Below the pieces are notes generated by a model, which worked only from the letters and a program-made list of their open reading frames with translations, made no database searches and was not told the DNA's origin. The translations under genes and the position numbers were made by a program. Source: an uncultured Actinomycetota bacterium (lineage in GTDB: Bacteria; Actinomycetota; Actinomycetes; Propionibacteriales; Nocardioidaceae). From it: 64,000 bases of DNA. Below, one piece after another: positions 1 through 64,000 of this stretch; the first letter of the stretch is position 1, and each line of letters opens with the position of its first letter. Where the stretch lies: positions 55,315 through 119,314 of the forward strand of contig CAWEHA010000003.1 in the NCBI GenBank assembly GCA_963808855.1. Reading direction: 5' to 3'.

Positions 1-617
1 GCGGGATCGTCATGCCGTTGCGCACGTCGCGCAGCCGCGCGCCCGGCCACCGGCACGTCGACGGTGACCAGCAGCGTGTCGTAGCCGGCCCGCGCGGCGC
101 GGTCGACCAGCGCCATCGACCGCTCGCGGTCCTTCCACATGTAGAGCTGGAACCAGCGCCGGGCGCCGGGGGCCGCCGCGGCGACGTCCTCGATGCTCGT
201 GGTGCCCATGGTCGACAGGGAGAAGGGGATGCCGGCCGCCTCGGCTGCCGTGGCGCCGGCGATCTCACCCTCGGCGTGCATCATCCGGGTGAAGCCGGTG
301 GGAGCGATGCCGAACGGCAGCGCGGCCCGCTGCCCGAGCACGTCGCGCCCGGTGTCGACCTCGGAGACGTCGCGCAGCACGCCGGGCGCGAACTCGACGT
401 CGGCGAAGGCCTGCCGCGCCCGGGCCAGCGACACCTCGCCGTCGGCCGCGCCGTCGGTGTAGTCGAACGCCGCCCGCGGGGTGCGCCGCTTCGCCACCCG
501 CCGCAGGTCCTCGATGGTGAGCGCCTTCGCCAGCCGCCGCTCCTTGGCCGACCACACCGGCGTGCGGAACCGCACCAGCGGCGCGAGGTCGTGGCGGCGG
601 GGCAGTCGGCGCTCCAT
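1..617 (-). CDS. lldD: FMN-dependent alpha-hydroxy acid oxidase / L-lactate dehydrogenase (runs off window start)
   Basis: Manual translation from ATG 617: [11 protein letters not shown]...[16 protein letters not shown]...[14 protein letters not shown]...[14 protein letters not shown]...[10 protein letters not shown]...[16 protein letters not shown]. Confidence 0.9.
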
Positions 618-622
618 CGGGC

Positions 623-1624
623 TTACCAGCGGTCGTGCACGAGGTCGCGGATCTTGCGGTCGTAGAGGTCGCGGACGCCGGCGAGGAAGCCGTCGGTGAC
701 GGCGACGTCGTCGGCCGCCGCGTTGCCGCGGGCCTGCTCGGCGCGGCTGGCGCCGGGGATCACGGTGGTGACGCCGGTTTGCGCCAAGCACCACGCGAGG
801 GCGGCCTGCGCGGACGTCACGTCGTCGCCGAGCTCGGCCCGCACCAGCTCCCCGAACTCCGCGGCGGCCTCGATCCCGACGTCGTAGGGCACGCCCGAGA
901 AGGTCTCGCCGACGTCGAACGCGGCGCCGTCGCGGTTGTACTGGCGGTGGTCGTCGGCGGCGAACGTGGTGGACCGGTCGAACTTGCCGGTGAGCAGGCC
1001 GGAGGCGAGCGGCACCCGGGCCAGGATCGCGACGCCGGACGCCCCGGCCGCCGGCAGCACCTCGTCGAGCGGCTTGAGCCGGAAGGCGTTGAGGATGATC
1101 TGGACCGACGCCACGCCCGGTCGCGCGATCGCCGCCAGCGCCTGGTCGCAGGTCTCGACGCTCACGCCGTACGCCGCGATCGACCCGTCCTCCACCAGCG
1201 CCTCGAGCGCGTCGTAGGTGGCGTCGTCGTCGATCACCGCGGACGGCGGGCAGTGCAGCTGCACCAGGTCGACCCGGTCGACGCCGAGGTTCTCCCGCGA
1301 CCGGTCGATCCACGCCCGGAAGTTCTCCGGCGTGTAGTTCTCCGGCACCTGGTCGACCCGGCGGCCCATCTTGGTGGCGACGGTGAACCCGTCGTGCTCG
1401 GCCGCGAAGGCGCCCACGATCCGCTCGCTGCGGCCGTCGCCGTACACGTCGGCGGTGTCGTAGAAGGTGACACCGGACTCGGCGGCCGCCTCGAGCACGG
1501 CGCGGGCGTCGGCCTCGCTCACCTCGCCCCAGTCGGCGCCGAGCTGCCAGGTGCCGAGCCCGACGGTGGACAGGTCGCGGCCGAGGCGCGGCGCCTCGCG
1601 GTGGGTCAGGGAGTTCGAGGTCAC
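623..1624 (-). CDS. Aldo/keto reductase
   Basis: [40 protein letters not shown] motifs; GTG 1624 overlaps upstream stop (the ORF-track extension to 1906 is spurious). Confidence 0.9.
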
Positions 1625-2511
1625 GACCCGACCCTGCCACTCGCATGGTCGCGCCAGCTGTGCTGGGGCTCGTAGCCCAGCACCCGCCGGGCCTTGTCGA
1701 TCGAGAACAGCGTGTCGTTGACGCCGAGCTCGCGCCGCACCTCGACGTCCGGGAACACCTCGGCCACGAGCTCGGCGTTCGGACGCGACATCACCGTGTC
1801 GGCGTTGGCGATGAGGAAGATGTCCACGCCGGTGCCATCGTGGTCGAGTGCCCGGCGCACCGCCTGGGCGCCGTCGCGGGCGTCGATGTAGCTCCACACG
1901 TTCCACTTGCGGAGCCGGGCGTCAGCGTCGAACGACGGGAACCGCTCGTAGTCGTGGGGCTCCATCACGTTGGAGAACCGCAGCCCGATCATCTTGAGGG
2001 CGGGGTCCCAGCGGCAGAGCTGGGCCGCCATCGTCTCCTCGAGCGTCTTGGTGAGCGAGTAGGTGGACTCCGGGCGGGGCGGGTAGTCCTCGTCGACCGG
2101 GAGGTACGGCGGCGGGGTGTCGAACGGCAGACCCTGCACGGTCTCGCTCGACGCCCACACCACGTTGCGGACGCCGGCCCGGCGCGCCGCGGTGAAGACG
2201 TTGAACGTGCTGGTCATGTTGTTGGTGAACGTGAGGTGGTCCGGCGCGAAGCCGGGGGCGGGGATCGCTGCGAGGTGCACGACGGCGTCGACGCCGTCGT
2301 AGTGCTCCTCGAGGCCGAACATCACGTCGACCACCTGCCCGTAGTCGGTGAGCTCGACCGGCACGAACGTCACCCGCGACCACGTCTCCTCGGGGAGGCC
2401 GTCGGGTCGGGCCCGGTCGAGGACCACGACGTCCCATCCGTGCTCGACCAGGTCGGCCACGCAGGCCCGACCCAGCTTGCCGACCCCACCGGTGACGACG
2501 ACCCGTGCCAT
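1621..2511 (-). CDS. NAD-dependent epimerase/dehydratase (extended SDR)
   Basis: [11 protein letters not shown] Rossmann motif, VVHLAA, YSLTK catalytic motif. Confidence 0.9.
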
Positions 2512-2585
2512 GTCGGCAACGTATCCGAGCGCGCGATTGCGCGATTCCCCCTCGGGCCGCGTCTCGGGACGCCTACGGTGAGCCC

Positions 2586-4943
<2,358 letters not shown>

Positions 4944-4986
4944 GCGACCCTTGCACCGCCGTCCAGGGCCGGGCAGGCTGCCGGGC

Positions 4987-6054
4987 ATGCGTCGTCTTCT
5001 CGGGACCCTCGTCGTCGCTGCCTGCGCAGCCCTCCTCGTCACCCCACCCGCCACCGCCGGCCACGACCGCCCGCGGCTGGACGTGCGGCAGACCGTCATC
5101 GACCCGACCGCGGGCTTCCGCGGCCTGGACGCCGTCGACAGCCGCACCGCGTGGGTCTCGGGCGCGAAGGTGGTGGGCACGGCCGTGACGGGCGCGGTGT
5201 ACCGCACCCACGACGGCGGCCGCACCTGGGACGACGTCACGCCGCCCGGCGCCGCGGGCCTGCAGTTCCGCGACGTCGAGGTGCTCGGCCGGCGCACCGT
5301 CGTCGTGCTCGCGATCGGCGAGGGTGAGCTGTCGCGCGTGTACCGCACCACCGACGACGGCCGCACCTGGACCGAGACGTTCCGCAACGTCGACCCGGCC
5401 GCGTTCTACGACTGCGTCGACTTCTACCCCGACGGTCGCACCGGCCTGGTGATGGGCGACCCGGTCGACGGCAAGTTCCAGATCCTGCGCACCGACGACG
5501 GCGGCGCCACCTGGCGGCTGCTGCCGAGCGACCGGATGCCCGACGCCACCGGCGAGTTCGGCTTCGCCGCCAGCGGCGACTGCCTGGTGGTGAACGGGCG
5601 CACCGCCTACTTCGGCACCGGCGGCGAGCGTTCGCGGGTCTTCTCGTCCCGCGACGGCGGCCGGTCCTGGACCGCCACCGACTCCACGATCCCGGCCGGG
5701 GAGGCGGCCGGCGTCTTCGGGTTCGCCTTCGACCGCAGCCACGGCGTCGCCGTCGGCGGCGACTTCAGCGCGCCCGCCGACGGCACCGACGCCTCCGCCG
5801 TCCAGCGAGGCCACCGCTGGAAGAACGGCGGCGACCTCACCCACCTCGCCGAGGACGCCGCCTTCCTGCCGGGCGGCTACCTGGTCGCCACCGGCGAGTC
5901 CGGCGACGTCGCCGGCACCAGCTGGTCGAGCGACGGCGGCCGCTCCTGGCGCCACCTCTCCGACATCGGCTTCCACACCCTCGACTGCACCGGCAATGCC
6001 TGCTGGGCGGCGGGCGGCAAGGGCCGGGTCGCGGTGGTGACCTTCCGGCGGTGA
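4987..6054 (+). CDS. Secreted BNR/Asp-box beta-propeller protein (Ycf48-like)
   Basis: Signal peptide MRRLLGTLVVAACAALL..ATA; repeated S/T-x-D-G-G-x-T/S-W boxes. Confidence 0.85.
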   Translation: MRRLLGTLVVAACAALLVTPPATAGHDRPRLDVRQTVIDPTAGFRGLDAVDSRTAWVSGAKVVGTAVTGAVYRTHDGGRTWDDVTPPGAAGLQFRDVEVLGRRTVVVLAIGEGELSRVYRTTDDGRTWTETFRNVDPAAFYDCVDFYPDGRTGLVMGDPVDGKFQILRTDDGGATWRLLPSDRMPDATGEFGFAASGDCLVVNGRTAYFGTGGERSRVFSSRDGGRSWTATDSTIPAGEAAGVFGFAFDRSHGVAVGGDFSAPADGTDASAVQRGHRWKNGGDLTHLAEDAAFLPGGYLVATGESGDVAGTSWSSDGGRSWRHLSDIGFHTLDCTGNACWAAGGKGRVAVVTFRR

Positions 6055-6082
6055 CCGTTCGCGGGGTGCGTACCGTCGCCCC

Positions 6083-7353
6083 GTGACCAGCCGGAGCGAG
6101 GTCGGCGCCGGGCTCGACCAGGCCCGGCGGACCGCGCTGTACCGCCGCACGCTCGCCGTCGTCGTCGTCTCGCAGGTCTTCGGTGGCGCCGGGCTGGCCG
6201 CGGGGATCACCGTCGGTGCGCTGCTCGCCCAGGACATGCTCGGCGGCGAGGGCGTGGCCGGGCTCCCGACCGCACTGTTCACGCTGGGGTCGGCGGCGGC
6301 CGCGTTCGCGGTCGGTCGCTCCACCCAGCGGGCGGGACGGCGGGTCGGTCTCGCCGGCGGCTTCCTCGCCGGGGCGGTGGGCGCCGTCGGGATCGTGGTG
6401 GCCGCGGTGGTCGACAGTCCGGTGCTGCTCTTCGTGTCCCTCTTCGTCTACGGCTCGGGCACCGCCACGAACCTCCAGGCGCGCTACGCGGGCACGGACC
6501 TGGCGCCCGACGACCAACGCGCCACCGCCGTCTCGGTGGCGCTGGTGTCGACGACGTTCGGCGCGGTGGCGGGGCCCAACCTGGTCGAGCCGCTGGGCCA
6601 CCTGGCCACAGGGCTCGGCCTCCCCGCCCTCACCGGCCCGTTCCTGCTCGCCGCCGCCGCCTACGGCGTGGCCGGGGCGGTGCTGTTCGCGTTCCTGCGC
6701 CCCGACCCGTTGCTCGTGGCCCGCGCGCTCGCCGAGCCCGTGACCGGCACCGACCCCGCCGACACCACCGACACCGCCGCTCCGCGGGACGCCCGACCGC
6801 ACGGCAGCGGCGTGGCGGTGGGCGCGACGATCATGGTGCTCACCCAGATCGCCATGGTCGCGATCATGACGATGACGCCGGTCCACATGCGGCACCACCA
6901 CCACGACCTGGGCGAGGTGGGGTTCGTGATCGGCATGCACGTCGGCGCGATGTTCCTGCCCTCGCTGGTCACCGGCCGCCTCGTCGACCGGCTCGGCCGG
7001 CTCACGATGGCCGGCGCCTCCGCGGCGACGCTCCTGGCCGCGGGTCTCGTCGCCGCCCTCGTCCCCGGTGACTCCTTGGCGCTCCTCACCGTCGCCCTGG
7101 TGCTGCTCGGTCTGGGCTGGAACTTCGGCCTGATCAGCGGCACCGCACTGATCGTCGACTCCACGCCGCTGGCCACTCGGGCCCGCACCCAGGGTGCCGT
7201 CGACGTGCTCATCGCGCTCGCGGGCGCCGGCGGCGGAGCGGCGTCGGGCGTCGTCGTCGGCGCCTCGAGCTTCGCCACACTGTCGCTCGCCGGTGGCTTC
7301 CTGGCCCTCGCGCTCGTCCCGTCGTGGCCTGGCACCGGGCCGCCATCCGGTGA
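6083..7353 (+). CDS. MFS transporter (apparent 1-nt deletion near 7320)
   Basis: 12 hydrophobic segments, GRLVDRLGR motif; restoring one C at gtccc|gtc gives ...LVPVVAWHRAAIR-stop at 7351-7353, overlapping the next GTG. Confidence 0.8.
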
Positions 7354-8531
7354 GGCGGACACCGCTCCTCGTCGCGGGGCTCCTGCTCATCGGGCTCAAC
7401 CTGCGGCCGGCCGTGGCCTCGGTGGGGCCGGTCCTCTCCGAGGTGCAGGCCGACACCGGCCTGGGCTCCATCGGCGCCGGTGTGCTCACCGCGATGCCCG
7501 TGCTCTGCTTCGGCGGCTTCGCGTTCGTGGTGCCGGGCCTCGCCCGGCGGCTCGGCGTGCACCGGCTGCTGGGCGTGGCGCTGACCGTGCTCGCGGCCGG
7601 CCTCCTGGTGCGCCTGCACCCCTCGACCCTCGCCCTGTTCGCCGGCACCGTGCTCGCGGGCGCCGCGATCGCGGTCGGCAACACCACCGTGCCCGCCGTG
7701 GTGAAGACCGACCTCGCCCACCGCACCGGGGCCGTGATGGGGCTCTACTCGATGAGCCTGTCGCTCGGAGCAGCCCTCGCCTCGGGCCTCACGGTGCCGA
7801 TCGCGACCCGGCTCGACGACGACTGGCGGCCGGCGCTCGCCGTCTGGGCGCTGCCGGCGCTGCTCGCGCTGGTCGCGTGGTCGCCGCAGCTGCGGCGCGG
7901 CCCGGCGCCGACGCCGCCCGACGACGCGACGCCGAGGCCGCGGCTGCTCCACGACCGGGCGGCGCTCGCCGTCACCGCGTTCATGGGCGTGCAGAGCCTC
8001 GGCTTCTACGCCACGCTCACCTGGGCCCCGAGCGTGCTCGTGGACGCCGGGCTCTCGGCCGCGGCCGGCGGCTGGCTGCTGGCGCTGTCGACGGTGCCGA
8101 GCATGCTGGCGTCGCTGGTCACGCCGTCGCTGGCCGAGCGGAGCAGACCCGCGTGGCTGCCGGTCGTGCTCTCGGCCGCGGTGTGCGGGGTCGGCTACGT
8201 GGGCCTCGCGGTCGCCCCGCGGGAGGGCGCCGCGGTGTGGATGCTCGCGCTCGGGGCCGGCCAGGGCGCCTCGCTCAGCCTCGCGCTCGGCGCGATCGTG
8301 TGGCGCAGCCCCGACCCGGTGCACGCCGCCCGGCTGTCCACGATGGCGCAGGGCTTCGGCTACCTGATCGCCGCCGCCGGCCCCGCGCTCGTCGGCGTCC
8401 TCCACGCGGCCACCGGCGACTGGACGCTCGCGCTGGCGGTGCTGTTCGCGCTGCTGCTCCCCCAGGTGTGGGCGGGCACGGTGGCCATCCGACCGGCCTC
8501 GCGTGGCACTAGCGATAGGAAGGACCCATGA
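7350..8531 (+). CDS. CynX/NimT-like MFS transporter
   Basis: VRRTPLLVAGLLLIGLNLRPAVASVGP, ARLSTMAQGFGY motifs. Confidence 0.85.
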   Translation: MRRTPLLVAGLLLIGLNLRPAVASVGPVLSEVQADTGLGSIGAGVLTAMPVLCFGGFAFVVPGLARRLGVHRLLGVALTVLAAGLLVRLHPSTLALFAGTVLAGAAIAVGNTTVPAVVKTDLAHRTGAVMGLYSMSLSLGAALASGLTVPIATRLDDDWRPALAVWALPALLALVAWSPQLRRGPAPTPPDDATPRPRLLHDRAALAVTAFMGVQSLGFYATLTWAPSVLVDAGLSAAAGGWLLALSTVPSMLASLVTPSLAERSRPAWLPVVLSAAVCGVGYVGLAVAPREGAAVWMLALGAGQGASLSLALGAIVWRSPDPVHAARLSTMAQGFGYLIAAAGPALVGVLHAATGDWTLALAVLFALLLPQVWAGTVAIRPASRGTSDRKDP

Positions 8532-9787
8532 CCGACGACCCGGACTCAGACCTGGCCTCCGAGCTCGTCGCGCTCCGCCGCCGGCTGCACGCGCATCCGG
8601 AGGTGGGCCTCCAGCTGCCGGTCACGCAGGCCACGGTGCTGGAGGCGCTCGACGGGCTGCCGCTCGAGGTCACCACCGGGTCGGCGCTGACGTCGGTGGT
8701 GGCCGTGCTGCGCGGCGGACGGCCCGGGCCGGCGGTGCTGCTGCGCGGCGACATGGACGCCCTGCCCGTCACCGAGGCCACCGGTCTCGACTTCGCGAGC
8801 ACCGTCGACGGCGCGATGCACGCGTGCGGGCACGACCTGCACACCGCGATGCTCGTCGGGGCGGCGCGGCTGCTGGCTGCGCGTCGCGACGAGCTCGCCG
8901 GCGACGTCGTCCTCATGTTCCAGCCCGGCGAGGAGGGGTGGGACGGCGCCGGGCACATGGTGGCCGAGGGCGTGCTCGACGCCGCCGGCCGCCCGCTCAC
9001 TGCGGCGTACGGCGTGCACGTGGTGGCCGCCCGGTTCGGCCGCGGCGTGTTCACCACCCGGCCCGGCCCGCTGCTGGCGGCGAGCGACAAGCTGCTCGTC
9101 ACCGTGCGCGGCGAGGGCGGCCACGGCTCGGCGCCGCACCGCGGCCGCGACCCCGTCGTCGCCGCGGCCGAGATCGTCACCTCGCTGCAGAGCATGGTCA
9201 CCCGCCGCTTCGACGTCTTCGACCCCGTCGTGCTCACGATCGGCTCGCTGCACGCCGGCACCGCCCACAACGTCATCCCCGACACCGCCGAGCTCGCGGG
9301 CACCGTGCGCTCCTTCTCCCCCGAGGCCCGCGAGCGGATGCGCGCCCTCGCCCCCGAGGTGTGCCGCCAGGTCGGCGCCGCGCACGGCGTCCGGGTCGAC
9401 GTCGACTACGTCGAGGAGTACCCGCTCACCGTCAACGACGAGCAGGAGACGGCGTTCACCGCCGACGTCGTGCGCGACCTGTTCGGCGCCGACCGCTTCG
9501 ACCCGCTCCCCACTCCGATGACCGGCGCCGAGGACTTCTCCCGCGTGCTCGCCGAGGTGCCCGGCTGCTTCGTCTTCCTCGGCGCCCACGCGGGCGGCGG
9601 CGTCGAGGCGGCCGACAACCACAGCCCCCGCGCCGTCTTCGACGACGCCGTCCTCACCGACGGCGCCCTCCTCCTCGCCGAGCTCGCGCTGCGGCGGCTG
9701 GGGCAGGAGCGGCTGAAAGTTCCGGCCCCGGCGATACAACCTGCCCGCCCGGTGGCGGCATCTGTGGTGGTGTGGAGGCCACGATGA
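8528..9787 (+). CDS. M20 family amidohydrolase (hippurate hydrolase-like)
   Basis: LHAHPEVG, RGDMDALP, MHACGHDLH, FQPGEEG, GGHGSAPH, GAEDF. Confidence 0.92.
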   Translation: MTDDPDSDLASELVALRRRLHAHPEVGLQLPVTQATVLEALDGLPLEVTTGSALTSVVAVLRGGRPGPAVLLRGDMDALPVTEATGLDFASTVDGAMHACGHDLHTAMLVGAARLLAARRDELAGDVVLMFQPGEEGWDGAGHMVAEGVLDAAGRPLTAAYGVHVVAARFGRGVFTTRPGPLLAASDKLLVTVRGEGGHGSAPHRGRDPVVAAAEIVTSLQSMVTRRFDVFDPVVLTIGSLHAGTAHNVIPDTAELAGTVRSFSPEARERMRALAPEVCRQVGAAHGVRVDVDYVEEYPLTVNDEQETAFTADVVRDLFGADRFDPLPTPMTGAEDFSRVLAEVPGCFVFLGAHAGGGVEAADNHSPRAVFDDAVLTDGALLLAELALRRLGQERLKVPAPAIQPARPVAASVVVWRPR

Positions 9788-10335
9788 GCGCGGACGAGAC
9801 GCTGGTGACGACGGCCGGCTCGGCCGCCGACCGGGATGCCGAGTTCGCCGAGTTCTTCGCCACGGCCTGGCCGCGGATGTTCCGCACCGCGTTCGCGGTC
9901 AGCGGCGACGCCGGCGCTGCCGAGGACGCCACCCAGAACGCCTTCGCCAAGGCGTACGCGTCGTGGCATCGGGTGCGCGGGGCGGACCACCCGGAGGCGT
10001 ACGTGCGCCGGATGGTGGTCAACGAGGTGCTCGGACTCCGCCGACGTGGGTGGTGGCGGCGGGAACGTGCCCAGGACGACAGCACGCTCGACGCGCTCGC
10101 GGTCGGGTCGCTCGAGGGCGAGGCGGTCGACCGCGCCGCGCTCTGGGCGGCCGTGCAGACGCTCGCGCCACGGCAGCGCGCCGTGATCGTGCTGCGGTAC
10201 TACGAGGACCTCTCGGAGTCGGAGATCGCCGCCGTCCTCGGCTGCCGGCCCGGCACCGTCAAGTCCCAGGCCTCCGCCGCACTCGCCACCTTGCGCAGGC
10301 TGACCGCCGAGTCGGACCAGGAGGACCTGTCATGA
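9784..10335 (+). CDS. ECF sigma-70 factor (SigE-like)
   Basis: AEDATQNAFAKAY region 2; RQRAVIVLRYYEDLSESEIAAVLGCRPGTVKSQ region 4. Confidence 0.92.
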   Translation: MSADETLVTTAGSAADRDAEFAEFFATAWPRMFRTAFAVSGDAGAAEDATQNAFAKAYASWHRVRGADHPEAYVRRMVVNEVLGLRRRGWWRRERAQDDSTLDALAVGSLEGEAVDRAALWAAVQTLAPRQRAVIVLRYYEDLSESEIAAVLGCRPGTVKSQASAALATLRRLTAESDQEDLS

Positions 10336-11438
10336 GCGCCACCCAGCTGCACGACGCCATCGCGGACGTGGTCGACCAGGTCACGCCCCCACCCGGTGAC
10401 CTCACCACGGTGCGGGCGCGCGGCCACCGGATCCGACGCCGCCGGCGCGGGCTCGCCGCCGCGGCTGCCACGACCGCGGTCGTCGCCGTCGGCGCCGTCG
10501 TCGGCGTCGTCGTCGCCACTCCCGACGGAGCCGGGAAGACCGACGGCGGTCAGGTGCTCGACCCGGTCGGCACGCTCGACCTGTCCGCCGGCCTCCGCGC
10601 GGTCGGGACGCCCGACGGCGCCGAGATCCACCTCGGCGGACGCACCTTCTCCGGGGGCGAGCTCCCCTCGGACCTCGACACCGACGCGGTCGTCACCGAC
10701 GCCGGAGTCGTGTTCTACCGCGACTCCTCCCCGTACCTGCTCGACGCCGCCGGCGAGTTCACCCAGCTCGATGCGGCACCGCGCGGGGGCGCTGACGTCC
10801 GCCCGACCGCCAAGGCCGACGGCGCGCTGGTGGCCTACGGGCTGCCCGCCGAGGGCGGGATGGAGGTCGTGGTGCACGACCTCGCGGCCGACCGCGAGCT
10901 GGCCCGCCGGATGGTCGAATGCGACGGCGCCGCGTGCGGCGACCTGGTCATCGACGCCCTCGACGACGGCGCCGTGTTCCTCCGCACGTCGACCGGCACG
11001 GTGTCGTGGGACTACGCGTCCGACGAGATCGAGCCCTTCACGACCGGCGCGACCCGGGTGGCCGACGTCCGCAACGGCGTCGTGCTCTACGACGGTCCGC
11101 AGCCCGCCACCCCGGCCGCCAAGCGGTACCGGCTGGTCCGCGGCGCGATCGACGCACAGCTCACCCTCGACGGGCGCTACGTCGTGTCCTGGTCGAGCCG
11201 GCTGCGGCCCACCACCCCCGGCGACCCGGTGGTCGTCCTCGACCAGCCCGGGGCCGGCGTCGGCTACGCGTTCTGGGCGATCGACACCGACGGTTCGGTC
11301 CTGGTCGCCGTTCCCAGCCCGAGGGGAGCCACGGCGCGGGTGTTCGACTGCCCGGTCTCCGACGGACCGTGCGACGTGGTGGTCGACGAGCTCGACACCA
11401 TGAGCGGCGACCCGGTGTTCATCGGCGTCGACATGTGA
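10332..11438 (+). CDS. Putative membrane anti-sigma factor
   Basis: Coupled (ATGA) to the ECF sigma; RGHRIRRRRR basic patch, one TM helix, extracytoplasmic beta-rich domain. Confidence 0.65.
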   Translation: MSATQLHDAIADVVDQVTPPPGDLTTVRARGHRIRRRRRGLAAAAATTAVVAVGAVVGVVVATPDGAGKTDGGQVLDPVGTLDLSAGLRAVGTPDGAEIHLGGRTFSGGELPSDLDTDAVVTDAGVVFYRDSSPYLLDAAGEFTQLDAAPRGGADVRPTAKADGALVAYGLPAEGGMEVVVHDLAADRELARRMVECDGAACGDLVIDALDDGAVFLRTSTGTVSWDYASDEIEPFTTGATRVADVRNGVVLYDGPQPATPAAKRYRLVRGAIDAQLTLDGRYVVSWSSRLRPTTPGDPVVVLDQPGAGVGYAFWAIDTDGSVLVAVPSPRGATARVFDCPVSDGPCDVVVDELDTMSGDPVFIGVDM

Positions 11439-11441
11439 GGC

Positions 11442-11966
11442 ATGCGGTTGGCTGGACCCATGATCCCGACCGCGGATGTGACGACCAGGGACGAGCTGCT
11501 GCTGTGGCTCGACTCCAAACGGCAGCACGTACGACGGCAGCTCGAGGCGCTCGCCGAGACAGACCGGCGGCGGTCGCAGGTGCCGTCGGGATGGACACCG
11601 CTGGGCGCCGTGCAGCACCTGGCCCTCGACGTCGAGCGGGTCTGGTTCCGCGCCGTGATGGCCGGTGAGCAGGTCGAGCTCCCGCAGGGCTACGAGGGCT
11701 GGACGGTGTCGCCCGATCGCACGAGCGCCGAGGTGCTCGAGGAGTACGAGACCGAGTGCCGGCTCGCCGACGACGCCGTCCGCGACCTCGCGCTCGACGC
11801 CGCACCGGTGTGGTGGTTCGAGGGCGCCGGCACCCCGCCGTACACGACGCTGCGCGAGGTGCTGCTGCACGTGCTCGTCGAGACCGCCACCCATGCCGGT
11901 CACCTCGACATCTGCCGCGAGCTCGCCGACGGCGGGCAGCGGCTGGTGCTCGACCGGCCCGACTAG
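11442..11966 (+). CDS. DinB/DUF664 family protein
   Basis: SGWTPLGAVQHLA and HVLVETATHAGHLDICRELADG; alternative start ATG 11460. Confidence 0.85.
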   Translation: MRLAGPMIPTADVTTRDELLLWLDSKRQHVRRQLEALAETDRRRSQVPSGWTPLGAVQHLALDVERVWFRAVMAGEQVELPQGYEGWTVSPDRTSAEVLEEYETECRLADDAVRDLALDAAPVWWFEGAGTPPYTTLREVLLHVLVETATHAGHLDICRELADGGQRLVLDRPD

Positions 11967-12502
11967 CCGGGCGGCAGGCGAACACCGAGCCACTGCTCGG
12001 CCCCGAACTCCTCGAACCGGTCGACCTCGGTGAAGCCGAGGCGCTGTGCGAGCCGGACCGAAGCCACGTTGGCCACCTGGGTGCAGACCACCACCGGCTG
12101 GCCGGGCAGCACGCTCGTCACCCAGTCCAGCGCGGCGCCGACCGCCTCGGTGGCGTACCCGGCACCCCAGGCCGCGGGCAGGAACAGGTAGCTGACCTCG
12201 ACGTCATGGCCGTCGAGATGCACACGGCCGGGGCGTTCGGGATCGCGTCGGTCGAAGGTGACGGTCCCGACGAACTCACCGTCGCGCTCGACCGCGAAGA
12301 ACCCCGGGCGGTCGCCCGGAAGCGCCGGCACGACGCGCTCGAGCTCGGCGCGATCCCGCGGCCCGCCGAGGTAGCGGTAGACCTCAGCCGATGCGTGCAG
12401 CTCGATCAGCCCGGCACGATCGCCGGACGCGGAGCGGCGCAGCGTCAACCGCTCGGTGTGGATCGGCTCCGGCGGCCACGCGACCGCTCCGAGCCCTGCC
12501 AC
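11963..12502 (-). CDS. GNAT (RimJ/RimL-type) N-acetyltransferase
   Basis: IHTERLTLR, AWGAGYATEA, NVASVRLAQRLGF; start uncertain (12502 or 12526). Confidence 0.88.
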   Translation of the reverse strand: MAGLGAVAWPPEPIHTERLTLRRSASGDRAGLIELHASAEVYRYLGGPRDRAELERVVPALPGDRPGFFAVERDGEFVGTVTFDRRDPERPGRVHLDGHDVEVSYLFLPAAWGAGYATEAVGAALDWVTSVLPGQPVVVCTQVANVASVRLAQRLGFTEVDRFEEFGAEQWLGVRLPPG

Positions 12503-12711
12503 CCGCGCACGATAGCCGGGCGGCACGCTACGAAAGGACCGCTCGAGCTCACGCTCCCGCCGCTGCTCGGGATGGGTCGCGGTGGGCCAGGGTGAGCGAC
12601 GCGAACAGTGTGAGCGCGACGTGATCGAAAGGCCCGCCCATGCCGATGTGCCGACGTGCGTCTCTCCGAGAAACTGGCCGCAGTGTCAGCCCCTGCTGAG
12701 AGAATCAGTGC

Positions 12712-13170
12712 GTGAGCAGCCTCAACCCCGAAGACGTCTATGCCGCAGTCCGCGCCATCCCGGTGGGCGCCGTGCTCACGTACGGCGACCTTGCCGAGCG
12801 CGTGGGCCTCACTCGTAATCACGCCCGCGCGGTCGGCAACGTGCTCGGGAACCGGCCCGACAACGACGCCTGGATGACCACCCCTGCCGAGGACCATGAC
12901 ATTCCTTGGTGGCGAGTCGTGAAGGCTGATGGCACGCTGCTGGCCGATCAGGACGACAACGGGTGGGTTGATTGGGCCAAGTCCGTGCTGGTCAGCGAGG
13001 GTGTGGCCTTCACCGACGATGGACGCGTGGCCAGCCTCGCCACTGCCCGCCGCCACCCGAGCGGCAGTGGTACGCGCACGTCTCAGGCGAAGCCGTACCT
13101 CGCGCCCGAACCCTGCTGGAAGCACGAGACCATTCAGTACTCCTGCCGAGAGTGCGCGCCGAGCTGCTAG
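12712..13170 (+). CDS. Alkyltransferase-like (ATL, MGMT-family) protein
   Basis: IPVGAVLTYGDLA, ARAVGNVL, and PWWRV in place of catalytic PCHRV. Confidence 0.85.
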   Translation: MSSLNPEDVYAAVRAIPVGAVLTYGDLAERVGLTRNHARAVGNVLGNRPDNDAWMTTPAEDHDIPWWRVVKADGTLLADQDDNGWVDWAKSVLVSEGVAFTDDGRVASLATARRHPSGSGTRTSQAKPYLAPEPCWKHETIQYSCRECAPSC

Positions 13171-13267
13171 GCCCACGCAGTGGCCAACCACATCTCAACC
13201 GCACTCACATGCCGCATGGAGCGCGGCCCTGCCGCGAGCGGACGCAACCTGCTGCGAAGATGCCCGC

Positions 13268-13708
13268 GTGGCGATAGACCGTTCAAGGCAGCTGTGGACT
13301 GGGGATGCTCCATCAGACCTTGACGAGTTCGTGACCGCTTTCAGCGGCGAAAGCTACCCAGCACGGAGGGTTGTCCACGCGACCTGCGCGTCATGCGGCA
13401 GCGACGGGTTCACCGTCGCTCTCGATGAGGAGGAAGGCTGCGCCGTCCGTACCTGCGTCTCATGCGGTGACGCCAAGGCACTGCTCGACTCTGAGGAGTA
13501 CGTGGACGATGCCACGTTGGAAGGTGCTGAGTGTCCGTGCGGTGGCACAACGTTCAACACCGCCGTGGGCTTCGCGTTCTACGAGGACAGCAACGACGTG
13601 AAGTGGGTCTACCTGGCCCTGCGTTGCACGCAGGACGGAGTTCTCGGTTGCTACGCCGACTGGAAGATTGGCTACGCCCCATCCGAACACCTGCTGCGCG
13701 CGGTCTAA
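13268..13708 (+). CDS. Cys-rich hypothetical protein (putative double zinc ribbon)
   Basis: CASC, CVSC, CPCG, RC..GC motifs; ends WKIGYAPSEHLLRAV; GTG 13268 in frame with track ORF 12929..13708. Confidence 0.7.
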   Translation: MAIDRSRQLWTGDAPSDLDEFVTAFSGESYPARRVVHATCASCGSDGFTVALDEEEGCAVRTCVSCGDAKALLDSEEYVDDATLEGAECPCGGTTFNTAVGFAFYEDSNDVKWVYLALRCTQDGVLGCYADWKIGYAPSEHLLRAV

Positions 13709-13842
13709 CCGAACGTCCGACCATGGCTCCCCTCTGTGTCAAGCAGGGGTGGCGATTGGTGGTTCTAGGATCGGTGGTGGCGGGTCCGGGAAGTGACTTG
13801 TCCGAAGAGCCGGTGTGGGGATGTGAGCCGGTCGCGCTGGAG

Positions 13843-14955
13843 TCAGAGTCGTTGCCCCGTTGTCCTCCCGGGCCCGTCACCTCGCCCGGTCGTCGGCTGA
13901 GCGCTGATGTCGTTGAGGGCGTCGTCGAGCATGGTGCGGTAGACGATGTCGGACAGTCGGCGTTTCAGGCAGCGCATCGCCTCCATCGAGGACTTCCCGG
14001 CGAGCTTCTTGCGGTCGTAGTAGTCGCGGCCCGGGGACGGGTTGCGCAGCTGGACGACGGCCATGATGTGCAGGACGTGGTTGATCTGCCGGTTCCCGGC
14101 CCGTGACAGCCGGTGGCGCACCGCGTCTCCCGAGGAGGCGTCGATGGGTGCGGTGCCGTTCCAGGACGCGAAGTGGCCGCGGTCGGGGAACCGGGTGATG
14201 TCGCCGACCTCGACCAGGATCCGGGCCGCGCCCGGGGGGCCGATGCCGTTGAGGTCCATCAACGTCGACCCGGTCGCGGCCACGAGCTCACGCAGCTCCT
14301 TGTCGACGGCCTTCTTGCGCGCATAGACCCGCTCGAGGTCCGCGACCAGCTCGGCCGCGACCCGGCGGCGGGTCTTGCCCGCGACGTCGCGGGGCCGCAC
14401 CTTCGCCAGCAGCGCCTTGGCCTGGGCCGCGGAGAGGTCCTTCTTCGCCCCGCCGGGGATCAGCTCGACCAGCAGGCGATGGATCTGCGAGGTCATCCGG
14501 GTGTGGTCCTCACCCAGCGACCGACGCCGGTCGACCAGGACCCGCAGCGCCGCGAGCTGCTCGTCATCCACCACCGGCCGCAGCCCGGCCATCCGGGTCC
14601 CGACCAGCGCGACGGAGTGGGCGTCGGTGGCGTCGGTCTTGCGGCCGTGACCGGTCGCGAACACCCGCGCTCGCGCTGAGAGCTTCGGCGGCACGTCGAC
14701 GACCTGCTCGCCGGCAGCTAGCAGCCGGACCGCGACGTGATGGCCGATCCCGTTGCACCCCTCGACCGCCCACACCCGGTGCTCGAGTGCCGGCTGGATC
14801 TCGTTGACGTAACGCCTCATCGCGGCGAACCCGGCCTTGTCGGTGGCGAACCGACCTTCGCCCAGCTTGATGCCGGACCCGTCGACGGCCTCGATCGTGG
14901 CCGACAACTTGTGCGGATCGACCCCGATGATCACCTGCTGGTTGCTGCTCAACAC
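13843..14955 (-). CDS. IS110 transposase/recombinase
   Basis: IGVDPHK, AVEG, KTDATDA (DEDD RuvC-like), IDASSG...RAGNRQIN C-terminal Tnp domain. Confidence 0.95.
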   Translation of the reverse strand: MLSSNQQVIIGVDPHKLSATIEAVDGSGIKLGEGRFATDKAGFAAMRRYVNEIQPALEHRVWAVEGCNGIGHHVAVRLLAAGEQVVDVPPKLSARARVFATGHGRKTDATDAHSVALVGTRMAGLRPVVDDEQLAALRVLVDRRRSLGEDHTRMTSQIHRLLVELIPGGAKKDLSAAQAKALLAKVRPRDVAGKTRRRVAAELVADLERVYARKKAVDKELRELVAATGSTLMDLNGIGPPGAARILVEVGDITRFPDRGHFASWNGTAPIDASSGDAVRHRLSRAGNRQINHVLHIMAVVQLRNPSPGRDYYDRKKLAGKSSMEAMRCLKRRLSDIVYRTMLDDALNDISAQPTTGRGDGPGRTTGQRL

Positions 14956-14989
14956 CCACCTCCCAAACGGACCGCGTCCTCGAACGAGG

Positions 14990-15193
14990 ACCTGAGGACG
15001 GTCGGGTGGGCAGTGCTACTAAGAGCAGAGCAGTCCCTTCTCGAGCCACACCAGACCAGCGGTGACCAGCCGGTCGCAGACCATGGAAGAGCCACACCGT
15101 GCCGGTGGGCAGCCGCACGCGAGAGCCGCCGACCAGTCGCCTAGACCGCAGTCTGGCCAGACCCCGATCCTGCCGTCGAGTCTCTAGTAGCCG
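14990..15193 (-). ncRNA. Predicted IS110 bridge/seek RNA
   Basis: Segments 15129-35 and 15146-52 match the reconstituted target; 15089-94 and 15111-17 match the donor junction; boundaries approximate. Confidence 0.7.
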
Positions 15194-15307
15194 CACTGCG
15201 GGACCGGTGCTCCGTCCGACGGGTCGCCGGGCGGGTCGGCTAAACCTCGCCGAGCGCCATCATGACCGCCTTCGGGTCTGCGACTGGGACCACACCGGGC
15301 GCGTACT

Positions 15308-15637
15308 TCAGCGGGACGCCGCCGCGTCCGTGACGCAGAGCACCGCCCAGGGCAGTGCCTCGAGCCGACCTCCGGGGATCTCGTCGCCGCACACGTCGCA
15401 GCGCCCGTAGGTGTCGTCGTCCAGCTTCTCGAGCGCTCGGAGGACGTCGCGCCTGACCACCTGCATGTTGTCGTGGACGGCGACCTGGGAGAGCCGGTCG
15501 ACCGCCATCTGGGTGCCGTCGCCGACCCGCTTGCCGAAAGAGATGTTCTCCGAGTCGGTTGGGGGCGCGGACATGATGCCCATCGCGTTGTCGATCTCGG
15601 CGAGCTTGACGGTCAGGGTCGTGCGGACGTCGCCCAT
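15308..15637 (-). CDS. TraR/DksA-type zinc finger protein
   Basis: RALEKLDDDTYGRCDVCGDEIPGGRLEALPWAVLC. Confidence 0.88.
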   Translation of the reverse strand: MGDVRTTLTVKLAEIDNAMGIMSAPPTDSENISFGKRVGDGTQMAVDRLSQVAVHDNMQVVRRDVLRALEKLDDDTYGRCDVCGDEIPGGRLEALPWAVLCVTDAAASR

Positions 15638-15786
15638 CCCGCCAGCATGTCCTACGCCCCACGGAAGAGTCCTCCCTGCGGGTCGACGAGCGCTCGAGAA
15701 TTGACCGCTTGTCCCTGCGCCGAAGGCCGCCAAGTCGTTTGCTCTTGTCGCGACCAGGGCGGTCGTGCCGACGTGCGGGCGGAGGA

Positions 15787-16167
15787 TCAGTCGCCCGCAG
15801 CCCAGCGAGTCACATCGTGACTCTCGTAAGTCCTCGACTCCGTTTCGAGCGCGGTGGTGCATTCGACGGCCAGCATCCCGCGCTTCCCGTGATCAAGACG
15901 CAGTGTTAGTCGCGCAGCGGTCACGGTGCCAGCGGGCACTCCGTCGCGGTCGAATCGATCCCTCAGCCAACGGCTCGTCTCGTCCGCTATCTCAAGCGTG
16001 GGCGACAGTTCAAGGCCCTCGATGGTCGTCGTCCCCGTCAGGAGATCGACGGTGACAACCGAACCAGACGACAAGTCGCGGAGTCGTGGGAGGTCGCCGT
16101 ACAGCCTCCATCCGCACGCGATCTGCGTCGGCGTATTCGCAAGGTCTTTCAGCAGCCCACGACGCAC
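15787..16167 (-). CDS. Hypothetical protein
   Basis: 126 aa ORF with normal globular composition; no recognised motif. Confidence 0.5.
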   Translation of the reverse strand: MRRGLLKDLANTPTQIACGWRLYGDLPRLRDLSSGSVVTVDLLTGTTTIEGLELSPTLEIADETSRWLRDRFDRDGVPAGTVTAARLTLRLDHGKRGMLAVECTTALETESRTYESHDVTRWAAGD

Positions 16168-16301
16168 AAGGCAGGACGATAGCTAGGGCGCTAGAAAGGC
16201 GTGGGTGGAAACACCCGGACATGTCACTGTCGGCTCCGCCCGACCATGCCGCCCTGAGCTCGCGGTCGTGCCGAGAGTCGGTGGGCGGAGTGGTGCTGTC
16301 G

Positions 16302-16586
16302 TCAGCCGGCGACGTGTCCGTCGACCACATGCAGATGCTCGGTGTGACCAGGTGAGAAGGCTGCGATGTGCTGCGGTGTCCCGTGGTGATCGCGGCTCGG
16401 CTTGAAACGCCCACGGGCGACGGCATCGTCAAAGGCCCCAATGCCGACCGGGTACTCAGTGACAAGGCCCGTGAGGCTGTGTCGTTCAACCCACGCGAGC
16501 GCCTGCTCTTTGCTGGCGAAGACGCCGGCAGCGTGGCGCGCCCCATCACCGTGGAAGATCCAGACGGACTCAGGCGCATCGCTCAT
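16302..16586 (-). CDS. Small conserved hypothetical protein (94 aa)
   Basis: MSDAPESVWIFHGDGARHAAGVFASKEQALAWVERHSLTGLVTEYPVG...; hidden at the tail of track ORF 16302..17831. Confidence 0.7.
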   Translation of the reverse strand: MSDAPESVWIFHGDGARHAAGVFASKEQALAWVERHSLTGLVTEYPVGIGAFDDAVARGRFKPSRDHHGTPQHIAAFSPGHTEHLHVVDGHVAG

Positions 16587-16729
16587 CCGAGCGATGCTTG
16601 CAGAAGCCGCTCGACGATGCCGCGCTGCGGGCTCCGCCCGACCTTGCCGCGTTGCGGCCAATCGCCTCGGGCAGTCAAACGGCACCGCGGTAGGACTCGG
16701 CGTTGGCCATGCGGGCATCTGAACCGATC

Positions 16730-17929
16730 TCACGTTCGTCTCGGCGGACTCGGTGGGTCGCGGTGGGCGAGGGTGTGGTGGCGGGGGCAGAGGATGTCGG
16801 CGTCTTTCAGGTTGGTCTTGCCGCCGCGGCTCCAGGGCTTCTTGTGGTGGACGTGGCACAGCCAGGCGGGGACGTCGCAGGTCGGGTGTCTGGCAGTGCT
16901 TCTGGGTGATCGCGAGGGCGAGGCGTTGGGCCTCGGTGTGGAAGCGGCTGAGGCGGCCGAGGTCGAGGACGCGTGAGGGGCCGTCGAGGACGGCGGGCAC
17001 GATCCCGGCCTCGCAGGCCAACCGGCGGACGGCGCCGGCGGAGAGTCGGCTGCCGGTGTCGACGGTGGCGGCCTTGAGGCCGCCGAGCAGGGTGTCGAGG
17101 TCCATGGTGACCACGACGGTGGCGTTGATGCCGCCGGCGTGGGGGAGCTTGTCGGCCGGGTAGCGGGAGACGTACTCGGCGAAGGCCTGGCCGAGGCGGT
17201 GGTGGGTGGGTCGTTCGTGGTCGTAGGTCTCGCCGTTCGCCCGCTGGTGCTTCGGCGCGGCCATGGACATGAGCGCCTTCTTGAGCATCCCGCCCGCCAG
17301 GGCGGGGAGCGTGAACTTGCCCTTGACCTTGCCGTCGCCGGTCTCCCACATCGAGAACGACGTCGCCTTCGCGGCCTCGCGCTCCTCCGTTCCAGCAGCT
17401 CGCCCTCGTGGGCGTCGGCGGCGTCGGGGTCGACCACCTCGAGCACCCGGCGGCCGAAGGTCTTGAGGGCCTTGGCGTCGTGGTGCTCGGCCAGGGCGAC
17501 GAGGTGCTTGGTGCACTGCTCGCGCAGGTCCGGCTGGTCGGGGAGAGCGTCGACGGCTTGGCAGATCACCGTCGCCTGTTCGGGGAGCACGTGGCCGGCG
17601 GCCATCGCCTGCCGCACTGTCTGGTGCTTCTCGAGCGCGGCAGCCAGGCGGGTGTGCTTGTAGGCCGCGGGCCGGGTGGCGTTCGTGGCGTTGGCGTACC
17701 AGCCGGCGACGCCGGCGTCGTCGAGGGTGTCGGCATGGGTGAGGAGCCGGGATTCCAGCTCGGCGGCCCGGTTCATCAGATGGGTCAGCTCGACCAGGGC
17801 GTCGCGGGTCTCGGTCAGGTCCAAGGACCACGCCGGGGCGTCGGCCACTGCAGCCAGCGCGGCCTTCGCGCGCACGATCGCGGCCGGGATCGGGTGTCCC
17901 GGTGTCGGTTCATGCGGCTGGTTGGCCAT
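16730..17929 (-). CDS. DUF222 (13E12-repeat type) + HNH endonuclease; two compensating frameshifts
   Basis: VRRLACEAGIVPAVLDGPSRVLDLGR, C..P.CDVPA..CHVHHKKPWSRGGKTNL...LCPRHH; shifts near 17390 and 16888. Confidence 0.85.
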   Translation of the reverse strand: MANQPHEPTPGHPIPAAIVRAKAALAAVADAPAWSLDLTETRDALVELTHLMNRAAELESRLLTHADTLDDAGVAGWYANATNATRPAAYKHTRLAAALEKHQTVRQAMAAGHVLPEQATVICQAVDALPDQPDLREQCTKHLVALAEHHDAKALKTFGRRVLEVVDPDAADAHEGELLERRSARPRRRRRSRCGRPATARSRASSRSPPWRAGCSRRRSCPWPRRSTSGRTARPTTTNDPPTTASARPSPSTSPATRPTSSPTPAASTPPSWSPWTSTPCSAASRPPPSTPAADSPPAPSAGWPARPGSCPPSSTAPHASSTSAASAASTPRPNASPSRSPRSTARHPTCDVPAWLCHVHHKKPWSRGGKTNLKDADILCPRHHTLAHRDPPSPPRRT

Positions 17930-18151
17930 GGGTCTACTCAAGCACTCGCCACCGACAGTTCTGGGCTCGTATCTGGCTCAACCACAGGGGTTTCGGTCAC
18001 GAGGTGGTAACGATCTCGGCTGCTCGAAATGCCTCCTCGTCCCGGGTTGCCTCGCCGTCGATTGGTGAGCCGAGCGCCGTCACCTCGTCGTCGATCTTGC
18101 GGTCGGATCCGGCCCCGAGCGTCTCCGTCGTCCTTGCGTTGTCGTGGGGTG

Positions 18152-18225
18152 GCATCGACCCGTCACAAACTGCAGAGCCGTCCCTCGAACGGTGCTGTCC
18201 CTGCCAGTTTGTGACGGGTCGATGC
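18152..18225. repeat. Perfect 21-bp inverted repeat, 32-bp spacer
   Basis: gcatcgacccgtcacaaactg (18152-72) / cagtttgtgacgggtcgatgc (18205-25). Confidence 0.9.
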
Positions 18226-18315
18226 GGGTGCGTCTCACCGTCGCCGGCACAGTTCGGTGCAGCGCGGCCGCTCACACTGCCGGTTGACCGTCGGTACGTC
18301 CTGTGGCACGGTCTC

Positions 18316-18346
18316 TGTAATCAATTACGTAATCGATTACAGGAGG
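18316..18346 (+). promoter_or_regulatory. Tandem LacI-type operator plus RBS
   Basis: TGTAATCAATTAC-GTAATCGATTACA followed by AGGAGG. Confidence 0.8.
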
Positions 18347-18351
18347 AGCGG

Positions 18352-19374
18352 ATGGCGGAGCGCGCCACGGTGAGCCGGGTGGCCGAGGCCGCTGGGGTGT
18401 CGGTGGCGTCGGTGTCGCGGGTGCTCAACGGGCTGCCGGCGAGCGACGACGTGCGGCGGCGGGTCGAGACCGCGGCCGCCGACCTCGGTTACCGGCCCAA
18501 CGCGGCCGCCCGCTCGCTCAAGGTGCAGCGCACCCATCAGCTCGCCTTCGCAGTCGCCGACGTCGGCAACCCCGTGTACGTCGAGATGATGCGCGCCGTC
18601 GAGGACGAGACCCGCGCCCGCGGCTACCGGCTGCTCGTGTCCTCCACCGGCGGCCGCACCGCCGACGTGCTCGACCTGCTCGACAGCCTCGGCCACGGCT
18701 ACGCCGACGGCCTGGTGCTCAGCCCATTGCGGGTGGAGCCAGCGCTGCTCGACGCGCTGCGTGCCACCGAGAAGCCGGTGGTGGTGATCGGCACCGTGCC
18801 GAAGGAGGTCGGCGTCGACAACGTGCGCGCCAACTCGGCCGGCGGGGTGCGGCTGGCGCTGGAGCACCTGCACGCGCAGGGACGCCGTCGCATCGCGTTC
18901 GTGAACGGCCCCGCCGACACCGTGCCCGGGTCCGCCCGGCACCGGGCCTTCGAGCGCACCGCCCGCGCCCTCGGCCTGGACGCCGACGACGACCTGCGGG
19001 TCGAGGCCGGCGACTTCACCCTCGTCGAGGGGCGCAAGGCCGCCGCCTCGCTGCTCGACAAGGTCACCCCCGACGCCGTGCTCGGCGGCAACGACCTGCT
19101 CGCCGTCGCCACCATGCAGGTGCTGGCCGACCGGGGCCTCGCCGTGCCGGACGACGTCGCCGTCGTGGGCATGGACGACACCGAGCTGGCCGAGGTCACC
19201 ACCCCGGGCCTCACCAGCGTGGATCTCGGGGCGGCGCAACGTGGCCGGGCCGCGGCCCAGCTCCTGCTCGACCGCCTCGACCACCCCGACCGCGAGGCCC
19301 AGCGCGTCACCGTGGCGCCCCGGCTCACGGTCCGCGGGTCGTCGCAGGGCCCTCAGGGAAGGACCACGACATGA
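18352..19374 (+). CDS. LacI family regulator
   Basis: TVSRVAEAAGVSVASVSRVLNG, LGYRPNAAARSL, PGLTSV. Confidence 0.95.
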   Translation: MAERATVSRVAEAAGVSVASVSRVLNGLPASDDVRRRVETAAADLGYRPNAAARSLKVQRTHQLAFAVADVGNPVYVEMMRAVEDETRARGYRLLVSSTGGRTADVLDLLDSLGHGYADGLVLSPLRVEPALLDALRATEKPVVVIGTVPKEVGVDNVRANSAGGVRLALEHLHAQGRRRIAFVNGPADTVPGSARHRAFERTARALGLDADDDLRVEAGDFTLVEGRKAAASLLDKVTPDAVLGGNDLLAVATMQVLADRGLAVPDDVAVVGMDDTELAEVTTPGLTSVDLGAAQRGRAAAQLLLDRLDHPDREAQRVTVAPRLTVRGSSQGPQGRTTT

Positions 19375-20311
19375 CCACCGCCCAGCTCGACGCGCCGGCC
19401 GAGCCCGCCGCGCCGCGGCGCAAGGACCGCCGGCCCGGCCGCGCGGGCGGCACCGGCGTCCAGGCCTGGCTGCTGCTCCTGCCCGCCCTCGCGCCCGTGG
19501 CGCTGTTCAGCGTCTGGCCGCTGGTGCAGGGCATCTACCTCGGCTTCACCGACTCCCGCGCCGGGCTCAACCAGGTCACCCACTTCACCGGCGTCGAGAA
19601 CTACGTCGACCTGCTGAGCAACGACCTCTTCTGGTCGTCGTTCCGCATCGGCCTGATCTGGGCGGTGTCGGTCACCGCGCTGCAGTTCGTGGCCGCCATG
19701 GGCCTCGCGCTGCTCCTCAACGCCAACCTGCGCTTCAGCTGGCTCGCCCGCACCCTCGCGCTGGTGCCGTGGGCGATGCCGCCGGTGGTGACGGCGGTGA
19801 TGTGGCGGCTGGTCTACGAGCCGCAGGCCGGCCCGGTCAGCGGCGCCAGCCAGGCGCTCGGATTCGGCCAGCTCAACCTGCTCGGCGACTTCACCACCGC
19901 GCTGCCCGCCGTCATCGTCGTGGGCGTCTGGTCCGGCATGCCGCAGACCACGATCGCCCTGCTGGCCGGCCTCCAGGGCATGGACCACACGCTCCACGAG
20001 GCCGGCGCGGTCGACGGCGCCGGCGCGTGGAGCCGGTTCCGGCACCTCACGATGCCCGAGCTCAAGCCGGTGATCATCGCGATCACCACGCTGAACTTCA
20101 TCTGGAACTTCAACACCTTCGACCTCATCTACGTGCTCACCAAGGCGGGCCCGGCGGCCAGACCCGGCTGCCGATGCTGTTCGCCTACAACGAGGCGTTC
20201 CGCTACGGGCAGTTCGGCTCGGCGGCCGCGATGGCCAACGTGATGGTGCTCGTGATCTGCGGGTTCCTCGTCTTCTACCTGCGGTCCCGGCTGAAGGGAG
20301 CCGACCGATGA
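19371..20311 (+). CDS. Carbohydrate ABC permease (apparent 1-nt deletion near 20144)
   Basis: LHEAGAVDGAGAWSRFRHLTMP EAA loop; continues in shifted frame GGPGGQTRLPMLFAYNEAF. Confidence 0.88.
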
Positions 20312-21150
20312 GCATCGGCCTCACGAGCACCCGGGCCCGCGTCGGGCAGTACGTCGCCCTCGCCGCCTACCTCGTCTTCCTCGGCTTCCCGCTGGTGTGG
20401 CTGCTCTCGACGGCGTTCAAGAGCAGCCAGGAGATCGCGCTCGGCGGCTCGGGCCTCATCCCGTCGAACCCCACGCTGAGCAACTTCGCCGACGGCATCG
20501 AGCGCGCCAACCTCTGGGAGGCCGGTCGCAACAGCCTGATCGTCGCCCTCGCGGCCACCGTGCTCACCGTCGCGGTGTCGCTGCCCGCGGCCTACTCGCT
20601 GGCGCGGTTCCGCACCGTGCTGCGGCCGATCACGCTCGGCTGGGTGCTGGTGAGCCAGGTGTTCCCGACGATCCTCGTGATCATCCCGCTGTTCCTGATC
20701 CTGCGGCAGTTCCAGCTCGACGACTCCCTGGTCGGCCTGATCATCGTCTACGTCGTGTTCACGCTGCCGTTCTGCCTGTGGATGCTCATCGGCTTCGTCT
20801 CCGCGATCCCGGTCGACCTCGAGGAGGCCGGCGCGGTCGACGGCGCCAGCCGGTTCCGCGTCCTGGTGAGCATCGTGGTGCCGCTGCTCCGACCCGGCAT
20901 CGTCGCCACCGCGATGTTCGCGTTCATCTCGGCGTGGAACGAGTTCCTCTTCGCGCTGGTGCTGATCCAGACGCCGTCCAAGGTCACGCTGCCGCTGACG
21001 CTGTCGCGCTTCACCGGCGCCGAGGGCCAGGTGCAGCTCGGCGCGCTCGCCGCCGCGGCGCTGCTGGCCACCATCCCCAGCCTGCTGTTCTTCGCGCTGA
21101 TCCAGCGCCGCCTCACCAGCGGCCTGCTCACCGGCGCGGTGAAAGGGTGA
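20308..21150 (+). CDS. Carbohydrate ABC permease
   Basis: LEEAGAVDGASRFRVL EAA loop, AWNEFLFA. Confidence 0.93.
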   Translation: MSIGLTSTRARVGQYVALAAYLVFLGFPLVWLLSTAFKSSQEIALGGSGLIPSNPTLSNFADGIERANLWEAGRNSLIVALAATVLTVAVSLPAAYSLARFRTVLRPITLGWVLVSQVFPTILVIIPLFLILRQFQLDDSLVGLIIVYVVFTLPFCLWMLIGFVSAIPVDLEEAGAVDGASRFRVLVSIVVPLLRPGIVATAMFAFISAWNEFLFALVLIQTPSKVTLPLTLSRFTGAEGQVQLGALAAAALLATIPSLLFFALIQRRLTSGLLTGAVKG

Positions 21151-21158
21151 GAACGACC

Positions 21159-22436
21159 ATGAGATCGAAGCCGATCATCACCAGCGCCGCCGCGGCCCTG
21201 ACCCTGGTCGCCAGCGGCTGCGCCACCGCCACCTACACCGGCGACCCCGACGACGACGGCGGGCCGCTGCGCTTCCAGAGCCTCGCCTTCCAGGAGACCA
21301 CCGTGAAGGTCACGAAGGAGATCGTGGACTCCTGGAACGAGGACAACCCCAACACCCAGGTCGAGCTGGTGCAGGGCAGCTGGGACTCGGTGCAGGACCA
21401 GCTCGTCACCCAGTTCCAGGGCGGCACGGCGCCCGACATCATCCAGTACGAGTCGTCGGCGATGACGACGTTCGCCCAGCAGGGCTACCTCGCCGACCTC
21501 AGCACGAGCCTCAGCCCCGAGACCCGCGACGCCGTCGACGACGACATCTGGGACACGGTCACCGTCGACGGGCAGGTGATCGCCGCGCCCACGCTGCTGC
21601 AGAGCTACGTGGTGTTCGCCAACCGCGACCTGCTCGAGCAGGCCGGCGTCGACGTGCCCGAGGGCGACACCTGGTCGTGGGACGACTTCCAGGAGGCGGC
21701 CCGGCAGACCACGCAGGGCGACGTCACCGGTGTCGGCTGGGGCCTCGCCGACCCCACCGCGGCGATGATGAGCATGAGCCTCAGCTTCGGCGCGGAGTAC
21801 TTCGAGGGAAGCGGCGACGACGCCACGATCGACGTCGGCGACGAGGAGCTCGCCCTGCCCGAGCGGATCCACGAGATGGCCTACGACGACGGCTCGCTCG
21901 ACCCGACCAGCCTCACGCAGGAGAGCTCCGACGTGCTGTCCGGCTTCCTCAACGGCCGCTACGCGATGACCGTGCAGGCCAGCTACCAGGCGCAGACCCT
22001 CACCGACTCGGCGCCGAAGGGCTTCGACTGGGTGGTGCTGCCGATGCTCGAGGACGAGAGCGCCGCGCAGGCCGCGAACCCGCAGACGCTGTCGGTGGCG
22101 GCGCAGAGCTCCGACGTCGAGGGCGCCTCGGCGTTCATCGACTACTACATGCGGGCGCAGAACCTGGGCCGGATCGCCGAGGGCGACTGGCTCATCCCCG
22201 CCACCGCCGGCGCCGCCGAGGAGGTGGAGCAGCGCACCGACGGCGCCAACGGCTGGTCGGAGGTCCTGGCCGGGCAGCAGTTCCTCGCGCCGGCGCCGTA
22301 CCAGTCTGCGACGGCCTACCCGCAGTGGAAGGACCAGATCGCGACGCCGTCGTTCCAGCGCTACCTCGCCGACGAGATCGATGCCGACGAGCTCGACGGC
22401 CAGCTCACCGACGGCTGGGAGGACGTGGCGCCGTGA
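21159..22436 (+). CDS. Sugar ABC substrate-binding lipoprotein
   Basis: Lipobox VASGC; GTAPDII; family 1 SBP layout. Confidence 0.9.
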   Translation: MRSKPIITSAAAALTLVASGCATATYTGDPDDDGGPLRFQSLAFQETTVKVTKEIVDSWNEDNPNTQVELVQGSWDSVQDQLVTQFQGGTAPDIIQYESSAMTTFAQQGYLADLSTSLSPETRDAVDDDIWDTVTVDGQVIAAPTLLQSYVVFANRDLLEQAGVDVPEGDTWSWDDFQEAARQTTQGDVTGVGWGLADPTAAMMSMSLSFGAEYFEGSGDDATIDVGDEELALPERIHEMAYDDGSLDPTSLTQESSDVLSGFLNGRYAMTVQASYQAQTLTDSAPKGFDWVVLPMLEDESAAQAANPQTLSVAAQSSDVEGASAFIDYYMRAQNLGRIAEGDWLIPATAGAAEEVEQRTDGANGWSEVLAGQQFLAPAPYQSATAYPQWKDQIATPSFQRYLADEIDADELDGQLTDGWEDVAP

Positions 22437-23560
22437 GCACCTTCACCGACCGGTCCGTGGCCACCCTCGTCGGTGCCGCCGTCGGCGACGCCCTGGGCGG
22501 CGCCACCGAGGGCTGGACACCCGCCCAGATCCAGGAGCGGTACGGCGGTGTGGTCACCGGCATCGTGCCGCCGTTCAACGACGACTGGCGCAACGCCCGG
22601 CCCATCGCGCCGTACCACAAGGGCGACGGGCACATCACCGACGACACCTTGATGACGCATGCCCTGGTCGACGTGTACGCCGAGGTGCGCGACCACCTCG
22701 ACGCCTACGCGGTGGCCGAGCACCTGGTGCCGTTGCTCATCGGCGAGAAGCGGTGGGTGCCCGAGCTCGAGTCGGAGGCGCTGCTGCTGCACCGGGTGTT
22801 CCTCGCCGAGAAGTGGCTCGTGGCGCGCCTCCACTACGGGCACGTCGACCCGCGCGAGGCCGGCGTCGGCAACATCGTCAACTGCGGTGCTGCGATGTAC
22901 CTCGCACCGGTGGGCGTGGTGAACGCCGGCGACCCGGCGGGCGCCTACGCCGAGGCGATCGACATCGCGTCGGCCCACCAGTCGAGCTACGGCAAGGAGG
23001 CCGCGGGCGTGCTCGCAGCCGCCGTCGCGGCCGCCTTCGCACCCGGCGCGGACGCCCGCAGCGTGGTGGACGCCGCCGTCGGCCTCGCCCACGACGGCAC
23101 CCGCGCCGCCATCGAGGCGGTGGCCGACGTGGCCGCCACCCTCGGCGACTGGGAGGAGGCGATCCCCTTGCTGCGCAAGGCGATCGAGCCCTTCGACACC
23201 GTCGGCGAGCACTACCGCCAGCCCGCGATGGACGCCCGCCGGCCGAGCCGCACCAAGTCCATCGAGGAGCTGCCGGTGGCGCTCGGCATGGTGCTGGTGG
23301 CCGACGGCGACTACGAGGGCGCCGTGCTCGGCGGCGTGAACTACGGGCGCGACACCGACTCCATCGCCAGCATGGCCGGCGCGATCTGCGGCGCCCTCGG
23401 CGGCACCGCTGCGGTGCGCTCGGACTGGGCCGAGCAGGTGGCCGAGGCGAGCCGCACCTCCCTCACCGCCCCCGGCGAGACGCTGGCGGCCGTCGCCCGC
23501 GAGGTCTGGGCCGCCGACGCCGAGCGCGTCGCCGCCCGCGATGCCGCGCGCGCCCGGTGA
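22433..23560 (+). CDS. ADP-ribosylglycohydrolase (DraG/ARH) family protein 1
   Basis: AVGDALG, ITDDT, GRDTDSIASMAG. Confidence 0.92.
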   Translation: MSTFTDRSVATLVGAAVGDALGGATEGWTPAQIQERYGGVVTGIVPPFNDDWRNARPIAPYHKGDGHITDDTLMTHALVDVYAEVRDHLDAYAVAEHLVPLLIGEKRWVPELESEALLLHRVFLAEKWLVARLHYGHVDPREAGVGNIVNCGAAMYLAPVGVVNAGDPAGAYAEAIDIASAHQSSYGKEAAGVLAAAVAAAFAPGADARSVVDAAVGLAHDGTRAAIEAVADVAATLGDWEEAIPLLRKAIEPFDTVGEHYRQPAMDARRPSRTKSIEELPVALGMVLVADGDYEGAVLGGVNYGRDTDSIASMAGAICGALGGTAAVRSDWAEQVAEASRTSLTAPGETLAAVAREVWAADAERVAARDAARAR

Positions 23561-24882
23561 CGCGCCTCACCTGGGTGCAGCCGGCCGACCTGCTGGCGCA
23601 CGAGCTCGTGGCGAGTGAGCACGAGGGCAAGCCGGTCGACGACGTCCGCGAGCGCTGGGCGTCCGCGGGCGGCGTCGTGGAGGCGCCCGTCGGTGGCGCC
23701 GGTCCGGAGCAGGACCACCTCGCGCCACTCGCGCTCGAGCTGCTCGACGAGCTCGACGCCCGGCCGGTCGACGCCGCCCTGGCGGCGCGCGAGCCCGAGG
23801 AGCCGGGAGCCGACGTCGCCCCGATCCCGGTGGCCGACGGGCTCGGCGACCGGCTGCTCGGCGCCTGGACCGGCCGTGCCGCCGGCTGCCTGCTCGGCAA
23901 GCCCGTCGAGAAGATCCCGCGCGCCGGCATCCGGGAGATCCTCGTCAGCCAGGGCCGCTGGCCGCTGGCCCACTACTTCACCGCGCAGGACCTCCCCGAC
24001 GGCGTCGCGGCGCGCTGGCCGTGGAACCGCCGCAGCGCCCCCACCAGCCTGGTCGAGAACATCGACGGCATGCCGATCGACGACGACCTCGAGTACGCGA
24101 TGCTCGGGCTCGCCGTGCTCGAACGCCACGGGCCGGGGTTCACCACCGACGACGTCGCCGACGCCTGGCTGGCCGACCTGCCCGGCGGCCGCGTGTTCAC
24201 CGCCGAGCGGGTGGCCTACCGCAACCTGCTGCTCGGCCTGACGCCGCCCGCCACCGCGCTGCGGCACAACCCGTTCCGGGAGTGGATCGGCGCGATGATC
24301 CGCGCCGACGTGCACGGCTGGACCCACCCCGGCGACCCCGCCGCCGCGGCCGCGCAGGCCGCGAAGGACGCACGGTTGAGCCACGTTCGCTCCGGGGCCT
24401 ACGGCGCGAGGTCGGTGGCGGCGATGTGCGCCGCCGCGGTGGCGGGCGCCGGACTCGATGACGTGCTGGCCGCGGGCCTCGCCGTCGTGCCCGAGGGCAG
24501 CCGCTTTGCCGAGGCGTTCGGCTTCGGCGTCGCGCTGGGCCGCACCGAGCGGGACGACGAGGCCGCCCTCGACGCGCTGCACGAGCGCTACGGCCACCTG
24601 CACTGGGTGCACACGCTCAACAACGCGGCCCTCGCCGGCTACGCGCTCGCGGCGTCGGGCGGCGACTTCGCGCGGGCGGTCTGCCTCGCCGTCACCGGTG
24701 GCTGGGACACCGACTCGGTGGGCGCCACGGTCGGCTCGGTCACCGGCGCCCTCACCGGCGCCGCCGCCCTCCCCGAGCACTGGACGGCGCCGCTGCGCAA
24801 CCGGGTGGCGAGCAGCCTCCCCGGCTTCGACGGCATCGGCCTCGACGAGCTCGCCCGCCGCACCGAGGCGGTGATCGCATGA
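23557..24882 (+). CDS. ADP-ribosylglycohydrolase family protein 2
   Basis: AAGCLLGKPVE, PIDDDLEY, GWDTDSVGATVG. Confidence 0.88.
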   Translation: MTRLTWVQPADLLAHELVASEHEGKPVDDVRERWASAGGVVEAPVGGAGPEQDHLAPLALELLDELDARPVDAALAAREPEEPGADVAPIPVADGLGDRLLGAWTGRAAGCLLGKPVEKIPRAGIREILVSQGRWPLAHYFTAQDLPDGVAARWPWNRRSAPTSLVENIDGMPIDDDLEYAMLGLAVLERHGPGFTTDDVADAWLADLPGGRVFTAERVAYRNLLLGLTPPATALRHNPFREWIGAMIRADVHGWTHPGDPAAAAAQAAKDARLSHVRSGAYGARSVAAMCAAAVAGAGLDDVLAAGLAVVPEGSRFAEAFGFGVALGRTERDDEAALDALHERYGHLHWVHTLNNAALAGYALAASGGDFARAVCLAVTGGWDTDSVGATVGSVTGALTGAAALPEHWTAPLRNRVASSLPGFDGIGLDELARRTEAVIA

Positions 24883-25734
24883 GCGGCGTCGTCGTGGTCG
24901 GGAGCGCCAACCTCGATCTCATCGCCGCGCTCGACGCCATCCCGGCGCCGGGCGAGACCGTGCTCGCGCGCGACGTCGAGCAGCGGGCGGGCGGAAAGGG
25001 GCTCAACCAAGCCGTTGCTGCGGCTCGGGCCGGTGCCGCCACCACGTTCGTGGCCGCCGTCGGCGACGACGACGCGGCCGAGGTGCTGCTCGGCGCGGCC
25101 CGACGACGCGGGTGTCGACACGAGCCTGGTGCGGCGCGAGTCCGGTGCCAGTGGCACCGCGTGGATCATGGTCGGCCGCGACGGCGAGAACGCGATCGTC
25201 GTCACCAGCGCCGCGAACGCCGCGCTCACCGCGCTCACCGATGCCGAGCGCGACGCCGTCACCGAGGCGGCCGTGGTGGTGGCCCAGCTCGAGACTCCGC
25301 TGTCGGCGGTCACCGAGGCGGCCGAGGCAGCCCGGGGCACGTTCGTGCTCAACGCCGCACCGGCCCGCGAGCTGCCCGACGAGCTGCTGCGCCGCGTCGA
25401 CGTGCTCGTGGTCAACGAGGGCGAGGCAGCCGCCCTGTCCGGGGTCGAGGCGCTGCTCGAGCGGGTCGGCGCCGTCGTCGTCACGCTCGGCGCGGCCGGT
25501 GCGCTCGTGGCCGACGAGCACGGACGGCGGGAGGTGGCCGGCGTCCGCGCCGACGTCGTCGACACCACCGGCGCCGGCGACACCTTCACCGGCTACCTGG
25601 CGGCCGGCCTGGCCGCGGGAGCCGGCCTCGACGACGCCGTCGCCCGCGCCGTGGTGGCCGGAGCGATCGCCGTCGAGCGGCCGGGCGCCGTCCCGTCGAT
25701 CCCCACCGCCGCCGAGGTGGACGCGCGAGCATGA
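24879..25734 (+). CDS. rbsK: Ribokinase (apparent frameshift near 25102)
   Basis: GSANLD, GGKGLNQAVAAAR, then in shifted frame LVVNEGEA, DTTGAGDTFTG. Confidence 0.88.
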
Positions 25735-27568
25735 GCATCGCCGCCGAGGCGCCGCGGGACCCCTACGCGCCGCGACCGATCGACCTGCCCACGCCGGTGC
25801 CGCTGGAGCCCGACGCCGACCTGTCGGTGCTCGACGACGCCAAGATCATCGCCGCTCCCGACGACCCCGCCGACCGGCCGGCGCTGGCGGGCCGCCCTGC
25901 ACCGCTGGCGCGAGGAGGCGCGCGCCCGCACGGCGTACGACGGCGCGCCGCTACGACGACCCCGCCACCGCCTGGGCCGCCACCGTGTGGAACGTGGCGA
26001 TCGTCTGGCTGTGGGACGAGGCCGTGCGCGACTGGGAGCGCGACCGCTTCGACGCCGACAGGTTGCTCGCCACCTACGAGCCGTTCGGCGGACTCGACGC
26101 CGTGGTGCTGTGGCACGCCTACCCGGTGATCGGCATCGACGACCGCAACCAGTTCGACTGGTACGACGTGCCCGGCCTGCGGGGGCTCGTCGACGACCTG
26201 CACAGGCGCGGCGTCCGCGTCTTCCTCGACTACAACCCGTGGGACGTGGGCACCCGGCGCACCGAGCGCACGGACGCCGCCCGGCTCGCCGACCTCGTCA
26301 CCCGGCTCGGCGCCGACGGCGTCTTCCTCGACACCCTCAAGGAGGGCGACCCCGACCTGCTCGCCACGCTCGGCGCGATGACGCCGCCGCCGGTGCTGGA
26401 GGGCGAGTCGCGGGTGCCGCTGGAGCGGGTCGGCGACCACCAGGCGTCGTGGGCGCAGTGGTTCGCCGACAGTCCGACGCCCGGCGTGCTGCGGGCGCGG
26501 TGGTTCGAGCAGCGCCACCAGATGCACCACACCCGCCGCTGGAACCGCGACCATGCCGCCGAGCTGCGCTCGGCCTGGGTCAACGGCGCCGGCGTGCTGA
26601 TCTGGGACGTCGTGTTCGGCGTCCGCGTCGACTGGTCGGAGCGCGACCTCGCCGCGCTGCGGCTGATGCGGTCGGTGCACCGCGCGCACGCCGACCTGCT
26701 CACCCACGGCGACTGGGAGCCGCTCACCGACCTGCACCCCGACGCCACCGCCGCGGGGGTCGCCGGATCCCGCTGGCGGCTCGGCGACCGCACCCTGCAC
26801 ACGCTCGCGAACCCCACCGACCGCGCCTACACCGGTCCGCTGCTGCCCGGCGGTCCGGCCGTCGTCGTGCCCGCCGGCGGCATCGTCGGCCTGCTGGACG
26901 GCGCGCCGCTCGAGGTGGCCGAACCGGCGGACGACGAACCGCGCCGCACCCCGCAGCGGATCGTGCCCCAGCCCGCCTTCGGCCCTCCGTCCCCGGACGC
27001 CGTCCGGCCGACGCCCGGTGAGCGCGACCTCGTCGTCCGCTGGCGGCAGCGCGAGACCGGCCTCTACGAGGACGCGCCCTACGTGGAGGACTGGAAGCCG
27101 CTGCCGCCGCGCCTGCACCAGGACCGCGAAGCCGTGCGGCGGGTGCGCATCGGCGCCGTCGCCGTCGACGCGCGTCCGGTGAGCCCCGACGAGTTCGCCG
27201 CCTACCTCGCCGACACCGGCCAGGAGGATCGGTCCGCCGCCGACCTCGACGACGCCCGTGGGTACGCCGCCTGGCGCGGCGCCCGGCTGCCCACCGAGGA
27301 CGAGTGGCAGGCCGCGGCCGCCGAGCCGGGGTTCACCCGCGGCGAGCGGCCGGTGTGGGAGTGGACGGAGAGCGAGCACCGCGACGGCCGCACCCGCTGG
27401 GCCGTCGTCAAGGGCGGCTCCTGGTACACCGCCGAGGGCTCCGACTGGTACTTCGACGGCGGCCCGCGCGAGCCGGAGTGGGCGGCCCGCTTCCTGCTCA
27501 CCCAGGCCGGGACGTCGCGCGCGGAGACGGTCGGCTTCCGGTGCGCCGTCGACCTCCGCGACACGTGA
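25731..27568 (+). CDS. TIM-barrel-like domain + FGE/SUMF1-like C-terminal domain protein (two apparent +1 indels near 25884 and 25948)
   Basis: RLPTEDEWQAAA, VWEWTES, KGGSW, VGFRC FGE-sulfatase motifs; VVLWHAYP..DGVFLDT N-terminal barrel. Confidence 0.8.
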
Positions 27569-27642
27569 CCATTGGATCCAATGGGGTGCTGGACACCGCC
27601 GCGCAGCCCGTGACAGGCTGCTACGGCACCTAGATCGGATCC
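27569..27642 (+). promoter_or_regulatory. Palindromic operator pair upstream of VOC-GntR operon
   Basis: Perfect 16-bp palindrome CCATTGGATCCAATGG (27569-84) and AGATCGGATCC (27632-42). Confidence 0.7.
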
Positions 27643-27666
27643 CACCTGCCTGTGCGGAGAGTGCCC

Positions 27667-28158
27667 ATGCCGATGCCGGGGTTGCGCCGGCTCGACCACG
27701 TCGGGTTCACCGTGCCCGACCTCGACGAGGCGCACCGGTTCCTGGTCGACGTGCTGGGCTGCGAGTACCTCTACACGCTCGGGCCGTTCGGTCCGTTCCC
27801 GGACGACTGGATGACCACCCACCTCGCCGTCCACCCGCGGGCGGTGATGGAGAACCGCTGGTACCGCTGCGGCGAGCAGGCGGTCTTCGAGGTGTTCCGC
27901 TACGACGTGCCGGAGCAGCGCGACACCCCGCCGCGCAACAGCGACGTCGGCGGCCATCACGTGGCGCTCTACGTCGATGACCTCGACGTGGCGATCGAGC
28001 ACCTGCGAGCCCACGACGTCGAGGTGTTCGCCGGCCCGACCGCCAGCCGGGGACCGGCCGAGGGCAACCGCTGGATCTACTTCCGCAGCCCGTGGGGGAT
28101 GCAGTTCGAGCTCGTCTCCTACCCCGAGGGCAAGCGGTGGGACCGGGAGACGGCATGA
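27667..28158 (+). CDS. VOC (glyoxalase/bleomycin resistance) family protein
   Basis: LDHVGFTVPDLD, FEVF, GGHHVALYVDD, YFRSPWGMQFELV. Confidence 0.9.
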   Translation: MPMPGLRRLDHVGFTVPDLDEAHRFLVDVLGCEYLYTLGPFGPFPDDWMTTHLAVHPRAVMENRWYRCGEQAVFEVFRYDVPEQRDTPPRNSDVGGHHVALYVDDLDVAIEHLRAHDVEVFAGPTASRGPAEGNRWIYFRSPWGMQFELVSYPEGKRWDRETA

Positions 28159-28817
28159 GCACCCCCGAGAAGGCGAGCGACGACGTCGGCAGCACCCGCG
28201 TCGCGGCCTATCTGCGCGAGGCGATCCTCAGCGGCGCCCTGCGCCCCGGCGACCGGATCCGGCAGGCCGAGGTGGCCGAGCGGCTCGGCGCCAGCCGGCT
28301 CCCGGTGCGCGAGGCGCTGCGCATGCTCGAGGCCGAGGGGCTCACCGAGAGCGAGGCTCACAAGGGCGCGCGCGTCCCGCGGCTCACCCAGCACGAGGTC
28401 GAGATGATCTACGAGATGCGCGAGCGGCTCGAGCCGCTGGCCCTGGTCGAGAGCCTCGGCCACCTCGACGAGGCCGACCTCGAGCGCCTCGACGAGGTGC
28501 AGCGCCGGATCGAGCAGAACGACGACGTCGAGAAGTTCCTCGACCTCGACCGCGAGTTCCACATGCTCACCTACAGCGCCTGCCACCTCGACACGCTGAT
28601 GTCGATGGTCACCCGCCTGTGGAACGCCACCCAGCACTACCGGCGCGCCTACGTGGCGCTCGGCGGCCGCGACCGGATGTGGGTGGTCAACGTCGAGCAC
28701 CGGCTGATCCTCGACGCGATGATGCGGCACGACGCCGTCGACGCCGAGCGCTACCTGGGCGGCCACATCCGCCGCACCCGCATCGCGCTCGGCCATCACC
28801 CCGGGGTGTTCGAGTGA
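28155..28817 (+). CDS. GntR family regulator (FCD domain)
   Basis: LREAILSGALRPGDRI, LGASRLPVREAL, DREFH. Confidence 0.93.
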   Translation: MSTPEKASDDVGSTRVAAYLREAILSGALRPGDRIRQAEVAERLGASRLPVREALRMLEAEGLTESEAHKGARVPRLTQHEVEMIYEMRERLEPLALVESLGHLDEADLERLDEVQRRIEQNDDVEKFLDLDREFHMLTYSACHLDTLMSMVTRLWNATQHYRRAYVALGGRDRMWVVNVEHRLILDAMMRHDAVDAERYLGGHIRRTRIALGHHPGVFE

Positions 28818-29281
28818 GCGACGCCGGGCCGGCGCTGCGCGTGAACGGCGAGCAGGTCCGACCCACGTCCGACGGCGAGACGCCGCTGCTCACCGTCCTG
28901 CGCGACGAGCTGGGCCTGGTCGGCAGCCGCTTCGGGTGCGGCCAGAGCCTGTGCGGCGCCTGCTTCGTCGACGTCGACGGCACGGTGCTGCCGTCGTGCC
29001 AGACCCCGTTGTGGCAGGTGGCGGACGCCTCGGTGACCACAGTGGAGGGCCTGTCGCGCGACGGTCGCCCGCACCCCGTGCAGCAGGCGATCCTCGACCG
29101 GCAGGCCGCGCAGTGCGGCTTCTGCATCTCCGGCATCGTGGTCGCCGCCGCCGCCCTGCTGCGCGACGAGCCGGACGCCGACGCCGCCCGGGTGGCGGAG
29201 GCGCTCGACCGCAACCTGTGCCGCTGCGGCGCGCAGACCCGCATCATCGACGCCGTGCTCGCGGCCCGGGAGCCGCGGTGA
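28814..29281 (+). CDS. Molybdenum hydroxylase 2x[2Fe-2S] small subunit (NicA/IorA-like)
   Basis: GCGQSLCGAC, QCGFC, NLCRCG. Confidence 0.93.
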   Translation: MSDAGPALRVNGEQVRPTSDGETPLLTVLRDELGLVGSRFGCGQSLCGACFVDVDGTVLPSCQTPLWQVADASVTTVEGLSRDGRPHPVQQAILDRQAAQCGFCISGIVVAAAALLRDEPDADAARVAEALDRNLCRCGAQTRIIDAVLAAREPR

Positions 29282-31293
29282 GCGACGTCCCGGCGCACGT
29301 CGCCGCCAACCCCCGGCTCGGTACCTGGCTGCACGTCGCGGGTGACGTGGTGGAGGTGCGGATCGGCAAGGTCGAGCTCGGCCAGGGGATCCTCACCGCC
29401 TTCGCCCAGCTGGCTGCCGACGCCCTCGGCGTGCCGCTCGCGACCGTGCGCGTGGTGGCTGCGCACACCGGCCTCGGCCCCGACCAGGGCACCACCGCCG
29501 GGAGCATGTCGGTGCTGCACTCGGGCCCGGCGCTGCGCCACGTCGGCGGTGTCGTGCGGGCGCTGGCCGGCCCCACCGACCCCATGCCCGACTACCTGGC
29601 GCGGATCGCGGCCCTCGACCCCGGCACCGACCTCACCGCCGTCGACCCCGCCTCGCCGCTCGCGCCGTCGAGCGTCGGCACGAGCGCCGGTCGGCTCGAC
29701 CTGCCCGACAAGGTGCTCGGCCGACCGCGCTACCTGGCCGACCTGCGCCCCGAGGGTCTGCTGCACGGACGCGTGCTGCGGCCGGCCACGCCGGGCGCCG
29801 CGCTGGTCGGGCTCGACGACGACTGGAAGGCCACCGGCGTCGACCTCGTGCGCGACGGCTCGTTCCTCGGCGTGGTCGGCGAGCGGGAGGTCGACGTCGA
29901 CCGCGCTCTCGAGCGGCTGCGCCACGACGCCTCCTGGTCGCCCGGCCACGAGCTGCCCGACGAGGACGACCTGCCGCGGTGGCTGCGCGACGGGCCGCAG
30001 CAGGAGATCCCGGTGCTCGACGAGCACGACGGCGAGCCGGCGCCCACGCTGACGGCGTCGTACGCCAAGCCGTTCCTGCTCCACGCCTCGATCGCCCCGA
30101 GCGCCGGGCTGGCGCGGTGGGACGCGGACGGGTCGCTGCACGTGTGGAGCCACAGCCAGGGCATCCGGCCGCTGCGCACGGCGATCGCCACCACCCTGGG
30201 CCTCGACCCCGAGCTCGTCGTCGTCGAGCACGTCGAGAACGCCGGATGCTACGGCCACAACGCCGCCGACGACGCCGCCTTCGACGCCGTGCTGCTGGCC
30301 CGGGCGGTGCCGGGGCGACCCGTGCTCGTGCGGTGGACGCGCGAGGACGAGCTCACCTGGGGTCCGCTGTCGCCCGCGATGACCGCGACTGTCTCGGCCA
30401 CCGTCGACGACGGCCGGATCACGTCCTGGAACCACGACGTGTGGAGCCTCGGCCACACCTCGCGCCCCGGCTACCGCGGAACTCCGGGCCTGCTGGCCGG
30501 GGCGCATCTCGCCGCACCGGTGCCGTTGCCGCCGCCCACGGACCCGCCACTGGAGCGAGGCGGCGGCACCACCCGCAACGCGGTGCCGATCTACGACGTC
30601 GGCCCCCGCCGGGTCACCGGTCACCGCCGCGAGGAGACGCCGCTGCGCACCTCGGCCATGCGCGGCCTGGGCGCCTACCTCAACGTCTTCGCCATCGAGA
30701 GCTTCGTCGACGAGCTGGCCGAGCACCTCGGCGTCGACCCGGTGCGGCTGCGCCTCGACCACCTCAGCGACCCACGAGCCGCCCACGTGGTCGAGACCGC
30801 GGCCCGGCTCGGCGGCTACCACGACGCCGTGCCCGACGACATCGGCCGCGGCCTGGGCTTCGCGCGCTACAAGGACAAGGGCGCCTACTGCGCGGTGGTG
30901 GCCGAGGTGTCGGTGCACGCCGAGGTGCGGGTGCGGCGGCTCACGGTGGTGGCCGACGTCGGCACGGTGGTCAACCCCGACGGCGCCCGCAACCAGCTCG
31001 AGGGCGGCGCCACCCAGGCCGCCAGCTGGACCGTCGTCGAGCGGGTGCGCTTCGACCGCACCCGGATCACCAGCTCCGACTGGGAGACCTACCCCGTCCT
31101 GCGGTTCAGCGCGGCGCCCCGGGTCGAGGCGCACCTCGTCGACAGCGACGCGCCGTCCACCGGCGCCGGCGAGGCTGCCCAGGGACCCACCGCCGCCGCG
31201 ATCGCCAACGCCGTGCACCGCGCGCTCGGCGTCCGGGTGCGTGACCTGCCGCTCGACGCCGCCGCCGTCGTCCGCGCCATCGACAAGACCTGA
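29278..31293 (+). CDS. Molybdopterin-binding large subunit (xanthine oxidase family, NicB/IorB-like)
   Basis: GKVELGQGILTAFAQ, SHSQG, AGCYGHNAADD, RTSAMRGLG, NPDGARNQLEGG, GAGEA. Confidence 0.9.
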   Translation: MSDVPAHVAANPRLGTWLHVAGDVVEVRIGKVELGQGILTAFAQLAADALGVPLATVRVVAAHTGLGPDQGTTAGSMSVLHSGPALRHVGGVVRALAGPTDPMPDYLARIAALDPGTDLTAVDPASPLAPSSVGTSAGRLDLPDKVLGRPRYLADLRPEGLLHGRVLRPATPGAALVGLDDDWKATGVDLVRDGSFLGVVGEREVDVDRALERLRHDASWSPGHELPDEDDLPRWLRDGPQQEIPVLDEHDGEPAPTLTASYAKPFLLHASIAPSAGLARWDADGSLHVWSHSQGIRPLRTAIATTLGLDPELVVVEHVENAGCYGHNAADDAAFDAVLLARAVPGRPVLVRWTREDELTWGPLSPAMTATVSATVDDGRITSWNHDVWSLGHTSRPGYRGTPGLLAGAHLAAPVPLPPPTDPPLERGGGTTRNAVPIYDVGPRRVTGHRREETPLRTSAMRGLGAYLNVFAIESFVDELAEHLGVDPVRLRLDHLSDPRAAHVVETAARLGGYHDAVPDDIGRGLGFARYKDKGAYCAVVAEVSVHAEVRVRRLTVVADVGTVVNPDGARNQLEGGATQAASWTVVERVRFDRTRITSSDWETYPVLRFSAAPRVEAHLVDSDAPSTGAGEAAQGPTAAAIANAVHRALGVRVRDLPLDAAAVVRAIDKT

Positions 31294-31330
31294 CCACCAC
31301 CACGACTACGACCACCACAGGAGCAACCAC

Positions 31331-32497
31331 GTGACCCTCGGACCCCTCGACGGCGAGGCCCTGCATCTCACCGGCATCGGCCACCACGACCTCGGCGGCT
31401 TCGGCGACGGGATGCAGGTGCAGCGGGAGGGCGACGCGCTCTACGTCGGCCACTTCGGCCCGAGCGGCGCCGGCACCTCGATCCTCGACGCCTCCGACCC
31501 CACCGACCTGAAGCTCGTGACGCAGTGGATGTCGCCGGGCGGCAGCCACACCCACAAGGTGCAGGTGGCCGACGGCCTGCTGCTGGTGAACCACGAGCAG
31601 TTCCGCGGCGGTGACCCGTACAGCGCCGGCATGGCCGTCTACTCCCTCGCCGACCCGCTGCGCCCCGAGCAGATCGGCTGGTTCGACTCCACCGGCCGCG
31701 GCGTGCACCGGATCGTGTGGATGGGCGGCCGCTACGCCTACGTGTCGGCGATCCCGGAGGGGATGAACGACCGGATCTGGGTGATCGTCGACCTCGCCGA
31801 CCCAGCCAACCCGGTGGAGGCCGGGCGCTGGTGGTGGCCCGGCCAGCTCGAGGGCGAGGAGCCCACCTGGCCCGACGGCCTCCGCTACGCCGCCCACCAC
31901 GCCCTGCTCGACGGCGACACCGCCTACCTCGGCTACGGCGACGCCGGCATGGTCGTGCTCGACCTCTCCGACCCCACCGCCCCGCGCGAGCTCAGCACGA
32001 TCGGCTGGGAGCCCGGCGGCGACACCCACACCTGCCTGCCGCTGCCCGGCCGCGACCTCGTCGTCGTCACCGACGAGGTGGTCGACAGCTCCACCGAGGA
32101 GCACCTGGTGCGCGTCGTCGACGTCTCCGACCCCACCTCCCCGTTCGTGGTCTCGGCCTGCCCCCAGCCGCAGGGCGACTACGCCACCCGCGGCCTGCGC
32201 TTCGGCCCCCACAACACCCACGAGAACCGGCCGGGCAGCTACCGCAGCGCCGAGCTGGTGTTCGTCACCTACTTCAACGCCGGCCTGCGGGTCTACGACG
32301 TCGCCGACGCCGAGCAGCCGGTCGAGATCGCCCACTGGCTGCCGCCGGTGCCCGAGGGCCAGGTGGCCTGCCAGATCAACGACCTCTTCGTCACGGAGGA
32401 CTTCGACGTCTACGTGACGGACCGGGTCAACGGCGGGGTCTACGTCGTCCGCCCCGACGACGAGCTCGCCGAGCGGATGCGCGCGGCGTCGCTCTGA
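31331..32497 (+). CDS. LVIVD-repeat beta-propeller protein
   Basis: HTHKVQV, IWVIVDLADP, MVVLDLSDP, VRVVDVSDP, FGPHN, YFNAGLRVYDV. Confidence 0.85.
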   Translation: MTLGPLDGEALHLTGIGHHDLGGFGDGMQVQREGDALYVGHFGPSGAGTSILDASDPTDLKLVTQWMSPGGSHTHKVQVADGLLLVNHEQFRGGDPYSAGMAVYSLADPLRPEQIGWFDSTGRGVHRIVWMGGRYAYVSAIPEGMNDRIWVIVDLADPANPVEAGRWWWPGQLEGEEPTWPDGLRYAAHHALLDGDTAYLGYGDAGMVVLDLSDPTAPRELSTIGWEPGGDTHTCLPLPGRDLVVVTDEVVDSSTEEHLVRVVDVSDPTSPFVVSACPQPQGDYATRGLRFGPHNTHENRPGSYRSAELVFVTYFNAGLRVYDVADAEQPVEIAHWLPPVPEGQVACQINDLFVTEDFDVYVTDRVNGGVYVVRPDDELAERMRAASL

Positions 32498-32509
32498 GAG
32501 CGGGCCGGA

Positions 32510-32596
32510 GGTTTCGAGACAGGCGCTAGCGCGCCTTCCTCAACCACCGGAAAACCCCGGTGGTTGAGGAGGTTGCGCAGCAACCGTCTCGAAACC
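32510..32596. repeat. Inverted pair of REP-like units (BIME-like) between convergent genes
   Basis: GGTTTCGAGAC-hairpin-CCTCAACCACCGG / CCGGTGGTTGAGG-hairpin-GTCTCGAAACC. Confidence 0.85.
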
Positions 32597-32611
32597 ACCG
32601 GAGCGACACGA

Positions 32612-32878
32612 CTACTCCGGGTCGCGCCCCAGCAGCGCCTGCACCGGCGTGGTGGGCGAGAGCATCTCGTCGGGGAAGACGATCTTGATGGCGTCGGCCG
32701 GGCAGGCCTGCTCGCACAGCCCGCAGTACCAGCACTCGTCGGGGTGCGCGATGACCGGCAGCTGCCGGGTGCGCGGCTGCTGCAGGATCACGTCGCCGGG
32801 GCAGACGAAGTCGCAGATCATGCAGCCGATGCAGGTCTCCGGGTCGATCTTGATCGGGTTGTGGACCGGTTCGGTCAT
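32612..32878 (-). CDS. 2x[4Fe-4S] ferredoxin (AprB-like)
   Basis: CIGCMICDFVCP and CWYCGLCEQACP; ATGA-coupled to upstream flavoprotein. Confidence 0.9.
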   Translation of the reverse strand: MTEPVHNPIKIDPETCIGCMICDFVCPGDVILQQPRTRQLPVIAHPDECWYCGLCEQACPADAIKIVFPDEMLSPTTPVQALLGRDPE

Positions 32879-34614
32879 GGGGTGGCTCCCGTCGGGGCGG
32901 CGTCGCGGACCTGCTCGACCAGGTAGTCGAATCCGACGGCACCATCGGGCCCGCGGCGCAGCACGATGGCCTTGCGCCAGTCGTCGGTGGTGTCGGGGTG
33001 GTCGAGCCGCCGGTGGGCGGCGCCCGACCGGCTCTCCGTGCGGTGCAGCGCCGCCTCGGTCATCAGCTCGGCGGCCAGCCGGATGCTGGTGCTCTCCAGC
33101 GTGCGCATCAGGTGGTGGAAGCTCGACGCGGACAGCCGCCGCTCGTCGTCGGCGAGCCGCGCCAGCACGCCGCGGGCGCGCTGCATCCCGGCGTCGGTGC
33201 GCCGCATGCCGACGTAGTCGGTGACGACGTCGCGCACCTGCTCCTCGAGGTCCTGCCACGCGAGGCCGGCGTCCTGCAGCGGCTCCGCCATCCGGGCCAG
33301 CGCCCGGGACAGCGAGGCGTGGTCGAGGCCCGGGTCGCCGTCGGTGGCCCGCACCCGGACGACGGCACCGCGCCCGGCGACCGCACCCATCGCGGCGGCG
33401 GCGGAGATGCCGCCGCTCACCATCGAGCAGTCACCGGCCGCGAAGAGCCCGGTCACGCTCGACTCTCCGGAGGTGTCGACGACGAGCCCGGAGCCGCGGA
33501 AGTAGGAGCCACCGCGCCGGATCGACATCTCGGAGATGCCGATGGGCAGCAGCTCGGTGCGGATGTCGAGGCCGCGCTGCTCGAAGTAGGACGGCAGTGT
33601 GTAGCGGTCGATGCCGAGGCTCTGCACGAAGTCGTCGAGCCGCTCCTTCGGCAGGTGGCGGATGTCGATGTAGATCGGCTCGTTGCCGGCGAGCACCTCC
33701 TCGATCACGGCGTTCACGAGCACGGTGCGCCGCGCCTTCTCCCCGAGCGGGTCGTAGCGGAACATGAACCGCTCGCCGTGCCTGTTGAGGAAGTGCGCAC
33801 CCTGGCCGGCGTAGGAGTTGGTGCCCTGGGTGGAGAAGCCGAGCGGCGTCAGCGTGGCCTCGACGAGCTCCATGTTCACCAGCGACGCACCGCTGCGGTA
33901 GGCCATCGCGTGGCCGTCGCCGGTGTTGTAGGGGAAGTGCCAGCTGTCGAACGGGAGCCCGGAGATGTTGCGGGAGATCCGGTTGATGTCGCCGGTGGCC
34001 ACGACGACCGCGGCGGCGCGCACCAGGTAGCGCTCGCCGGTGCGGCAGTTGAAGCCGACCGCTCCCACCACCCGCTCCCCGGACGGGTCGGTGACGAGGT
34101 CGGTCATCATCGTGCGCGGCAGGAACCGCGCGCCGTGCCCGACGGTGTAGCGGCCGAGCTGGTGCTTGAAGCGGCTGCCGTCGAAGTTGAGGTGGTACTC
34201 CCCCGGCAGCCCGAACGCGCGGGTGCGGAAGTAGCCGCCGGTCGTGGCGTCCTTGAAGTCGATGCCGATGTCGACCAGTCGCTGGAAGACCCGCGGCAGC
34301 TCGTGCACGGCCCGCTCGGCGACGTCGAGGTCGGTGAGCCCGTCGGTCAGCTTCGGCACGAAGGTCATGAGGTGCTGGGGGGTGTCCCACTCCTCGGTGC
34401 CGTTGAGGGGCGTCATGAACTGGTCGACGCCGCCGGCCACGCTCCCGGCCCGCTCGAGCAGCTTGGCCTTGTCGGCCACGAGCACCGAGACGCCGGCGTC
34501 GCGTGCCTCGATGGCGGCCAGGCAGCCCGCCACGCCGCCGCCGATCACCAGCACGTCGGTCTCGAGCCGGGTCACCTCGTCCGAGGGCCAGGCCAGCGGC
34601 TCGTCCGGCACCAC
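32875..34614 (-). CDS. FAD-dependent oxidoreductase, AprA/SdhA/NadB superfamily (AprA-like)
   Basis: IGGGVAG, NTGDGHAMAYRSGA, GLFAAGD, RTESRSG; no covalent-FAD His motif. Confidence 0.85.
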   Translation of the reverse strand: MVPDEPLAWPSDEVTRLETDVLVIGGGVAGCLAAIEARDAGVSVLVADKAKLLERAGSVAGGVDQFMTPLNGTEEWDTPQHLMTFVPKLTDGLTDLDVAERAVHELPRVFQRLVDIGIDFKDATTGGYFRTRAFGLPGEYHLNFDGSRFKHQLGRYTVGHGARFLPRTMMTDLVTDPSGERVVGAVGFNCRTGERYLVRAAAVVVATGDINRISRNISGLPFDSWHFPYNTGDGHAMAYRSGASLVNMELVEATLTPLGFSTQGTNSYAGQGAHFLNRHGERFMFRYDPLGEKARRTVLVNAVIEEVLAGNEPIYIDIRHLPKERLDDFVQSLGIDRYTLPSYFEQRGLDIRTELLPIGISEMSIRRGGSYFRGSGLVVDTSGESSVTGLFAAGDCSMVSGGISAAAAMGAVAGRGAVVRVRATDGDPGLDHASLSRALARMAEPLQDAGLAWQDLEEQVRDVVTDYVGMRRTDAGMQRARGVLARLADDERRLSASSFHHLMRTLESTSIRLAAELMTEAALHRTESRSGAAHRRLDHPDTTDDWRKAIVLRRGPDGAVGFDYLVEQVRDAAPTGATP

Positions 34615-34626
34615 GGGTCCCCTCTC

Positions 34627-34674
34627 TGCCAAACGTTTGGCATGACTCTAGGGTCGTGACCCGGCCGCCGTCAA
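34627..34674 (-). promoter_or_regulatory. Promoter TTGACG-18-TAGAGT with perfect LacI operator TGCCAAACGTTTGGCA
   Basis: Read directly; operator 34627-42 lies just downstream of the -10. Confidence 0.8.
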
Positions 34675-34695
34675 CGGACCCTTCGCGCCGGCGGG

Positions 34696-35760
34696 TCAGC
34701 CGGCCGCGGCCGGCGGCGCGGTCGACTCGCGCACCTGCAGCGTGGTCGGCAGCAGCACGCTCGACGGCGTGCTGCCGGGCGCGTCGAGCAACGCCAGGAG
34801 CAGCCGCGCCGCGTGGCGGCCGATCTCGTACTTCGGCACGTGGATGCTGGTGAGCGGCGGGTTGAACTCGTCGCACCAGCGCGAGCCGTTGTAGCCCACC
34901 ACCGACACGTCGTCGGGCACCTCGCGCCCGTGCGCCCGCAACGCCCGGTAGCAGCCGAGGGCGATGAGGTCGTTGGCCGCCACGATGGCCGTGAAGTCCG
35001 CGTCGCGCGCGAGCAGCTCCTCGGTGGCCACCGCGCCGTCGTCCTTGGTGAACCACGGCGCGAACACGATGAGGTCGTGGTCGACCTCGAGGCCGAGCGA
35101 CTGCATCCAGGCGAGGAAGTACTGGTAGCGGTTGAAGCCGGTGGACGCCGACATGGCGGCGCCCACGAAGGCGATGCGCCGGTGGCCGAGCCCGACGAGG
35201 TGCTTGACCGAGAGCCCGATGCCCTGGTGGTCGTCGCCGGCCACCACCGAGAGCCGGCTGTCGTCGACGGTGCGGTTCACCAGCACCACCGGGATGTCGG
35301 AGTCGGTGAGCGACTCGACGGACGGCGAGGACCGCAGTGCCGTCGCGACGACCAGCCCGTCGACGCGGCGGTCACGGAACACCTCGAGCAGGTTCTCCTC
35401 GCGGCCGGCGTCCTGGTCGGTGCTGCCGAGGATGATCGCGTAGCCGCGCTCGCGCAGGCTGTCCTCGAGCCCCCGCGCGATCGGCGGGAACAGCGGGTTG
35501 CCCAGGTCGGGCACCAGCATCCCGATGGTCATCGAGCGCTGCACCTTGAGACCCCGCGCGAACGGGTTGGCCCGGTAGCCGAGCGCGTCCGCCGTGGCGA
35601 GCACCCGCTTGACCGTCTCGGGCCGCACCCGGTGCCGCGCCTCGGGCCGCAGTGCCCGCGACACGGTCGAGACGTCGAGCTGGGCCGCCTGCGCGACCTC
35701 GCGCAGGGTGGGAGCCCGGCGCCGGGCGACCGGCTCGGGCGCGCTGCCGGCGTCGGTCAA
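34696..35760 (-). CDS. LacI family regulator
   Basis: PTLREVAQAAQLDVSTVSRAL, LGYRANPFARGL, PPLTSI; TTG start 35760. Confidence 0.93.
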   Translation of the reverse strand: MTDAGSAPEPVARRRAPTLREVAQAAQLDVSTVSRALRPEARHRVRPETVKRVLATADALGYRANPFARGLKVQRSMTIGMLVPDLGNPLFPPIARGLEDSLRERGYAIILGSTDQDAGREENLLEVFRDRRVDGLVVATALRSSPSVESLTDSDIPVVLVNRTVDDSRLSVVAGDDHQGIGLSVKHLVGLGHRRIAFVGAAMSASTGFNRYQYFLAWMQSLGLEVDHDLIVFAPWFTKDDGAVATEELLARDADFTAIVAANDLIALGCYRALRAHGREVPDDVSVVGYNGSRWCDEFNPPLTSIHVPKYEIGRHAARLLLALLDAPGSTPSSVLLPTTLQVRESTAPPAAAG

Positions 35761-35794
35761 CGGGTCCTCCCGACGGCAGGCCAGTGCTGGAGCG

Positions 35795-35837
35795 TGGCAA
35801 TCGTGTGGATTCTGTGATCGTGCCCGATCACTGTCAA
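35795..35837 (-). promoter_or_regulatory. lacI promoter TTGACA-17-CAGAAT with operator-like TCCACACGATTGCCA
   Basis: Read directly (overlaps the end of the MFS region). Confidence 0.7.
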
Positions 35838-35845
35838 GCGGGGCC

Positions 35846-37021
35846 TCACGGCACGCCGTCCATCGGCACCGAGCGCGACGTGGCGGCCGCGCCGGCGAGC
35901 AGGACGGCGGTGAGCCACAGGACGCCGGCCGCACCGAGTCCGGCGGCCACCAGGCCGACGCTGCTGGGGATCACGACCTGGCCGAACCGGTTGCCCACCA
36001 GCCGCAGCGCCACGACGCGACCCTGCAGGCCGCGGGGCGCGATCTCGGCGAGCCAGGCCAGCGTCGCCGGCATGCACACCCCCAGCCCGAAGCCCATCAC
36101 CAGCACCGCGACGGCGACCAGCCAGAGCGGCACGGGCAGCGGCACGGTCGCCGTCGCCACCGCCGAGGCGCCGATGGTGACCGCGAGCAGCCGCCGGCGT
36201 CCGAGCCGCCGGGTGAGCGCACCGGTGGCCAGGCGCGACGCCATGGTGGCGACCGAGCGCGCCGCGAGCAGGGCGCCCACGGTGCCGACCGTCCACCCTT
36301 TCTCGGCGCCGAGCGCCGGCAGGTAGACCAGCGTGATGTCCATGGCCACGATCACGGCGCTGCTCACCACGAGCCCGCGGGCCATCCCAGGCGTGCGCAG
36401 CAGGCTGAGCACCCGCCGGTCGGGGGGATCGGCGACGGCGGCGCGGCGCGGCGTGCTGCGGCAGCACAACGCCAGCAGCAGCATCGCCACGGCTAGCAGC
36501 GCGGCAGCGCGGAACGCGTCCTCGGTGCGCGGCAGCGCCGCCCCGGCGCCGAAGAAGGCGAGGAGCCCCGGTCCCAGCGCCTGCCCGACGCTGCCCGCGA
36601 AGGTGTAGAAGCCGTAGGCGCTGTCGAGCTTCCCGGACGGCGCCAGCCCGGCCACCAGCGCCTGTTGCCCGACCATGCACAGCAGGTGGCCGGTGCCGAG
36701 CACCACCACAGCCAGCAGCAGCGTCGCGAACCGGTCGGCGGTGAACAGGAACAGCCCGATCGCCACAGCCACGAGCAGCGACCCCGCCACGACGAGCCGG
36801 GCCTGCCCGAACCGGTCGGCCAGGTCGCCGGCCGGGATGGCGACCAGCAGCGGCACCAGCGCGAAGCTCGCGCCGAGCACGCCGAACAGCGCCGTGGGCA
36901 CGTCGAGCTCGAGGGCGCGGTAGCTCGCCGTCGGGCGCAGCAGGAACGTGATCGTCTGGAACACCAGCGCGTGCCCGGCGACGACCACCAGGGCCCGGCG
37001 GGCGCGGGGCGGGGCCGTCAC
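35846..37021 (-). CDS. MFS transporter
   Basis: GDLADRFGQ and GALTRRLGRR motifs, about 12 TM segments; GTG overlaps upstream stop. Confidence 0.88.
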   Translation of the reverse strand: MTAPPRARRALVVVAGHALVFQTITFLLRPTASYRALELDVPTALFGVLGASFALVPLLVAIPAGDLADRFGQARLVVAGSLLVAVAIGLFLFTADRFATLLLAVVVLGTGHLLCMVGQQALVAGLAPSGKLDSAYGFYTFAGSVGQALGPGLLAFFGAGAALPRTEDAFRAAALLAVAMLLLALCCRSTPRRAAVADPPDRRVLSLLRTPGMARGLVVSSAVIVAMDITLVYLPALGAEKGWTVGTVGALLAARSVATMASRLATGALTRRLGRRRLLAVTIGASAVATATVPLPVPLWLVAVAVLVMGFGLGVCMPATLAWLAEIAPRGLQGRVVALRLVGNRFGQVVIPSSVGLVAAGLGAAGVLWLTAVLLAGAAATSRSVPMDGVP

Positions 37022-38031
37022 CGCTGGTGGCTCGGGAGCCGCGCCGCGTGCGTCCCGAGCAGCCGGCGCACGTTGTCGTCGGCCACGCGCTGCACCAGCG
37101 CGTCGTCGCCGGCCGCGCGCACCGTGCCGAGCGGGTCGGGGTCGCCCATCTCGAACGGGTGGTCGCTGCCCAGCACCACCTGGCCCGGCCCCACCACGCC
37201 GAGCAGGTGGCGCAGCGCGGCCGGGGAGTGCACCACGGTGTCGAACCAGAGCGAGCGCAGCAGCTCGCCGGGGGCGGTGCGCACCAGCGCCGCGGCACCG
37301 CGGGCGTCGCGGTGGAAGGCGTGGTCCCAGCGGCCCACCTGGTAGGGGGCGAAGCCGCCACCGTGCACGAACACCCAGCGCACGTCGGGATGCCGGTCGA
37401 CGACGCCGCCGAACACGAGGTGGCCGATCGCGATGGTGGTCTCGGCCGGGTTGCCCACCAGGTTGCCGAGGAAGTGACGTCGCACCTCCCGCCCGCGCAG
37501 CGACTCGTAGGGGTGCACGAGCAGCAGGCAGTCGAGCTCGCGTGCGGTCTGCCAGACCACCTCGTAGCCGTCGTCGTCGAGCTCGCGACCGGCCGGGCGG
37601 GTGGCGATCTCGGCGCCCACCATGCCGAGCTCGGTCACCGCGCGGCGCAGCTCGGCGGCGGCGGCCGCCGGGTCGCCGAGCGGCAGGTTGGCGAGGCCGA
37701 GCAGCCGCTCCGGCTCGGCGCGCACGACGTCGGCCAGCGCGTCGTTGTGCACCCGCGCGAAGTCGACGGCGGCCCCCGGCGCCACCGCGCTGGCGGCCAG
37801 GTTCATCCACGGTGAGAGGAGCTGCACGTCCACCCCGCTCGCGTCCATCGCGGCGATCCGGCCGGGCAGGTCGATCAGCCCCGGCGGCACCCGCATCGGC
37901 TCGCGGCCCTCGATCGTCACCTCCACCCGGTCAGCTCCGGGCCGCGCCGTGGCGCCGAGAGCGCCGGAGCCGGCCAGGGCGTCGAGGAAGGCGGCGGGGA
38001 CGCCATGGGCGTGGACGTCGACGGTGAGCAT
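37018..38031 (-). CDS. Amidohydrolase_2 family (ACMSD-like decarboxylase/hydrolase)
   Basis: DVHAH, MDASGVDVQLLS, LLVHP, HGGGF, GSDHPF. Confidence 0.88.
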   Translation of the reverse strand: MLTVDVHAHGVPAAFLDALAGSGALGATARPGADRVEVTIEGREPMRVPPGLIDLPGRIAAMDASGVDVQLLSPWMNLAASAVAPGAAVDFARVHNDALADVVRAEPERLLGLANLPLGDPAAAAAELRRAVTELGMVGAEIATRPAGRELDDDGYEVVWQTARELDCLLLVHPYESLRGREVRRHFLGNLVGNPAETTIAIGHLVFGGVVDRHPDVRWVFVHGGGFAPYQVGRWDHAFHRDARGAAALVRTAPGELLRSLWFDTVVHSPAALRHLLGVVGPGQVVLGSDHPFEMGDPDPLGTVRAAGDDALVQRVADDNVRRLLGTHAARLPSHQR

Positions 38032-38093
38032 CGGGGCTCTCCTGGACACGGTCGGGACGAGGTGCGGACGCCACGAAACTAGTGCAGGACGGC

Positions 38094-38123
38094 TTGACCA
38101 TACAAACGATTGGCAGATACGTT
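38094..38123 (+). promoter_or_regulatory. Promoter TTGACC-18-TACGTT with operator TACAAACGATTGGCA in the spacer
   Basis: Read directly; divergent intergenic region. Confidence 0.75.
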
Positions 38124-38164
38124 CCAGCAGTCGGCCGAACCCCACCCACGTGCAGGAGGATGCG

Positions 38165-39154
38165 TTGAGCGCTCCGCTGGTCGCCGTCCTCGGCACCCGC
38201 TACCGCGACCTGGGGATCGAGGAGGAGGTGCTGGCCCGCTTCTCGCCGCGGATCGTCGCCGACCCCGCCGGGAGCGCCGAGGCGCTGCTGGCCGCGGCCG
38301 CCGAGGCCGACGTCGTGCTCGCGGGTTCGGCCCCGAAGTTCACCGCCGAGGTGCTCGAGGGCCTGCGCTGCCGCGGCGTCGTGCGCTACGGCGTCGGCAC
38401 CGACTCGGTCGACCTCGAGGCCGCCCGGCGGCTCGGCATCGGCGTGGCGCGGGTGTCCGACTACGGCACCGAGGCGGTCGCGTTCCACGCGGTGGCCACG
38501 GTGTGCGCGCTGCTGCGCCGCCTCACCGAGGCCGACCGGACGGTGCGCGAGGGGGGCTGGGGCTTCGCCGACCTCCGCCCGCTGCACCTGCCGAGCACAC
38601 TGACCGCCGGCGTCGTCGGCTTCGGCCGGATCGGCCGCCAGACCGCCACCTACCTCCAGGGCCTGGGCCTGTCGGTCTGCGCGTTCGACGAGTACGTCGA
38701 CGTGCCGGCCGACTCCGGCGTCCGCGCCGTCGACCTCGAGACTCTGCTGCGCACCAGCGACGTCGTCAGCCTCCACGCCCCCGGCAACGCCGACGGCTCC
38801 CCGCTGCTCGACGCCGCCGCGCTCGGCCTCATGAAGCCCGGCAGCCTGCTGGTCAACACCGCCCGCGGCTCACTCATCGACATGCCGGCGCTCGTCGAGG
38901 CGCTGCGCGCCGGAGCACCCGCCCGGGCCGCGCTCGACGTCTTCCCGCGCGAGCCCGTCGACGTCTCGGTGCTCGGCGACGTCGTCGACCGGGTGCTGCT
39001 CACGCCGCACATGTCCTGGTACACCGAGCAGTCCGAGGCGGACATGCGGCGCAAGGCCGCCGAGGAGGCAGCCCGGCTGCTGGCGGGCGAGCCGCTGCGC
39101 GACCCCGTCGTCGAGCCCGCCCGCCCCGCACCGACCGCCGAGGAGCCCGCATGA
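38165..39154 (+). CDS. D-isomer-specific 2-hydroxyacid dehydrogenase
   Basis: RYGVGTDSVD, GVVGFGRIG, SLHAP, LVNTARG, ALDVF..EP, TPHMSW; TTG after AGGAGG. Confidence 0.92.
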   Translation: MSAPLVAVLGTRYRDLGIEEEVLARFSPRIVADPAGSAEALLAAAAEADVVLAGSAPKFTAEVLEGLRCRGVVRYGVGTDSVDLEAARRLGIGVARVSDYGTEAVAFHAVATVCALLRRLTEADRTVREGGWGFADLRPLHLPSTLTAGVVGFGRIGRQTATYLQGLGLSVCAFDEYVDVPADSGVRAVDLETLLRTSDVVSLHAPGNADGSPLLDAAALGLMKPGSLLVNTARGSLIDMPALVEALRAGAPARAALDVFPREPVDVSVLGDVVDRVLLTPHMSWYTEQSEADMRRKAAEEAARLLAGEPLRDPVVEPARPAPTAEEPA

Positions 39155-39948
39155 CCCGCGACCTGGCCCGCATGACCAGCCCGGAGGCGCGGGAGGCGAT
39201 GGCCGCGTCCCGCACCGTCGTGCTGCCGATCGGCAGCATCGAGCAGCACGGCCCGCACCTGCCCAACGGCACCGACACGATGGCCGCCGAGCTCGTGGCC
39301 GCCGAGGTCGCCCGGCGCCTCGACGCCGTCTACGCGCCGTTCTGCCCCTACGGCGTCACGCCGATCCACGCCGGCCACCCCGGCACCGTGACGCTGCGCC
39401 GCTCCACGTTCGAGGCGCTGCTCGAGGACGTGCTCACCGAGCTGGTCGCCGCCGGCGCCGAGACCCTGATCCTGGTCAACTGGCACGAGGGCAACATCGC
39501 GTCGATGAACGCGGTGGCCACCGACATCCAGGAGCGGCACGACGTCACCCTGGTGGCGGCCCAGGCCTGCTACACCGCGCAGCGGCTCTACCGCGAGGAG
39601 GGCGGCGAGCTCACCCACGGCGGCGGCATCGAGACCCTCGCCGTGCTCGCGCTCGACCCGTCGCTGGTGAAGGCCGACCGCGCCGGCGAGCCGACCCGGC
39701 CGCCCGGGGCGCACGAGATGGACGCGATGCGCCGCTCGCCCGAGGTCTACGGCTTCATCACCGACGTCACCGAGCTCGCCGACGACGGCTGGTTCGGCAA
39801 CCCGCAGTGGGCCACCACCGACCGCGCCGGCAGCTTCACCGACGTCGTGGCCACCGGCGTGCTCGAAGGCATCGAGGTCGTCACGAACGCTCGCCGCATC
39901 CGCACCGAGAACCGGCTCAACCACCCCGAGAACGAGGAGAACGCATGA
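39151..39948 (+). CDS. Creatininase family amidohydrolase
   Basis: LPIGSIEQHGPHLPNGTD, VNWHEGN, THGGGIET. Confidence 0.92.
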   Translation: MTRDLARMTSPEAREAMAASRTVVLPIGSIEQHGPHLPNGTDTMAAELVAAEVARRLDAVYAPFCPYGVTPIHAGHPGTVTLRRSTFEALLEDVLTELVAAGAETLILVNWHEGNIASMNAVATDIQERHDVTLVAAQACYTAQRLYREEGGELTHGGGIETLAVLALDPSLVKADRAGEPTRPPGAHEMDAMRRSPEVYGFITDVTELADDGWFGNPQWATTDRAGSFTDVVATGVLEGIEVVTNARRIRTENRLNHPENEENA

Positions 39949-41012
39949 GTGACAAGGTCCGTCTGGCGTCGGTCGGTCTCGGCCGCTGGGCCCGGGTGCT
40001 CGGCCGGGGCGCCCAGCGCGGCGACCAGGTCGAGCTGTACAGCTGCTTCAGCCGCGACGCCGCCAAGCGCGAGGCCTTCCAGGAGGAGTTCGACGTGCCG
40101 AACGCCGCCTCCTCCTACGAGGAGCTGCTGGCCGACCCGGAGGTGGAGGGCGTCGTCATCACCACGCCCAACGACACCCACATGGACGTCGTCAGCCAGG
40201 CGCTGCGGGCCGGCAAGGCCGTCTACACCGACAAGCCGATCGCCCACACCCTCGAGGACGCCAACCAGATCGCCGCGGTGGTGGCCGAGACCGGCGGCGT
40301 GTTCGCCGTCGGGCACAGCTCGCGGCGGCTGTCGGGCCACCGCGAGATGAAGCGCTGGATCGACGACGGCCGGCTCGGCGAGGTGTCGCTGGCCGAGGCC
40401 AACTTCTCCAACGAGCGCGGCCTCGAGCTCACCCCGAACACCTGGCGCTGGTACGCCGACAAGAGCCCGGGCGGCGCGTTCATCCAGCTCGGCGTCCACC
40501 ACGCCGACACGCTCCAGTTCCTGCTCGGCCCGGTGAAGAGCGTGTCCGCGCACGCCCGCAAGCTCTACACCGAGGCCGAGGTGCCGGACGCGATCATGGC
40601 GGTGCTCGAGTTCGAGAGCGGCGCCCTCGGCTACATCGGCACCGGCTGGGCCTCCCCCGGCGTCTACACGATGAACCTGCTGGGCACGAAGGCCAACCTG
40701 ATGTACGACCTCGACTTCACGCACTGGGACGAGTCCCACCTCGCCGACGACTGGTCGACGCTCCGCTCGCAGTTCTACGGCGAGTCGGTGCGACAGAAGG
40801 TCGACCTCCCCCGCACCGACATGTTCCGCGAGCAGCTCGAGGAGTTCGGGCTCGCGGCCCGCGGCGAGGCGCAGGTGGAGGTCGGCGCCACCGAGGCGGT
40901 GCGCGCGCTGGCCGTCGTCCGCGCGGTGATCGAGTCGTCGGCACGCAACGGCGAGGCCGTCAGCCTCGACGAGGTCATCGACTCCGCGCAGGCCACCCCG
41001 GCCAACGCCTGA
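39945..41012 (+). CDS. Gfo/Idh/MocA oxidoreductase
   Basis: VGLGRWA, TTPNDTH, YTDKP, QLGVHHAD. Confidence 0.92.
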   Translation: MSDKVRLASVGLGRWARVLGRGAQRGDQVELYSCFSRDAAKREAFQEEFDVPNAASSYEELLADPEVEGVVITTPNDTHMDVVSQALRAGKAVYTDKPIAHTLEDANQIAAVVAETGGVFAVGHSSRRLSGHREMKRWIDDGRLGEVSLAEANFSNERGLELTPNTWRWYADKSPGGAFIQLGVHHADTLQFLLGPVKSVSAHARKLYTEAEVPDAIMAVLEFESGALGYIGTGWASPGVYTMNLLGTKANLMYDLDFTHWDESHLADDWSTLRSQFYGESVRQKVDLPRTDMFREQLEEFGLAARGEAQVEVGATEAVRALAVVRAVIESSARNGEAVSLDEVIDSAQATPANA

Positions 41013-41014
41013 CC

Positions 41015-41383
41015 GTGCCCGTCGTCCACGCCGCCGGCCTCGACTTCGCCCACCTGCCCGGGCGACGGTCGGCCGATCCGCTGACGGGCTCGTCGGCGGC
41101 CGAGAGCTACGCGGTCCGGGTGGTCCAGGTACCGCCCGGGCCGCGTACACCACATCGCCACCCCCACAGCGACGAGATCACCTACGTCGTCTCGGGACAC
41201 GGCAACGCGTGGGAGGACGACGTCCGCACCCCGGTGGGGCCGGGCGACGTCGTGATCGTGCCGCGCGACGTCCCGCACGCCACCGTCGCCCACGGCGACG
41301 ACGACCTCGTGCTCGTCTGCTTCTTCCCGGAGCCCGACCTGGCGAACAACCTGGTGGAGCTGGACGGCCCGCTCCGCGACTGA
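41015..41383 (+). CDS. Cupin domain protein
   Basis: PHRHPHSDEITYVVSG, GDVVIVPRDVPH. Confidence 0.88.
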   Translation: MPVVHAAGLDFAHLPGRRSADPLTGSSAAESYAVRVVQVPPGPRTPHRHPHSDEITYVVSGHGNAWEDDVRTPVGPGDVVIVPRDVPHATVAHGDDDLVLVCFFPEPDLANNLVELDGPLRD

Positions 41384-41397
41384 ACGAGCACCAATAC

Positions 41398-41461
41398 CGA
41401 GTCGGCGCGTCATTTCACGCCGACTCGAGCCACCTCACCTGACATCTAGCGCCGACTCGAC
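41398..41461. repeat. Three CGCCGACTCG units forming a hairpin (possible bidirectional terminator or REP remnant)
   Basis: 41398-407 (reverse), 41418-27, 41450-59, between convergent genes. Confidence 0.6.
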
Positions 41462-41473
41462 GTTCGATGCCGG

Positions 41474-42259
41474 TCAGGTCATGGTGGTGGTGAGGGCGCC
41501 GAGGCCGTCGATCTCGACGGTGAGCACGTCGCCGGGCACGAGGAAGCGCGGGGGCGTCCGCGCCATGCCGACGCCGGGCGGGGTGCCGGTGACGAGCAGG
41601 TCGCCGGGCTCGAGCGTCATGGTCTCGGTGATGGTGGAGATGAGCTCGGCGACGCCGAACACCATCTGCGAGGTCGAGGAGTCCTGCACCACCTCGTCGT
41701 TGAGGGTGCACCGGATGCCGAGCGCCTGCGGGTCGGGCACCTCGTCGGCGGTGACGAGCCAGGGGCCGAGCGGCAGGAAGCCGTCGATCGCCTTGCCGCG
41801 GGTCCACTGCCCACCGCTGCGCTGGAGGTCGCGCGCGGACAGGTCGTTGGCGCAGGCGTAGCCGGCCACGTGGTCGAGCGCGTCGTCGGCCCGCACCCGG
41901 GTGGCGGTGCGCCCGATCACGACGGCGAGCTCGGCCTCCCAGTCCGCCTCGGCCGTGGCGGCCGGGATCGGCACGGTGGCGGCGTCGCCCACCACCGAGT
42001 TGGCGAACTTGCAGAAGAGCACCGGCTCGGTGGGCACCGGCTTGCCGGTCTCGGCCGCGTGGTCGCGGTAGTTGAGCCCGACGCACACGATCTTGCCCGG
42101 TCGCGGCACGGGCGCGGCCAGCGTGAGACCCGCAAGTGGCACCGGCTCGCCCTCCGCGACCGGCGCTCCCGCCAGGTACCCGACCAGGTCGTCCCCCATC
42201 GGGACGACGGCGTCACCCTCCAGCCGGCCGAAGCCGCCGGCGTACGACACGAGCCTCAT
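41474..42259 (-). CDS. Fumarylacetoacetate hydrolase family protein
   Basis: KIVCVGLNYRDH, DWEAELAVVIG, ANDLSARDLQ, WTRGK, TGTPPGVG. Confidence 0.93.
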   Translation of the reverse strand: MRLVSYAGGFGRLEGDAVVPMGDDLVGYLAGAPVAEGEPVPLAGLTLAAPVPRPGKIVCVGLNYRDHAAETGKPVPTEPVLFCKFANSVVGDAATVPIPAATAEADWEAELAVVIGRTATRVRADDALDHVAGYACANDLSARDLQRSGGQWTRGKAIDGFLPLGPWLVTADEVPDPQALGIRCTLNDEVVQDSSTSQMVFGVAELISTITETMTLEPGDLLVTGTPPGVGMARTPPRFLVPGDVLTVEIDGLGALTTTMT

Positions 42260-42341
42260 CAGCACCTCATGGGTCGAAGAGAGACCGACGGCCGGCCGTG
42301 GCCCCCCAAGGGCACGACCGGCCGCCGGCAGGGAGGGTCTG

Positions 42342-43370
42342 TCAGTCGATCTCGCCCGGCTCGACCTCGACGCCGAGCTTCTCCTGCACCTCGGTGAGGC
42401 AGGTGAAGTCGACGTGCTCACGCCAGTCGAAGCCCTCCGGCACGTTCTCGTTCGCGATCATGTCCTCGTTCCAGGATTCGAACGAGTCCTCGCTCGCGCC
42501 GGCCTCGATCGCGATCTGGGTGGCGAACTCGCCGGTCCAGTCCTCGATCTCGGCGTCGGTGGGCTCGATGTCCTGGGCTTCCTTGACGAGCTCGATCACC
42601 GCCTCGCGGTTGTCGATGTGCTCGTCACCGGCGCCCGCGTAGAGGTTCGACTCGATGCGGCCCTCGATGTAGCCGCACACGGCGTCCTTGTTGTCCTCGA
42701 GGAAGTCGGTGCGGACCACCCAGACCTCCTGAGGGGCCTCCACGAACTCCGTCTCGAACATCGTGCCGCCGGCCTCCTCGAGCGGCGCCTGGTGGCGCGG
42801 CTGCAGCTGCGCGACGTCGATCTGGCCGGCGAGGAGCGCCTGGAGCCGCTCGTCCGAACCGCCGTTGACCGGCACGAACTCCATGTCGTCGGGGTCGACG
42901 CCGCGGTTCTCGAGGATGTTCTTGGCCACCTGGATGTTGCGGTCGCCGGTGGCACCACCGGAGATCTTCAGGCCCTCGAGCTCGTCGGGGTCGACGCCCT
43001 CGCGGGCACCCATCCACCACGCCTCGGCGTCCTTGGCGACACCGACGACGGTCAGGTCGACGCTGCCCTCGGCGATGGCCGACCAGATCACGTCGCTCTC
43101 GCCCTGGGCGATCCACACGTCGCCGCCGATGAGACCAGCGAGGTACTCCGGCGACGCCGTGACCTCCGCGGGCTCGTCGAAGCCGAGCTCGGGCCAGTAC
43201 TTCTCGTCGGCCACGATCCACGACATCTGGTTCATGTAGTCGTCGCCGTCGTAGGACATCCGCACCTGGGTGACCTCGCCGCCGTCGCCGCCACCGTCGT
43301 CACCGCCGCACGCCGAGAGCAGGGCGCTGACCGCGCCCAGGCCGGCCACGACCGCCATTGCCTTCTTCAC
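42342..43370 (-). CDS. NitT/TauT-type ABC substrate-binding lipoprotein
   Basis: Lipobox LSAC; operon with two TauC-like permeases and an ATPase. Confidence 0.8.
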   Translation of the reverse strand: MKKAMAVVAGLGAVSALLSACGGDDGGGDGGEVTQVRMSYDGDDYMNQMSWIVADEKYWPELGFDEPAEVTASPEYLAGLIGGDVWIAQGESDVIWSAIAEGSVDLTVVGVAKDAEAWWMGAREGVDPDELEGLKISGGATGDRNIQVAKNILENRGVDPDDMEFVPVNGGSDERLQALLAGQIDVAQLQPRHQAPLEEAGGTMFETEFVEAPQEVWVVRTDFLEDNKDAVCGYIEGRIESNLYAGAGDEHIDNREAVIELVKEAQDIEPTDAEIEDWTGEFATQIAIEAGASEDSFESWNEDMIANENVPEGFDWREHVDFTCLTEVQEKLGVEVEPGEID

Positions 43371-43488
43371 AGTTCCTCCATTGGAATGCTTGTTCAGGAC
43401 CCGATCGGCCGGGTCTCCGTCCTGCTGTGGTGCCCGAGGGTCCGGTCGGTGGGGAGACGTCGTGCCGTCCGCCCGGACTTCTGGCTGG

Positions 43489-44349
43489 TCAGTCGACCAG
43501 CCGGCGTCCGACCATCACCTTCCTCTCGATCCACTGCGTCAGGCCCACCAGGAGCACGCAGAAGAGGACGAAGATGAGGAGCATCGAGTAGATGCGGGCG
43601 CTGTTGAAGTTCTTCTGGGCCAGCGTCATGATGTAGCCGATCCCGTTGACGCCGGTGAACACCTCGCCGATGAACAGGCCGAGGAGCCCGCGGGTGACGC
43701 CCATCCGCACCCCGATGGCGATGAACGGGACCGTCGAGGGCATCACGATCTTGGTGAACAGCTGCAGGCGCCCGGCGCCGAACGAGCGCCCCGCGGTGAG
43801 CAGGCTGTTGTCGACGGTCTTGACGCCCTCCATGATCACCACGAGCGTGGCCGGCACGGCCGAGAGCACGATGATCCAGATGCGGGCGGCGTCGTTGATG
43901 CCGACCCAGAGCAGCAGCAGCGGCATCAGCACGATGCGCGGCATCGTGTAGAGCGCCCACACATAAGTGCTCAGCGCCTTGTCGAGCCACGGGATGCCGC
44001 CGATGGCGAGACCCAGCGGGATGGCGACCGCGAGCGAGATCACCATGCCGATCGCGTAGATCGACAGGCTGATGCCGAGGTTGTTGAAGAGGATCCCCTG
44101 CTCGTGCATCTCGACGGTCTCGGCCCACACGTCGGTGACCGCCGGCAGGTACAGCGTCGGAACGCTGCCGTACTGGGCGACGAGCTCCCAGATCACGAGG
44201 AACGCGGTGAGGTTCAGGATCGAGATCACGATGCGCTGCCAGCGGTTGAAGCGGCGCCGCGACCGGAAGCGGGGTGCGCGGCGGCGGCGCATCGCGCCGG
44301 GCACGAGCGGACGGCGGCCGGGAGCCTCGGGCTGCAGGGTGGCGGCCAT
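43489..44349 (-). CDS. NitT/TauT-type ABC permease
   Basis: EGVKTVDNSLLTAGRSFGA, GIGY. Confidence 0.9.
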   Translation of the reverse strand: MAATLQPEAPGRRPLVPGAMRRRRAPRFRSRRRFNRWQRIVISILNLTAFLVIWELVAQYGSVPTLYLPAVTDVWAETVEMHEQGILFNNLGISLSIYAIGMVISLAVAIPLGLAIGGIPWLDKALSTYVWALYTMPRIVLMPLLLLWVGINDAARIWIIVLSAVPATLVVIMEGVKTVDNSLLTAGRSFGAGRLQLFTKIVMPSTVPFIAIGVRMGVTRGLLGLFIGEVFTGVNGIGYIMTLAQKNFNSARIYSMLLIFVLFCVLLVGLTQWIERKVMVGRRLVD

Positions 44350-45224
44350 CAGATCACCACCTCCTCACGCCAGCGGCTGGCCCACACCTCGAGGCGGCGC
44401 GAGGCCGTGACGAGGAAGAGGGCGATCGCGATGAGCAGGAGGATGAAGCCGAACATCCGCGCGGTGTCGTACATGCGGGCGGACTTGATGACCTCGCCAC
44501 CGATGCCGGCGGCACCGATGAGCAGCTCGACCGACAGCAGGCCGACGAAGCCGCGCGAGATCGCGTTGCGCACGCCGCTGGCGATGAACGGCATCGCCGC
44601 CGGAAAGACCACCTTGAGGAAGACCGCGGTCCTCCCACCGCCGAAGCACCGGGCGGCCCGGACGAGCGAGGCGTCGACGGTCTGCACGCCCTCCTTGCAG
44701 CTGAGGCAGAGCGGGATGGCCGCCGACAGCACGACCATGTAGACGCTGGTGGTGGTGCTGAACCCGGAGATCAGGATCAGCAGCGGCGCGAAGGCGATGT
44801 TGGGCAGCGCGAAGAAGCCCCACAGGTAGGGCGAGGTGATGAGGTCGATCGTCGGCGAGAGGCCGATGATCAGGCCCACGGGGATCGCCAGGAGCGAGAG
44901 CGCCATGCCGAGCGCCAGCGGGCCGGCGCTGTCCTGCACCGCCTGCCACACCGAGCCGTCCTCGACGGCGTCGGCGAACGCCGTGAAGACCGCGCCGGGC
45001 CCGGGCAGGATCAGCGGCTCGGGATCGGTGATCACCACGGCGAGCTGCCAGACCAGGAAGAACAGCGCCAGGCTGATGAAGGCGGGCAGCTGGCGACGCA
45101 CGGCCTTGCCCCACGACTTCTTGCGGGCGGGCCCGAGGTGGGAGCTCCCGCCGGACTGGTGTCCCCGCACCGTCACCTCCTCGCCGGCGGCGGTGCCGAT
45201 GCTCGGAGTGCTGGAGAAGCTCAT
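44349..45224 (-). CDS. NitT/TauT-type ABC permease
   Basis: EGVQTVDASLVRAARCFGG, GIGG. Confidence 0.9.
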   Translation of the reverse strand: MSFSSTPSIGTAAGEEVTVRGHQSGGSSHLGPARKKSWGKAVRRQLPAFISLALFFLVWQLAVVITDPEPLILPGPGAVFTAFADAVEDGSVWQAVQDSAGPLALGMALSLLAIPVGLIIGLSPTIDLITSPYLWGFFALPNIAFAPLLILISGFSTTTSVYMVVLSAAIPLCLSCKEGVQTVDASLVRAARCFGGGRTAVFLKVVFPAAMPFIASGVRNAISRGFVGLLSVELLIGAAGIGGEVIKSARMYDTARMFGFILLLIAIALFLVTASRRLEVWASRWREEVVI

Positions 45225-46126
45225 CGCAGCGCCTCGGGCGGTGCCGCTGACGGCTCGTTGACGATCGACGGCTCCTCGGGGACGGGCTCCCAGGTCGGCT
45301 CCTCGGCGGCCTTCTCGGCCTGCGGGCCGAGCAGCTCCCAGATCCGGTCGCGCAGGGCCTGGAACTCCGGCAGCTTGCGGCTCTCGCGGCTGCGGGGCCG
45401 CGGGATGCCGACCTCGAGGATCTCGCGGATCCGGCCGGGCCGGTTGGTGACCACCGCGATCCGGTCGGCCAGCGTGATCGCCTCGTCGACGCTGTGGGTG
45501 ATGAAGATGATGGCCTGTCCGGTCTCGGCGACGATGCGCGCGAGCTCGTCCTGCATCACCTCGCGGGTCATGGCGTCGACGGCGGCGAACGGCTCGTCCA
45601 TCAGCAGCAGCCGCGGCTCCGTGACGAGGGCGCGGGCCAGGCCGACGCGCTGCCGCATGCCGCCGGACAGCTCGCGCGGGTAGGCCTTCTCGAAGCCCTC
45701 GAGCCCGACGAGCTTGATGTAGTGCTGGACGAGGTCCTTGGTGGAGGAGTCGACCCGCTTCTGCATCTCGAGACCGAACCGGACGTTCTGCTCGGTGGTG
45801 CGCCACGGCATCAGCGCGTAGTCCTGGAACACGACCGCGCGGTCGGTGCCCGGGCCGGTGACCGGCGTGCCGAGCACCTCGATGGTGCCGTCGGACGGCG
45901 GCATGAGGCCGGCGACGACGTTGAGGAATGTGCTCTTGCCACAGCCGCTCGGGCCGACGACGGCGAGGAACTCACCCTGCGCCAGCTCGATGCTGAAGTC
46001 CCGCAGCGCGATCAGCGTGTCCTTCTCGCGGAGCCGGTCATAGGTGACGGCGACGCCGCGCGCCTCGACAGCGAGCGTCTGCGCGCCCAGTTCGCGTCCG
46101 GTGTCGGCCGGATCCCGGTGCTTCAT
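45221..46126 (-). CDS. NitT/TauT-type ABC ATPase
   Basis: GPSGCGKS, LSGGMRQR, LLMDEPF, FITHSVDEA. Confidence 0.95.
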   Translation of the reverse strand: MKHRDPADTGRELGAQTLAVEARGVAVTYDRLREKDTLIALRDFSIELAQGEFLAVVGPSGCGKSTFLNVVAGLMPPSDGTIEVLGTPVTGPGTDRAVVFQDYALMPWRTTEQNVRFGLEMQKRVDSSTKDLVQHYIKLVGLEGFEKAYPRELSGGMRQRVGLARALVTEPRLLLMDEPFAAVDAMTREVMQDELARIVAETGQAIIFITHSVDEAITLADRIAVVTNRPGRIREILEVGIPRPRSRESRKLPEFQALRDRIWELLGPQAEKAAEEPTWEPVPEEPSIVNEPSAAPPEALR

Positions 46127-46160
46127 GTCAGCCCTTCACTGCGGAGGTGAGGAACGCCAC

Positions 46161-46289
46161 TGCAATCGTTTGTGATCGAACTGCCCAGAATCATCGATGT
46201 CAAGCCCTTCGCACGGTGAAACTGAGGTTGTTTCCCTGTTGTGATCGTTTGCAGGACGCCGCGAGTACAAGTCCAATACAAACGTTGGA
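46161..46289 (-). promoter_or_regulatory. ABC operon promoter TTGACA-17-TTCGAT with three LacI-type boxes
   Basis: TGCAATCGTTTGTGA (46161), GTGATCGTTTGCA (46241), TACAAACGTTGGA (46277). Confidence 0.7.
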
Positions 46290-46344
46290 TGTTAATGTAA
46301 CCCAAGTCAGTAGGGATTGGCGGTCGATCCAGCGAGGCTCACAC

Positions 46345-47505
46345 CTAGGCGCTGCGGTAGAGCTTGGTGAGCGTGAACTCGCGGTGCCCGAGCAGCTCGG
46401 CGGCGGTGAGTCGGCCGTTGATCGTGCGCTCGACCACGTCGATGAGGTGCTCGCCCTGCTCCTCCACCGAGGCGCCGCTGGTGAGGAGCGGCGAGCAGTC
46501 GACGTCGATGTGCTCGCCCATCGACGCCACCGTCTTCGGGTTGGCCGAGATCTTCACGACCGGCTGGATCGGGTTGCCGATCGGGTTGCCCTGACCGGTG
46601 GGGAACAGGTTCACGACGCCGCCGCCGGCGGCCATCAGCGTGACGCACTCGGCGGCCGCCGAGGAGGTGTCCATGAAGTGCAGGCCGTTCGTGGTGGGCG
46701 CCTCGGCCGGCGCCAGGGCGCCGACGACCGGCTGGGTGCCGGTCTTGACGATGTTGCCGAGCGCCTTCTCCTCGATCGTCGACAGTCCGCCGGCGATGTT
46801 GCCCTGGGTCGGCTGGGAGCCGAGCAGGTTGGCGCCGGTCTTCTCGATCATGTCGATGTAGTCGTCGTAGAAGCCCTGGAAGCGCGCCCGCACCTCGTCG
46901 CTCACACACCGCTCGGCGATGAGGTGCTCGCCGCCAGTGAGCTCGCTGGTCTCGCCGAAGATCATGGTGCCGCCGGCGTCGACCCACCGGTCGCTGAGGT
47001 AGGCGGTGACCCGGCACGAGCCGAGCCCGGTGGTGGTGTCCGACTCGCCGTCCTTGGTGGTGAGGAGGATCTCGGAGCGCTGCACCGGCTCGCGGCTGTG
47101 CTCGCTGGCGTCCTGGAGGAACTGCTTGGCCACCTTCGCGGCCCTCGGGATGATGCTGAGGTCACCGAAGCCCTCGAGCCACATGCCCTCCACCGGCTTG
47201 CCGGTCTTGGCGATGCCCTCGACCACCCGGCCCGTCCAGTTCGGCTCCACTCCGATCACGATCACGGCCGCCACGTTCGGGTTGGAGCCGATGCCGATCA
47301 GCGTGCGGAAGGTGAGCTCGAGGTCGTCGCCGAACTGCAGCCGCCCGAACGCGTGAGGCAGCGCCATCACGCCGGGGATCAGGGCCGCCACGCCCTCGGC
47401 GGCCGCATTGGACAGGTCGTCGACCGGGAGGATCGCGACGTGGTTGCGGGTGCCGACGGCACCGTTGGGCCGGCGGAATCCGGTCAGGCCACGCTGTTCT
47501 GCCAC
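46345..47505 (-). CDS. suyB: (2R)-sulfolactate sulfo-lyase beta subunit (UxaA family)
   Basis: RNHVAILPVDDLSNAA, PHAFGRLQFGDDLEL, GESDTTTGLGSC, SQPTQGNIAGGLSTIEEKALGN, MDTSSAAAECVTLMAAGG, HREFTLTKLYRSA, matching remembered SuyB. Confidence 0.85.
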   Translation of the reverse strand: MAEQRGLTGFRRPNGAVGTRNHVAILPVDDLSNAAAEGVAALIPGVMALPHAFGRLQFGDDLELTFRTLIGIGSNPNVAAVIVIGVEPNWTGRVVEGIAKTGKPVEGMWLEGFGDLSIIPRAAKVAKQFLQDASEHSREPVQRSEILLTTKDGESDTTTGLGSCRVTAYLSDRWVDAGGTMIFGETSELTGGEHLIAERCVSDEVRARFQGFYDDYIDMIEKTGANLLGSQPTQGNIAGGLSTIEEKALGNIVKTGTQPVVGALAPAEAPTTNGLHFMDTSSAAAECVTLMAAGGGVVNLFPTGQGNPIGNPIQPVVKISANPKTVASMGEHIDVDCSPLLTSGASVEEQGEHLIDVVERTINGRLTAAELLGHREFTLTKLYRSA

Positions 47506-47786
47506 CGGGCACTCCTCACGTTGTGGATGTGGACGTAGTCGCCGACGGCGATGTCGGCGCTGGCGATCGCGGTGCGGACGCCGTACTCGATGACGTCGTC
47601 GCCGCTCGCCACGTCGTGCAGGGCCACCTTGTGCCCGAGCGGGATCGAGGCGAGCACCTCCACCGTGACCGCGGTCGCGCCGTCGAGGAAACCGATCTGC
47701 GCGGAGCCGGGCTCCACGTCGCGCACGGCGACGGCGACGTGGTCACCGTCCTTGTGCGCCAAGAAGCTGGGGAGGGATTCCGACAT
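47484..47786 (-). CDS. suyA: Sulfolactate sulfo-lyase alpha subunit (SAF domain)
   Basis: FLAHKDGDHVAVAV, IPLGHKVAL, VIEYG, VHIHNVRSARW. Confidence 0.82.
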   Translation of the reverse strand: MSESLPSFLAHKDGDHVAVAVRDVEPGSAQIGFLDGATAVTVEVLASIPLGHKVALHDVASGDDVIEYGVRTAIASADIAVGDYVHIHNVRSARWQNSVA

Positions 47787-47798
47787 CGGGACCCTTTC

Positions 47799-47849
47799 TG
47801 GTCAGTGGTCTGACCTCCGACCCTAGAGAGCGGCTCCAGACGGTGTCAA
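47799..47849 (-). promoter_or_regulatory. suyAB promoter TTGACA-18-TAGGGT with FadR-type box TGGTCTGACC
   Basis: Box at 47806-15, partial second TGGTCAG at 47799. Confidence 0.7.
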
Positions 47850-48964
47850 CGGTCACATCCACGAGGTGAGCCGCACGAGCCTCCTGACCCCTCCGCCGGC
47901 GTGACCAGCAGCGGGAGCGGGATTCCCGCCAGCCCTCGGGTGCGCGCCGGCAGCCGCGCGGCCACGTCGCTGAGCACCGCGGCCGCGGGATGTCCAGGGG
48001 CGGAGATCACCAGCGGGACGCCGGCGTCGCCCGCGGCCCGCACCCCGGCGTCCAGCGGGACGCTGCCGAGCAGGGGTGCCTCGGTGGCGGCCGCGAGCCG
48101 CTCTCCCCCACCGGACCCGAAGACGTCGCCGGCCATGTTCTCCACCACGCCGGCGACGGGCATCCGCGCGTCGCGCGCCATCCGCGAGACCCGCGCCGCC
48201 ACCGACTCCGCGGCGTGCTGCGGCGTGGTCACCACGATCATCGACGCCCCGGGCAGCAGCTCCAGCAGCGAGAGGGTCACGTCGCCGGTGCCCGGGGGCA
48301 GGTCGACGAGCAGCACGTCGAGCTGGCCCCAGGCGACGTCGTCGACGAACTGCTCCAGCGCCTTGTGCAGCATCGGACCGCGCCACACCACCGGCTCGTC
48401 GTCGTCGACGAAGAAGCCGACCGACATCAGGCGCACGCCGTGCGCCTCGAGCGGGAACATCAGGCCGGGCACGGCCACCGGCGATCGGCGCACGCCGAAC
48501 AGGGTGGGCTGCGAGTAGCCCCACACGTCGGCGTCGAGCAGGCCCACCCGCGCGCCGGACGCGGCCAGGGAGGCGGCGAGGTTGGCCGTCACGGTCGACT
48601 TGCCGACCCCGCCCTTGCCGGAGGCGACGGCGAACACCCGGGTCGCGCTGCCGAACCCGCCCGGCCGTCGCTGCAGCGGGCGCAGCAGGGACGCGACGGC
48701 GTGGCGGCGGTCGTCGTCGGCGACCTCCACCTCGACCCGGGCCGAGGGCCCGGCCGCCTCCCGCAGCGCGGCCCCGAGGGCGTCGCGGTAGCCCGGGTCG
48801 TCGTCGAGACCCCAGGCGCGCACGTGCACCGTGCCGTGCCGGTGCTCGCCAGTGTCGAGCAGCCCGAGCTCGCCGAGCGGGCGGCCGCTGAGCGGCTCCA
48901 CGACGCCGGCGACGGCCTCGAGCACGGCCCCGACGTCGGCGCGCGGCCGCAGCACCGACCTCAT
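47846..48964 (-). CDS. mrp: Mrp/NBP35/ApbC Fe-S carrier ATPase
   Basis: ASGKGGVGKS, LLDADVWG, VWRGPM, VDLPPGTGD, GVVENM. Confidence 0.93.
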   Translation of the reverse strand: MRSVLRPRADVGAVLEAVAGVVEPLSGRPLGELGLLDTGEHRHGTVHVRAWGLDDDPGYRDALGAALREAAGPSARVEVEVADDDRRHAVASLLRPLQRRPGGFGSATRVFAVASGKGGVGKSTVTANLAASLAASGARVGLLDADVWGYSQPTLFGVRRSPVAVPGLMFPLEAHGVRLMSVGFFVDDDEPVVWRGPMLHKALEQFVDDVAWGQLDVLLVDLPPGTGDVTLSLLELLPGASMIVVTTPQHAAESVAARVSRMARDARMPVAGVVENMAGDVFGSGGGERLAAATEAPLLGSVPLDAGVRAAGDAGVPLVISAPGHPAAAVLSDVAARLPARTRGLAGIPLPLLVTPAEGSGGSCGSPRGCDR

Positions 48965-51795
48965 GCGCCGGCCCCCGGCACGCGGAAGGCGCGGCGCCGC
49001 GGCTTGACCGGACGCATCATGAACTCCGGCCGGCGCAGGCCCTCGGCGTTGGGGCCGGGCCGGGTCATGGCGAGCCACTCGCGGTAGACCTCGCGCGCCC
49101 GCCCGGTGTCGACCTCGACGTCGCCGTACTGGTCGCCGGGTGCGGCCGGCGCCACGGTGACGAGCTGGTGCCAGCAGTGGGCGCCCGACCACGGGTCGGG
49201 CTGCACCGGGAACGTCAGGTTCTGGTGGACGCCGGGGTCGTCCCAGTTGATCCGGGAGCTGTCGGGGTCGTTGCTGCGGAAGGGCGCCGGGTGCTCGGCG
49301 TACCGCATCCGCCACACCCCCTCGTCGCTGCGGTCGATGTCGACCTTCCCGCTGGCCCAGCGGCTGGCGTGGATGTCGTCGAGCCGCCACCGGCCCATGT
49401 GGTGGCTGAGCGCCACGATGCCGGGGCGGATGCCCTGGTGCGCCCACGCCCGCGCCACGAAGTGGCCGATGCGCGTGGTCACCCGCACCAGGTCGCCGGT
49501 GGCGATGCCGAGTCGCGCGGCGTCGTCGTCGTGCACCCACAGCGGGTGGGTGTTGCTCAGCTCGTTGAGGTACTTGGCGTTGCCCGAGCGGGTGTGGATG
49601 AGGGTGGGCAGCCGGAACGTCGGCACGAGCACCACCTGGCCGGCGTCGAGGTCGACCTTGCGGCGCGACACGTGCGACTCGATGTAGCCGGGGGTGGCGT
49701 GCTCGGGCCAGCCGAACGAGGCCATGGAGTCCGACCAGATCTCGAGCTTGCGGCTCGGCGTGAGCCAGCCCGCCACCTCCGAGCCGTCGTCGAGCCGCAC
49801 CCCCACCGCGCCCGCCTCGCCGATGAGCGGCGGCGTGGAGTCGTCGGTGGTGGGCTTGCGGAGCACGCCGTCGGCGTCGGGCTCGGCGCCGGCGCGCTCC
49901 TCGCGGGTGAGCGCGCGCTCGTCCTGGCGGTAGACGTCCTTGCTGATCTCGACGACGCCGTACTTGCGCATGTAGCCGAGCGCCGTGAGCCCCTCGGCCT
50001 CGGCCTTCTCGGGCAGACCGGGCACCCGGTTCTCGAAGACCCAGCGGTAGTACTCGTCGACGGTGACCTTCTCCCCCGGCCGGTAGGGCGACTCGAAGTA
50101 CCGGCGGATGCCGAGCGAGCCGTCGGGGTCGATGCGCCAGGAGAGGTCGAACCAGAACTCGTTCTCCTCCCACACCTCGCCGGGATTGCTCTCGCGGGTG
50201 TCGCTCACCGGCCGGCCGAGCTTCTCCCGCGCCACCCGCTGCACCGGCTGCCGGAACCCGAGCCAGCGGCCCGCGTGGGTCTCGTAGGAGTGGGTGTCGT
50301 GGCGCTCGGTGGCGTGGCCCATCGGCAGCACGTAGTCGGCGAAGATCGCCGTCTCCGACCAGGTCGGCGTCAGCGCGACGTGCAGGCCGACGGCGTCGGT
50401 GCGGGTGAGGGTCTCGATCCAGCTGAAGCCGTCCGGGTTGGTCCACACCGGGTTGTAGACGCGGGTGAAGTAGACGTCGAGGTCGCCGCGGCCGTCCTGC
50501 AGCAGGTGTGGCAGCAGGAACGACATCTCGTTGGTCGACAGCGGGTACTCCGCGGGCCAGAGCAGCTCGTTCCACTGGTCGTGGCCCTCGGGGACGTCGA
50601 AGCCGTGGGCGATGAACTTGTCCCAGCCGTTGGGGCTGGTGCCGCCGGGGGTGCCGACGCTGCCGGTGAGCACGTTGAGGAAGAACAGCGACCGGGCGAC
50701 CTGCCAGCCGCCGAGGTTGCCCGCCGCGGCCGAGCGCCAGATGTGGGCCGAGAGCTTGCTGCCCGCCCCGGCGACGATCTCGGCGAGCGCCTCGATCCGC
50801 TCCACCGGCACCTGCGCCTCCTCCGCGGCGAACTCGAAGGTGTAGCGGGCGTAGTCGTCGGTCATCGCGTCGACGAACGACTCGAAGTCGCGGGGCCGTT
50901 CGGGGTGGAGGCGGTCGAGATAGGTGCCCCAGTTGACCCAGCGCCGCAGGTAGTCGCGATCGATCCGGTCGGTGCGCAGCAGGTACGAGGCGACCGCGAG
51001 CAGGATCGCCGCCTCGCTGCCGGGCCACGGCGCCAGCCACAGGTCGGCGTGGCTCGCCGTGTTGGACATCCGGACGTCGAGCACGACCAGCTTCGCGTTG
51101 CCCTCGTGCTTGGCCTCCATGATCCGCTGGGCGTGCGGGTTGAAGTAGTGACCCGTCTCCAGGTGCGACGAGAGCAGCAGGATCACGTCGGCGTTCGCGT
51201 AGTCGGGCGCGGGCCGGTCGTAGCCGCCCCAGGTGGTGTAGCCGAGCCGGGCGCCGGAGGAGCAGATGTTGGTGTGGCTGTTGTGGCCGTCGACCCCCCA
51301 CGCCAGCAGGAACCGCTCGGCGAAGCCGTCCTCCCCCGGTCGGCCGACGTGGTAGACCACCCGGTCGCGCCGGTCCTGCTCGATCGCGGCGCGGATCCGG
51401 CCGGCGATGTCGTCCAGCGCCTCGTCCCAGGTGCAGCGCTCCCACCCGCCGGCGCCGCGCTCGCCGACCCGCTTCAGCGGGTGCAGGATCCGCTCCGGGT
51501 CCTCGATCTGGTTGATCGTGGCCGGGCCCTTGGCGCAGTTGCGGCCGCGGGAGCCGGGGTGGGCGGGGTTGCCCTCCAGCTTGGTGATCGACAGGTCGTC
51601 CTTCGCCACGTGCGCGAGCAGGCCGCACGCCGACTCGCAGTTGAAGCACGTGGTGGGGATGAGCATGAACTCGCGCTTCACCTTGCGCGGGTGCGCGCGG
51701 GCGTCGTGCGCCACGTGGTGGTCCCAGGTCTCCGGGGGCGGGTAGTTACGCAGGTGCTCATGGCTCCGCGCGCCGGGCAGTTCGTGGGTGGTCAT
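48961..51795 (-). CDS. Mo-bisPGD (DMSO reductase family) catalytic subunit, Cys-ligated, no Tat signal
   Basis: TTCFNCESACG...NCAKG FS0 cluster; HNSHTNICSSG ligand loop; ADYVLP; C-terminal HTRSGN/molydop-binding domain. Confidence 0.92.
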   Translation of the reverse strand: MTTHELPGARSHEHLRNYPPPETWDHHVAHDARAHPRKVKREFMLIPTTCFNCESACGLLAHVAKDDLSITKLEGNPAHPGSRGRNCAKGPATINQIEDPERILHPLKRVGERGAGGWERCTWDEALDDIAGRIRAAIEQDRRDRVVYHVGRPGEDGFAERFLLAWGVDGHNSHTNICSSGARLGYTTWGGYDRPAPDYANADVILLLSSHLETGHYFNPHAQRIMEAKHEGNAKLVVLDVRMSNTASHADLWLAPWPGSEAAILLAVASYLLRTDRIDRDYLRRWVNWGTYLDRLHPERPRDFESFVDAMTDDYARYTFEFAAEEAQVPVERIEALAEIVAGAGSKLSAHIWRSAAAGNLGGWQVARSLFFLNVLTGSVGTPGGTSPNGWDKFIAHGFDVPEGHDQWNELLWPAEYPLSTNEMSFLLPHLLQDGRGDLDVYFTRVYNPVWTNPDGFSWIETLTRTDAVGLHVALTPTWSETAIFADYVLPMGHATERHDTHSYETHAGRWLGFRQPVQRVAREKLGRPVSDTRESNPGEVWEENEFWFDLSWRIDPDGSLGIRRYFESPYRPGEKVTVDEYYRWVFENRVPGLPEKAEAEGLTALGYMRKYGVVEISKDVYRQDERALTREERAGAEPDADGVLRKPTTDDSTPPLIGEAGAVGVRLDDGSEVAGWLTPSRKLEIWSDSMASFGWPEHATPGYIESHVSRRKVDLDAGQVVLVPTFRLPTLIHTRSGNAKYLNELSNTHPLWVHDDDAARLGIATGDLVRVTTRIGHFVARAWAHQGIRPGIVALSHHMGRWRLDDIHASRWASGKVDIDRSDEGVWRMRYAEHPAPFRSNDPDSSRINWDDPGVHQNLTFPVQPDPWSGAHCWHQLVTVAPAAPGDQYGDVEVDTGRAREVYREWLAMTRPGPNAEGLRRPEFMMRPVKPRRRAFRVPGAGA

Positions 51796-51805
51796 CGGGC
51801 TCCGT

Positions 51806-53320
51806 TCATGACAGGGGCACGTCTTGTCCGGCCCGCACGAAGGCGGTCTCGTAGGCCAGCAGCGCCGGTTGCACGAGCAGGCCGGCGACGGCGAGCAGCC
51901 AGCCGGGCTCGCCCGTCCACGCCACGGCGGCCAGCACCAGCGCGACGACGGTGGGGGCGACCTTGCCGCCCCAGAACAGCGAGCGGTAGCGGCCGCGGAG
52001 GATCGTGCGCGCCGCCACCGCGGCGCCGCGGCTGTGGTGGCGCCCGCCGAGGTCGAGACCCGAGATCAGCAGGTCGAGCACGCAGGCGACGACGAGCACG
52101 CGAGCCGCCAGGGCCATCCCGTCGGCGTCCAGCCCCGCCACGAGCCCGGCGACCGCCACGGCGCCGGCGCCGACCTCGGCCGCCTGCACGAGGAGGTGCG
52201 GCAGCAGCCAGCGGGACTGCCACAGGTCGCGCCCCTCGGCCTGCCGGAAGAGGAACGCGGTGTAGCCGGCGGCCGCGGCCGCGGCGACGATGGCGGGCAC
52301 GGCGAGCCAACGTTGCGCTGTTGCGGCGTCGGCGATGCCGGTGAGGAACCACGCCGTGCAGGCAGCGCCGAACGCCAGCAGGCAGTAGCCGCCGAGCACC
52401 AGCCACGAGCGGTGGTTGCCGCGGGTGAACAGGAACCAGAACCGCTCGGGCCGCTTGAGGTCCCACACCAGCAGTGCGCCGGTGACCGCCGCCCCGACCG
52501 CGCCCACCACCGGAGCCACGACCGCGCCGGTGGCACCGAGGTCGACGCCGAGGAGCACCGCGAGCGCCGCCACGAACAGCGCTCCCGCCCCGAGGCCCTT
52601 GGTCCACAGGTAGGTGATCACCCGCCAGCCCCACGGGCGCGGGTGCGCGGTGTTGAGGGTGGTGGCGGCCGTCGGGTCGGCGCCCTCGAAGTCGGCCGAC
52701 GTCGTGAGCCGGTGGTCGTCGGGCTGCGCCCAGATGTAGGTGTCGCGCACCGGTGCCTCGAGCGGGTCGAGCACCGCCTTCGCGGCGCCGAGGTAGAACA
52801 CGTTGGGCCCGGTGCCCTGGTCGGGCGCCCGGACGGCGGTCTCGTTGCTGGCGATCAACCGCGAGATGCCCGAGCTCTCGTCGTCGAGGTCGCCGACCCA
52901 GATCGAGTGGGTCGGGCACACCACCACGCAGGCGGGCTCGAGCCCGTCGTCCACCCGATGCGCGCAGAAGTTGCACTTGGCCGCGGTGTTGGTGTCGTCG
53001 TCGATGTAGATCGCGTCGTACGGGCACGCCTGCATGCACGACTTGCACCCGATGCAGGAGGAACTGTCGAAGTCGACGATGCCGTCGTCGCGCTTGAACA
53101 GCGCGTTCGTCGGACAGATCTTGATGCACGGCGCGTCGGTGCAGTGGTTGCAGCGCATCACGCCGAAGTCGCGGCGGGAGTCGGGGAAGGTGCCGGAGTC
53201 GACGTACTTGACCCAGGTGCGGAACTGTCCGACCGGCACCCGGTGCTCGGTCTTGCAGGCCACGGTGCACGCGTGGCACCCGATGCAGGTGTTCTGGTCG
53301 ATCGCGAAGCCGTACCTCAC
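51806..53320 (-). CDS. 4x[4Fe-4S] electron-transfer domain fused to NrfD/PsrC membrane anchor
   Basis: CIGCHAC, CNHCTDAPC, CIGCKSC, KCNFC..PACVVVCP, then WGWRVITYLW, DLKRPERF and TM helices. Confidence 0.92.
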   Translation of the reverse strand: MRYGFAIDQNTCIGCHACTVACKTEHRVPVGQFRTWVKYVDSGTFPDSRRDFGVMRCNHCTDAPCIKICPTNALFKRDDGIVDFDSSSCIGCKSCMQACPYDAIYIDDDTNTAAKCNFCAHRVDDGLEPACVVVCPTHSIWVGDLDDESSGISRLIASNETAVRAPDQGTGPNVFYLGAAKAVLDPLEAPVRDTYIWAQPDDHRLTTSADFEGADPTAATTLNTAHPRPWGWRVITYLWTKGLGAGALFVAALAVLLGVDLGATGAVVAPVVGAVGAAVTGALLVWDLKRPERFWFLFTRGNHRSWLVLGGYCLLAFGAACTAWFLTGIADAATAQRWLAVPAIVAAAAAAGYTAFLFRQAEGRDLWQSRWLLPHLLVQAAEVGAGAVAVAGLVAGLDADGMALAARVLVVACVLDLLISGLDLGGRHHSRGAAVAARTILRGRYRSLFWGGKVAPTVVALVLAAVAWTGEPGWLLAVAGLLVQPALLAYETAFVRAGQDVPLS

Positions 53321-53358
53321 GCGGGACCTTCCCTGGTGCTCGAACGCCGGTGGAAAGA

Positions 53359-53375
53359 GGTCTGTCCACTATAGT
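53359..53375. promoter_or_regulatory. FadR-type box GGTCTGTCCA abutting palindromic ACTATAGT (TATAGT -10 on both strands)
   Basis: Divergent intergenic region between the FeS-NrfD gene and fadR. Confidence 0.6.
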
Positions 53376-53419
53376 CATCCCGTCGGTGCCTCCACGCCGA
53401 CGGGACCGAACGGAGTGCG

Positions 53420-54169
53420 ATGACACCCGAGGACATGCTCGCGGGCTGGCAGCCCCTCGGCCAAGGCACCCTGGGCGACCGCATCAAGTCCGAGATCATG
53501 CGCGTGATCCGCGACCAGCGGCTCGGACCGGGCGACCGGCTGCCGTCCGAGCGCGACCTCGCCGCCACCCTCCGGGTCAGCCGGCCCTCGGTGCGCGAGG
53601 CGGTCCGGTCGCTGCAGGCCGAGGGACGCCTCGTCGTCCGGCACGGCCAGGGGGTCTTCGTCGCCGAGCCCGCGATGCAGCGCAACCTGCGCGAGTCGAT
53701 CGCCCAGCTCGACCACAGCCTGAGCGAGCTGTTCGCGATGCGGGAGGTGCTGGAGGTGCCGGCCGCGCGCTGGGCCGCGCAGCGCCAGGACCCCGAGGGC
53801 GTGCAGGCCGTGCAGGCCGCCTTCACCGACCTCGACGACGCGCTGCGGGTGGAGCCGCGCGACTTCGAGCAGCTCCAGCTGCTCGACGCCAACTTCCACC
53901 TCCGCATCGTGCAGGCGGCCGGGAACCGCCTGCTCGTGCAGAGCCAGGGCGTGCTGAACGAGCTCCTGCTCACGGGCATGCAGACCACCCTGGCGATCGA
54001 GGGCCGGGTCGACCAGTCCCGCGAGGAGCACCTGCGGATCCTCAACGCCATCCTCGACGGCGACGCAGCCTCGGCCGCCCGGGCCGCGCAGGCGCACGTC
54101 AACAACACCCGCCGCGCGGCGAACCGACGCATCGCCGAGGCCAACGCCCGGCTCGAGCCGAGTCCCTAG
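53420..54169 (+). CDS. FadR/GntR family regulator
   Basis: GDRLPSERDLA, VSRPSVREA, RHGQGVFV, DANFH, AAGNRLL. Confidence 0.93.
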   Translation: MTPEDMLAGWQPLGQGTLGDRIKSEIMRVIRDQRLGPGDRLPSERDLAATLRVSRPSVREAVRSLQAEGRLVVRHGQGVFVAEPAMQRNLRESIAQLDHSLSELFAMREVLEVPAARWAAQRQDPEGVQAVQAAFTDLDDALRVEPRDFEQLQLLDANFHLRIVQAAGNRLLVQSQGVLNELLLTGMQTTLAIEGRVDQSREEHLRILNAILDGDAASAARAAQAHVNNTRRAANRRIAEANARLEPSP

Positions 54170-54178
54170 GACTCGGGA

Positions 54179-55771
54179 GTGGCCGGGCTCCGTGCGGGGA
54201 GCAACTGGCTGACCCGTCCCTGTCGTGGCGACCTGGTGGCGGGGCTCACGGTCGCGCTCGTGCTCGTGCCCCAGTCGCTCGCCTACGCGGTCGTGGCCGG
54301 GATGCCGCCGGTCAACGGCCTGTACGCCGCCGCCGTCGCACCGCTGCTCGCCGGCCTGATCGGCTCCTCGCCGTACCTCTCCACCGGACCCGCGGCCCTC
54401 ACCAGCCTGCTCGTCCTGGGCTCGCTCGCGCCGTTCCCCGACCTCTCGGCGCCCGAGTACGTCGCCCACGCCGGACTGCTGGCGCTGGTGGTCGGCGCGT
54501 GCCGGGTGACGCTCGGGCTGGTGCGCGGCGGTGGGCTCGCCTACCTGATGAGCCAGCCGGTCGTCGTCGGCTTCACGGTGGCGGCCGCCGTCCTGATCTC
54601 CACCTCCCAGCTGCCTGCTGCGGTCGGCACCTCGGGCTCGTCCGACAGCCCGCTGGTGTCGGCCGTGGGACTCCTCGACGACGTCGGCGCGTGGTCGTGG
54701 GCGGCGATCCTCGTCTCGATCGCCACGTTCGCTGGCACGCTGCTCGCCCGCCGGGTGCACCCGCTGCTGCCCGGCGGCTTCCTGGTCGCCGTCCTCGCGC
54801 TGCTCGTCGTGCGCTCGGGGTGGCTCGACCAGCCCGTCGTCGGCACCATCCCCTCCGGCCTGCCGCCGTTCAGCCTCGACCTGCCGTGGGCGTCGCTCCC
54901 CTCGCTGCTCGTGCCGGGCGTGGTGATCGCGCTCGTCGGATTCGCCGAGCCCGCCGCGATCGCGCGCCGCTACGCCTCCGCCGAGCGCCAGCCGTGGGAC
55001 CCCGACCGCGAGCTGGTCGGCCAGGGCCTCGCGAACCTCGGCGTCGCCGTCACCGGCGGCTTCGCCGTCGGCGGCTCGTTCTCCCGCTCCTCCCTCAACA
55101 GGCTCTCCGGGGCCAAGTCGCGGTGGAGCGGCGTCGTGTCCGGCGCCGTGGTGCTCGCCTTCCTCCCGTTCACGGGCGTGCTGTCGGGCCTGCCCGTCGC
55201 CGTCCTGGCCGGCCTCGTGCTGGCGGCGATGGTCACCCTCCTCGACCCGCGGCCGCTGCTCCGCACGTGGCGGTACTCGCGTCCCCAGTTCGTCGTGGCC
55301 CTGGTGACGGCGGTCGTCTGCCTCGCGGCCGCTCCCGAGGTGCAGTGGGGCGTCGTCGCCGGCGTCGGCCTCGCGCTCGGCATCCACCTGTGGCGCGAGC
55401 GCCGGCTCGACGTCGACGTCTGGGACGAGCACGACCTCCTCCACGTGCGACCCCAGGGCGTCCTCTACTTCGGCTCCGCGCCGGCCCTCGAGACCCGCAT
55501 CCTCCGCGAGCTCGCCGAGCATCCCGGGCTGCGCCGGGTCGAGCTGCATCTGCAGCGGCTCGGCCGGGTCGACCTCACGGGCGCCCTGGTGCTGCGCGAC
55601 ATCTGCCGCGACCTCGCCGCGGCCGACGTCGCGGTGGTGATCAGTGGCGCGCAGCCGCAGAGCCGCCGCCTCATCGGCACGGTGCTCGCCGGCGAGGGCG
55701 TCGACCACACCCACGGGCCCCGCAACACCGTCTCCCCCGCCCACCCCCGCCTGCGGGAGCGCCCGACGTGA
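54179..55771 (+). CDS. SulP family anion transporter with STAS domain
   Basis: DLVAGLTVALVLVPQSLAYA, LSTGPA, RELVGQGLAN, GSFSRS, LYFGSA. Confidence 0.93.
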   Translation: MAGLRAGSNWLTRPCRGDLVAGLTVALVLVPQSLAYAVVAGMPPVNGLYAAAVAPLLAGLIGSSPYLSTGPAALTSLLVLGSLAPFPDLSAPEYVAHAGLLALVVGACRVTLGLVRGGGLAYLMSQPVVVGFTVAAAVLISTSQLPAAVGTSGSSDSPLVSAVGLLDDVGAWSWAAILVSIATFAGTLLARRVHPLLPGGFLVAVLALLVVRSGWLDQPVVGTIPSGLPPFSLDLPWASLPSLLVPGVVIALVGFAEPAAIARRYASAERQPWDPDRELVGQGLANLGVAVTGGFAVGGSFSRSSLNRLSGAKSRWSGVVSGAVVLAFLPFTGVLSGLPVAVLAGLVLAAMVTLLDPRPLLRTWRYSRPQFVVALVTAVVCLAAAPEVQWGVVAGVGLALGIHLWRERRLDVDVWDEHDLLHVRPQGVLYFGSAPALETRILRELAEHPGLRRVELHLQRLGRVDLTGALVLRDICRDLAAADVAVVISGAQPQSRRLIGTVLAGEGVDHTHGPRNTVSPAHPRLRERPT

Positions 55772-55895
55772 ACGCCCGTTGAGCCGTCCCCCCACGGGCC
55801 GGCCCAACGGACGCAGAGTCACAGTTCCCGACCTGGCGAGACTTATCGCAAGGTCCGCTCAAGATCGCCTCAAGAACAACCCGGGCGCCGAGTCG

Positions 55896-57356
55896 CTACC
55901 AGCTGACGGCGACGTACTTCGACTCGAGATAGTCGAGCATGCCCTCGTGGCCGCCCTCGCGGCCGACGCCGGACTGCTTGGTGCCGCCGAAGGGGGCGGC
56001 GGGATCGGAGACGAGGCCGCGGTTGAGGCCGACCATGCCGGAGTCGAGCCGCTCGCTGAGCCGCAGCCCGCGGGCGAGGTCGGCGGTGTAGACGTAGGAC
56101 ACCAGGCCGTACTCGGTGTCGTTGGCCATCGCCACCACCTCGTCCTCCGAGGTGAAGGTGACGATCGGGGCCACCGGGCCGAAGATCTCCTCCGCCAGGA
56201 TGCCGGCGTCGCCGGGCACGTCGGCGAGCACGGTGGGCTCGAAGTAGAAGCCCTCCCGGTCGGGCCGCGCGCCCCCGACGAGCACGCGCGCGCCGGCGTC
56301 GACGGCGCCGCGGACGAGCTCGTCGACCTTGCCGGCCGTCTCGTCGTTGACCAGCGGGCCGACCTCGGTGCCGTCGGCGGTGCCGGGTCCGAGGCGCATC
56401 GCGCCCATCCGGTTCGCCAGTCGCTGGCCGAACTCCTCGGCCACGTCGGCGTGCACGTAGAAGCGGTTGGCGGCGGTGCAGGCCTCACCGGCGTTGCGCA
56501 TCTTGGCCACCATGGCGCCGTCGAGTGCGGCGTCGAGGTCGGCGTCGTCGAGCACGACGAACGGAGCGTTGCCGCCGAGCTCCATCGAGCAGTTGACCAC
56601 CTGGTCGGCGGCTTCGCGCAGCAGCACCCGCCCCACCTCGGTGCTTCCGGTGAACGACAGCTTGCGCACCCGCGGGTCGTGGAGCATCGCCGACACCACC
56701 GCACCCGAGCGCCGGGCCGGCAGCACGTTCACGACGCCGGCCGGCACGCCGGCGTCCTCGAGGATCTTGGCCATCAGCAGCGCGGTGAGGGGCGTGTCGC
56801 TCGCCGGCTTGAGGACGACGGTGCAGCCGGCCGCCAGCGCCGGGCCGATCTTGCGGGTGGCCATCGCCGCCGGGAAGTTCCACGGCGTCACGAGCACGCA
56901 GATGCCCACCGGCTGCCGCAGCACCACGATCTTGTTCGCACCCGACGGCGCGGTCATCACCGAGCCCTCGGCGCGCACCGCCTCCTCGGCGTACCAGCGG
57001 AAGAACTCCGCCGCGTAGGCCACCTCGCCGCGGGCGTCGGGGAGGGCCTTGCCGTTCTCCAGCGAGATCAGGTGCGCGAGGTCGTCGGCCCGCCCGGTCA
57101 TCAGCTCGAAGGCGCGGCGCAGCACCTCGGAGCGCTCGCGCGGTGCGGCGGCGGCCCAGGCCCCGGCCGCGGCGTCGGCGGCGTCGACGGCGGCCATCGC
57201 GTCGTCGACCGTGCCGTCGGCCACCGAGGTGAGCGCCGCGCCGGTGGCGGGGTCGATCACGTCGAAGCGCCCGCCGTCGGAGGCCGGCACCGCCTTGCCG
57301 CCGACGTAGAGGTCGACGGGCAGGTCGGGGAGGTCAGCGAGAGAGAAATCGCCCAT
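55896..57356 (-). CDS. gabD: NAD(P)-dependent succinate-semialdehyde dehydrogenase
   Basis: TPWNFPAAMATRK, SFTGSTEVG, MELGGNAP, AGEACT, EEIFGP. Confidence 0.9.
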   Translation of the reverse strand: MGDFSLADLPDLPVDLYVGGKAVPASDGGRFDVIDPATGAALTSVADGTVDDAMAAVDAADAAAGAWAAAAPRERSEVLRRAFELMTGRADDLAHLISLENGKALPDARGEVAYAAEFFRWYAEEAVRAEGSVMTAPSGANKIVVLRQPVGICVLVTPWNFPAAMATRKIGPALAAGCTVVLKPASDTPLTALLMAKILEDAGVPAGVVNVLPARRSGAVVSAMLHDPRVRKLSFTGSTEVGRVLLREAADQVVNCSMELGGNAPFVVLDDADLDAALDGAMVAKMRNAGEACTAANRFYVHADVAEEFGQRLANRMGAMRLGPGTADGTEVGPLVNDETAGKVDELVRGAVDAGARVLVGGARPDREGFYFEPTVLADVPGDAGILAEEIFGPVAPIVTFTSEDEVVAMANDTEYGLVSYVYTADLARGLRLSERLDSGMVGLNRGLVSDPAAPFGGTKQSGVGREGGHEGMLDYLESKYVAVSW

Positions 57357-57368
57357 GGTCGAGGCCTT

Positions 57369-58613
57369 TCAGTACGGGTTGGTGACGAACAGCTCCTCCG
57401 CGGGGAAGAGCGTGAGCACCCGCGGGCCGTCCTCGGTGATGACGATCTCCTCCTCGATGCGGGCCGCGGAGACACCGTCGCTGGCCGGGCAGTAGGTCTC
57501 GAGCGCGAAGACCATGCCGACCTGGAGCTCCACGGGCTCCTTCATCGAGTTGAGCCGGGAGATGATCGGGCGCTCGTGCAGCCCGAGCCCGAGGCCGTGC
57601 GCGAACTGCAGACCGAACGCCTGCATCTCGGACTCGAAGCCGAACTCCTCGGCCGCCGGCAGCAGCGCGGCCACCTCGTCGGTGCCGACGCCGGCCTTGA
57701 TGCCGTCGATGCCGCGGTCCATCCACTCCCGCGCCGTCTTGTACGCGTCGCGCTGCGCCGGCGTCGACCGGCCCACGGCGAACGTGCGGTAGTAGCAGGT
57801 GCGATAGCCGTTGAAGGAGTGGATGATGTCGAAGAACGCCTGGTCGCCGGGGCGCACCAGCCGGTCGGTGAAGTTGTGCGGGTGCGGGTTGCACCGCTCG
57901 CCGGAGATCGCGTTGATCGCCTCCACCTGGTCGGAGCCCATCTCGTAGAGCCGCTGGTTCGCCAGCGCCACGATCTGGTTCTCCCGCACGCCTGGCTTCA
58001 GCGCCTCGGTGATGTCCTGGTAGACGCCGTCGACCATCGCGACCGCCTGGTTGAGCAGGGTGATCTCGTCGGTGGACTTGATGCAGCGGGCGTCGAGCAT
58101 GTGCTGCTGGGCGTCGACGACGGTGAGCCCCTGCGCCTGCATCTCGAAGAGGAACGGCGGCTCCACGATGTCGACGCCGACCGGCAGGTCGGCCACGCCG
58201 GCCTCGACGAGCAACGACTTGATCTCCTGCACCGCGGACTTCATGAGCCCCACGGTCGGCGCCACGGCGCCGCGGAAGCCGAGGAAGCCCGCGCGGTAGT
58301 TCTCCTCCGGCACCCACTGCGAGTAGATCTTGTGGTGCTTCACCGCCGAGCCGAAGTCCCAGAGCACCGGGTCCTGGCCACGGGTGAGCAGCGCGTAGCG
58401 GATCATCTTGTCGCCGAGAGCGCCGCCGATCCACGTCTGCGTGGTGTAGCGGATGTTGTAGAAGTCGAAGAGCAGGAACGCCCCGCACTCGCTGGCCTCG
58501 AGCGCCTCCTTGGCGCGGCCGATGCGGTAGCGCCGCAGCCGGTCGAAGTCGACCCGCTCCTCGTAGTCGACCCCCATGTGGCCGGGGGCCGCGAGCGGTC
58601 TCCCGGCCGTCAC
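57369..58613 (-). CDS. M24 (pita-bread) family enzyme
   Basis: ARCIKS.DEI, FAHGLGLGLHERP, ALETY, RIEEE. Confidence 0.9.
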   Translation of the reverse strand: MTAGRPLAAPGHMGVDYEERVDFDRLRRYRIGRAKEALEASECGAFLLFDFYNIRYTTQTWIGGALGDKMIRYALLTRGQDPVLWDFGSAVKHHKIYSQWVPEENYRAGFLGFRGAVAPTVGLMKSAVQEIKSLLVEAGVADLPVGVDIVEPPFLFEMQAQGLTVVDAQQHMLDARCIKSTDEITLLNQAVAMVDGVYQDITEALKPGVRENQIVALANQRLYEMGSDQVEAINAISGERCNPHPHNFTDRLVRPGDQAFFDIIHSFNGYRTCYYRTFAVGRSTPAQRDAYKTAREWMDRGIDGIKAGVGTDEVAALLPAAEEFGFESEMQAFGLQFAHGLGLGLHERPIISRLNSMKEPVELQVGMVFALETYCPASDGVSAARIEEEIVITEDGPRVLTLFPAEELFVTNPY

Positions 58614-59572
58614 CCGCCGAGCCCGTCGTCGACGTCGACGTTCTCGGGCTTGAGCGTGAGGCCGGAGGCGTGTGCCTGGAGGTCGAGCAGGATGGCGAAG
58701 TCCTCCTCCACCCGGCCGCTGCTCACGGTGGCCTGGACGGCGGCCGCGGTGGCGGCGGCCACCGGCATCGGCACGTCGTGCTCGTGCGCGGCGGCGAAGC
58801 CCAGCTCGAGGTCCTTGCGGAGCAGCACGGGGGTGAAGGTCGGCGTGTAGTCGAGGTTCACGAATGCCGGCGTCTTGTACCGGGTGAACATCGACCCCAT
58901 CACCGAGTTGTTGAGGAAGTCGAGGAACGCGGCGCGGGTCATGCCGCCCTTCTCGGCCAGCACGGTCACCTCGGCCATGCTCTGGGTGACGACGCCGAGC
59001 ATCACGTTGTGGCAGATCTTGGCCAGGCGCGCGAGGTCGTCCTCGCCCACGTAGGTGGCGGCGCGGCCGAGGTGCGCCAGCAGCGGCGCCACGCGCAGGT
59101 AGGTCTCCTCGGGTCCGGACACCACGAGGCTGAGCTCGCCGGCCTTCACCACCTTGGCGTTGCCGCTCACCGGCGCGGCGAGGAACGCCACGCCGCGCTC
59201 GGCGCAGCGTGCCCGCATCTCGGCGGACGACTCGATCGACACCGTCGAGCAGTCGACGACCACGCCGGGAAGAGAGTCGGGGTCGGCGAGCAGGCCGCCG
59301 TCGCCCACGAGCACCTGCTCGAGGTCGGCCGGCGTCGACACCATCGTGAACACGACGTCGAGCGAGCGGAGGTCACCGATGGTGTCGGCCACGGCGCACC
59401 CCACGTCGGCGAGCGCCTCGGCCTTGGCGCGGGTGCGGTTCCAGACCGTGACGTCCTCCCCCGCGCCGGCGAGCCGGCCGGCCATCGCCGCGCCCATCCG
59501 GCCGGCACCGATCCAGCCGATCCGGAGGGTGCGGTCGGCGGGCGGCTCGGTGGCCGTGGGGGTGTCGGTCAT
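58610..59572 (-). CDS. Beta-hydroxyacid dehydrogenase (6PGD/3-hydroxyisobutyrate DH family)
   Basis: GWIGAGRMG, VDCSTV, AAPVSG, AKICHN. Confidence 0.9.
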   Translation of the reverse strand: MTDTPTATEPPADRTLRIGWIGAGRMGAAMAGRLAGAGEDVTVWNRTRAKAEALADVGCAVADTIGDLRSLDVVFTMVSTPADLEQVLVGDGGLLADPDSLPGVVVDCSTVSIESSAEMRARCAERGVAFLAAPVSGNAKVVKAGELSLVVSGPEETYLRVAPLLAHLGRAATYVGEDDLARLAKICHNVMLGVVTQSMAEVTVLAEKGGMTRAAFLDFLNNSVMGSMFTRYKTPAFVNLDYTPTFTPVLLRKDLELGFAAAHEHDVPMPVAAATAAAVQATVSSGRVEEDFAILLDLQAHASGLTLKPENVDVDDGLGG

Positions 59573-59599
59573 CGGTGGGCCTCCAGCACGGATCAGGAA

Positions 59600-59672
59600 T
59601 GCAAACGAGTGCAGTGTCTCGGCTGCGCAAACCCGGTGTCAAGCCACGCAAGGCCCGATGCAATCGGTTGCA
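59600..59672 (-). promoter_or_regulatory. Internal promoter (TTGACA 59637-42) flanked by two TGCAA-N4-(T/G)TGCA-type boxes
   Basis: TGCAAACGAGTGCA (59600) and TGCAATCGGTTGCA (59659). Confidence 0.6.
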
Positions 59673-59681
59673 GGAAACTGC

Positions 59682-60947
59682 TCAGGCGAGGATCGTGATC
59701 GGGTGCTCGACGACCTCGCGGAACGCGGCGAGCCAGCGTGCGGCCACCGCGCCGTCGACGGGCCGGTGGTCCACCGACAGCGTCACGGTCACGACCCGCC
59801 CGACGGCGAGCACGCCGTCGTCCACCACGGGCTCCTCGCGCACCGCCCCCACGGCCAGGATCGCCGCGTGCGGCGGGTTGATGATCGCCGCGAACTCCTC
59901 GACGCCGTACATGCCGAGGTTGGTGACGCTGATCGAGCCGCCCTCGAGCTCGTCCTGGCGCAGCCGGCCCGCGCGGGCGCGCTCGGCGAGGTCGCGCAGG
60001 CTGGTGGCGAGCCGGGTGAGCGTCAGCGAGCCGACGTCGCGCACCACCGGCGTCACCAGACCCCGGTCCGTGGCCACCGCCACGGCGACGTCGACGGTGT
60101 CGAAGGTGCGCACCGCGTCGGGGGTCCAGACGACGTTCAGCTCCGGCACCCGTCGATGGGCGACGGCCACCGCCTTCACCAGCAGGTCGGTCACCGACAC
60201 CCGCACCTCGGCCGCGCGGTTGACCTCCTCCCGCAGCGCCACCAGCGCGTCCGCCCGCAGCGTGGCGCGCAGGTAGAAGTGCGGCGCCTCCCGCTTGCTC
60301 TCCTGCAGCCGCGCGGCGACGGCGCGCCGCAGCCGGCTGTGCGGCACCTCGCCGGCCGATGCCTCCACCGGCGCCGGCTGCTCCGGCGCGGGGACGGCGG
60401 TGCGGGCGGCGACGGCGCGCTCGACGTCGCGGCGCAGCACCCGGTTGCGGGGGCCGGTGCCGGGGATCTCGTCGATCGGGAGGTTGGCCGCAGCGGCGAG
60501 CTTGCGGGCCAGCGGGCTGCTGAAGACGCGGCCGTTGCGGACCGGCGTCACCGGCACGTCCGACACAGGGGTCTCCACGAGCGGCGCACCCGAGCTCGGG
60601 TCGACGTCGGGGACGCCGGGCTCCGGCACGTCGCGACGCTCCGGCACGGTGGCGGCCACGGGCTCCGCCACCCCGAGCTCGGCGAACAGGGCGTCGCGGT
60701 CGGTCACCTGCTCGCCGGGGTCGCCGAGCACGGCGATCGGGGCGCCGACCTCCACCGCGGAGCCCGGGCCCACCAGCGTGGCGAGCACGGTGCCGGCCAC
60801 CTCGGCCTCGACGTCGACCAGCGCCTTCTCGGTCTCGACGGTGGCGATCACCTCGCCGGCAGCGAAGTCACCGGTCACCAGCCACTCGGCGAGCACCGCC
60901 TCGGTGGCATTGGCCGCCACCTCGGGCATGCGCAGGACCCGGGCCAT
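59682..60947 (-). CDS. 2-oxoacid dehydrogenase E2 (dihydrolipoamide acyltransferase)
   Basis: Lipoyl VETEKA, E3/E1-binding SPLARKLA, catalytic DHRPVDG. Confidence 0.95.
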   Translation of the reverse strand: MARVLRMPEVAANATEAVLAEWLVTGDFAAGEVIATVETEKALVDVEAEVAGTVLATLVGPGSAVEVGAPIAVLGDPGEQVTDRDALFAELGVAEPVAATVPERRDVPEPGVPDVDPSSGAPLVETPVSDVPVTPVRNGRVFSSPLARKLAAAANLPIDEIPGTGPRNRVLRRDVERAVAARTAVPAPEQPAPVEASAGEVPHSRLRRAVAARLQESKREAPHFYLRATLRADALVALREEVNRAAEVRVSVTDLLVKAVAVAHRRVPELNVVWTPDAVRTFDTVDVAVAVATDRGLVTPVVRDVGSLTLTRLATSLRDLAERARAGRLRQDELEGGSISVTNLGMYGVEEFAAIINPPHAAILAVGAVREEPVVDDGVLAVGRVVTVTLSVDHRPVDGAVAARWLAAFREVVEHPITILA

Positions 60948-60950
60948 GGC

Positions 60951-63133
60951 TCAGTACCTCGCGATCTCGTCGAGCGCGGCGGTGACCTCGTCGCGCTGGG
61001 CGATCGCCGCGCGCTCGAGCACCTTGCTGATGCTCGGCGAGGCCTCGCCGCCGGTGACCCGCCACACGGGGGCGTCGAGCAGGTCGAAGAACCGGCGGTG
61101 CAGCTCGTCGGCCAGCCACCCTCCGTAGGAGGTGCCGATCGCGCCCTGCTCGGCGACGAGCACGTGGTTGGTGCGGGTGAGCGACTCCTCGATGGTGTCC
61201 CAGTCGATGCTCGCGCGGTCGAGCCAGCGCAGGTCGATCACCTCGGCGTCCACCTGGTCGTGGGCCTCGGCGGCCTCGAGGGCGTACGGCGTCATGCCGA
61301 GGTAGGTGAGCACGGTGACGTCGGAGCCGGGGCGTCGCACCGCGGCCTTGCCCACGGGGAGGCAGTAGTCCCAGTCGTCCACCGGGCCGGGTCCGGTGCT
61401 GGTGTAGAGGTCGACGTGCTCGAGCACGACCACGGGGTCGTCGAGCCGCAGGGCGGTGTTCATCAGGCCGACGTAGTCGTACGGCGTGGTGGGGGCGACG
61501 ATGCGCCAGCCCGGGTTGGTGGCGAAGACGCCGGCGGGATCCATCGAGTGCTGCGAGCCGTAGCCGGTGCCCATCGCCACCTTGCTGCGCAGCACGAGCG
61601 GCACCGCGCCGCCGCCGCCGTACATGTGGCGGGCCTTGCCGATCTGGTTGAAGAGCTGGTCGGCCGCCACCCACATGAAGTCGGCGTACATGAACTCGAC
61701 GACGGGCCGGTGCCGCCCGTCGATCGCGATGCCGCCGGCCAGGCCGGCGAACGCGTTCTCACTGATCGGCGTGCCGAGGACGCGGCCGGGGAAGCGCGTC
61801 CGGCGAGGCCGCGGGTGGCGCCGTTCGTCCCACCGTTGAGCCGATGCACGTCCTCGCCCATCACCACGACGCCCGGGTCGGTCTCCATCCGGCGACCCAG
61901 CACGGTGGCGATCGCGTCGACCAGCTTGGTGTCCTGCACCTCCACCGCGTGGCCCTCCGGAGCGACGAGCGGGGCGTCGTCGAGCTCGGACAGGTCGCCG
62001 CGCACGCCGACGTCGACCCACGCGGGGTCGGGCCACTCGGTCGGCCGGATCCGGCGCTGGCCGGGCTTGCCGTCGGGGTCGGGCTCGAGGAGCACGTCGC
62101 CGATCTCGGCCATGACGGCGCGCGCCCGGCTGACGGCGTCCGCGGTCTCCTCGGCCGTCATCAGCCCGCGCCGCTCCAGGTGGGCGGCGGTGGTGGTGAG
62201 CGGGTCGCGCTCGCGCCACGCGCGCTCCTCGGCCTTGTCGCGGTAGCCGAACGCACTGCCCGCGAAGCCGCCGTTCTGGTGGAAGAACCGGTAGGTGTCG
62301 ACCTCCACAACGGTGGGCCCGCGACCGCGCCGCATGTGCTCCACCGCCTCGGTCATGGCCAGGTGCACCGCGAGCGGGTCCATCCCGTCGACCCGCCAGC
62401 TCGCGATGCCGAACCCGCCGCCGCGGGCCGACAGCCGCGCCTCGGCGGTGGCCTCGTGCACCGACGTCGAGACGGCGTACTGGTTGTTCTCGACGAAGAA
62501 ACAGACCGGCAGCGACCACGCCGCCGCGAGGTTCATGGTCTCCAGGGTGGAGCCGATGTTGATGGCGCCGTCGCCGAAGTAGGTGACCGACACGGCGTCG
62601 GTGCCGGCCTGCCGGTGCGCCCAGGCGAGGCCGGCGGCCGGGGGCACGCCGCCGCCGACGATGGCGTTGGTGCCCATCGCGCCGGCGTCCTTCCACTGCA
62701 GGTGCATCGAGCCACCGCGGCCGTGGCTCCACCCGCGGTCGAGGCCGCAGATCTCGGCGAGCGTGCGCAGCAGCACCTCGCGCACGTCGTCGGAGGGCGC
62801 GGCCAGCGGGTCCATCCCCTTGGGCTCCACGTGGTGCAGCGCCTTGGCGAGGAACTGGTGGTGCCCGCGGTGCGAGCCACCCACGGAGTCGTGACTGGTG
62901 AGGGCGAGCACGGAGCCGACGGCGCCGCCCTCCTGCCCGATGCTCGAGTGGGCGGGGCCGTGCACGAGACCGGCTCCGGCGAGCTCGAGCACGTACTGCT
63001 CGAACACCCGGATCCACACGAGCTGGGCGTAGGTGGTGCGCAGCAGGTCGGGGTCGGCGGCGTCCCAGTCGGCGTCGGTGACGACGAGCTCGACCCAGGG
63101 TGCGGCCGGCGCGAGGGGATTGTGCTCGGGCAT
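60951..63133 (-). CDS. 2-oxoacid dehydrogenase E1 alpha-beta fusion (apparent frameshift near 61800)
   Basis: HSSIGQE, SHRGH, FGDGA...ENNQYA; beta part GEDV, TPISENAF, VVEFMYADF, GSQHS. Confidence 0.9.
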
Positions 63134-63151
63134 GGGGCACTTTCCCACACG

Positions 63152-63214
63152 ATTGGATCCTAAATCCAGGGTTCGAGCCCTCAGAAGGGTCGCTGCACGG
63201 CAGATCGGATCCGA
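63152..63214. promoter_or_regulatory. Operator pair ATTGGATCC / AGATCGGATCC in the E1-SBP divergent region
   Basis: Same two motifs, in the same order, as at 27571 and 27632. Confidence 0.65.
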
Positions 63215-63228
63215 AATGCAGTACGGTC

Positions 63229-64000
63229 GTGGCTGTGGTCACCACCGATCTCGTCGTCGGGTCGTTCACGCCGTCCGTGGTGCTCGACGTCGCCCGCTCC
63301 ACCGGCCGGCTCGAGGCGGCCGGGCTCGCGGTCACCGAGGAGCCCGTCACCTCCTCCCCCGCCCAGTTCGGCGACCTCCTCGAGGGCCGGCTCGACGTCG
63401 GCCTCACCAGTCCCGACAACGTGCTGGCCTACCGCTTCGACCCCGCCAACCCGCTCGGCCGCACCGCCGACGTGCGCATCGTCGCCGCGATCGACCGGGG
63501 CCTCGGGCTCGGCCTGTACGGCCGCCCCGGCGCCACCCCCGCCGACCTGCGCGGGGCACGGGTCGGCGTCGACGTGCCGACCTCCGGGTTCGCGCTCGCG
63601 CTCTACGCCCTCGCCGACGCGCTCGGGGTCGGGCGCGACGAGTACGAGCTCGTCAAGCTCGGCTCCACCCCGCGCCGGCTCGAGGCGCTGCTCGCCGGCG
63701 AGTGCACCGCCACCATGCTCAACGCCGGCAACGAGCTCGTCGCCGAGGGCCGGGGCTGCGTGCGGCTCGCCGGTGTGGCTGAGCACCTCTCGCCCTATCT
63801 CGGCACCGTCGTGGTGGTCGACGGCGAGCGCCATCTCGACGACGCCGAGCGGCTGTCCGGCGTGATGGTCGACGTCGCGGCGGCGCTGCACGCCGGCCTC
63901 CTCGACGACGTCGCCGCCCGGTCGGCGTCCCAGCGGCTCGGGCTCGACGCCGCACTGGCCGAGCGCTACGTCGCCCGGCTACGCGACCCGCTCGACGGTC
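63229..64000 (+). CDS. NMT1/THI5/TauA-like ABC substrate-binding protein (partial)
   Basis: Open frame from GTG 63229 to window end: VTSSPAQF..LLEGRLDVGLTSPDN..GVDVPTSGFA..GSTPRRLEALLAGEC. Confidence 0.75.
   Translation, partial: MAVVTTDLVVGSFTPSVVLDVARSTGRLEAAGLAVTEEPVTSSPAQFGDLLEGRLDVGLTSPDNVLAYRFDPANPLGRTADVRIVAAIDRGLGLGLYGRPGATPADLRGARVGVDVPTSGFALALYALADALGVGRDEYELVKLGSTPRRLEALLAGECTATMLNAGNELVAEGRGCVRLAGVAEHLSPYLGTVVVVDGERHLDDAERLSGVMVDVAAALHAGLLDDVAARSASQRLGLDAALAERYVARLRDPLDG

What the first reader, a model, noticed from the sequence alone, without database searches (positions are those of the whole stretch)
13717..15201. IS110 whose bridge-RNA guides can be matched to its own target and donor by eye
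Removing the element at the CA core rebuilds target GTCCGAC-CA-CTGCGGG. The non-coding end contains CCGACCA (15129-35, identical to the left arm plus core) and CCGCAGT (15146-52, reverse complement of the right arm ACTGCGG). The circular donor junction TAGCCG-CA-TGGCTC is matched by AGCCGCA (15111-17) and GAGCCA (15089-94, reverse complement). Read on the transposase strand, the target loop precedes the donor loop, as in IS621 bridge RNA. A TTGACA at 13737-42 (minus) comes 17-19 bp from a weak -10 only after circularisation. The mechanism is known, but this is a ready-to-test actinobacterial programmable recombinase with a CA/TG core.
Basis: partly seen in the sequence, partly recalled or inferred. 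Interest (0 to 1): 0.65.

Follow-up and report, generated by a model that had tools for sequence, protein, structure and literature searches.

The report
IS110 element; bridge-RNA guides mis-assigned

Summary
The window holds one intact IS110-family element on the minus strand. Its recombinase gene is at 13843-14955 (DEDD and Tnp domains; NCBIfam "IS110 family RNA-guided transposase"). However, 7-mer hits to both arms arise in 3.5% of shuffles, and neither proposed target guide co-varies with the flanks in about 60 orthologues (p=0.72 and 0.12). Both lie in RNA helices supported by compensatory changes.

Covariation places the target-binding loop at 15124-15111 and 15090-15078. The donor guides are at 15041-15035 and 15021-15015.

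The target is a genomic repeat, ..CAG-nG-CGGC-A-TGGTCGG.., which is found intact elsewhere in this genome, beside orthologues, and in two sister-species sites. The element is therefore 13725-15189 (1465 bp), a simple insertion between CGGC and ATGG. The circle junction would be GGGGAGCC|TACTAG.

Donor and target share only one crossover base, C, which differs from the CT core of IS621. This copy also carries a donor-guide mismatch and has no evident -10 box. It is a new member of a known kind, of low interest.

The parts
13725..15189 (-). IS110-family insertion sequence, 1465 bp. There is a 1-nt ambiguity because C is shared at 15190 and 13725. It has no inverted repeats and no multi-base target duplication.
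   Evidence: Ends were fixed by comparison with intact target repeats and orthologous junctions.
13843..14955 (-). Recombinase gene, 370 aa, GTG start preceded by GGGAGG.
   Evidence: Pfam PF01548 and PF02371. NCBIfam NF033542 scores 184.7 bits against a cut-off of 140. D/E/D/D and SG motifs align with ISCro4 and IS621.
13725..13842 (-). Right end (RE). The terminal sequence CTTGACACAGAGGGGAGCC is conserved in about 70 orthologues. AGAGGGG (13735-13729) is the left donor arm read by the donor loop. TTGACA (13742-13737) is the candidate -35 box.
14956..15189 (-). Left end (LE) encoding the bridge RNA. The first bases, TACTA (15189-15185), form the right donor arm.
15143..15170 (-). 5' hairpin P0 of the RNA.
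   Evidence: RNAalifold structure with 92-100% canonical pairs across orthologues. The segment is nearly invariant (GCTC-GG in 50 of 62) although targets vary.
15125..15141 (-). 5' strand of basal helix P1 of the target-binding loop, paired with 15061-15077.
   Evidence: Compensatory pairs, for example 15139:15063 (CG 26 / UA 25), 15137:15065 with five pair types, and 15130:15073.
15111..15124 (-). 5' strand of the target-binding loop, UCUCGCGUGCGGCU. The left target guide GUGCGGC (15118-15112) is identical to the top strand of the left target arm up to the shared C.
   Evidence: Identity diagonal with the left flank, z 3.9-5.7. Own-flank matches are 4.08/7 against 2.92±0.15 permuted, p≤2e-4.
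15091..15110 (-). Apical hairpin P2 between the two target guides.
   Evidence: 15109:15092 shows CG 51 / UA 7, a compensatory change.
15078..15090 (-). 3' strand of the target-binding loop, UCUUCCAUGGUCU. [quoted passage not shown]
   Evidence: Complement antidiagonal with the right flank, z 4.2-6.4. Own-flank matches are 4.89/7 against 3.88±0.16 permuted, p≤2e-4.
15061..15077 (-). 3' strand of helix P1.
15034..15042 (-). Left donor guide GAGAAGGGA. In orthologues AGA[G/A]GGG is identical to the RE sequence AGA[G/A]GGG.
   Evidence: 49 of 50 elements are identical across two states. The single mismatch is this copy: RNA AGAAGGG against RE AGAGGGG.
15015..15021 (-). Right donor guide UAGUAGC, the reverse complement of G-C-TACTA at the left junction.
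   Evidence: 60 of 63 elements match across six sequence states.
15190..15215 (-). Left half of the target repeat, ..GGAGCACCGGTCCCGCAGTGCGG-C.
   Evidence: It matches the intact units GGAGCCCGCAGCGCGGC-A-TGGTCGGGC on contig C14.
13700..13724 (-). Right half of the target repeat, ATGGTCGGACG..
16232..16254 (-). Intact, unoccupied unit of the same repeat, GGGCGGCATGGTCGGGCGGAGCC, about 1 kb from the element.

Best explanation
A 1465-bp IS110-group insertion sequence (13725-15189, minus strand) encodes a DEDD/Ser recombinase. Its 234-nt left end encodes a bridge RNA built like that of IS621. The RNA has a 5' hairpin (P0) and then a long helix (P1) that closes the target-binding loop. The 5' strand of that loop (15124-15111) has the same sequence as the top strand of the left target arm. 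[quoted passage not shown] The two strands are separated by hairpin P2. A donor-binding region follows. Its 5' guide (15041-15035) copies AGAGGGG of the right end, and its 3' guide (15021-15015) is complementary to GCTACTA at the left end. The element sits in a unit of a short genomic repeat, between CGGC and ATGG. The excised circle would join ...CACAGAGGGGAGCC to TACTAGAG.... Shown here: the protein family, the helices, the co-variation of guides with flanks, and the nature of the target. Inferred: transcription of the RNA, circle formation and the exact nicking positions. Donor (GAGC-C-TAC) and target (GCGG-C-ATGG) share only one base at the crossover.
For: Protein family. About 70 orthologues share the RE terminus and LE start, and their flanks diverge beyond them. 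Covariation by permutation: the left flank shows an identity diagonal with 15121-15117, and the right flank a complement antidiagonal with 15086-15083. Left target guide: 4.08/7 against 2.92 permuted. Right target guide: 4.89/7 against 3.88 permuted. Both have p≤2e-4. Left donor guide: 49/50. Right donor guide: 60/63. Helices P0, P1 and P2 carry compensatory changes. The polarity agrees with the IS621 rule, and the handshake bases 3' of the right guides agree with the structural paper. Target repeat: three intact tandem units on contig C14 and one in the window. Intact units lie beside orthologues L011, L014, L016, L020, L022, L057, L062 and L063, and in a tandem array in G088. Sister-species sites are G069 (..ATCGGC-A-TGTGGGG) and G073 (..CGCGGC-T-TGAGCG). 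The second, decayed copy in this genome also sits in such a unit. The base after GGGG in the RE is constant within a lineage, so it belongs to the element.
Against: No empty allele of this exact site was found in a close relative. The one candidate, a 175-nt contig from run X15, reads CCCGCAC-TG-GAGCC-ATGGTCGGG. It is one base longer than the repeat unit and carries GAGCC, as the element's end does. It fits neither reconstruction exactly and may be an excision footprint. Donor and target share one base rather than a dinucleotide core, which the IS621 mechanism does not predict. No RNA-seq data or circle-junction reads are available. The fold of the donor loop is not resolved. This copy has a left-donor-guide mismatch and no recognisable -10 box after the corrected junction, so it may be inactive. 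No Rfam model matched the left end.
Confidence: 0.82

Rival explanations
1. The element spans 13724-15193 and is flanked by a duplicated CA (plus) / TG (minus) core. The target guides are at 15146-52 and 15129-35, and the donor guides at 15111-17 and 15089-94.
For: All four strings are present, and hits to both arms occur in only 3.5% of shuffles. CA occurs at both claimed ends.
Against: The guide polarity is opposite to that of IS621. The proposed target guides do not co-vary with flanks: 2.16 against 2.19 permuted (p=0.72) and 2.72 against 2.64 (p=0.12). The segments lie in helices with compensatory changes. In most orthologues the two bases before CGGCT differ from the two after GCCA. Intact target repeats and sister-species sites contain CGGC-N between the arms.
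Confidence: 0.03
2. The crossover lies 4 nt further left. The element would be CGGCTAC...CACAGAGG(GG), and GAGCCA would be part of every target. This is what the X15 contig suggests if it is a true empty site.
For: X15 reads CCCGCAC-TG-GAGCCATGG, which differs by one base from left junction(..TG) joined to right junction(GAGCC..). The left donor guide AGAGGGG would then end exactly at the crossover.
Against: The base after GGGG (A, C or T) is constant among copies within a genome but differs between lineages, and it does not co-vary with the guide, so it is inherited with the element. Intact repeats and the G069 and G073 sites have CGGC-N, not GAGCCA. L078 keeps GA-GC-TAC at its left junction.
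Confidence: 0.07
3. The anatomy is as in the best explanation, but this copy is a decaying, immobile relic rather than an active element.
For: It is the only element of 50 whose left donor guide mismatches its own right end. Its first 20 LE bases differ from the consensus, so TTGACA-N18-TTTCAT of the orthologues becomes TTGACA-N18-AGACTC. The genome has only one intact copy plus one copy with an in-frame stop.
Against: The 370-aa reading frame is intact and keeps the catalytic motifs. Helices P0-P2 and the other three guides are intact. One RNA-DNA mismatch may be tolerated.
Confidence: 0.3

Closest known systems
IS621 (E. coli) bridge-RNA-guided recombinase, IS110 group (Durrant et al. 2024, PMC11208160; Hiraizumi et al. 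2024, PMC11208158)
   Same: It has a DEDD RuvC-like domain plus a Ser Tnp domain. The non-coding RNA lies in the long left end upstream of the gene. The target loop comes before the donor loop. The 5' guide of a loop has the sequence of the top-strand left arm, and the 3' guide is complementary to the right arm. One or two bases 3' of each right guide pair only with the partner DNA, as handshake guides do. The left donor guide is discontinuous. The target is a short genomic repeat. A -35 box lies in the right end.
   Different: The protein match to IS621 is weak (E 1.6e-9, over the Tnp domain only). The right end is 118 nt long and ultra-conserved. IS621 has a CT core shared by donor and target. 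Here the donor reads C-T and natural targets read C-A, so only C is shared. The left junction is always CGG-CT and the right junction always GC-CA.
ISCro4 transposase (PDB 9t56)
   Same: It is the best solved-structure relative (E 2.2e-11). The D, E, D, D and SG motifs align.
   Different: Identity is low, and nothing about its RNA was compared here.
Actinobacterial IS110-group elements such as IS110/IS116/IS900 (recalled from memory, not tested)
   Same: They come from high-GC Gram-positive hosts, have no inverted repeats or target duplication, and insert in one orientation into a short consensus site that contains CATG.
   Different: No sequence comparison with these named elements was made here, so the relationship is only a lead.

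Membership tests
IS110 family, IS110 group (bridge recombinase) | N-terminal DEDD (RuvC-like) domain | tested here: met
   PF01548 at E 9.4e-21. GVDPHK, WAVEG and KTDATDA align with the D, E, D, D positions of ISCro4.
IS110 family, IS110 group (bridge recombinase) | C-terminal Tnp domain with catalytic Ser | tested here: met
   PF02371 at E 1e-21. ..ASSGD.. aligns with ..YESGS.. of ISCro4. NF033542 scores 184.7 bits against a cut-off of 140.
IS110 family, IS110 group (bridge recombinase) | No terminal inverted repeats and no multi-base target duplication | tested here: met
   The junctions are CGGC|TAC and GAGCC|ATGG, with one base shared.
IS110 family, IS110 group (bridge recombinase) | Left non-coding end longer than the right end, upstream of the gene | tested here: met
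   The LE is 234 nt and the RE 118 nt.
IS110 family, IS110 group (bridge recombinase) | Target-binding internal loop whose two strands co-vary with the left and right flanks in IS621 polarity | tested here: met
   (p≤2e-4 for each strand). The loop is closed by helices P1 and P2, which show compensatory changes.
IS110 family, IS110 group (bridge recombinase) | Donor-binding guides that co-vary with the element's own ends | tested here: met
   49/50 and 60/63. The fold of this loop is not resolved.
IS110 family, IS110 group (bridge recombinase) | Identical core dinucleotide (CT in IS621) in donor and target | tested here: not met
   The donor reads GAGC-CT-AC. About 13 intact repeat units read CGG-CA-... 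The sister-species sites read CA (G069) and CT (G073). Only C is shared. This bears on the mechanism, not on family membership.
IS110 family, IS110 group (bridge recombinase) | Promoter rebuilt across the circle junction | tested here: inconclusive
   TTGACA is invariant. The orthologue consensus gives TTGACA-N18-TTTCAT, but this copy gives AGACTC at that position. No transcript data are available.
IS110 family, IS110 group (bridge recombinase) | RNA bound by the recombinase; circular intermediate | not testable with these tools
   No sequencing run of this organism was found.
IS1111 group | Bridge/seek RNA in a long right end; 7-17 bp subterminal inverted repeats | tested here: not met
   The guides that co-vary with the flanks and ends are in the LE. 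The RE is shorter than the LE. The conserved RE folds weakly on the sense strand.
Rfam RNA families | Match of the left end to a curated model | tested here: not met
   No hit in 14956-15189 even at E≤10.

The most novel reading that the evidence does not exclude
In this actinobacterial clade, donor and natural target may share a single crossover base rather than a dinucleotide core. The donor reads GAGC-C-TAC and the target GCGG-C-ATGG. Both 3' guides, and the last base of the left target guide, are fully complementary only to the recombined junctions. That would extend the handshake principle into the core and bias the reaction toward insertion. The fixed outcome, with the left junction always ..GGCT and the right junction always ..GCCA, would then reflect strand-specific transfer.
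Probability: 0.3. Interest if true: 0.5.

Novelty: new member of a known kind. Interest (0 to 1): 0.27.

Why it matters
The mechanism is already established for IS621, so the element itself adds little. There are three practical gains. First, matching guides by eye in a single copy gave a wrong core, wrong ends and three wrong guides out of four, so such calls need orthologue covariation and intact target copies. Second, the corrected map gives testable sequences for anyone wanting an actinobacterial bridge recombinase: the target ..CAGTGCGG-C-ATGGTCGG.., the circle joint GGGGAGCC|TACTAG, and the four guide segments listed in the report. An orthologue with a matched donor guide would be a better starting point than this copy. 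Third, the single shared crossover base is worth a look by those studying how these enzymes exchange strands.

Tried and rejected
- **Empty site in related genomes.** I searched 61 related genomes with the joined flanks. No hit spanned the joint.
- **Sequencing runs.** Runs found with the element plus flanks hold only related IS pieces and the right-flank gene. One short X15 contig crosses position 15197. Runs found with the left flank alone laid nothing.
- **Metagenome scan.** The pattern CCGACCA-N0-20-TGCGGGACCGGTGC returned 26 unrelated hits.
- **Joined flanks of orthologues.** Searching 25 Terrabacter genomes gave two informative sister-species sites. Searching 251 Nocardioidaceae genomes gave nothing new.
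- **Raw mutual information on the MAFFT columns.** It was too noisy with 43 sequences and one misaligned gap. I replaced it with motif-anchored permutation tests.
- **RNAalifold from the first LE base.** It pairs the right donor arm with its own guide, which is an artefact. I refolded from position 22.
- **Earlier notes of this scan.** They held nothing relevant to this element.

Full report
**What is there**

The minus strand of 13843-14955 encodes a 370-aa protein. It has the two domains of IS110 transposases, PF01548 (DEDD) and PF02371. It scores 184.7 bits on NCBIfam NF033542, "IS110 family RNA-guided transposase", against a cut-off of 140. Its nearest solved relatives are the ISCro4 and IS621 recombinases. 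The D, E, D, D and Ser-Gly motifs align.

The genome holds one other copy, on contig C2. It is 86-91% identical and has an in-frame stop.

**Check of the observation**

A 7-mer hit to both arms, in either orientation, arises in 3.5% of dinucleotide shuffles of the non-coding end. That is suggestive but weak.

The published rule for IS621 is as follows. The 5' strand of each loop has the sequence of the top-strand left arm plus core. The 3' strand is the reverse complement of core plus right arm (PMC11208160).

**Orthologues**

A scan of species-representative genomes returned 80 loci encoding proteins 61-80% identical. Their right ends stop at the conserved CTTGACACAGAGGGGAGCC(A). Their left ends start at (nn)CGGCTACTTG. 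Beyond these points the flanks differ. I aligned 63 left ends.

**Covariation**

Permutation tests gave two clean signals:
- An identity diagonal links left-flank positions -3, -1, x1 and x2 with RNA positions 15121, 15119, 15118 and 15117.
- A complement antidiagonal links the first four bases of the right flank with 15083-15086.

With motif-anchored segments:
- The left target guide matches its own flank at 4.08 of 7 positions, against 2.92±0.15 for permuted flanks.
- The right target guide matches at 4.89 of 7, against 3.88±0.16. Both have p≤2e-4.
- The donor side is sharper. AGA[G/A]GGG in the RNA equals the same heptamer in the right end in 49 of 50 elements.
- The segment [A/T]AG[T/C/A]AGC is the reverse complement of GCT[A/G/T]CT[T/A] at the left end in 60 of 63 elements, over six sequence states.

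One of them is nearly invariant across elements whose targets differ.

**RNA structure**

The consensus fold gives:
- a 5' hairpin P0 (15170-15143);
- a 17-bp helix P1 (15141-15125 with 15077-15061), with many compensatory pairs, for example CG 26 / UA 25 at 15139:15063;
- an apical hairpin P2 (15110-15091), with CG 51 / UA 7 at 15109:15092.

P1 and P2 enclose an internal loop whose two strands are exactly the two co-varying segments. The fourth string, 15111-17, is a real guide, but it is the left target guide.

One or two bases 3' of each right guide match the partner DNA: GC matches the end of the left donor arm, and C matches the last base of the left target arm. This is as described for the handshake guides of IS621 (PMC11208158). 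The left donor guide is discontinuous, as in IS621.

**Boundaries**

In most orthologues the two bases before CGGCT differ from the two after GCCA, so they cannot be a duplicated core.

The flanks of many loci contain intact copies of a short repeat of the form ..C.GC[AT][GC]-nn-CGGC-A-[TG][GA]..CGG[AG]C. One genome has it as a 33-nt tandem array. The window's own genome has three tandem 27-nt units, GGAGCCCGCAG-CG-CGGC-[A/G]-TGGTCGGGC, on contig C14. It has one more unit in the window at 16254-16232.

Two sister-species sites, orthologous to the right flanks of L061 and L055, read ..ATCGGC-A-TGTGGGG and ..CGCGGC-T-TGAGCG. So "x1x2CGGC" belongs to the target.

The window's junctions, CCCGCAGTGCGGC|TACTAG and GGGGAGCC|ATGGTCGGAC, are a simple insertion of TAC...GAGCC between CGGC and ATGG of such a unit. 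The element is 13725-15189, 1465 bp. Copy 2 sits in another unit.

The base after GGGG in the right end is constant among copies within one genome but differs between lineages. It is therefore inherited with the element. This argues against placing the crossover further left.

**An unresolved point**

Donor (GAGC-C-TAC) and target (GCGG-C-ATGG) share one base at the crossover, not a dinucleotide. Left junctions always read GG-CT and right junctions GC-CA. The left target guide and right donor guide encode CT, while the right target guide encodes CA.

The guides are thus fully complementary to the products rather than to the substrates. Whether this reflects a shifted nick, strand-specific transfer (compare the preprint 10.64898/2026.08.31.748434), or something else cannot be decided here.

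The single X15 contig that crosses the site reads CCCGCAC-TG-GAGCC-ATGGTCGGG. It is one base longer than a repeat unit and carries the element's last five bases. It may be a deletion footprint.

**State of this copy**

The reading frame, helices and three guides are intact. It is, however, the only element of 50 whose left donor guide mismatches its own right end: RNA AGAAGGG against DNA AGAGGGG.

Its first 20 LE bases also depart from the consensus. The orthologues' TTGACA-N18-TTTCAT across the circle joint becomes TTGACA-N18-AGACTC here. No transcript data exist for this organism.

**Verdict**

This is a new member of a known kind.

Noticed in passing
window 13760-13860 (right end of the element): About 100 nt after, and overlapping, the recombinase stop codon are more than 90% conserved at nucleotide level across 66 orthologues. 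That is more conserved than the gene itself, and there is no 3-base periodicity. The antisense (plus) strand folds better than the sense strand (-25 against -6 kcal/mol consensus). It also gives weak Rfam hits to the Mycobacterium sRNAs Ms_IGR-2 (24 bits, E 0.015) and ncrMT1302. Its function is unknown; it could be a protein-binding site or an antisense RNA.
   Followed up: partly
genome contig C14 about 380957-381023; window 16232-16254: There is a small family of 27-nt repeats, GGAGCCCGCAGCGCGGC[A/G]TGGTCGGGC, tandem on C14. It serves as the insertion target. Related repeats occur in many actinobacterial genomes, for example a 33-nt tandem array in locus L188.
   Followed up: partly
run X15, contig crossing window 15197: A related organism has ..GCCCGACCATGGCTCCAG|TGCGGGACC.. 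at this site. The target repeat carries the element's terminal GAGCC in place of CGGC. This may be a footprint of an old excision or deletion.
   Followed up: partly
genome contig C2:1179067-1180573 (loci L002/L003/L008): This is a second, diverged copy of the element with an in-frame TGA. Its right-end terminus reads GGGGCGGC instead of GGGGAGCC. It is inserted in another unit of the same repeat.
   Followed up: partly
loci L138, L141, L147, L153 (genome G064): Five copies match only bases 20-139 of the 177-nt right-end query at 92% identity. They are a related element, or a fragment, that shares the conserved internal right-end block but not the terminus.
   Followed up: no
loci L077 and L078; L051: Copies in one genome differ exactly at the bases next to the crossover: CC-CG-GC-TAC against CC-GA-GC-TAC. 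L051 has CGG-AT-AC. This fits target-derived bases at the left junction.
   Followed up: partly
loci L019 and L032: Two elements lie head to tail, 9-28 nt apart, each in its own repeat unit.
   Followed up: no

What the first reader, a model, noticed from the sequence alone, without database searches (positions are those of the whole stretch)
32612..34614. AprAB-like flavoprotein/ferredoxin pair in an aerobic actinobacterium, without sat/qmo/dsr
A 579-aa SdhA/AprA-superfamily flavoprotein lacks the covalent-FAD His (RAGSVAGG) and is ATGA-coupled to a short 2x[4Fe-4S] ferredoxin with CW(Y)C, the AprAB architecture. It has no Sdh membrane anchor or SdhB-type 2Fe-2S partner. Flavin-sulfite adduct chemistry of AprA would suit a sulfur-linked role next to a TauABC-type transporter and suyAB. 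Inference: sulfite activation/oxidation or a C-S transformation of an unknown organosulfur substrate.
Basis: partly seen in the sequence, partly recalled or inferred. Interest (0 to 1): 0.7.

Follow-up and report, generated by a model that had tools for sequence, protein, structure and literature searches.

The report
AprAB-like flavoenzyme linked to sulfolactate lyase
This two-protein flavin/iron-sulfur enzyme is built like APS reductase, the sulfate-respiration enzyme, but lacks its sulfate- and AMP-binding residues; its unstudied family occurs almost only in bacteria with the sulfolactate-splitting enzyme SuyAB, so it probably oxidises a small sulfonated organic acid rather than sulfite.

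Summary
A 579-aa non-covalent-FAD flavoprotein (32875-34614, minus strand) overlaps by ATGA an 88-aa 2x[4Fe-4S] ferredoxin (32612-32878) that carries a CWYC tryptophan. There is no SdhB-type partner or membrane anchor nearby, and the genome has no Sat.

It is not an APS/PAPS reductase.
- Three of the four invariant AprA active-site residues are gone (Asn74->Met, Arg265 absent, His398->Tyr).
- The adenine clamp is gone.
- The scores fall far below every curated family cut-off.
- In a tree it forms its own clade, separate from AprA/PAPS reductase and from Sdh/Frd/NadB.
- It keeps the Sdh/Frd/NadB-type catalytic arginine (R296).

The ferredoxin sits next to the flavoprotein in 56 of 56 related loci. 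A LacI operator (16-bp palindrome at 34627-34642) ties the pair to neighbouring catabolic genes and an ABC transporter. In Proteobacteria the pair is co-operonic with TctABC anion transporters.

Genomes with the pair almost always carry a true SuyB orthologue (28/30 carriers, against 0/60 relatives that lack the pair).

Best reading (about 50%): it is an acceptor-linked dehydrogenase for a sulfonated carboxylate, most likely 3-sulfolactate, otherwise 3-sulfopropanoate or cysteate, feeding SuyAB. The sulfur link is supported; AprA-type sulfite chemistry is not. The substrate is unproven.

The parts
32875..34614 (-). Flavoprotein (alpha) subunit, 579 aa, non-covalent FAD. It belongs to the AprA-related superclade but to its own clade.
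   Evidence: Best NCBIfam hit is PRK08275 at 295 bits (cut-off 587). Invariant R296, W225, Y371, R366 and R373.
32612..32878 (-). 2x[4Fe-4S] ferredoxin (beta) subunit, 88 aa, with the CWYC tryptophan and no AprB tail. It is translationally coupled to the flavoprotein by an ATGA overlap.
   Evidence: It lies next to the flavoprotein in 56 of 56 related loci.
34627..34642 (.). Perfect 16-bp palindrome TGCCAAACGTTTGGCA, a predicted LacI operator. It lies between a TTGACG-N18-TAGAGT promoter-like element and the ribosome-binding site of the flavoprotein gene.
   Evidence: The core CAAWCGWTTG occurs 3 times in the window against 0.03 expected, always in a promoter region.
34696..35760 (-). LacI-family regulator.
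   Evidence: Present beside the pair in 16 loci.
35795..35809 (.). Operator copy (TCCACACGATTGCCA on the minus strand) upstream of lacI.
35846..37021 (-). MFS transporter.
37018..38031 (-). Amidohydro_2 enzyme of the ACMSD/LigW/LigJ type (decarboxylase or hydratase of unsaturated acids).
   Evidence: human ACMSD, E 1e-43.
38101..38115 (.). Operator copy TACAAACGATTGGCA in the divergent promoter region.
38150..39154 (+). D-isomer-specific 2-hydroxyacid dehydrogenase. By inference it is a candidate sulfolactate/sulfopyruvate dehydrogenase of the SlcC type.
   Evidence: Found with the pair in 18 loci. Homologues of 36-40% identity lie next to SuyAB in 4 proteobacterial loci.
39151..39948 (+). Creatininase-family hydrolase.
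   Evidence: Found in 19 loci.
39945..41012 (+). Gfo/Idh/MocA oxidoreductase.
   Evidence: Found in 21 loci with median identity 86%.
41015..41383 (+). Small cupin protein.
   Evidence: Found in 16 loci.
41474..42265 (-). FAH-family hydrolase, similar to 2,4-diketo-3-deoxy-acid hydrolases.
   Evidence: NF053535, 245 bits, below its cut-off of 500.
42342..46126 (-). NitT/TauT-type ABC transporter: an SsuA/NMT1-like binding protein, two permeases and an ATPase.
46160..46290 (.). Three operator copies (46160-46175, 46239-46253, about 46277) upstream of the ABC operon.
46345..47786 (-). SuyB (46345-47505) and SuyA (47484-47786), the orthologue of (2R)-sulfolactate sulfo-lyase.
31331..32497 (+). 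LVIVD-repeat beta-propeller protein without a signal peptide, convergent with the ferredoxin gene.
   Evidence: Found beside the pair in about 10 loci, including a proteobacterial LVIVD-flavoprotein-ferredoxin-TctABC operon.

Best explanation
What it is. The two genes encode a heterodimeric FAD + 2x[4Fe-4S] oxidoreductase. It has the AprAB / PAPS-reductase architecture but belongs to a separate, uncharacterised clade.

Most likely function. It dehydrogenates a small sulfonated carboxylate that the cell imports through TctABC, ABC or MFS transporters. My first choice is 3-sulfolactate oxidised to 3-sulfopyruvate. The second choices are 3-sulfopropanoate oxidised to sulfoacrylate, or cysteate oxidised to sulfopyruvate. 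The carbon skeleton then ends at SuyAB, which releases sulfite and pyruvate.

Proposed mechanism (inferred, not shown). A hydride passes from the substrate to flavin N5, with the conserved Sdh/Frd/NadB-type arginine R296 acting as acid/base. The family-specific arginines (R130, R132, R366, R373) and Tyr371 hold the carboxylate and sulfonate groups. Electrons leave through Trp50 and the two clusters of the small subunit to an unidentified acceptor.

Regulation (predicted from sequence). Expression is repressed by the adjacent LacI protein through the palindrome at 34627-34642, together with the neighbouring catabolic and transport operons.
For: Shown directly:
- The architecture and the translational coupling.
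- The ferredoxin lies next to the flavoprotein in 56 of 56 loci from Actinomycetota, Alpha- and Betaproteobacteria and Chloroflexi.
- The family forms a clade with 100% local support. It sits inside an 86-sequence superclade that excludes Sdh/Frd/NadB, and it is separate from the AprA/PAPS-reductase clade.
- R296 aligns with Sdh R286, Frd R287 and NadB R290 and is invariant in 26 family members. AprA has Thr at that position.
- The operator motif occurs at the promoters of the pair, of lacI, of the divergent operons and of the ABC operon: 3 perfect cores against 0.03 expected.
- In Proteobacteria the pair lies in operons with TctA/TctB/TctC (about 33 of 42 loci).
- The window's SuyB is 58.9% identical to SuyB of the C. 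pinatubonensis hpsNO-suyAB cluster. It is 69% identical to a Rhodococcus copy that lies beside an aldehyde dehydrogenase, a hydroxyacid dehydrogenase and an Ldh_2 gene. The next homologues drop to 40%.
- SuyB orthologues (57-95% identity) are present in 28 of 30 carrier genomes and lie 10-13 kb from the pair in all 8 actinobacterial carriers where one was found (of 9 searched). They are absent from 60 relatives that also lack the pair.
- In one Burkholderiales clade 26 of 28 carriers have SuyB, against 15 of 33 non-carriers.

Hints for a 2-hydroxyacid substrate:
- Neighbouring subfamilies (38-39% identity) pair the same flavoprotein-ferredoxin unit with TctABC plus a LarA-type hydroxyacid racemase, or plus a ThDP enzyme.
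- D-2-hydroxyacid dehydrogenase genes travel with the pair in Actinobacteria and with SuyAB in some Proteobacteria.
Against: - No biochemical or expression data exist, and no RNA runs hold this sequence.
- The substrate is inferred only from gene context and co-occurrence. Within single clades that co-occurrence is not phylogenetically independent.
- The window's LacI regulon holds many enzymes with no place in a simple C3-sulfonate route (Gfo/Idh/MocA, creatininase-like, cupin, ACMSD-like, FAH, LVIVD). The true substrate may therefore be larger or different.
- The betaproteobacterial carriers already have an Sdh-like complex plus a fumarase-like enzyme beside SuyAB. That makes a 3-sulfopropanoate role redundant there.
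- The stereochemistry is unresolved. The own genome has a D-2-hydroxyacid dehydrogenase but no Ldh_2/ComC, whereas the betaproteobacterial loci have the reverse.
- The electron acceptor is unknown.
- The active-site loops of the AlphaFold model have low confidence.
Confidence: 0.5

Rival explanations
1. The pair is a true AprAB working in reverse: sulfite adds to flavin N5, AMP attacks the adduct, and APS is formed. This would detoxify or oxidise the sulfite released by SuyAB.
For: - The architecture is AprAB-like, with a non-covalent FAD and the Trp-A234 equivalent (W225) inside an insertion shared only with AprA and PAPS reductase.
- The ferredoxin has the CWYC tryptophan.
- The best solved relative is the APS-reductase-like PAPS reductase.
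- The pair co-occurs with the sulfite-producing SuyAB.
Against: - Asn-A74 is Met or Leu, Arg-A265 is absent, His-A398 is Tyr, Arg-A317 is Leu, and His-A446 and Leu-A278 are not kept, in all family members checked. The roles of these residues are taken from PMC2211403.
- TIGR02061 scores 93 bits against a cut-off of 642. PRK06854 scores 186 against 557.
- The protein is outside the AprA-signature clade.
- The genome has no Sat to use APS.
- The pair is co-operonic with organic-anion importers.
Confidence: 0.05
2. The pair is an AMP-independent sulfite-handling flavoenzyme. It would be a direct sulfite dehydrogenase, or a detoxifier acting through a flavin-sulfite adduct, serving SuyAB.
For: - Carriage of the pair implies SuyB.
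- The conserved pocket is rich in arginine.
- Descent from the AprA-related superclade.
Against: - The residues that polarise sulfite in AprA are lost.
- The large capping-domain loops are strongly conserved, which suggests a substrate larger than sulfite.
- The window already holds a candidate sulfite-oxidising molybdoenzyme and a SulP gene next to suyAB. This rests on an earlier scan note that I did not test.
- The association is with SuyAB specifically, and the pair is operonic with TctABC. Neither is expected for a general sulfite detoxifier.
Confidence: 0.1
3. The pair is a dehydrogenase or reductase for a sulfur-free carboxylate or N-heterocyclic acid, for example a tricarballylate-like or hydroxy-acid substrate. 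Its link with SuyAB would then be incidental, or would only reflect a shared ecological niche.
For: - TctABC transporters classically carry carboxylates.
- The sister clade P0123 lies with PrpD, aconitase-like and creatinase/M24 genes, with no SuyAB in view.
- The window regulon contains ACMSD-like, cupin, FAH and creatininase-like enzymes, which are typical of ring or heterocycle catabolism.
- Neighbouring subfamilies sit with LarA or ThDP enzymes and no visible sulfur genes.
Against: - 28 of 30 carriers from three phyla have a SuyB orthologue, against 0 of 60 relatives.
- Synteny at 10-13 kb is conserved in Actinobacteria.
- The binding protein of the co-regulated ABC transporter is SsuA-like.
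Confidence: 0.25
4. The enzyme runs in the reductive direction, using reduced ferredoxin. It could reduce sulfopyruvate to (R)-sulfolactate or sulfoacrylate to 3-sulfopropanoate, or cleave a C-S bond reductively through a flavin N5-sulfite adduct.
For: - The closest characterised relatives (AprAB, PAPS reductase) are reductases fed through the two clusters (PMC10322725).
- The own genome lacks a ComC-type (R)-sulfolactate dehydrogenase, so a step forming (R)-sulfolactate is missing.
Against: - Catabolism in an aerobe rarely spends low-potential electrons.
- The betaproteobacterial carriers already have Ldh_2/ComC.
- The AprA residues that activate the sulfur centre are absent.
Confidence: 0.08

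Closest known systems
APS-reductase-like PAPS reductase of Methanothermococcus thermolithotrophicus (PDB 8a8o; the 'AprAB-like' paralogues of the DiSCo paper, PMC8477390 and PMC10322725)
   Same: - An alpha subunit of about 570 aa with non-covalent FAD.
- A short, tail-less 2x[4Fe-4S] beta subunit carrying the electron-path tryptophan.
- It is the best sequence match (E 8e-46 for alpha, 5e-10 for beta) and the best fold match (TM 0.77/0.80).
   Different: - Only 22-24% identity in the structural alignment.
- The catalytic Asn, Arg and His retained in MtPAPSR are missing here.
- It belongs to a different clade.
- Its gene context is sat, cysC and sulfite reductase, whereas here the context is catabolic genes, anion importers and SuyAB.
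Dissimilatory APS reductase AprAB (Archaeoglobus fulgidus 1jnr/2fja)
   Same: - The same superclade.
- Non-covalent FAD.
- The W234-containing insertion.
- A ferredoxin-type partner with a Trp between cluster I and the FAD.
   Different: - Asn74, Arg265, His398 and the adenine clamp are absent.
- The beta subunit has 88 aa against 150 and lacks the beta-sheet and tail segments.
- TIGR02061 scores 93 bits against a cut-off of 642.
- There is no Sat in the genome.
Complex II flavoproteins SdhA/FrdA and L-aspartate oxidase NadB
   Same: - The same fold (TM about 0.77 to FrdA).
- The catalytic Arg is conserved (R296 aligns with R286, R287 and R290).
- The proposed chemistry is of the same kind: hydride transfer to N5 with Arg as acid/base.
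   Different: - No covalent-FAD histidine.
- The dicarboxylate-binding His232, His355 and Arg390 and the TEGxRGEGG hinge are missing.
- The partner is a small dicluster ferredoxin, not SdhB, and there is no membrane anchor.
Sulfolactate dehydrogenases SlcC, SlcD and ComC of the SuyAB pathway (Chromohalobacter salexigens, Roseovarius nubinhibens; recalled from my knowledge of Denger, Cook and colleagues, not read here)
   Same: - The proposed role is the same: interconverting sulfolactate and sulfopyruvate upstream of SuyAB.
- slcHFG-slcD in R. nubinhibens also couples a TctABC-type importer to an acceptor-linked dehydrogenase.
   Different: - The protein families are unrelated (D-2-hydroxyacid dehydrogenase, FMN/lactate-dehydrogenase type, Ldh_2).
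- This is functional analogy only, and it is untested.
Tricarballylate dehydrogenase TcuA with its iron-sulfur partner TcuB
   Same: An FAD_binding_2 flavoprotein coupled to an iron-sulfur partner and a dedicated acid importer, used for one-step entry of an unusual acid into central metabolism.
   Different: - The sequence match is weak (46 bits).
- TcuA lacks the C-terminal helical domain.
- TcuB is a membrane protein.

Membership tests
Dissimilatory APS reductase AprAB | Score above the curated model cut-off (TIGR02061 aprA) | tested here: not met
   93.1 bits against a cut-off of 641.75. The whole-genome search also finds nothing over the cut-off.
Dissimilatory APS reductase AprAB | [quoted passage not shown] | tested here: not met
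   Only the Trp is kept (W225). Asn74 is M67, Arg265 falls in the Arg-free stretch VEATLTP, and His398 is Y371.
Dissimilatory APS reductase AprAB | AMP-binding set: the adenine clamp Arg-A317/Leu-A278, plus Val273/Gly274 and His446 | tested here: not met
   Arg317 aligns with L299 and His446 with Gly. The pattern GTAL replaces VGLR.
Dissimilatory APS reductase AprAB | AprB with a ferredoxin segment plus a beta-sheet segment and a C-terminal tail (about 150 aa) | tested here: not met
   The partner has 88 aa, the ferredoxin segment only.
Dissimilatory APS reductase AprAB | Electron-path tryptophan (Trp-B48) beside cluster I | tested here: inconclusive
   The motif C49-W50-Y51-C52 is present. 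HMMER aligns residues 9-66 to 1jnr_B residues 3-64, but I did not view the residue-level alignment.
Dissimilatory APS reductase AprAB | Genomic partners sat and qmoABC or aprM | tested here: not met
   PF01747 is absent from the genome, while the control genomes give hits. qmo and aprM were not searched.
Dissimilatory APS reductase AprAB | Placement inside the AprA clade in a tree | tested here: not met
   The family forms a separate clade with 100% support. The AprA-signature clade lies in another branch (FastTree only).
AprAB-like assimilatory PAPS reductase (PRK06854, 8a8o type) | Score above the curated cut-off, retained AprA catalytic residues, and a sat/cysC/sulfite-reductase neighbourhood | tested here: not met
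   186 bits against a cut-off of 557. The residues are lost. The neighbourhood is catabolic.
AprAB-like assimilatory PAPS reductase (PRK06854, 8a8o type) | Architecture: an alpha subunit of about 570 aa plus a tail-less dicluster beta subunit | tested here: met
Succinate dehydrogenase / fumarate reductase flavoprotein | Covalent-FAD histidine, dicarboxylate-binding His232, His355 and Arg390 (FrdA numbering), an SdhB partner and a membrane anchor | tested here: not met
   RAGSV replaces RSHT. The FHPT, HYxMGG and NRLGxNSL motifs are absent. No Fer2_3 or Sdh_cyt gene lies nearby. TIGR01812 scores 169 against a cut-off of 567.
Succinate dehydrogenase / fumarate reductase flavoprotein | Catalytic arginine (Frd R287, Sdh R286) | tested here: met
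   R296 is invariant in 26 family members.
L-aspartate oxidase NadB | Score above the curated cut-off and the NadB substrate residues | tested here: not met
   TIGR00551 scores 123 against a cut-off of 453. The His and Arg set is absent. The protein is not in the Sdh/Frd/NadB branch.
PRK08275 'putative oxidoreductase' (NF006131) | Score above the curated cut-off | tested here: not met
   295 bits against a cut-off of 587. It is the closest model but the protein is not a member.
SuyAB (2R)-sulfolactate sulfo-lyase (the neighbour at 46345-47786) | A split SAF small subunit plus a UxaA-type large subunit, orthologous to SuyB of a characterised sulfonate cluster | tested here: met
   58.9% identity to the protein in the C. 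pinatubonensis hpsN-hpsO-...-suyAB cluster. There is a gap down to 40% for other UxaA-family proteins. Enzyme activity cannot be tested with these tools.

The most novel reading that the evidence does not exclude
The family keeps the flavin-N5/sulfite chemistry of its AprA ancestry but applies it to a carbon-bound sulfonate. It would be a redox-driven C-S bond enzyme: desulfonation of, or sulfite addition to, sulfopyruvate or sulfoacrylate through a flavin-sulfite adduct. That would be a new mechanism of organosulfonate cleavage working alongside SuyAB.

A milder form of the novel case has odds of about 0.3. In it the family is the first FAD/Fe-S, acceptor-linked 3-sulfolactate dehydrogenase, and the wider clade consists of ferredoxin-coupled 2-hydroxyacid dehydrogenases.
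Probability: 0.06. Interest if true: 0.9.

Novelty: new variant of a known kind. Interest (0 to 1): 0.62.

Why it matters
Automatic pipelines label members of this family 'adenylylsulfate reductase subunit A' or 'succinate dehydrogenase/fumarate reductase flavoprotein' (names). Both labels are wrong on tested criteria. In soil and freshwater metagenomes they would falsely signal dissimilatory sulfur metabolism.

If the link with SuyAB reflects function, the family adds an unrecognised redox step to the breakdown of C3 sulfonates. These compounds (sulfolactate, 3-sulfopropanoate, cysteate) are the main products of sulfoquinovose and taurine-type turnover, and some of their steps still lack published enzymes. 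PMC11489063 notes that no degradation route for 3-sulfopropanoate has been reported.

The finding also shows that the AprA-related superclade is large and mostly unexplored: 284 clusters at 50% identity with E<1e-30, with many different active-site signatures.

The enzyme is directly testable, because three cultured carriers exist.

Tried and rejected
- **Fold comparison.** It does not discriminate. MtPAPSR, FrdA and AprA all give TM 0.75-0.80.
- **Relatives of the window genome.** None of 60 has the pair or SuyB. This is useful as a control, but it gives no within-genus profile.
- **Plasmid collection.** It holds no orthologue, only paralogues of about 30% identity of the PRK08275 type.
- **RNA or expression data.** Only partial DNA matches in soil metagenomes were found.
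- **The Gfo/Idh/MocA gene as an NAD-dependent sulfoquinovosidase (GH188 SqgA).** Rejected. The best solved relatives are 3db2 and anhydrofructose reductases.
- **A sulfoquinovose route of the L-rhamnose diketo-hydrolase type (dehydrogenase, lactonase, dehydratase, 4-dehydrogenase, FAH giving pyruvate plus sulfolactate).** It is attractive because of the FAH match. I did not adopt it: the Amidohydro_2 enzyme is ACMSD-like rather than lactonase-like, and no sugar-acid dehydratase other than SuyAB is present.
- **The pair as a replacement for the (S)-sulfolactate dehydrogenase SlcC.** Strict complementarity is contradicted. D-2-hydroxyacid dehydrogenase genes co-occur with the pair.
- **Locus L058.** The flavoprotein is frameshifted in this long-read MAG, so I did not use it.
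- **An early alignment error of my own.** I first took the 'IDIRHL' arginine for the Frd catalytic Arg. The L-INS-i alignment shows that the true equivalent is R296 in 'EKARRT'.


Full report
**1.

On the minus strand, a 579-aa ORF (32875-34614, GTG start) ends in a TGA that overlaps the ATG of an 88-aa ORF (32612-32878). Pfam places the large protein in FAD_binding_2 plus Succ_DH_flav_C, and the small one in the dicluster ferredoxins. The small protein has two CxxCxxCxxxCP motifs, and the second begins C-W-Y-C. At the position of the covalent-FAD histidine of SdhA/FrdA (RSHT) the protein reads RAGSV, as AprA does (RSGAV). No SdhB-type or membrane-anchor gene lies among the Pfam-scanned genes between 25 and 49 kb (two of the 30 called genes there, 25168-25734 and 28814-29281, were not scanned). 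The genome (93.7% complete) has no Sat-type ATP sulfurylase, only assimilatory CysD on another contig.

One correction is needed. The TauABC-type transporter and suyAB are 8-13 kb away, not adjacent.

**2. It is not an APS or PAPS reductase**

- *Family models.* The best curated model is PRK08275 (295 bits, cut-off 587). The AprA models score 186 (cut-off 557) and 93 (cut-off 642).
- *Solved relatives.* The best solved relative is the APS-reductase-like PAPS reductase of M. thermolithotrophicus (8a8o; E 8e-46 for alpha and 5e-10 for beta). Fold search cannot separate it from FrdA or AprA (TM 0.75-0.80).
- *Active-site residues.* I rebuilt the A. fulgidus AprA and MtPAPSR sequences from PDB alignments and aligned them with E. 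coli SdhA, FrdA and NadB. [quoted passage not shown] Here they read Met67, Trp225, no Arg (VEATLTP), Tyr371, and Leu299 in place of Arg-A317 (Leu-A278 is also not kept). The same holds in all 26 aligned family members.
- *What is kept.* The family retains the arginine that acts as acid/base in Sdh, Frd and NadB (R296, invariant), which AprA itself lacks. It lacks the other dicarboxylate-binding residues of complex II (His232, His355, Arg390).
- *Tree.* Among 132 representatives from a search of 1.84 billion proteins, the full AprA signature occurs only in the AprA/PAPS-reductase clade. In a FastTree the family (with one sister cluster) forms its own clade with 100% support. It lies in a different branch from the AprA-signature clade, and both lie inside a superclade that excludes Sdh/Frd/NadB.
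It clusters with neither group.

**3. What travels with it**

- *The partner.* The ferredoxin gene follows the flavoprotein gene in 56 of 56 related loci.
- *Actinobacterial neighbours.* In Actinobacteria the pair travels with LacI, a D-2-hydroxyacid dehydrogenase, a creatininase-family hydrolase, a Gfo/Idh/MocA oxidoreductase, a cupin, an FAH hydrolase, an LVIVD propeller, transporters and SuyAB.
- *LacI regulon.* A LacI-type operator is present. A perfect 16-bp palindrome lies between the promoter-like element and the ribosome-binding site of the flavoprotein gene. Further copies lie upstream of lacI, in the divergent promoter region and upstream of the ABC operon. The core motif occurs 3 times against 0.03 expected. 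This confirms an earlier scan note.
- *Proteobacterial neighbours.* In Proteobacteria the pair sits in compact operons with TctA/TctB/TctC. An AraC regulator is often present, as is a CbbQ-type AAA+ protein with an 837-aa VWA protein, and sometimes the LVIVD protein.

**4. The sulfur link**

- *SuyB orthology.* The large UxaA-type subunit at 46345-47505 is 58.9% identical to SuyB in the C. pinatubonensis LacI-hpsN-hpsO-MFS-hpsP-suyAB cluster. It is 69% identical to a Rhodococcus copy that lies beside FadR, an aldehyde dehydrogenase, a hydroxyacid dehydrogenase and Ldh_2. Other UxaA proteins are at most 40% identical.
- *Co-occurrence.* SuyB orthologues (57-95% identity) occur in 28 of 30 genomes that carry the pair. 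They lie 10-13 kb from the pair in all 8 actinobacterial carriers where one was found; the ninth, a 3.8-Mb MAG, had none. Neither gene occurs in 60 relatives of the window genome. In a Burkholderiales clade, 26 of 28 carriers have SuyB, against 15 of 33 non-carriers. So carrying the pair implies SuyAB, but not the reverse.
- *Limits.* These counts are not phylogenetically independent within clades. The pattern does recur in three phyla.

**5. Which substrate?**

This part is inference. The pair is co-operonic with importers of organic anions, and its pocket is rich in arginine. It keeps an Sdh/NadB-type catalytic Arg, and its carriers always have SuyAB. Sulfonate analogues of the C4 dicarboxylates fit these facts: 3-sulfolactate (malate analogue), 3-sulfopropanoate (succinate analogue) and cysteate (aspartate analogue).

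- *For a 2-hydroxyacid.* Neighbouring subfamilies at 38-39% identity place the same flavoprotein-ferredoxin unit with TctABC plus a LarA-type hydroxyacid racemase, or plus a ThDP enzyme. D-2-hydroxyacid dehydrogenase genes accompany the pair or SuyAB.
- *Against 3-sulfopropanoate.* In 12-13 of 18 proteobacterial carriers, SuyAB already sits with an SdhABCD-like complex, a split class-I fumarase and Ldh_2. Other agents of this scan have read that cluster as a 3-sulfopropanoate route. PMC11489063 cites a thesis for a route through sulfoacrylate and sulfolactate.
- *My choice.* I therefore favour sulfolactate oxidised to sulfopyruvate.
- *Open points.* The enantiomer is unresolved. The own genome has a D-type dehydrogenase but no Ldh_2, and the betaproteobacterial loci have the reverse. 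The many extra enzymes of the window's LacI regulon remain unexplained.

**6. Verdict**

The architecture reading is right, and so is the link to sulfur metabolism. This is a new variant within the AprA-related flavoprotein superclade. Its substrate is unproven but testable in cultured carriers.

Noticed in passing
L072-L089 (proteobacterial SuyAB loci), e.g. L086:1873-10700 and L072:9000-18924: In 12-13 of 18 proteobacterial genomes that carry the pair, SuyAB lies in a conserved cluster. The cluster holds a GntR/UTRA regulator, SuyA and SuyB, an SdhB-like protein, two Sdh_cyt anchors, Ldh_2 (ComC-like) or a lone TctC, split class-I fumarase subunits, and an SdhA-like flavoprotein. That flavoprotein keeps the dicarboxylate site but lacks the covalent-FAD histidine. 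The cluster reads as a 3-sulfopropanoate -> sulfoacrylate -> sulfolactate route. The lone TctC may use the TctAB genes encoded in the pair's operon.
   Followed up: partly
L069:12837-16349, L070:11350-14862, L071:12599-16105: A CbbQ/NirQ-type AAA+ protein and an 837-aa VWA protein directly follow the ferredoxin gene in 14-16 betaproteobacterial loci. They may be a MoxR-like maturation or remodelling pair for the flavoenzyme. From memory, E. coli RavA-ViaA acts on fumarate reductase.
   Followed up: no
window 31331-32497; L064:8762-9892: A cytoplasmic LVIVD-repeat beta-propeller with no signal peptide recurs beside the pair in Actinobacteria. In one alphaproteobacterial operon it is the first gene, ahead of the flavoprotein, the ferredoxin and TctABC. 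Its function is unknown.
   Followed up: partly
L092:544-7336; L093:467-10988: Neighbouring subfamilies (38-39% identity) also have a small ferredoxin partner and TctABC. One is joined to a LarA-type hydroxyacid racemase. The other is joined to a ThDP enzyme and a second flavoprotein-ferredoxin pair. The wider clade may consist of ferredoxin-coupled 2-hydroxyacid dehydrogenases.
   Followed up: partly
window 32538-32569: A perfect 13-bp inverted repeat (CCTCAACCACCGG ... CCGGTGGTTGAGG) lies between the convergent ferredoxin and LVIVD genes. It is nested in a second inverted repeat. It looks like a bidirectional terminator hairpin without a U-tract.
   Followed up: no
window 27661-31293: An operon of a glyoxalase-fold protein, a GntR/FCD regulator, a small subunit and a molybdopterin hydroxylase large subunit lies upstream of the LVIVD gene. 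It is conserved only in the closest relative (L015), so it is probably unrelated to the pair.
   Followed up: no
names; family-wide: JGI annotation calls many family members 'adenylylsulfate reductase subunit A', and NCBI calls them 'FAD-binding protein'. The AprA label fails every tested AprA criterion and could inflate counts of dissimilatory sulfur genes in metagenomes.
   Followed up: yes
L065:384-21749 (sister cluster P0123) and L002:11214-19713: Creatinase_N/Peptidase_M24 and FrsA-like/Peptidase_S9 hydrolase genes recur downstream of the pair in two distant loci. In L065 they lie together with PrpD and aconitase-like genes. This context is unexplained.
   Followed up: no

What the first reader, a model, noticed from the sequence alone, without database searches (positions are those of the whole stretch)
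35846..46126. Uncharacterised catabolic pathway (two amidohydrolases, 2-hydroxyacid DH, Gfo/Idh/MocA, cupin, FAH, two-permease TauABC-type ABC), possibly feeding SuyAB
The enzyme set (creatininase-type ring amide hydrolase, ACMSD-like enzyme, cupin, FAH-type C-C hydrolase, D-2-hydroxyacid reductase) matches no pathway I recognise. It is not sulfo-EMP, sulfo-ED, sulfo-TAL or Hps. Inference: breakdown of a cyclic or N-acylated sulfonate to sulfopyruvate, reduced by the D-specific dehydrogenase to the (R)-sulfolactate SuyAB needs. The FAH gene follows the ABC genes on the same strand.
Basis: inference. Interest (0 to 1): 0.6.

Follow-up and report, generated by a model that had tools for sequence, protein, structure and literature searches.

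The report
Unassigned catabolic island beside sulfolactate lyase
A soil actinobacterium carries a repressor-controlled set of import and breakdown genes whose four-enzyme core recurs across several bacterial phyla, often next to the enzyme that splits sulfite off sulfolactate. It therefore probably breaks down an organosulfur nutrient that has not yet been identified.

Summary

**The conserved core.** The 2-hydroxyacid dehydrogenase, creatininase-family hydrolase, Gfo/Idh/MocA dehydrogenase and 3-His/1-Glu cupin (38165-41383) form a four-gene module. It is conserved in Actinomycetes, Acidimicrobiia, Nitriliruptorales and Alpha-, Beta- and Gammaproteobacteria. None of the four reaches a curated family cut-off for a known function. 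A 2026 review of sulfoquinovose pathways names none of these enzyme families.

**The link to SuyAB.**
- The neighbouring SuyAB is a true orthologue: 59% identical to the SuyB of the Cupriavidus hpsRNOUPsuyAB cluster.
- SuyAB lies within 10 kb of the module in nine independent loci.
- Only about half of the genomes that carry the module have SuyB, so the link is real but facultative.

- A D-specific dehydrogenase would make (S)-sulfolactate, whereas SuyAB uses (R)-sulfolactate. No ComC-type partner was found in the genome.
- "TauABC-type" holds only at family level.

**Other points.**
- LacI operators tie the operons together.
- Accessory genes that recur with the module elsewhere are a LVIVD propeller hydrolase, an ACMSD-like enzyme, FrsA-like hydrolases, M24, FAH and an AprAB-like pair.
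- The substrate remains unknown.
- The scan has noted this same module on other genomes, also without assigning it.

The parts
34696..35712 (-). LacI-family repressor. The true start is uncertain; the HTH begins near residue 76 of the longest ORF, which ends at 35934.
   Evidence: Pfam LacI + Peripla_BP_3. Promoter-like TTGACA-17-CAGAAT at 35837-35809. Orthologues lie beside the module in L013, L015, L016, L019, G117, G057 and G142.
35846..37021 (-). MFS carrier, translationally coupled to the ACMSD-like gene
   Evidence: Pfam MFS_1, 2.8e-35. GTG at 37021 overlaps the stop at 37018. About 11 hydrophobic segments. 69% identical copy in L013.
37018..38031 (-). ACMSD-subfamily Amidohydro_2 enzyme (decarboxylase or hydratase type)
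   Evidence: PF04909, 3e-34. Human ACMSD 2wm1, E 1e-43, with the HxH, His, Asp and Arg positions aligned. Present beside the module in 9 of 12 actinobacterial loci.
38101..38114 (.). LacI-type operator in the divergent promoter region
   Evidence: TACAAACGATTGGC; second-best PWM hit in the whole genome.
38165..39154 (+). D-isomer-specific 2-hydroxyacid dehydrogenase (module gene 1)
   Evidence: PF02826 and PF00389. Best NCBIfam hits are PGDH and glyoxylate reductase, all below cut-off. Syntenic in all full-length module loci.
39151..39948 (+). Creatininase-family binuclear metallohydrolase (module gene 2)
   Evidence: PF02633, 196 bits. MftE, creatininase and IolN models all below cut-off. More than 120 clusters at 75-93% identity in metagenomes. 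Metal-ligand-type residues are invariant.
39945..41012 (+). Gfo/Idh/MocA NAD(P) dehydrogenase (module gene 3)
   Evidence: PF01408 and PF22725. Best NCBIfam hit is IolG, 127 bits against a cut-off of 355. PDB 3db2, E 4e-83. 69-89% identical in actinobacterial loci.
41015..41383 (+). Small 3-His/1-Glu metallo-cupin (module gene 4)
   Evidence: PF07883. H47, H49, E54, H88, R17, R35 and R44 are invariant across actinobacterial and proteobacterial copies. Nearest PDB match is KdgF, E 7e-7.
41474..42259 (-). FAH-family hydrolase, last gene of the ABC operon
   Evidence: PF01557, 258 bits. Best NCBIfam hit is 2,4-didehydro-3-deoxy-L-rhamnonate hydrolase, 245 bits against a cut-off of 500. 67% identical copy beside the module in G117 and 43% in G142.
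42342..43370 (-). Lipoprotein substrate-binding protein of the NMT1/SsuA fold
   Evidence: PF09084, 24 bits; SsuA_fam 33 bits against a cut-off of 163.5. LSAC lipobox. AF2 model pLDDT 87; fold hits SsuA, TauA, Thi5, ThiY and PqqT, each at about 15% identity.
43489..45224 (-). Two ABC permeases (43489-44349 and 44349-45224)
   Evidence: PF00528 in both. Start and stop overlap.
45221..46126 (-). ABC ATPase of the NitT/TauT family
   Evidence: PF00005. ntrCD 239 bits and TauB 229 bits, both below cut-off.
46161..46290 (.). Three LacI-type operators upstream of the ABC operon (46161, 46240, 46277)
   Evidence: These are the best, third-best and sixth-best PWM hits in the genome. The PWM was built from these sites together with 38101.
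46345..47786 (-). SuyB (46345-47505) and SuyA (47484-47786), sulfolactate sulfo-lyase orthologues. Context of the finding, not part of the LacI regulon.
   Evidence: GD_AH_second + GD_AH_C, and SAF. 58.9% identical to the C. pinatubonensis SuyB in an hps-suyAB cluster and 69.5% to the Rhodococcus copy; the next UxaA-family hit is 40% or less.
55896..59572 (-). Probable further regulon members: beta-hydroxyacid dehydrogenase (58610-59572), M24 hydrolase (57369-58613) and SSADH-like aldehyde dehydrogenase (55896-57356)
   Evidence: Pfam and NCBIfam. LacI-type boxes at 59600 and 59659 that were not used to build the PWM. M24 and beta-HADH recur beside the module in L014, L023, G117 and G142.
31241..34632 (.). 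Recurrent companions: LVIVD propeller (31241-32497, +), AprB-like ferredoxin (32612-32878, -) and AprA-like flavoprotein (32875-34632, -)
   Evidence: Pfam. Ferredoxin motifs. LacI-type palindrome at 34628. LVIVD model best matches the Sphingobium phosphotriesterase 5hrm, E 8e-16. Co-located with the module in L013, L014, L019, L024, L093-L095, G117, G057, G142 and G287.

Best explanation
The stretch is a LacI-repressed accessory catabolic island for a small anionic nutrient, most likely an organosulfonate whose carbon skeleton ends as sulfolactate or sulfopyruvate.

**Shown**
- The gene families and the operon layout.
- Shared LacI-type operators.
- Conservation of the four-gene module across phyla.
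- True orthology of the adjacent SuyAB.
- Non-random but facultative co-localisation of the module with SuyAB, AprAB-like genes, TauE and a cytoplasm-facing molybdoenzyme.

**Inferred mechanism**
1. A lipoprotein SBP and a NitT/TauT-family ABC importer take up the compound. An MFS carrier may also contribute.
2. The Gfo/Idh/MocA enzyme oxidises a secondary alcohol or hemiacetal.
3. The creatininase-family metallohydrolase opens or cleaves the oxidised intermediate. This could be lactam or lactone hydrolysis, or IolN-like hydrolysis of a 1,3-dicarbonyl.
4. The 3-His/1-Glu cupin, with three invariant arginines suited to anionic groups, isomerises or eliminates.
5. The D-2-hydroxyacid dehydrogenase interconverts a 2-oxo acid and a D-2-hydroxy acid. 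Candidates are sulfopyruvate/(S)-sulfolactate or hydroxypyruvate/D-glycerate.
6. The ACMSD-like enzyme, FAH, LVIVD propeller hydrolase, M24, aldehyde dehydrogenase and beta-hydroxyacid dehydrogenase process side groups or the non-sulfur fragment.
7. Where SuyAB is present it releases sulfite, which the neighbouring molybdoenzyme and SulP handle. Where SuyAB is absent, the sulfonated product would be excreted.
For: **Gene families:**

**Module synteny:** L013-L029, L093-L113 and G117, G057, G142, G287.

**SuyAB within the fetched flank:** the window, L014, L018, L022, L024, L100, L110 and G117, plus G288 (unpublished genome, by coordinates only).

**SuyB elsewhere in the genome:** G047, G048 and G049.

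**Base rates:**
- SuyB is found in 12 of 400 Actinomycetota and 0 of 40 close relatives.
- Fisher p = 0.012 for module against SuyB and p = 0.0008 for module against the molybdoenzyme. Both are inflated by shared ancestry.

**Other sulfur-related neighbours:**
- TauE beside the module in L020 and L023.
- AprA-like beside it in six loci.

**SuyB orthology:**

**Transporter family:** a NitT/TauT-type two-permease ABC also serves the hps-suyAB cluster of Paracoccus versutus.

**Cupin:** invariant metal ligands and arginines.

**IolM-like parallel:** an IolM-like Zn-ADH lies next to a creatininase paralogue in G117.

**LacI operators:**
Against: - Seven of the 15 genomes behind L013-L029, and 4 of 6 module-bearing genomes in the unbiased sample, show no SuyB. 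Three of those (G057, G142, G287) are 98% complete and their islands hold no sulfur-specific gene.
- No quartet enzyme reaches a curated cut-off.
- The SBP fold gives no call on the ligand.
- The dehydrogenase has the wrong stereospecificity to feed SuyAB directly, and no ComC was found.
I checked only that the FadR gene is 53% identical to the one beside the Rhodococcus suyAB.
- No candidate natural sulfonate fits all the enzymes.
Confidence: 0.42

Rival explanations
1. The island degrades a sulfur-free sugar acid or cyclitol-like acid. The quartet would work like the Thermotoga IolG/IolM/IolN/IolO ring-opening route, and the 2-hydroxyacid dehydrogenase would act as a 2-keto-aldonate or hydroxypyruvate reductase. 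SuyAB lies nearby only because accessory catabolic genes gather in islands.
For: - The best NCBIfam hits are sugar or cyclitol enzymes: IolG for Gfo, IolN among the creatininase hits, IolM for the Zn-ADH beside the creatininase paralogue in G117, diketo-deoxy-rhamnonate hydrolase for FAH, and RbsR/GntR for LacI.
- The cupin is nearest to KdgF and sugar isomerases.
- High-quality genomes G057, G142 and G287 have the island without any sulfur gene.
- Transporters vary: TTT, Dpp-like and NitT/TauT.
Against: - Co-localisation with orthologous SuyAB recurs in Actinomycetes, Acidimicrobiia, Hyphomicrobiales and Gammaproteobacteria. SuyB occurs in only 3% of sampled genomes, which is hard to explain by chance.
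- TauE and AprAB-like neighbours.
- No sugar kinase or aldolase lies in the core.
- All family scores are far below cut-off.
Confidence: 0.25
2. The island degrades a lactam, an N-heterocycle or a small modified peptide. The cupin would act as a ring-cleaving or decarboxylating metalloenzyme, and the creatininase-family enzyme as a formamide, lactam or peptide hydrolase like MftE or ArfB. The many other hydrolases (M24, FrsA-like, ACMSD-like, FAH, GST) would finish the job. A sulfonated residue such as cysteate would be at most a side branch.
For: - The best NCBIfam hit of the creatininase-family enzyme is the peptidase MftE.
- M24 creatinase/DddP-like genes recur in the window, L014, L023 and G117.
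- FrsA-like and S9-like hydrolases recur in six or more loci.
- Dpp-type SBPs occur in L016, L019, L023 and G287.
- Three GSTs plus FAH lie in L023.
- The ACMSD-like enzyme keeps ACMSD catalytic positions.
- A Mo hydroxylase lies at 28936-31293.
Against: - No oxygenase, aminotransferase or deaminase lies in the conserved set.
- The compact proteobacterial loci (GntR-quartet-TctC; L020, L025, L028) have none of the extra hydrolases.
- The cupin is too small for known ring-cleaving dioxygenases, and no HAO or gentisate model fits.
Confidence: 0.15
3. One reading: a cyclic or N-acylated sulfonate is converted to sulfopyruvate, and the D-specific dehydrogenase reduces this to the (R)-sulfolactate that SuyAB needs.
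For: Same co-localisation evidence as the main explanation. A 'hydroxyacid dehydrogenase' also sits in the Rhodococcus suyAB cluster.
Against: - By the CIP rules, D-sulfolactate is (S), just as D-cysteine is (S). SuyAB is (R)-specific, and known pathways need SlcC plus ComC (PMC12421959; PMC11382572).
- In Rhodococcus the hydroxyacid dehydrogenase is paired with an Ldh-family (ComC-type) gene. No Ldh_2 was found here.
- The two dehydrogenases are only 32% identical.
Confidence: 0.08
4. An oxidative, non-phosphorylative sulfoquinovose route modelled on the L-rhamnose/L-fucose diketo-hydrolase pathway: dehydrogenase, lactonase, dehydratase, 4-dehydrogenase, then FAH hydrolase giving pyruvate and sulfolactate.
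For: - FAH is nearest to diketo-deoxy-rhamnonate hydrolase.
- Several lactonase-type folds are present (Amidohydro_2, propeller, alpha/beta).
- An SSADH-like aldehyde dehydrogenase and a YihU-family dehydrogenase are present.
Against: - No GH31 sulfoquinovosidase in the genome or in any locus.
- FAH is not part of the invariant core.
- There is no dedicated dehydratase in genomes that lack SuyAB.
- The transporters are not of sugar type.
Confidence: 0.05

Closest known systems
hpsRNOUPsuyAB (Cupriavidus pinatubonensis) and SlcC/ComC-SuyAB sulfolactate mineralisation (Chromohalobacter, Paracoccus)
   Same: - Ends in an orthologous two-subunit SuyAB (59% identical large subunit).
- Has a LacI-family regulator.
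- In Paracoccus versutus, uses a two-permease NitT/TauT-type ABC importer.
- Sulfite-handling genes lie nearby.
   Different: - No HpsN, HpsO or HpsP and no ComC-type dehydrogenase here.
- The upstream enzymes (Gfo, creatininase family, cupin, D-2HADH) are unknown in any sulfonate pathway.
- The SBP is only 26% identical over 141 residues.
Thermotoga maritima myo-inositol pathway IolG/IolM/IolN/IolO (from my own knowledge of Rodionova et al. 2013, and from NCBIfam models NF041097 and NF041098)
   Same: A Gfo/Idh/MocA dehydrogenase, a second dehydrogenase, a creatininase-family hydrolase and an isomerase encoded together. A UxaA-family enzyme acts downstream.
   Different: - All scores are far below the IolG, IolM and IolN cut-offs.
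- The isomerase here is a cupin, not a TIM barrel.
- The transporters are for anions.
- The UxaA-family enzyme is a SuyB orthologue, not an altronate dehydratase.
Creatinine degradation (creatininase + M24 creatinase)
   Same: A creatininase-family enzyme and an M24 creatinase-like enzyme co-occur in the regulon and in L014, L023 and G117.
   Different: - Creatininase equivalog not met: 102 bits against 235.
- M24 is not part of the invariant core.
- No sarcosine oxidase.
Non-phosphorylative L-rhamnose/L-fucose pathway (FAH-family diketo-hydrolase, Amidohydro_2 lactonase)
   Same: An FAH hydrolase nearest to that family. An Amidohydro_2 enzyme and dehydrogenases are present.
   Different: - FAH scores 245 bits against 500.
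- The Amidohydro_2 enzyme is of the ACMSD subfamily, not the lactonase subfamily.
- No enolase-type dehydratase.

Membership tests
SuyAB, (2R)-sulfolactate sulfo-lyase (neighbour at 46345-47786) | Two subunits: a small SAF-domain protein plus a large UxaA/GarD C-terminal protein | tested here: met
   A 100-aa SAF protein and a 386-aa GD_AH_second + GD_AH_C protein, with overlapping genes.
SuyAB, (2R)-sulfolactate sulfo-lyase (neighbour at 46345-47786) | Orthology to a SuyB from a studied sulfonate cluster, clearly separated from other UxaA-family enzymes | tested here: met
   58.9% identical to the C. pinatubonensis SuyB inside LacI-hpsN-hpsO-MFS-hpsP-suyAB. 55.7-69.5% identical to the Paracoccus and Rhodococcus copies. 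The next class is 40.2% or less. The cluster is described in PMC11382572.
SuyAB, (2R)-sulfolactate sulfo-lyase (neighbour at 46345-47786) | Fe(II)-dependent release of sulfite from (R)-sulfolactate | not testable with these tools
   Needs an enzyme assay.
TauABC / SsuABC sulfonate importers | SBP and ATPase reach the TauA/SsuA and TauB/SsuB model cut-offs | tested here: not met
   SsuA_fam 33 bits against 163.5. TauB 229 against 357. SsuB 176 against 395. The fold search cannot separate SsuA, TauA, Thi5, ThiY and PqqT.
NitT/TauT family ABC importer (TC 3.A.1.17) | NMT1/SsuA-fold SBP, BPD_transp_1 permeases and a NtrCD/TauB-like ATPase | tested here: met
Creatininase (EC 3.5.2.10), MftE and IolN | Score above the equivalog cut-off of the named enzyme | tested here: not met
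   Creatininase 102 against 235; MftE 104 against 172; IolN 60 against 245. The Pfam family PF02633 is met at 196 bits.
ACMSD (2-amino-3-carboxymuconate-semialdehyde decarboxylase) | ACMSD-subfamily sequence with metal ligands and substrate arginine, in a 3-hydroxyanthranilate pathway context | tested here: inconclusive
   E 1e-43 to human ACMSD, with the HxH, His, Asp and Arg positions aligned. No HAO or aminomuconate genes lie nearby.
Known sulfoquinovose pathways (sulfo-EMP, -ED, -TAL, -TK, -ASMO, -ASDO) | Their key enzyme families, usually with a GH31 sulfoquinovosidase | tested here: not met
   No GH31 in the genome, which is 93.7% complete. None of the island's families appears in the 2026 review. 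The sulfofucose ED pathway uses SDR, SMP30, enolase and HpcH families.
Thermotoga-type inositol route (IolG/IolM/IolN) | IolG, IolM and IolN equivalogs encoded together | tested here: not met
   IolG 127 against 355 and IolN 60 against 245. No Zn-ADH in the window. The IolM-like Zn-ADH occurs only in relatives: G117 at 219 against 450, and L018.

The most novel reading that the evidence does not exclude
The four-gene module (Gfo/Idh/MocA, creatininase-family hydrolase, 3-His/1-Glu cupin, D-2-hydroxyacid dehydrogenase) is the core of a widespread, undescribed organosulfonate pathway. It would use a hydrolytic C-C or ring cleavage to produce sulfolactate, perhaps from a natural sulfonate that has not yet been recognised as a nutrient. 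In this reading the AprAB-like flavoenzyme and the cytoplasm-facing molybdoenzyme are dedicated partners.
Probability: 0.3. Interest if true: 0.8.

Novelty: new variant of a known kind. Interest (0 to 1): 0.58.

Why it matters
Sulfonates make up a large share of the organic sulfur in soils and oceans. Only a handful of entry routes into the sulfolactate/SuyAB mineralisation step are known: DHPS, sulfoquinovose, sulfofucose and cysteate.

This module is abundant in soil metagenomes, with more than 120 protein clusters at 75% identity or above. It spans Actinomycetota and three proteobacterial classes, and no member has been characterised.

If it does feed SuyAB, it defines a new entry route, and possibly a new substrate, in the sulfur cycle. 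It would also give first functions to a creatininase-family clade, a small cupin clade, a LVIVD propeller hydrolase and an AprAB-like flavoenzyme. If it does not, it is still a well-defined and testable orphan pathway with a readable repressor-operator pair that could serve as a biosensor for its unknown inducer.

Tried and rejected
I obtained genomic context through the search for related loci, the genome search and the fetch from genomes instead.
- **Same-genus relatives** lack the module: the best hit is 38% identical. The island is therefore accessory.
- **Literature searches** for creatininase with sulfolactate, for Gfo or cupin with sulfolactate, for LVIVD and for IolN/IolM found no paper describing this gene set.
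- **No RNA holder** was listed for the module, and DNA holders share only small fractions of its words. I draw no conclusion on expression or habitat.
- **The SBP fold search** gave no ligand-level answer.
- **Pairwise comparisons** are uninformative at family level:
  - the window's LacI is 29-32% identical to the LacI regulators of the Cupriavidus and Paracoccus hps clusters;
  - the 2HADH is 32% identical to the Rhodococcus hydroxyacid dehydrogenase.
- **The TPP enzyme** in the G117 island is acetolactate-synthase-like, not Xsc.
- **Missing partners:** no clear HpsN and no ComC in the genome.
- **An error of my own:** my first AprB-like query (32526-32945) was in the wrong frame. The ferredoxin is at 32612-32878. 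The 'AprB' tblastn rows should be read only as conserved DNA.
- **Circularity:** the PWM for the LacI operator was built from four sites of this island, so their top ranks are circular. Only 34628, 59600 and 59659 are independent hits.
- **Fisher tests** ignore shared ancestry and overstate significance.
- **Unpublished genomes:** the count of two genomes with both module and SuyB includes G288, and the 37 molybdoenzyme-positive genomes include G170.

Full report
**Observation**

The window is about 73% G+C, so I called genes from third-position G+C and start-codon context and named them with Pfam and NCBIfam.

The minus-strand genes at the left end are:
- a LacI-family repressor (34696 to about 35712);
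- an MFS carrier (35846-37021);
- an ACMSD-subfamily Amidohydro_2 enzyme (37018-38031).

They diverge from a plus-strand operon of four genes:
- D-2-hydroxyacid dehydrogenase (38165-39154);
- creatininase-family hydrolase (39151-39948);
- Gfo/Idh/MocA dehydrogenase (39945-41012);
- cupin (41015-41383).

A minus-strand operon converges on that one:
- ABC ATPase (45221-46126);
- two permeases (44349-45224 and 43489-44349);
- a lipoprotein substrate-binding protein (42342-43370; lipobox seen);
- an FAH-family hydrolase (41474-42259).

The label 'TauABC-type' holds only at family level: the binding protein scores 33 bits against a 163.5-bit cut-off for the SsuA family, and the ATPase scores 229 against 357 for TauB.

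**Regulation**

A LacI-type palindrome (consensus about TGCAAWCGWTTGYA) lies in the divergent promoter at 38101. It occurs three times upstream of the ABC operon, at 46161, 46240 and 46277.

I built a weight matrix from these four sites. It also finds sites that were not used to build it:
- a perfect palindrome at 34628, at the start of the AprA-like gene;
- two sites at 59600 and 59659, upstream of a minus-strand operon of a beta-hydroxyacid dehydrogenase, an M24 hydrolase and an SSADH-like aldehyde dehydrogenase (55896-59572).

Promoter-like hexamers precede the LacI gene and the AprA-like gene.

**The conserved core**

The creatininase-family protein has no orthologue in 40 relatives of the same genus and order; the best hit is 38% identical. 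It does have more than 120 protein clusters at 75-93% identity in public metagenomes and MAGs, several of them named Nocardioides.

I fetched loci from species genomes, metagenomes and a phylum sample. The four plus-strand genes always travel together:
- at 53-89% identity in Nocardioides, Micromonosporaceae, Nitriliruptorales, Acidimicrobiia and other Actinomycetota;
- at 30-46% identity, in the order Gfo-creatininase-cupin-dehydrogenase, in Alpha-, Beta- and Gammaproteobacteria.

Across both groups the cupin keeps the canonical metal ligands H47, H49, E54 and H88, and three arginines. The creatininase-family enzyme keeps its metal-ligand-type residues. I therefore treat the two groups as having the same function.

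None of the four reaches a curated cut-off:
- creatininase-family enzyme: MftE 104 against 172, creatininase 102 against 235, IolN 60 against 245;
- Gfo: IolG 127 against 355;
- dehydrogenase: PGDH 180 against 454 and glyoxylate reductase 152 against 455.

**Variable companions**

In actinobacterial loci the module is accompanied by the following.

| Companion | Occurrence beside the module |
|---|---|
| LVIVD beta-propeller | 9 of 12 actinobacterial loci |
| ACMSD-like enzyme | 9 of 12 actinobacterial loci |
| FrsA-like alpha/beta hydrolases | 6 of 12 actinobacterial loci |
| M24 hydrolases | several loci |
| FAH | 67% identical in G117, 43% in G142 |
| AprAB-like flavoprotein/ferredoxin | several loci |

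A model of the LVIVD protein (pLDDT 84) matches the binuclear-metal propeller phosphotriesterase of Sphingobium TCM1 far better than it matches generic WD40 proteins (E 8e-16 against 4e-10). It is probably another metallohydrolase.

Transporters differ between loci: NitT/TauT ABC, Dpp-like ABC, TTT or MFS. Regulators are LacI in Actinobacteria and FCD-type GntR in Proteobacteria. This points to a small anionic substrate.

Compact proteobacterial loci hold only regulator, quartet and TctC (L020, L025, L028). One gammaproteobacterial contig reads TctABC, AprA-like, SuyAB, GntR, quartet (L024).

**Is the neighbour really SuyAB?**

The split UxaA-family pair at 46345-47786 has a large subunit that is:
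- 58.9% identical to the one in a Cupriavidus pinatubonensis plasmid cluster annotated LacI-hpsN-hpsO-MFS-hpsP-UxaA-UxaA;
- 55.7-57% identical to Paracoccus copies;
- 69.5% identical to a Rhodococcus copy that sits in FadR-suyAB-aldehyde dehydrogenase-MFS-oxidoreductase-hydroxyacid dehydrogenase-Ldh.

The next best UxaA-family hits drop to 40% or less. The hpsRNOUPsuyAB cluster and the Fe(II)-dependent lyase are described in PMC11382572. The FadR gene at 53420 is 53% identical to the one beside the Rhodococcus suyAB. I accept the SuyAB call.

**Is the module linked to SuyAB?**

SuyAB lies within the fetched flanks of the module in the window, L014, L018, L022, L024, L100, L110 and G117. By coordinates it also does so in G288, an unpublished genome. 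Three further module-bearing genomes have SuyB elsewhere.

SuyB is rare. It was found in none of 40 relatives and in 12 of 400 sampled Actinomycetota. In that same sample the module occurs in 6 genomes. Two of those have SuyB, both 5-9 kb from the module, whereas 10 of the 394 genomes without the module have it (Fisher p = 0.012).

The cytoplasm-facing molybdoenzyme next to suyAB has orthologues in 4 of the 6 module-bearing genomes, against 33 of 394 others. These tests ignore shared ancestry.

TauE-family exporters lie beside the module in two alphaproteobacterial loci.

Against this, SuyB was not found in 7 of the 15 genomes behind L013-L029, nor in G057, G142, G159 and G287, which are 97-98% complete. 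The islands I read in G057, G142 and G287 contain no sulfur-specific gene. A near-syntenic Nocardioides locus (L013) goes straight from the ABC operon to the molybdoenzyme, with neither suyAB nor FAH.

The link is therefore real but facultative. This is the pattern expected if the module makes a sulfonated product that some organisms mineralise and others excrete. It is also compatible with a looser association.

**The stereochemical step**

In sulfolactate the CH2SO3 group outranks the carboxylate, so D-sulfolactate is (S), just as D-cysteine is (S). SuyAB is (R)-specific.

Known pathways convert S-sulfolactate through sulfopyruvate to R-sulfolactate with the SlcC/ComC pair (PMC12421959; PMC11382572). 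The Rhodococcus cluster pairs its hydroxyacid dehydrogenase with an Ldh-family gene.

No Ldh_2 gene was found in this genome, although the same search scores in five control genomes. The two hydroxyacid dehydrogenases are only 32% identical.

**What it is not**

The genome has no GH31 sulfoquinovosidase, no clear HpsN and no ComC. A 2026 review lists six sulfoquinovose pathways and names none of the island's families. The sulfofucose pathway uses SDR, SMP30, enolase and HpcH enzymes.

The binding-protein model (pLDDT 87) matches SsuA, TauA, Thi5, ThiY, PqqT and CmpA equally, at about 15% identity. It gives no call on the ligand.

**Most likely working**

I commit, at about 0.4, to an organosulfonate-catabolic island. 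The proposed steps, all inferred, are:
1. Import through the ABC system.
2. Oxidation by the Gfo enzyme.
3. Metal-dependent hydrolytic opening or cleavage by the creatininase-family enzyme.
4. Isomerisation or elimination at the cupin.
5. A 2-oxo/D-2-hydroxy acid redox step.
6. Delivery of the sulfonated C3 acid to SuyAB, with the resulting sulfite passing to the molybdoenzyme and SulP.

The closest mechanistic parallel is the Thermotoga inositol route, in which a Gfo dehydrogenase, a second dehydrogenase, a creatininase-family C-C hydrolase and an isomerase act in turn (from my own knowledge and from the NCBIfam models). In G117 a creatininase paralogue sits next to a Zn-ADH whose best model is IolM. 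Membership in that pathway fails on every cut-off, so this is a resemblance in how the module may work, not a family assignment.

The main rivals are a sulfur-free sugar-acid or cyclitol pathway (0.25) and a lactam, heterocycle or peptide pathway (0.15).

**Standing in the scan**

Earlier notes on other genomes (e1-5033698, e1-969196, e1-3550886, e1-2855249) describe the same module with the same companions. All leave the substrate open. My loci confirm the recurrence independently.

Noticed in passing
window 32612-32878 (-): The AprB-like 2x[4Fe-4S] ferredoxin lies in this frame, with two CxxCxxCxxxCP motifs and a 4-nt overlap with the AprA-like stop. The longer ORF 32526-32945 is in a wrong frame.
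   Followed up: yes
window 55896-59572 (-), with boxes at 59600 and 59659: An operon of a beta-hydroxyacid dehydrogenase (tartronate-semialdehyde/YihU family), an M24 hydrolase (best model DddP, far below cut-off) and an SSADH-like aldehyde dehydrogenase. It is preceded by two LacI-type palindromes like those of the island, so it is probably part of the same regulon.
   Followed up: partly
window 31241-32497 (+): The LVIVD-repeat protein has no evident signal peptide and many invariant His, Asp and Glu residues. Its model best matches the Sphingobium TCM1 propeller phosphotriesterase (5hrm), suggesting a cytoplasmic metallohydrolase with an unknown natural substrate.
   Followed up: partly
L182/L183 (G117:C1:3036000-3069999): A complete actinobacterial genome holds a roughly 40-kb version of the island. 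Contents: SnoaL-like protein, acetolactate-synthase-like TPP enzyme, second creatininase paralogue beside an IolM-like Zn-ADH, acyl-CoA-dehydrogenase-like protein, two M24, two FrsA-like hydrolases, a second 2HADH, AprAB-like pair, three of the four module genes (2HADH, creatininase-family, Gfo) with an alpha/beta hydrolase in the cupin's position, FAH, LVIVD, SuyAB, LacI and NitT/TauT ABC. The molybdoenzyme lies 11 kb further on.
   Followed up: partly
L187 (Paracoccus versutus pTAV3, 672155-689306): An hpsO-hpsN / LacI / two-permease ABC / GntR / suyAB / sulfate-exporter cluster. It shows that NitT/TauT-type two-permease importers serve C3-sulfonate pathways. Its SBP is only marginally similar to the window's.
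   Followed up: yes
window 28092-31293 (+): An FCD-type GntR regulator followed by a molybdenum hydroxylase large subunit (MoCoBD domains), just upstream of the LVIVD gene. Whether it belongs to the island is open.
   Followed up: no
window 41390-41470: The 90-bp gap between the convergent cupin and FAH genes holds inverted repeats (GAGTCGGCGCG...CGCCGACTC). This is a likely bidirectional terminator that the simple T-run scan does not report.
   Followed up: no
L013 (Nocardioides MAG, 20.7 kb): A near-syntenic copy of the window from LVIVD to the molybdoenzyme that lacks both suyAB and FAH. About 1.4 kb between the cupin and the SBP is unassigned.
   Followed up: partly
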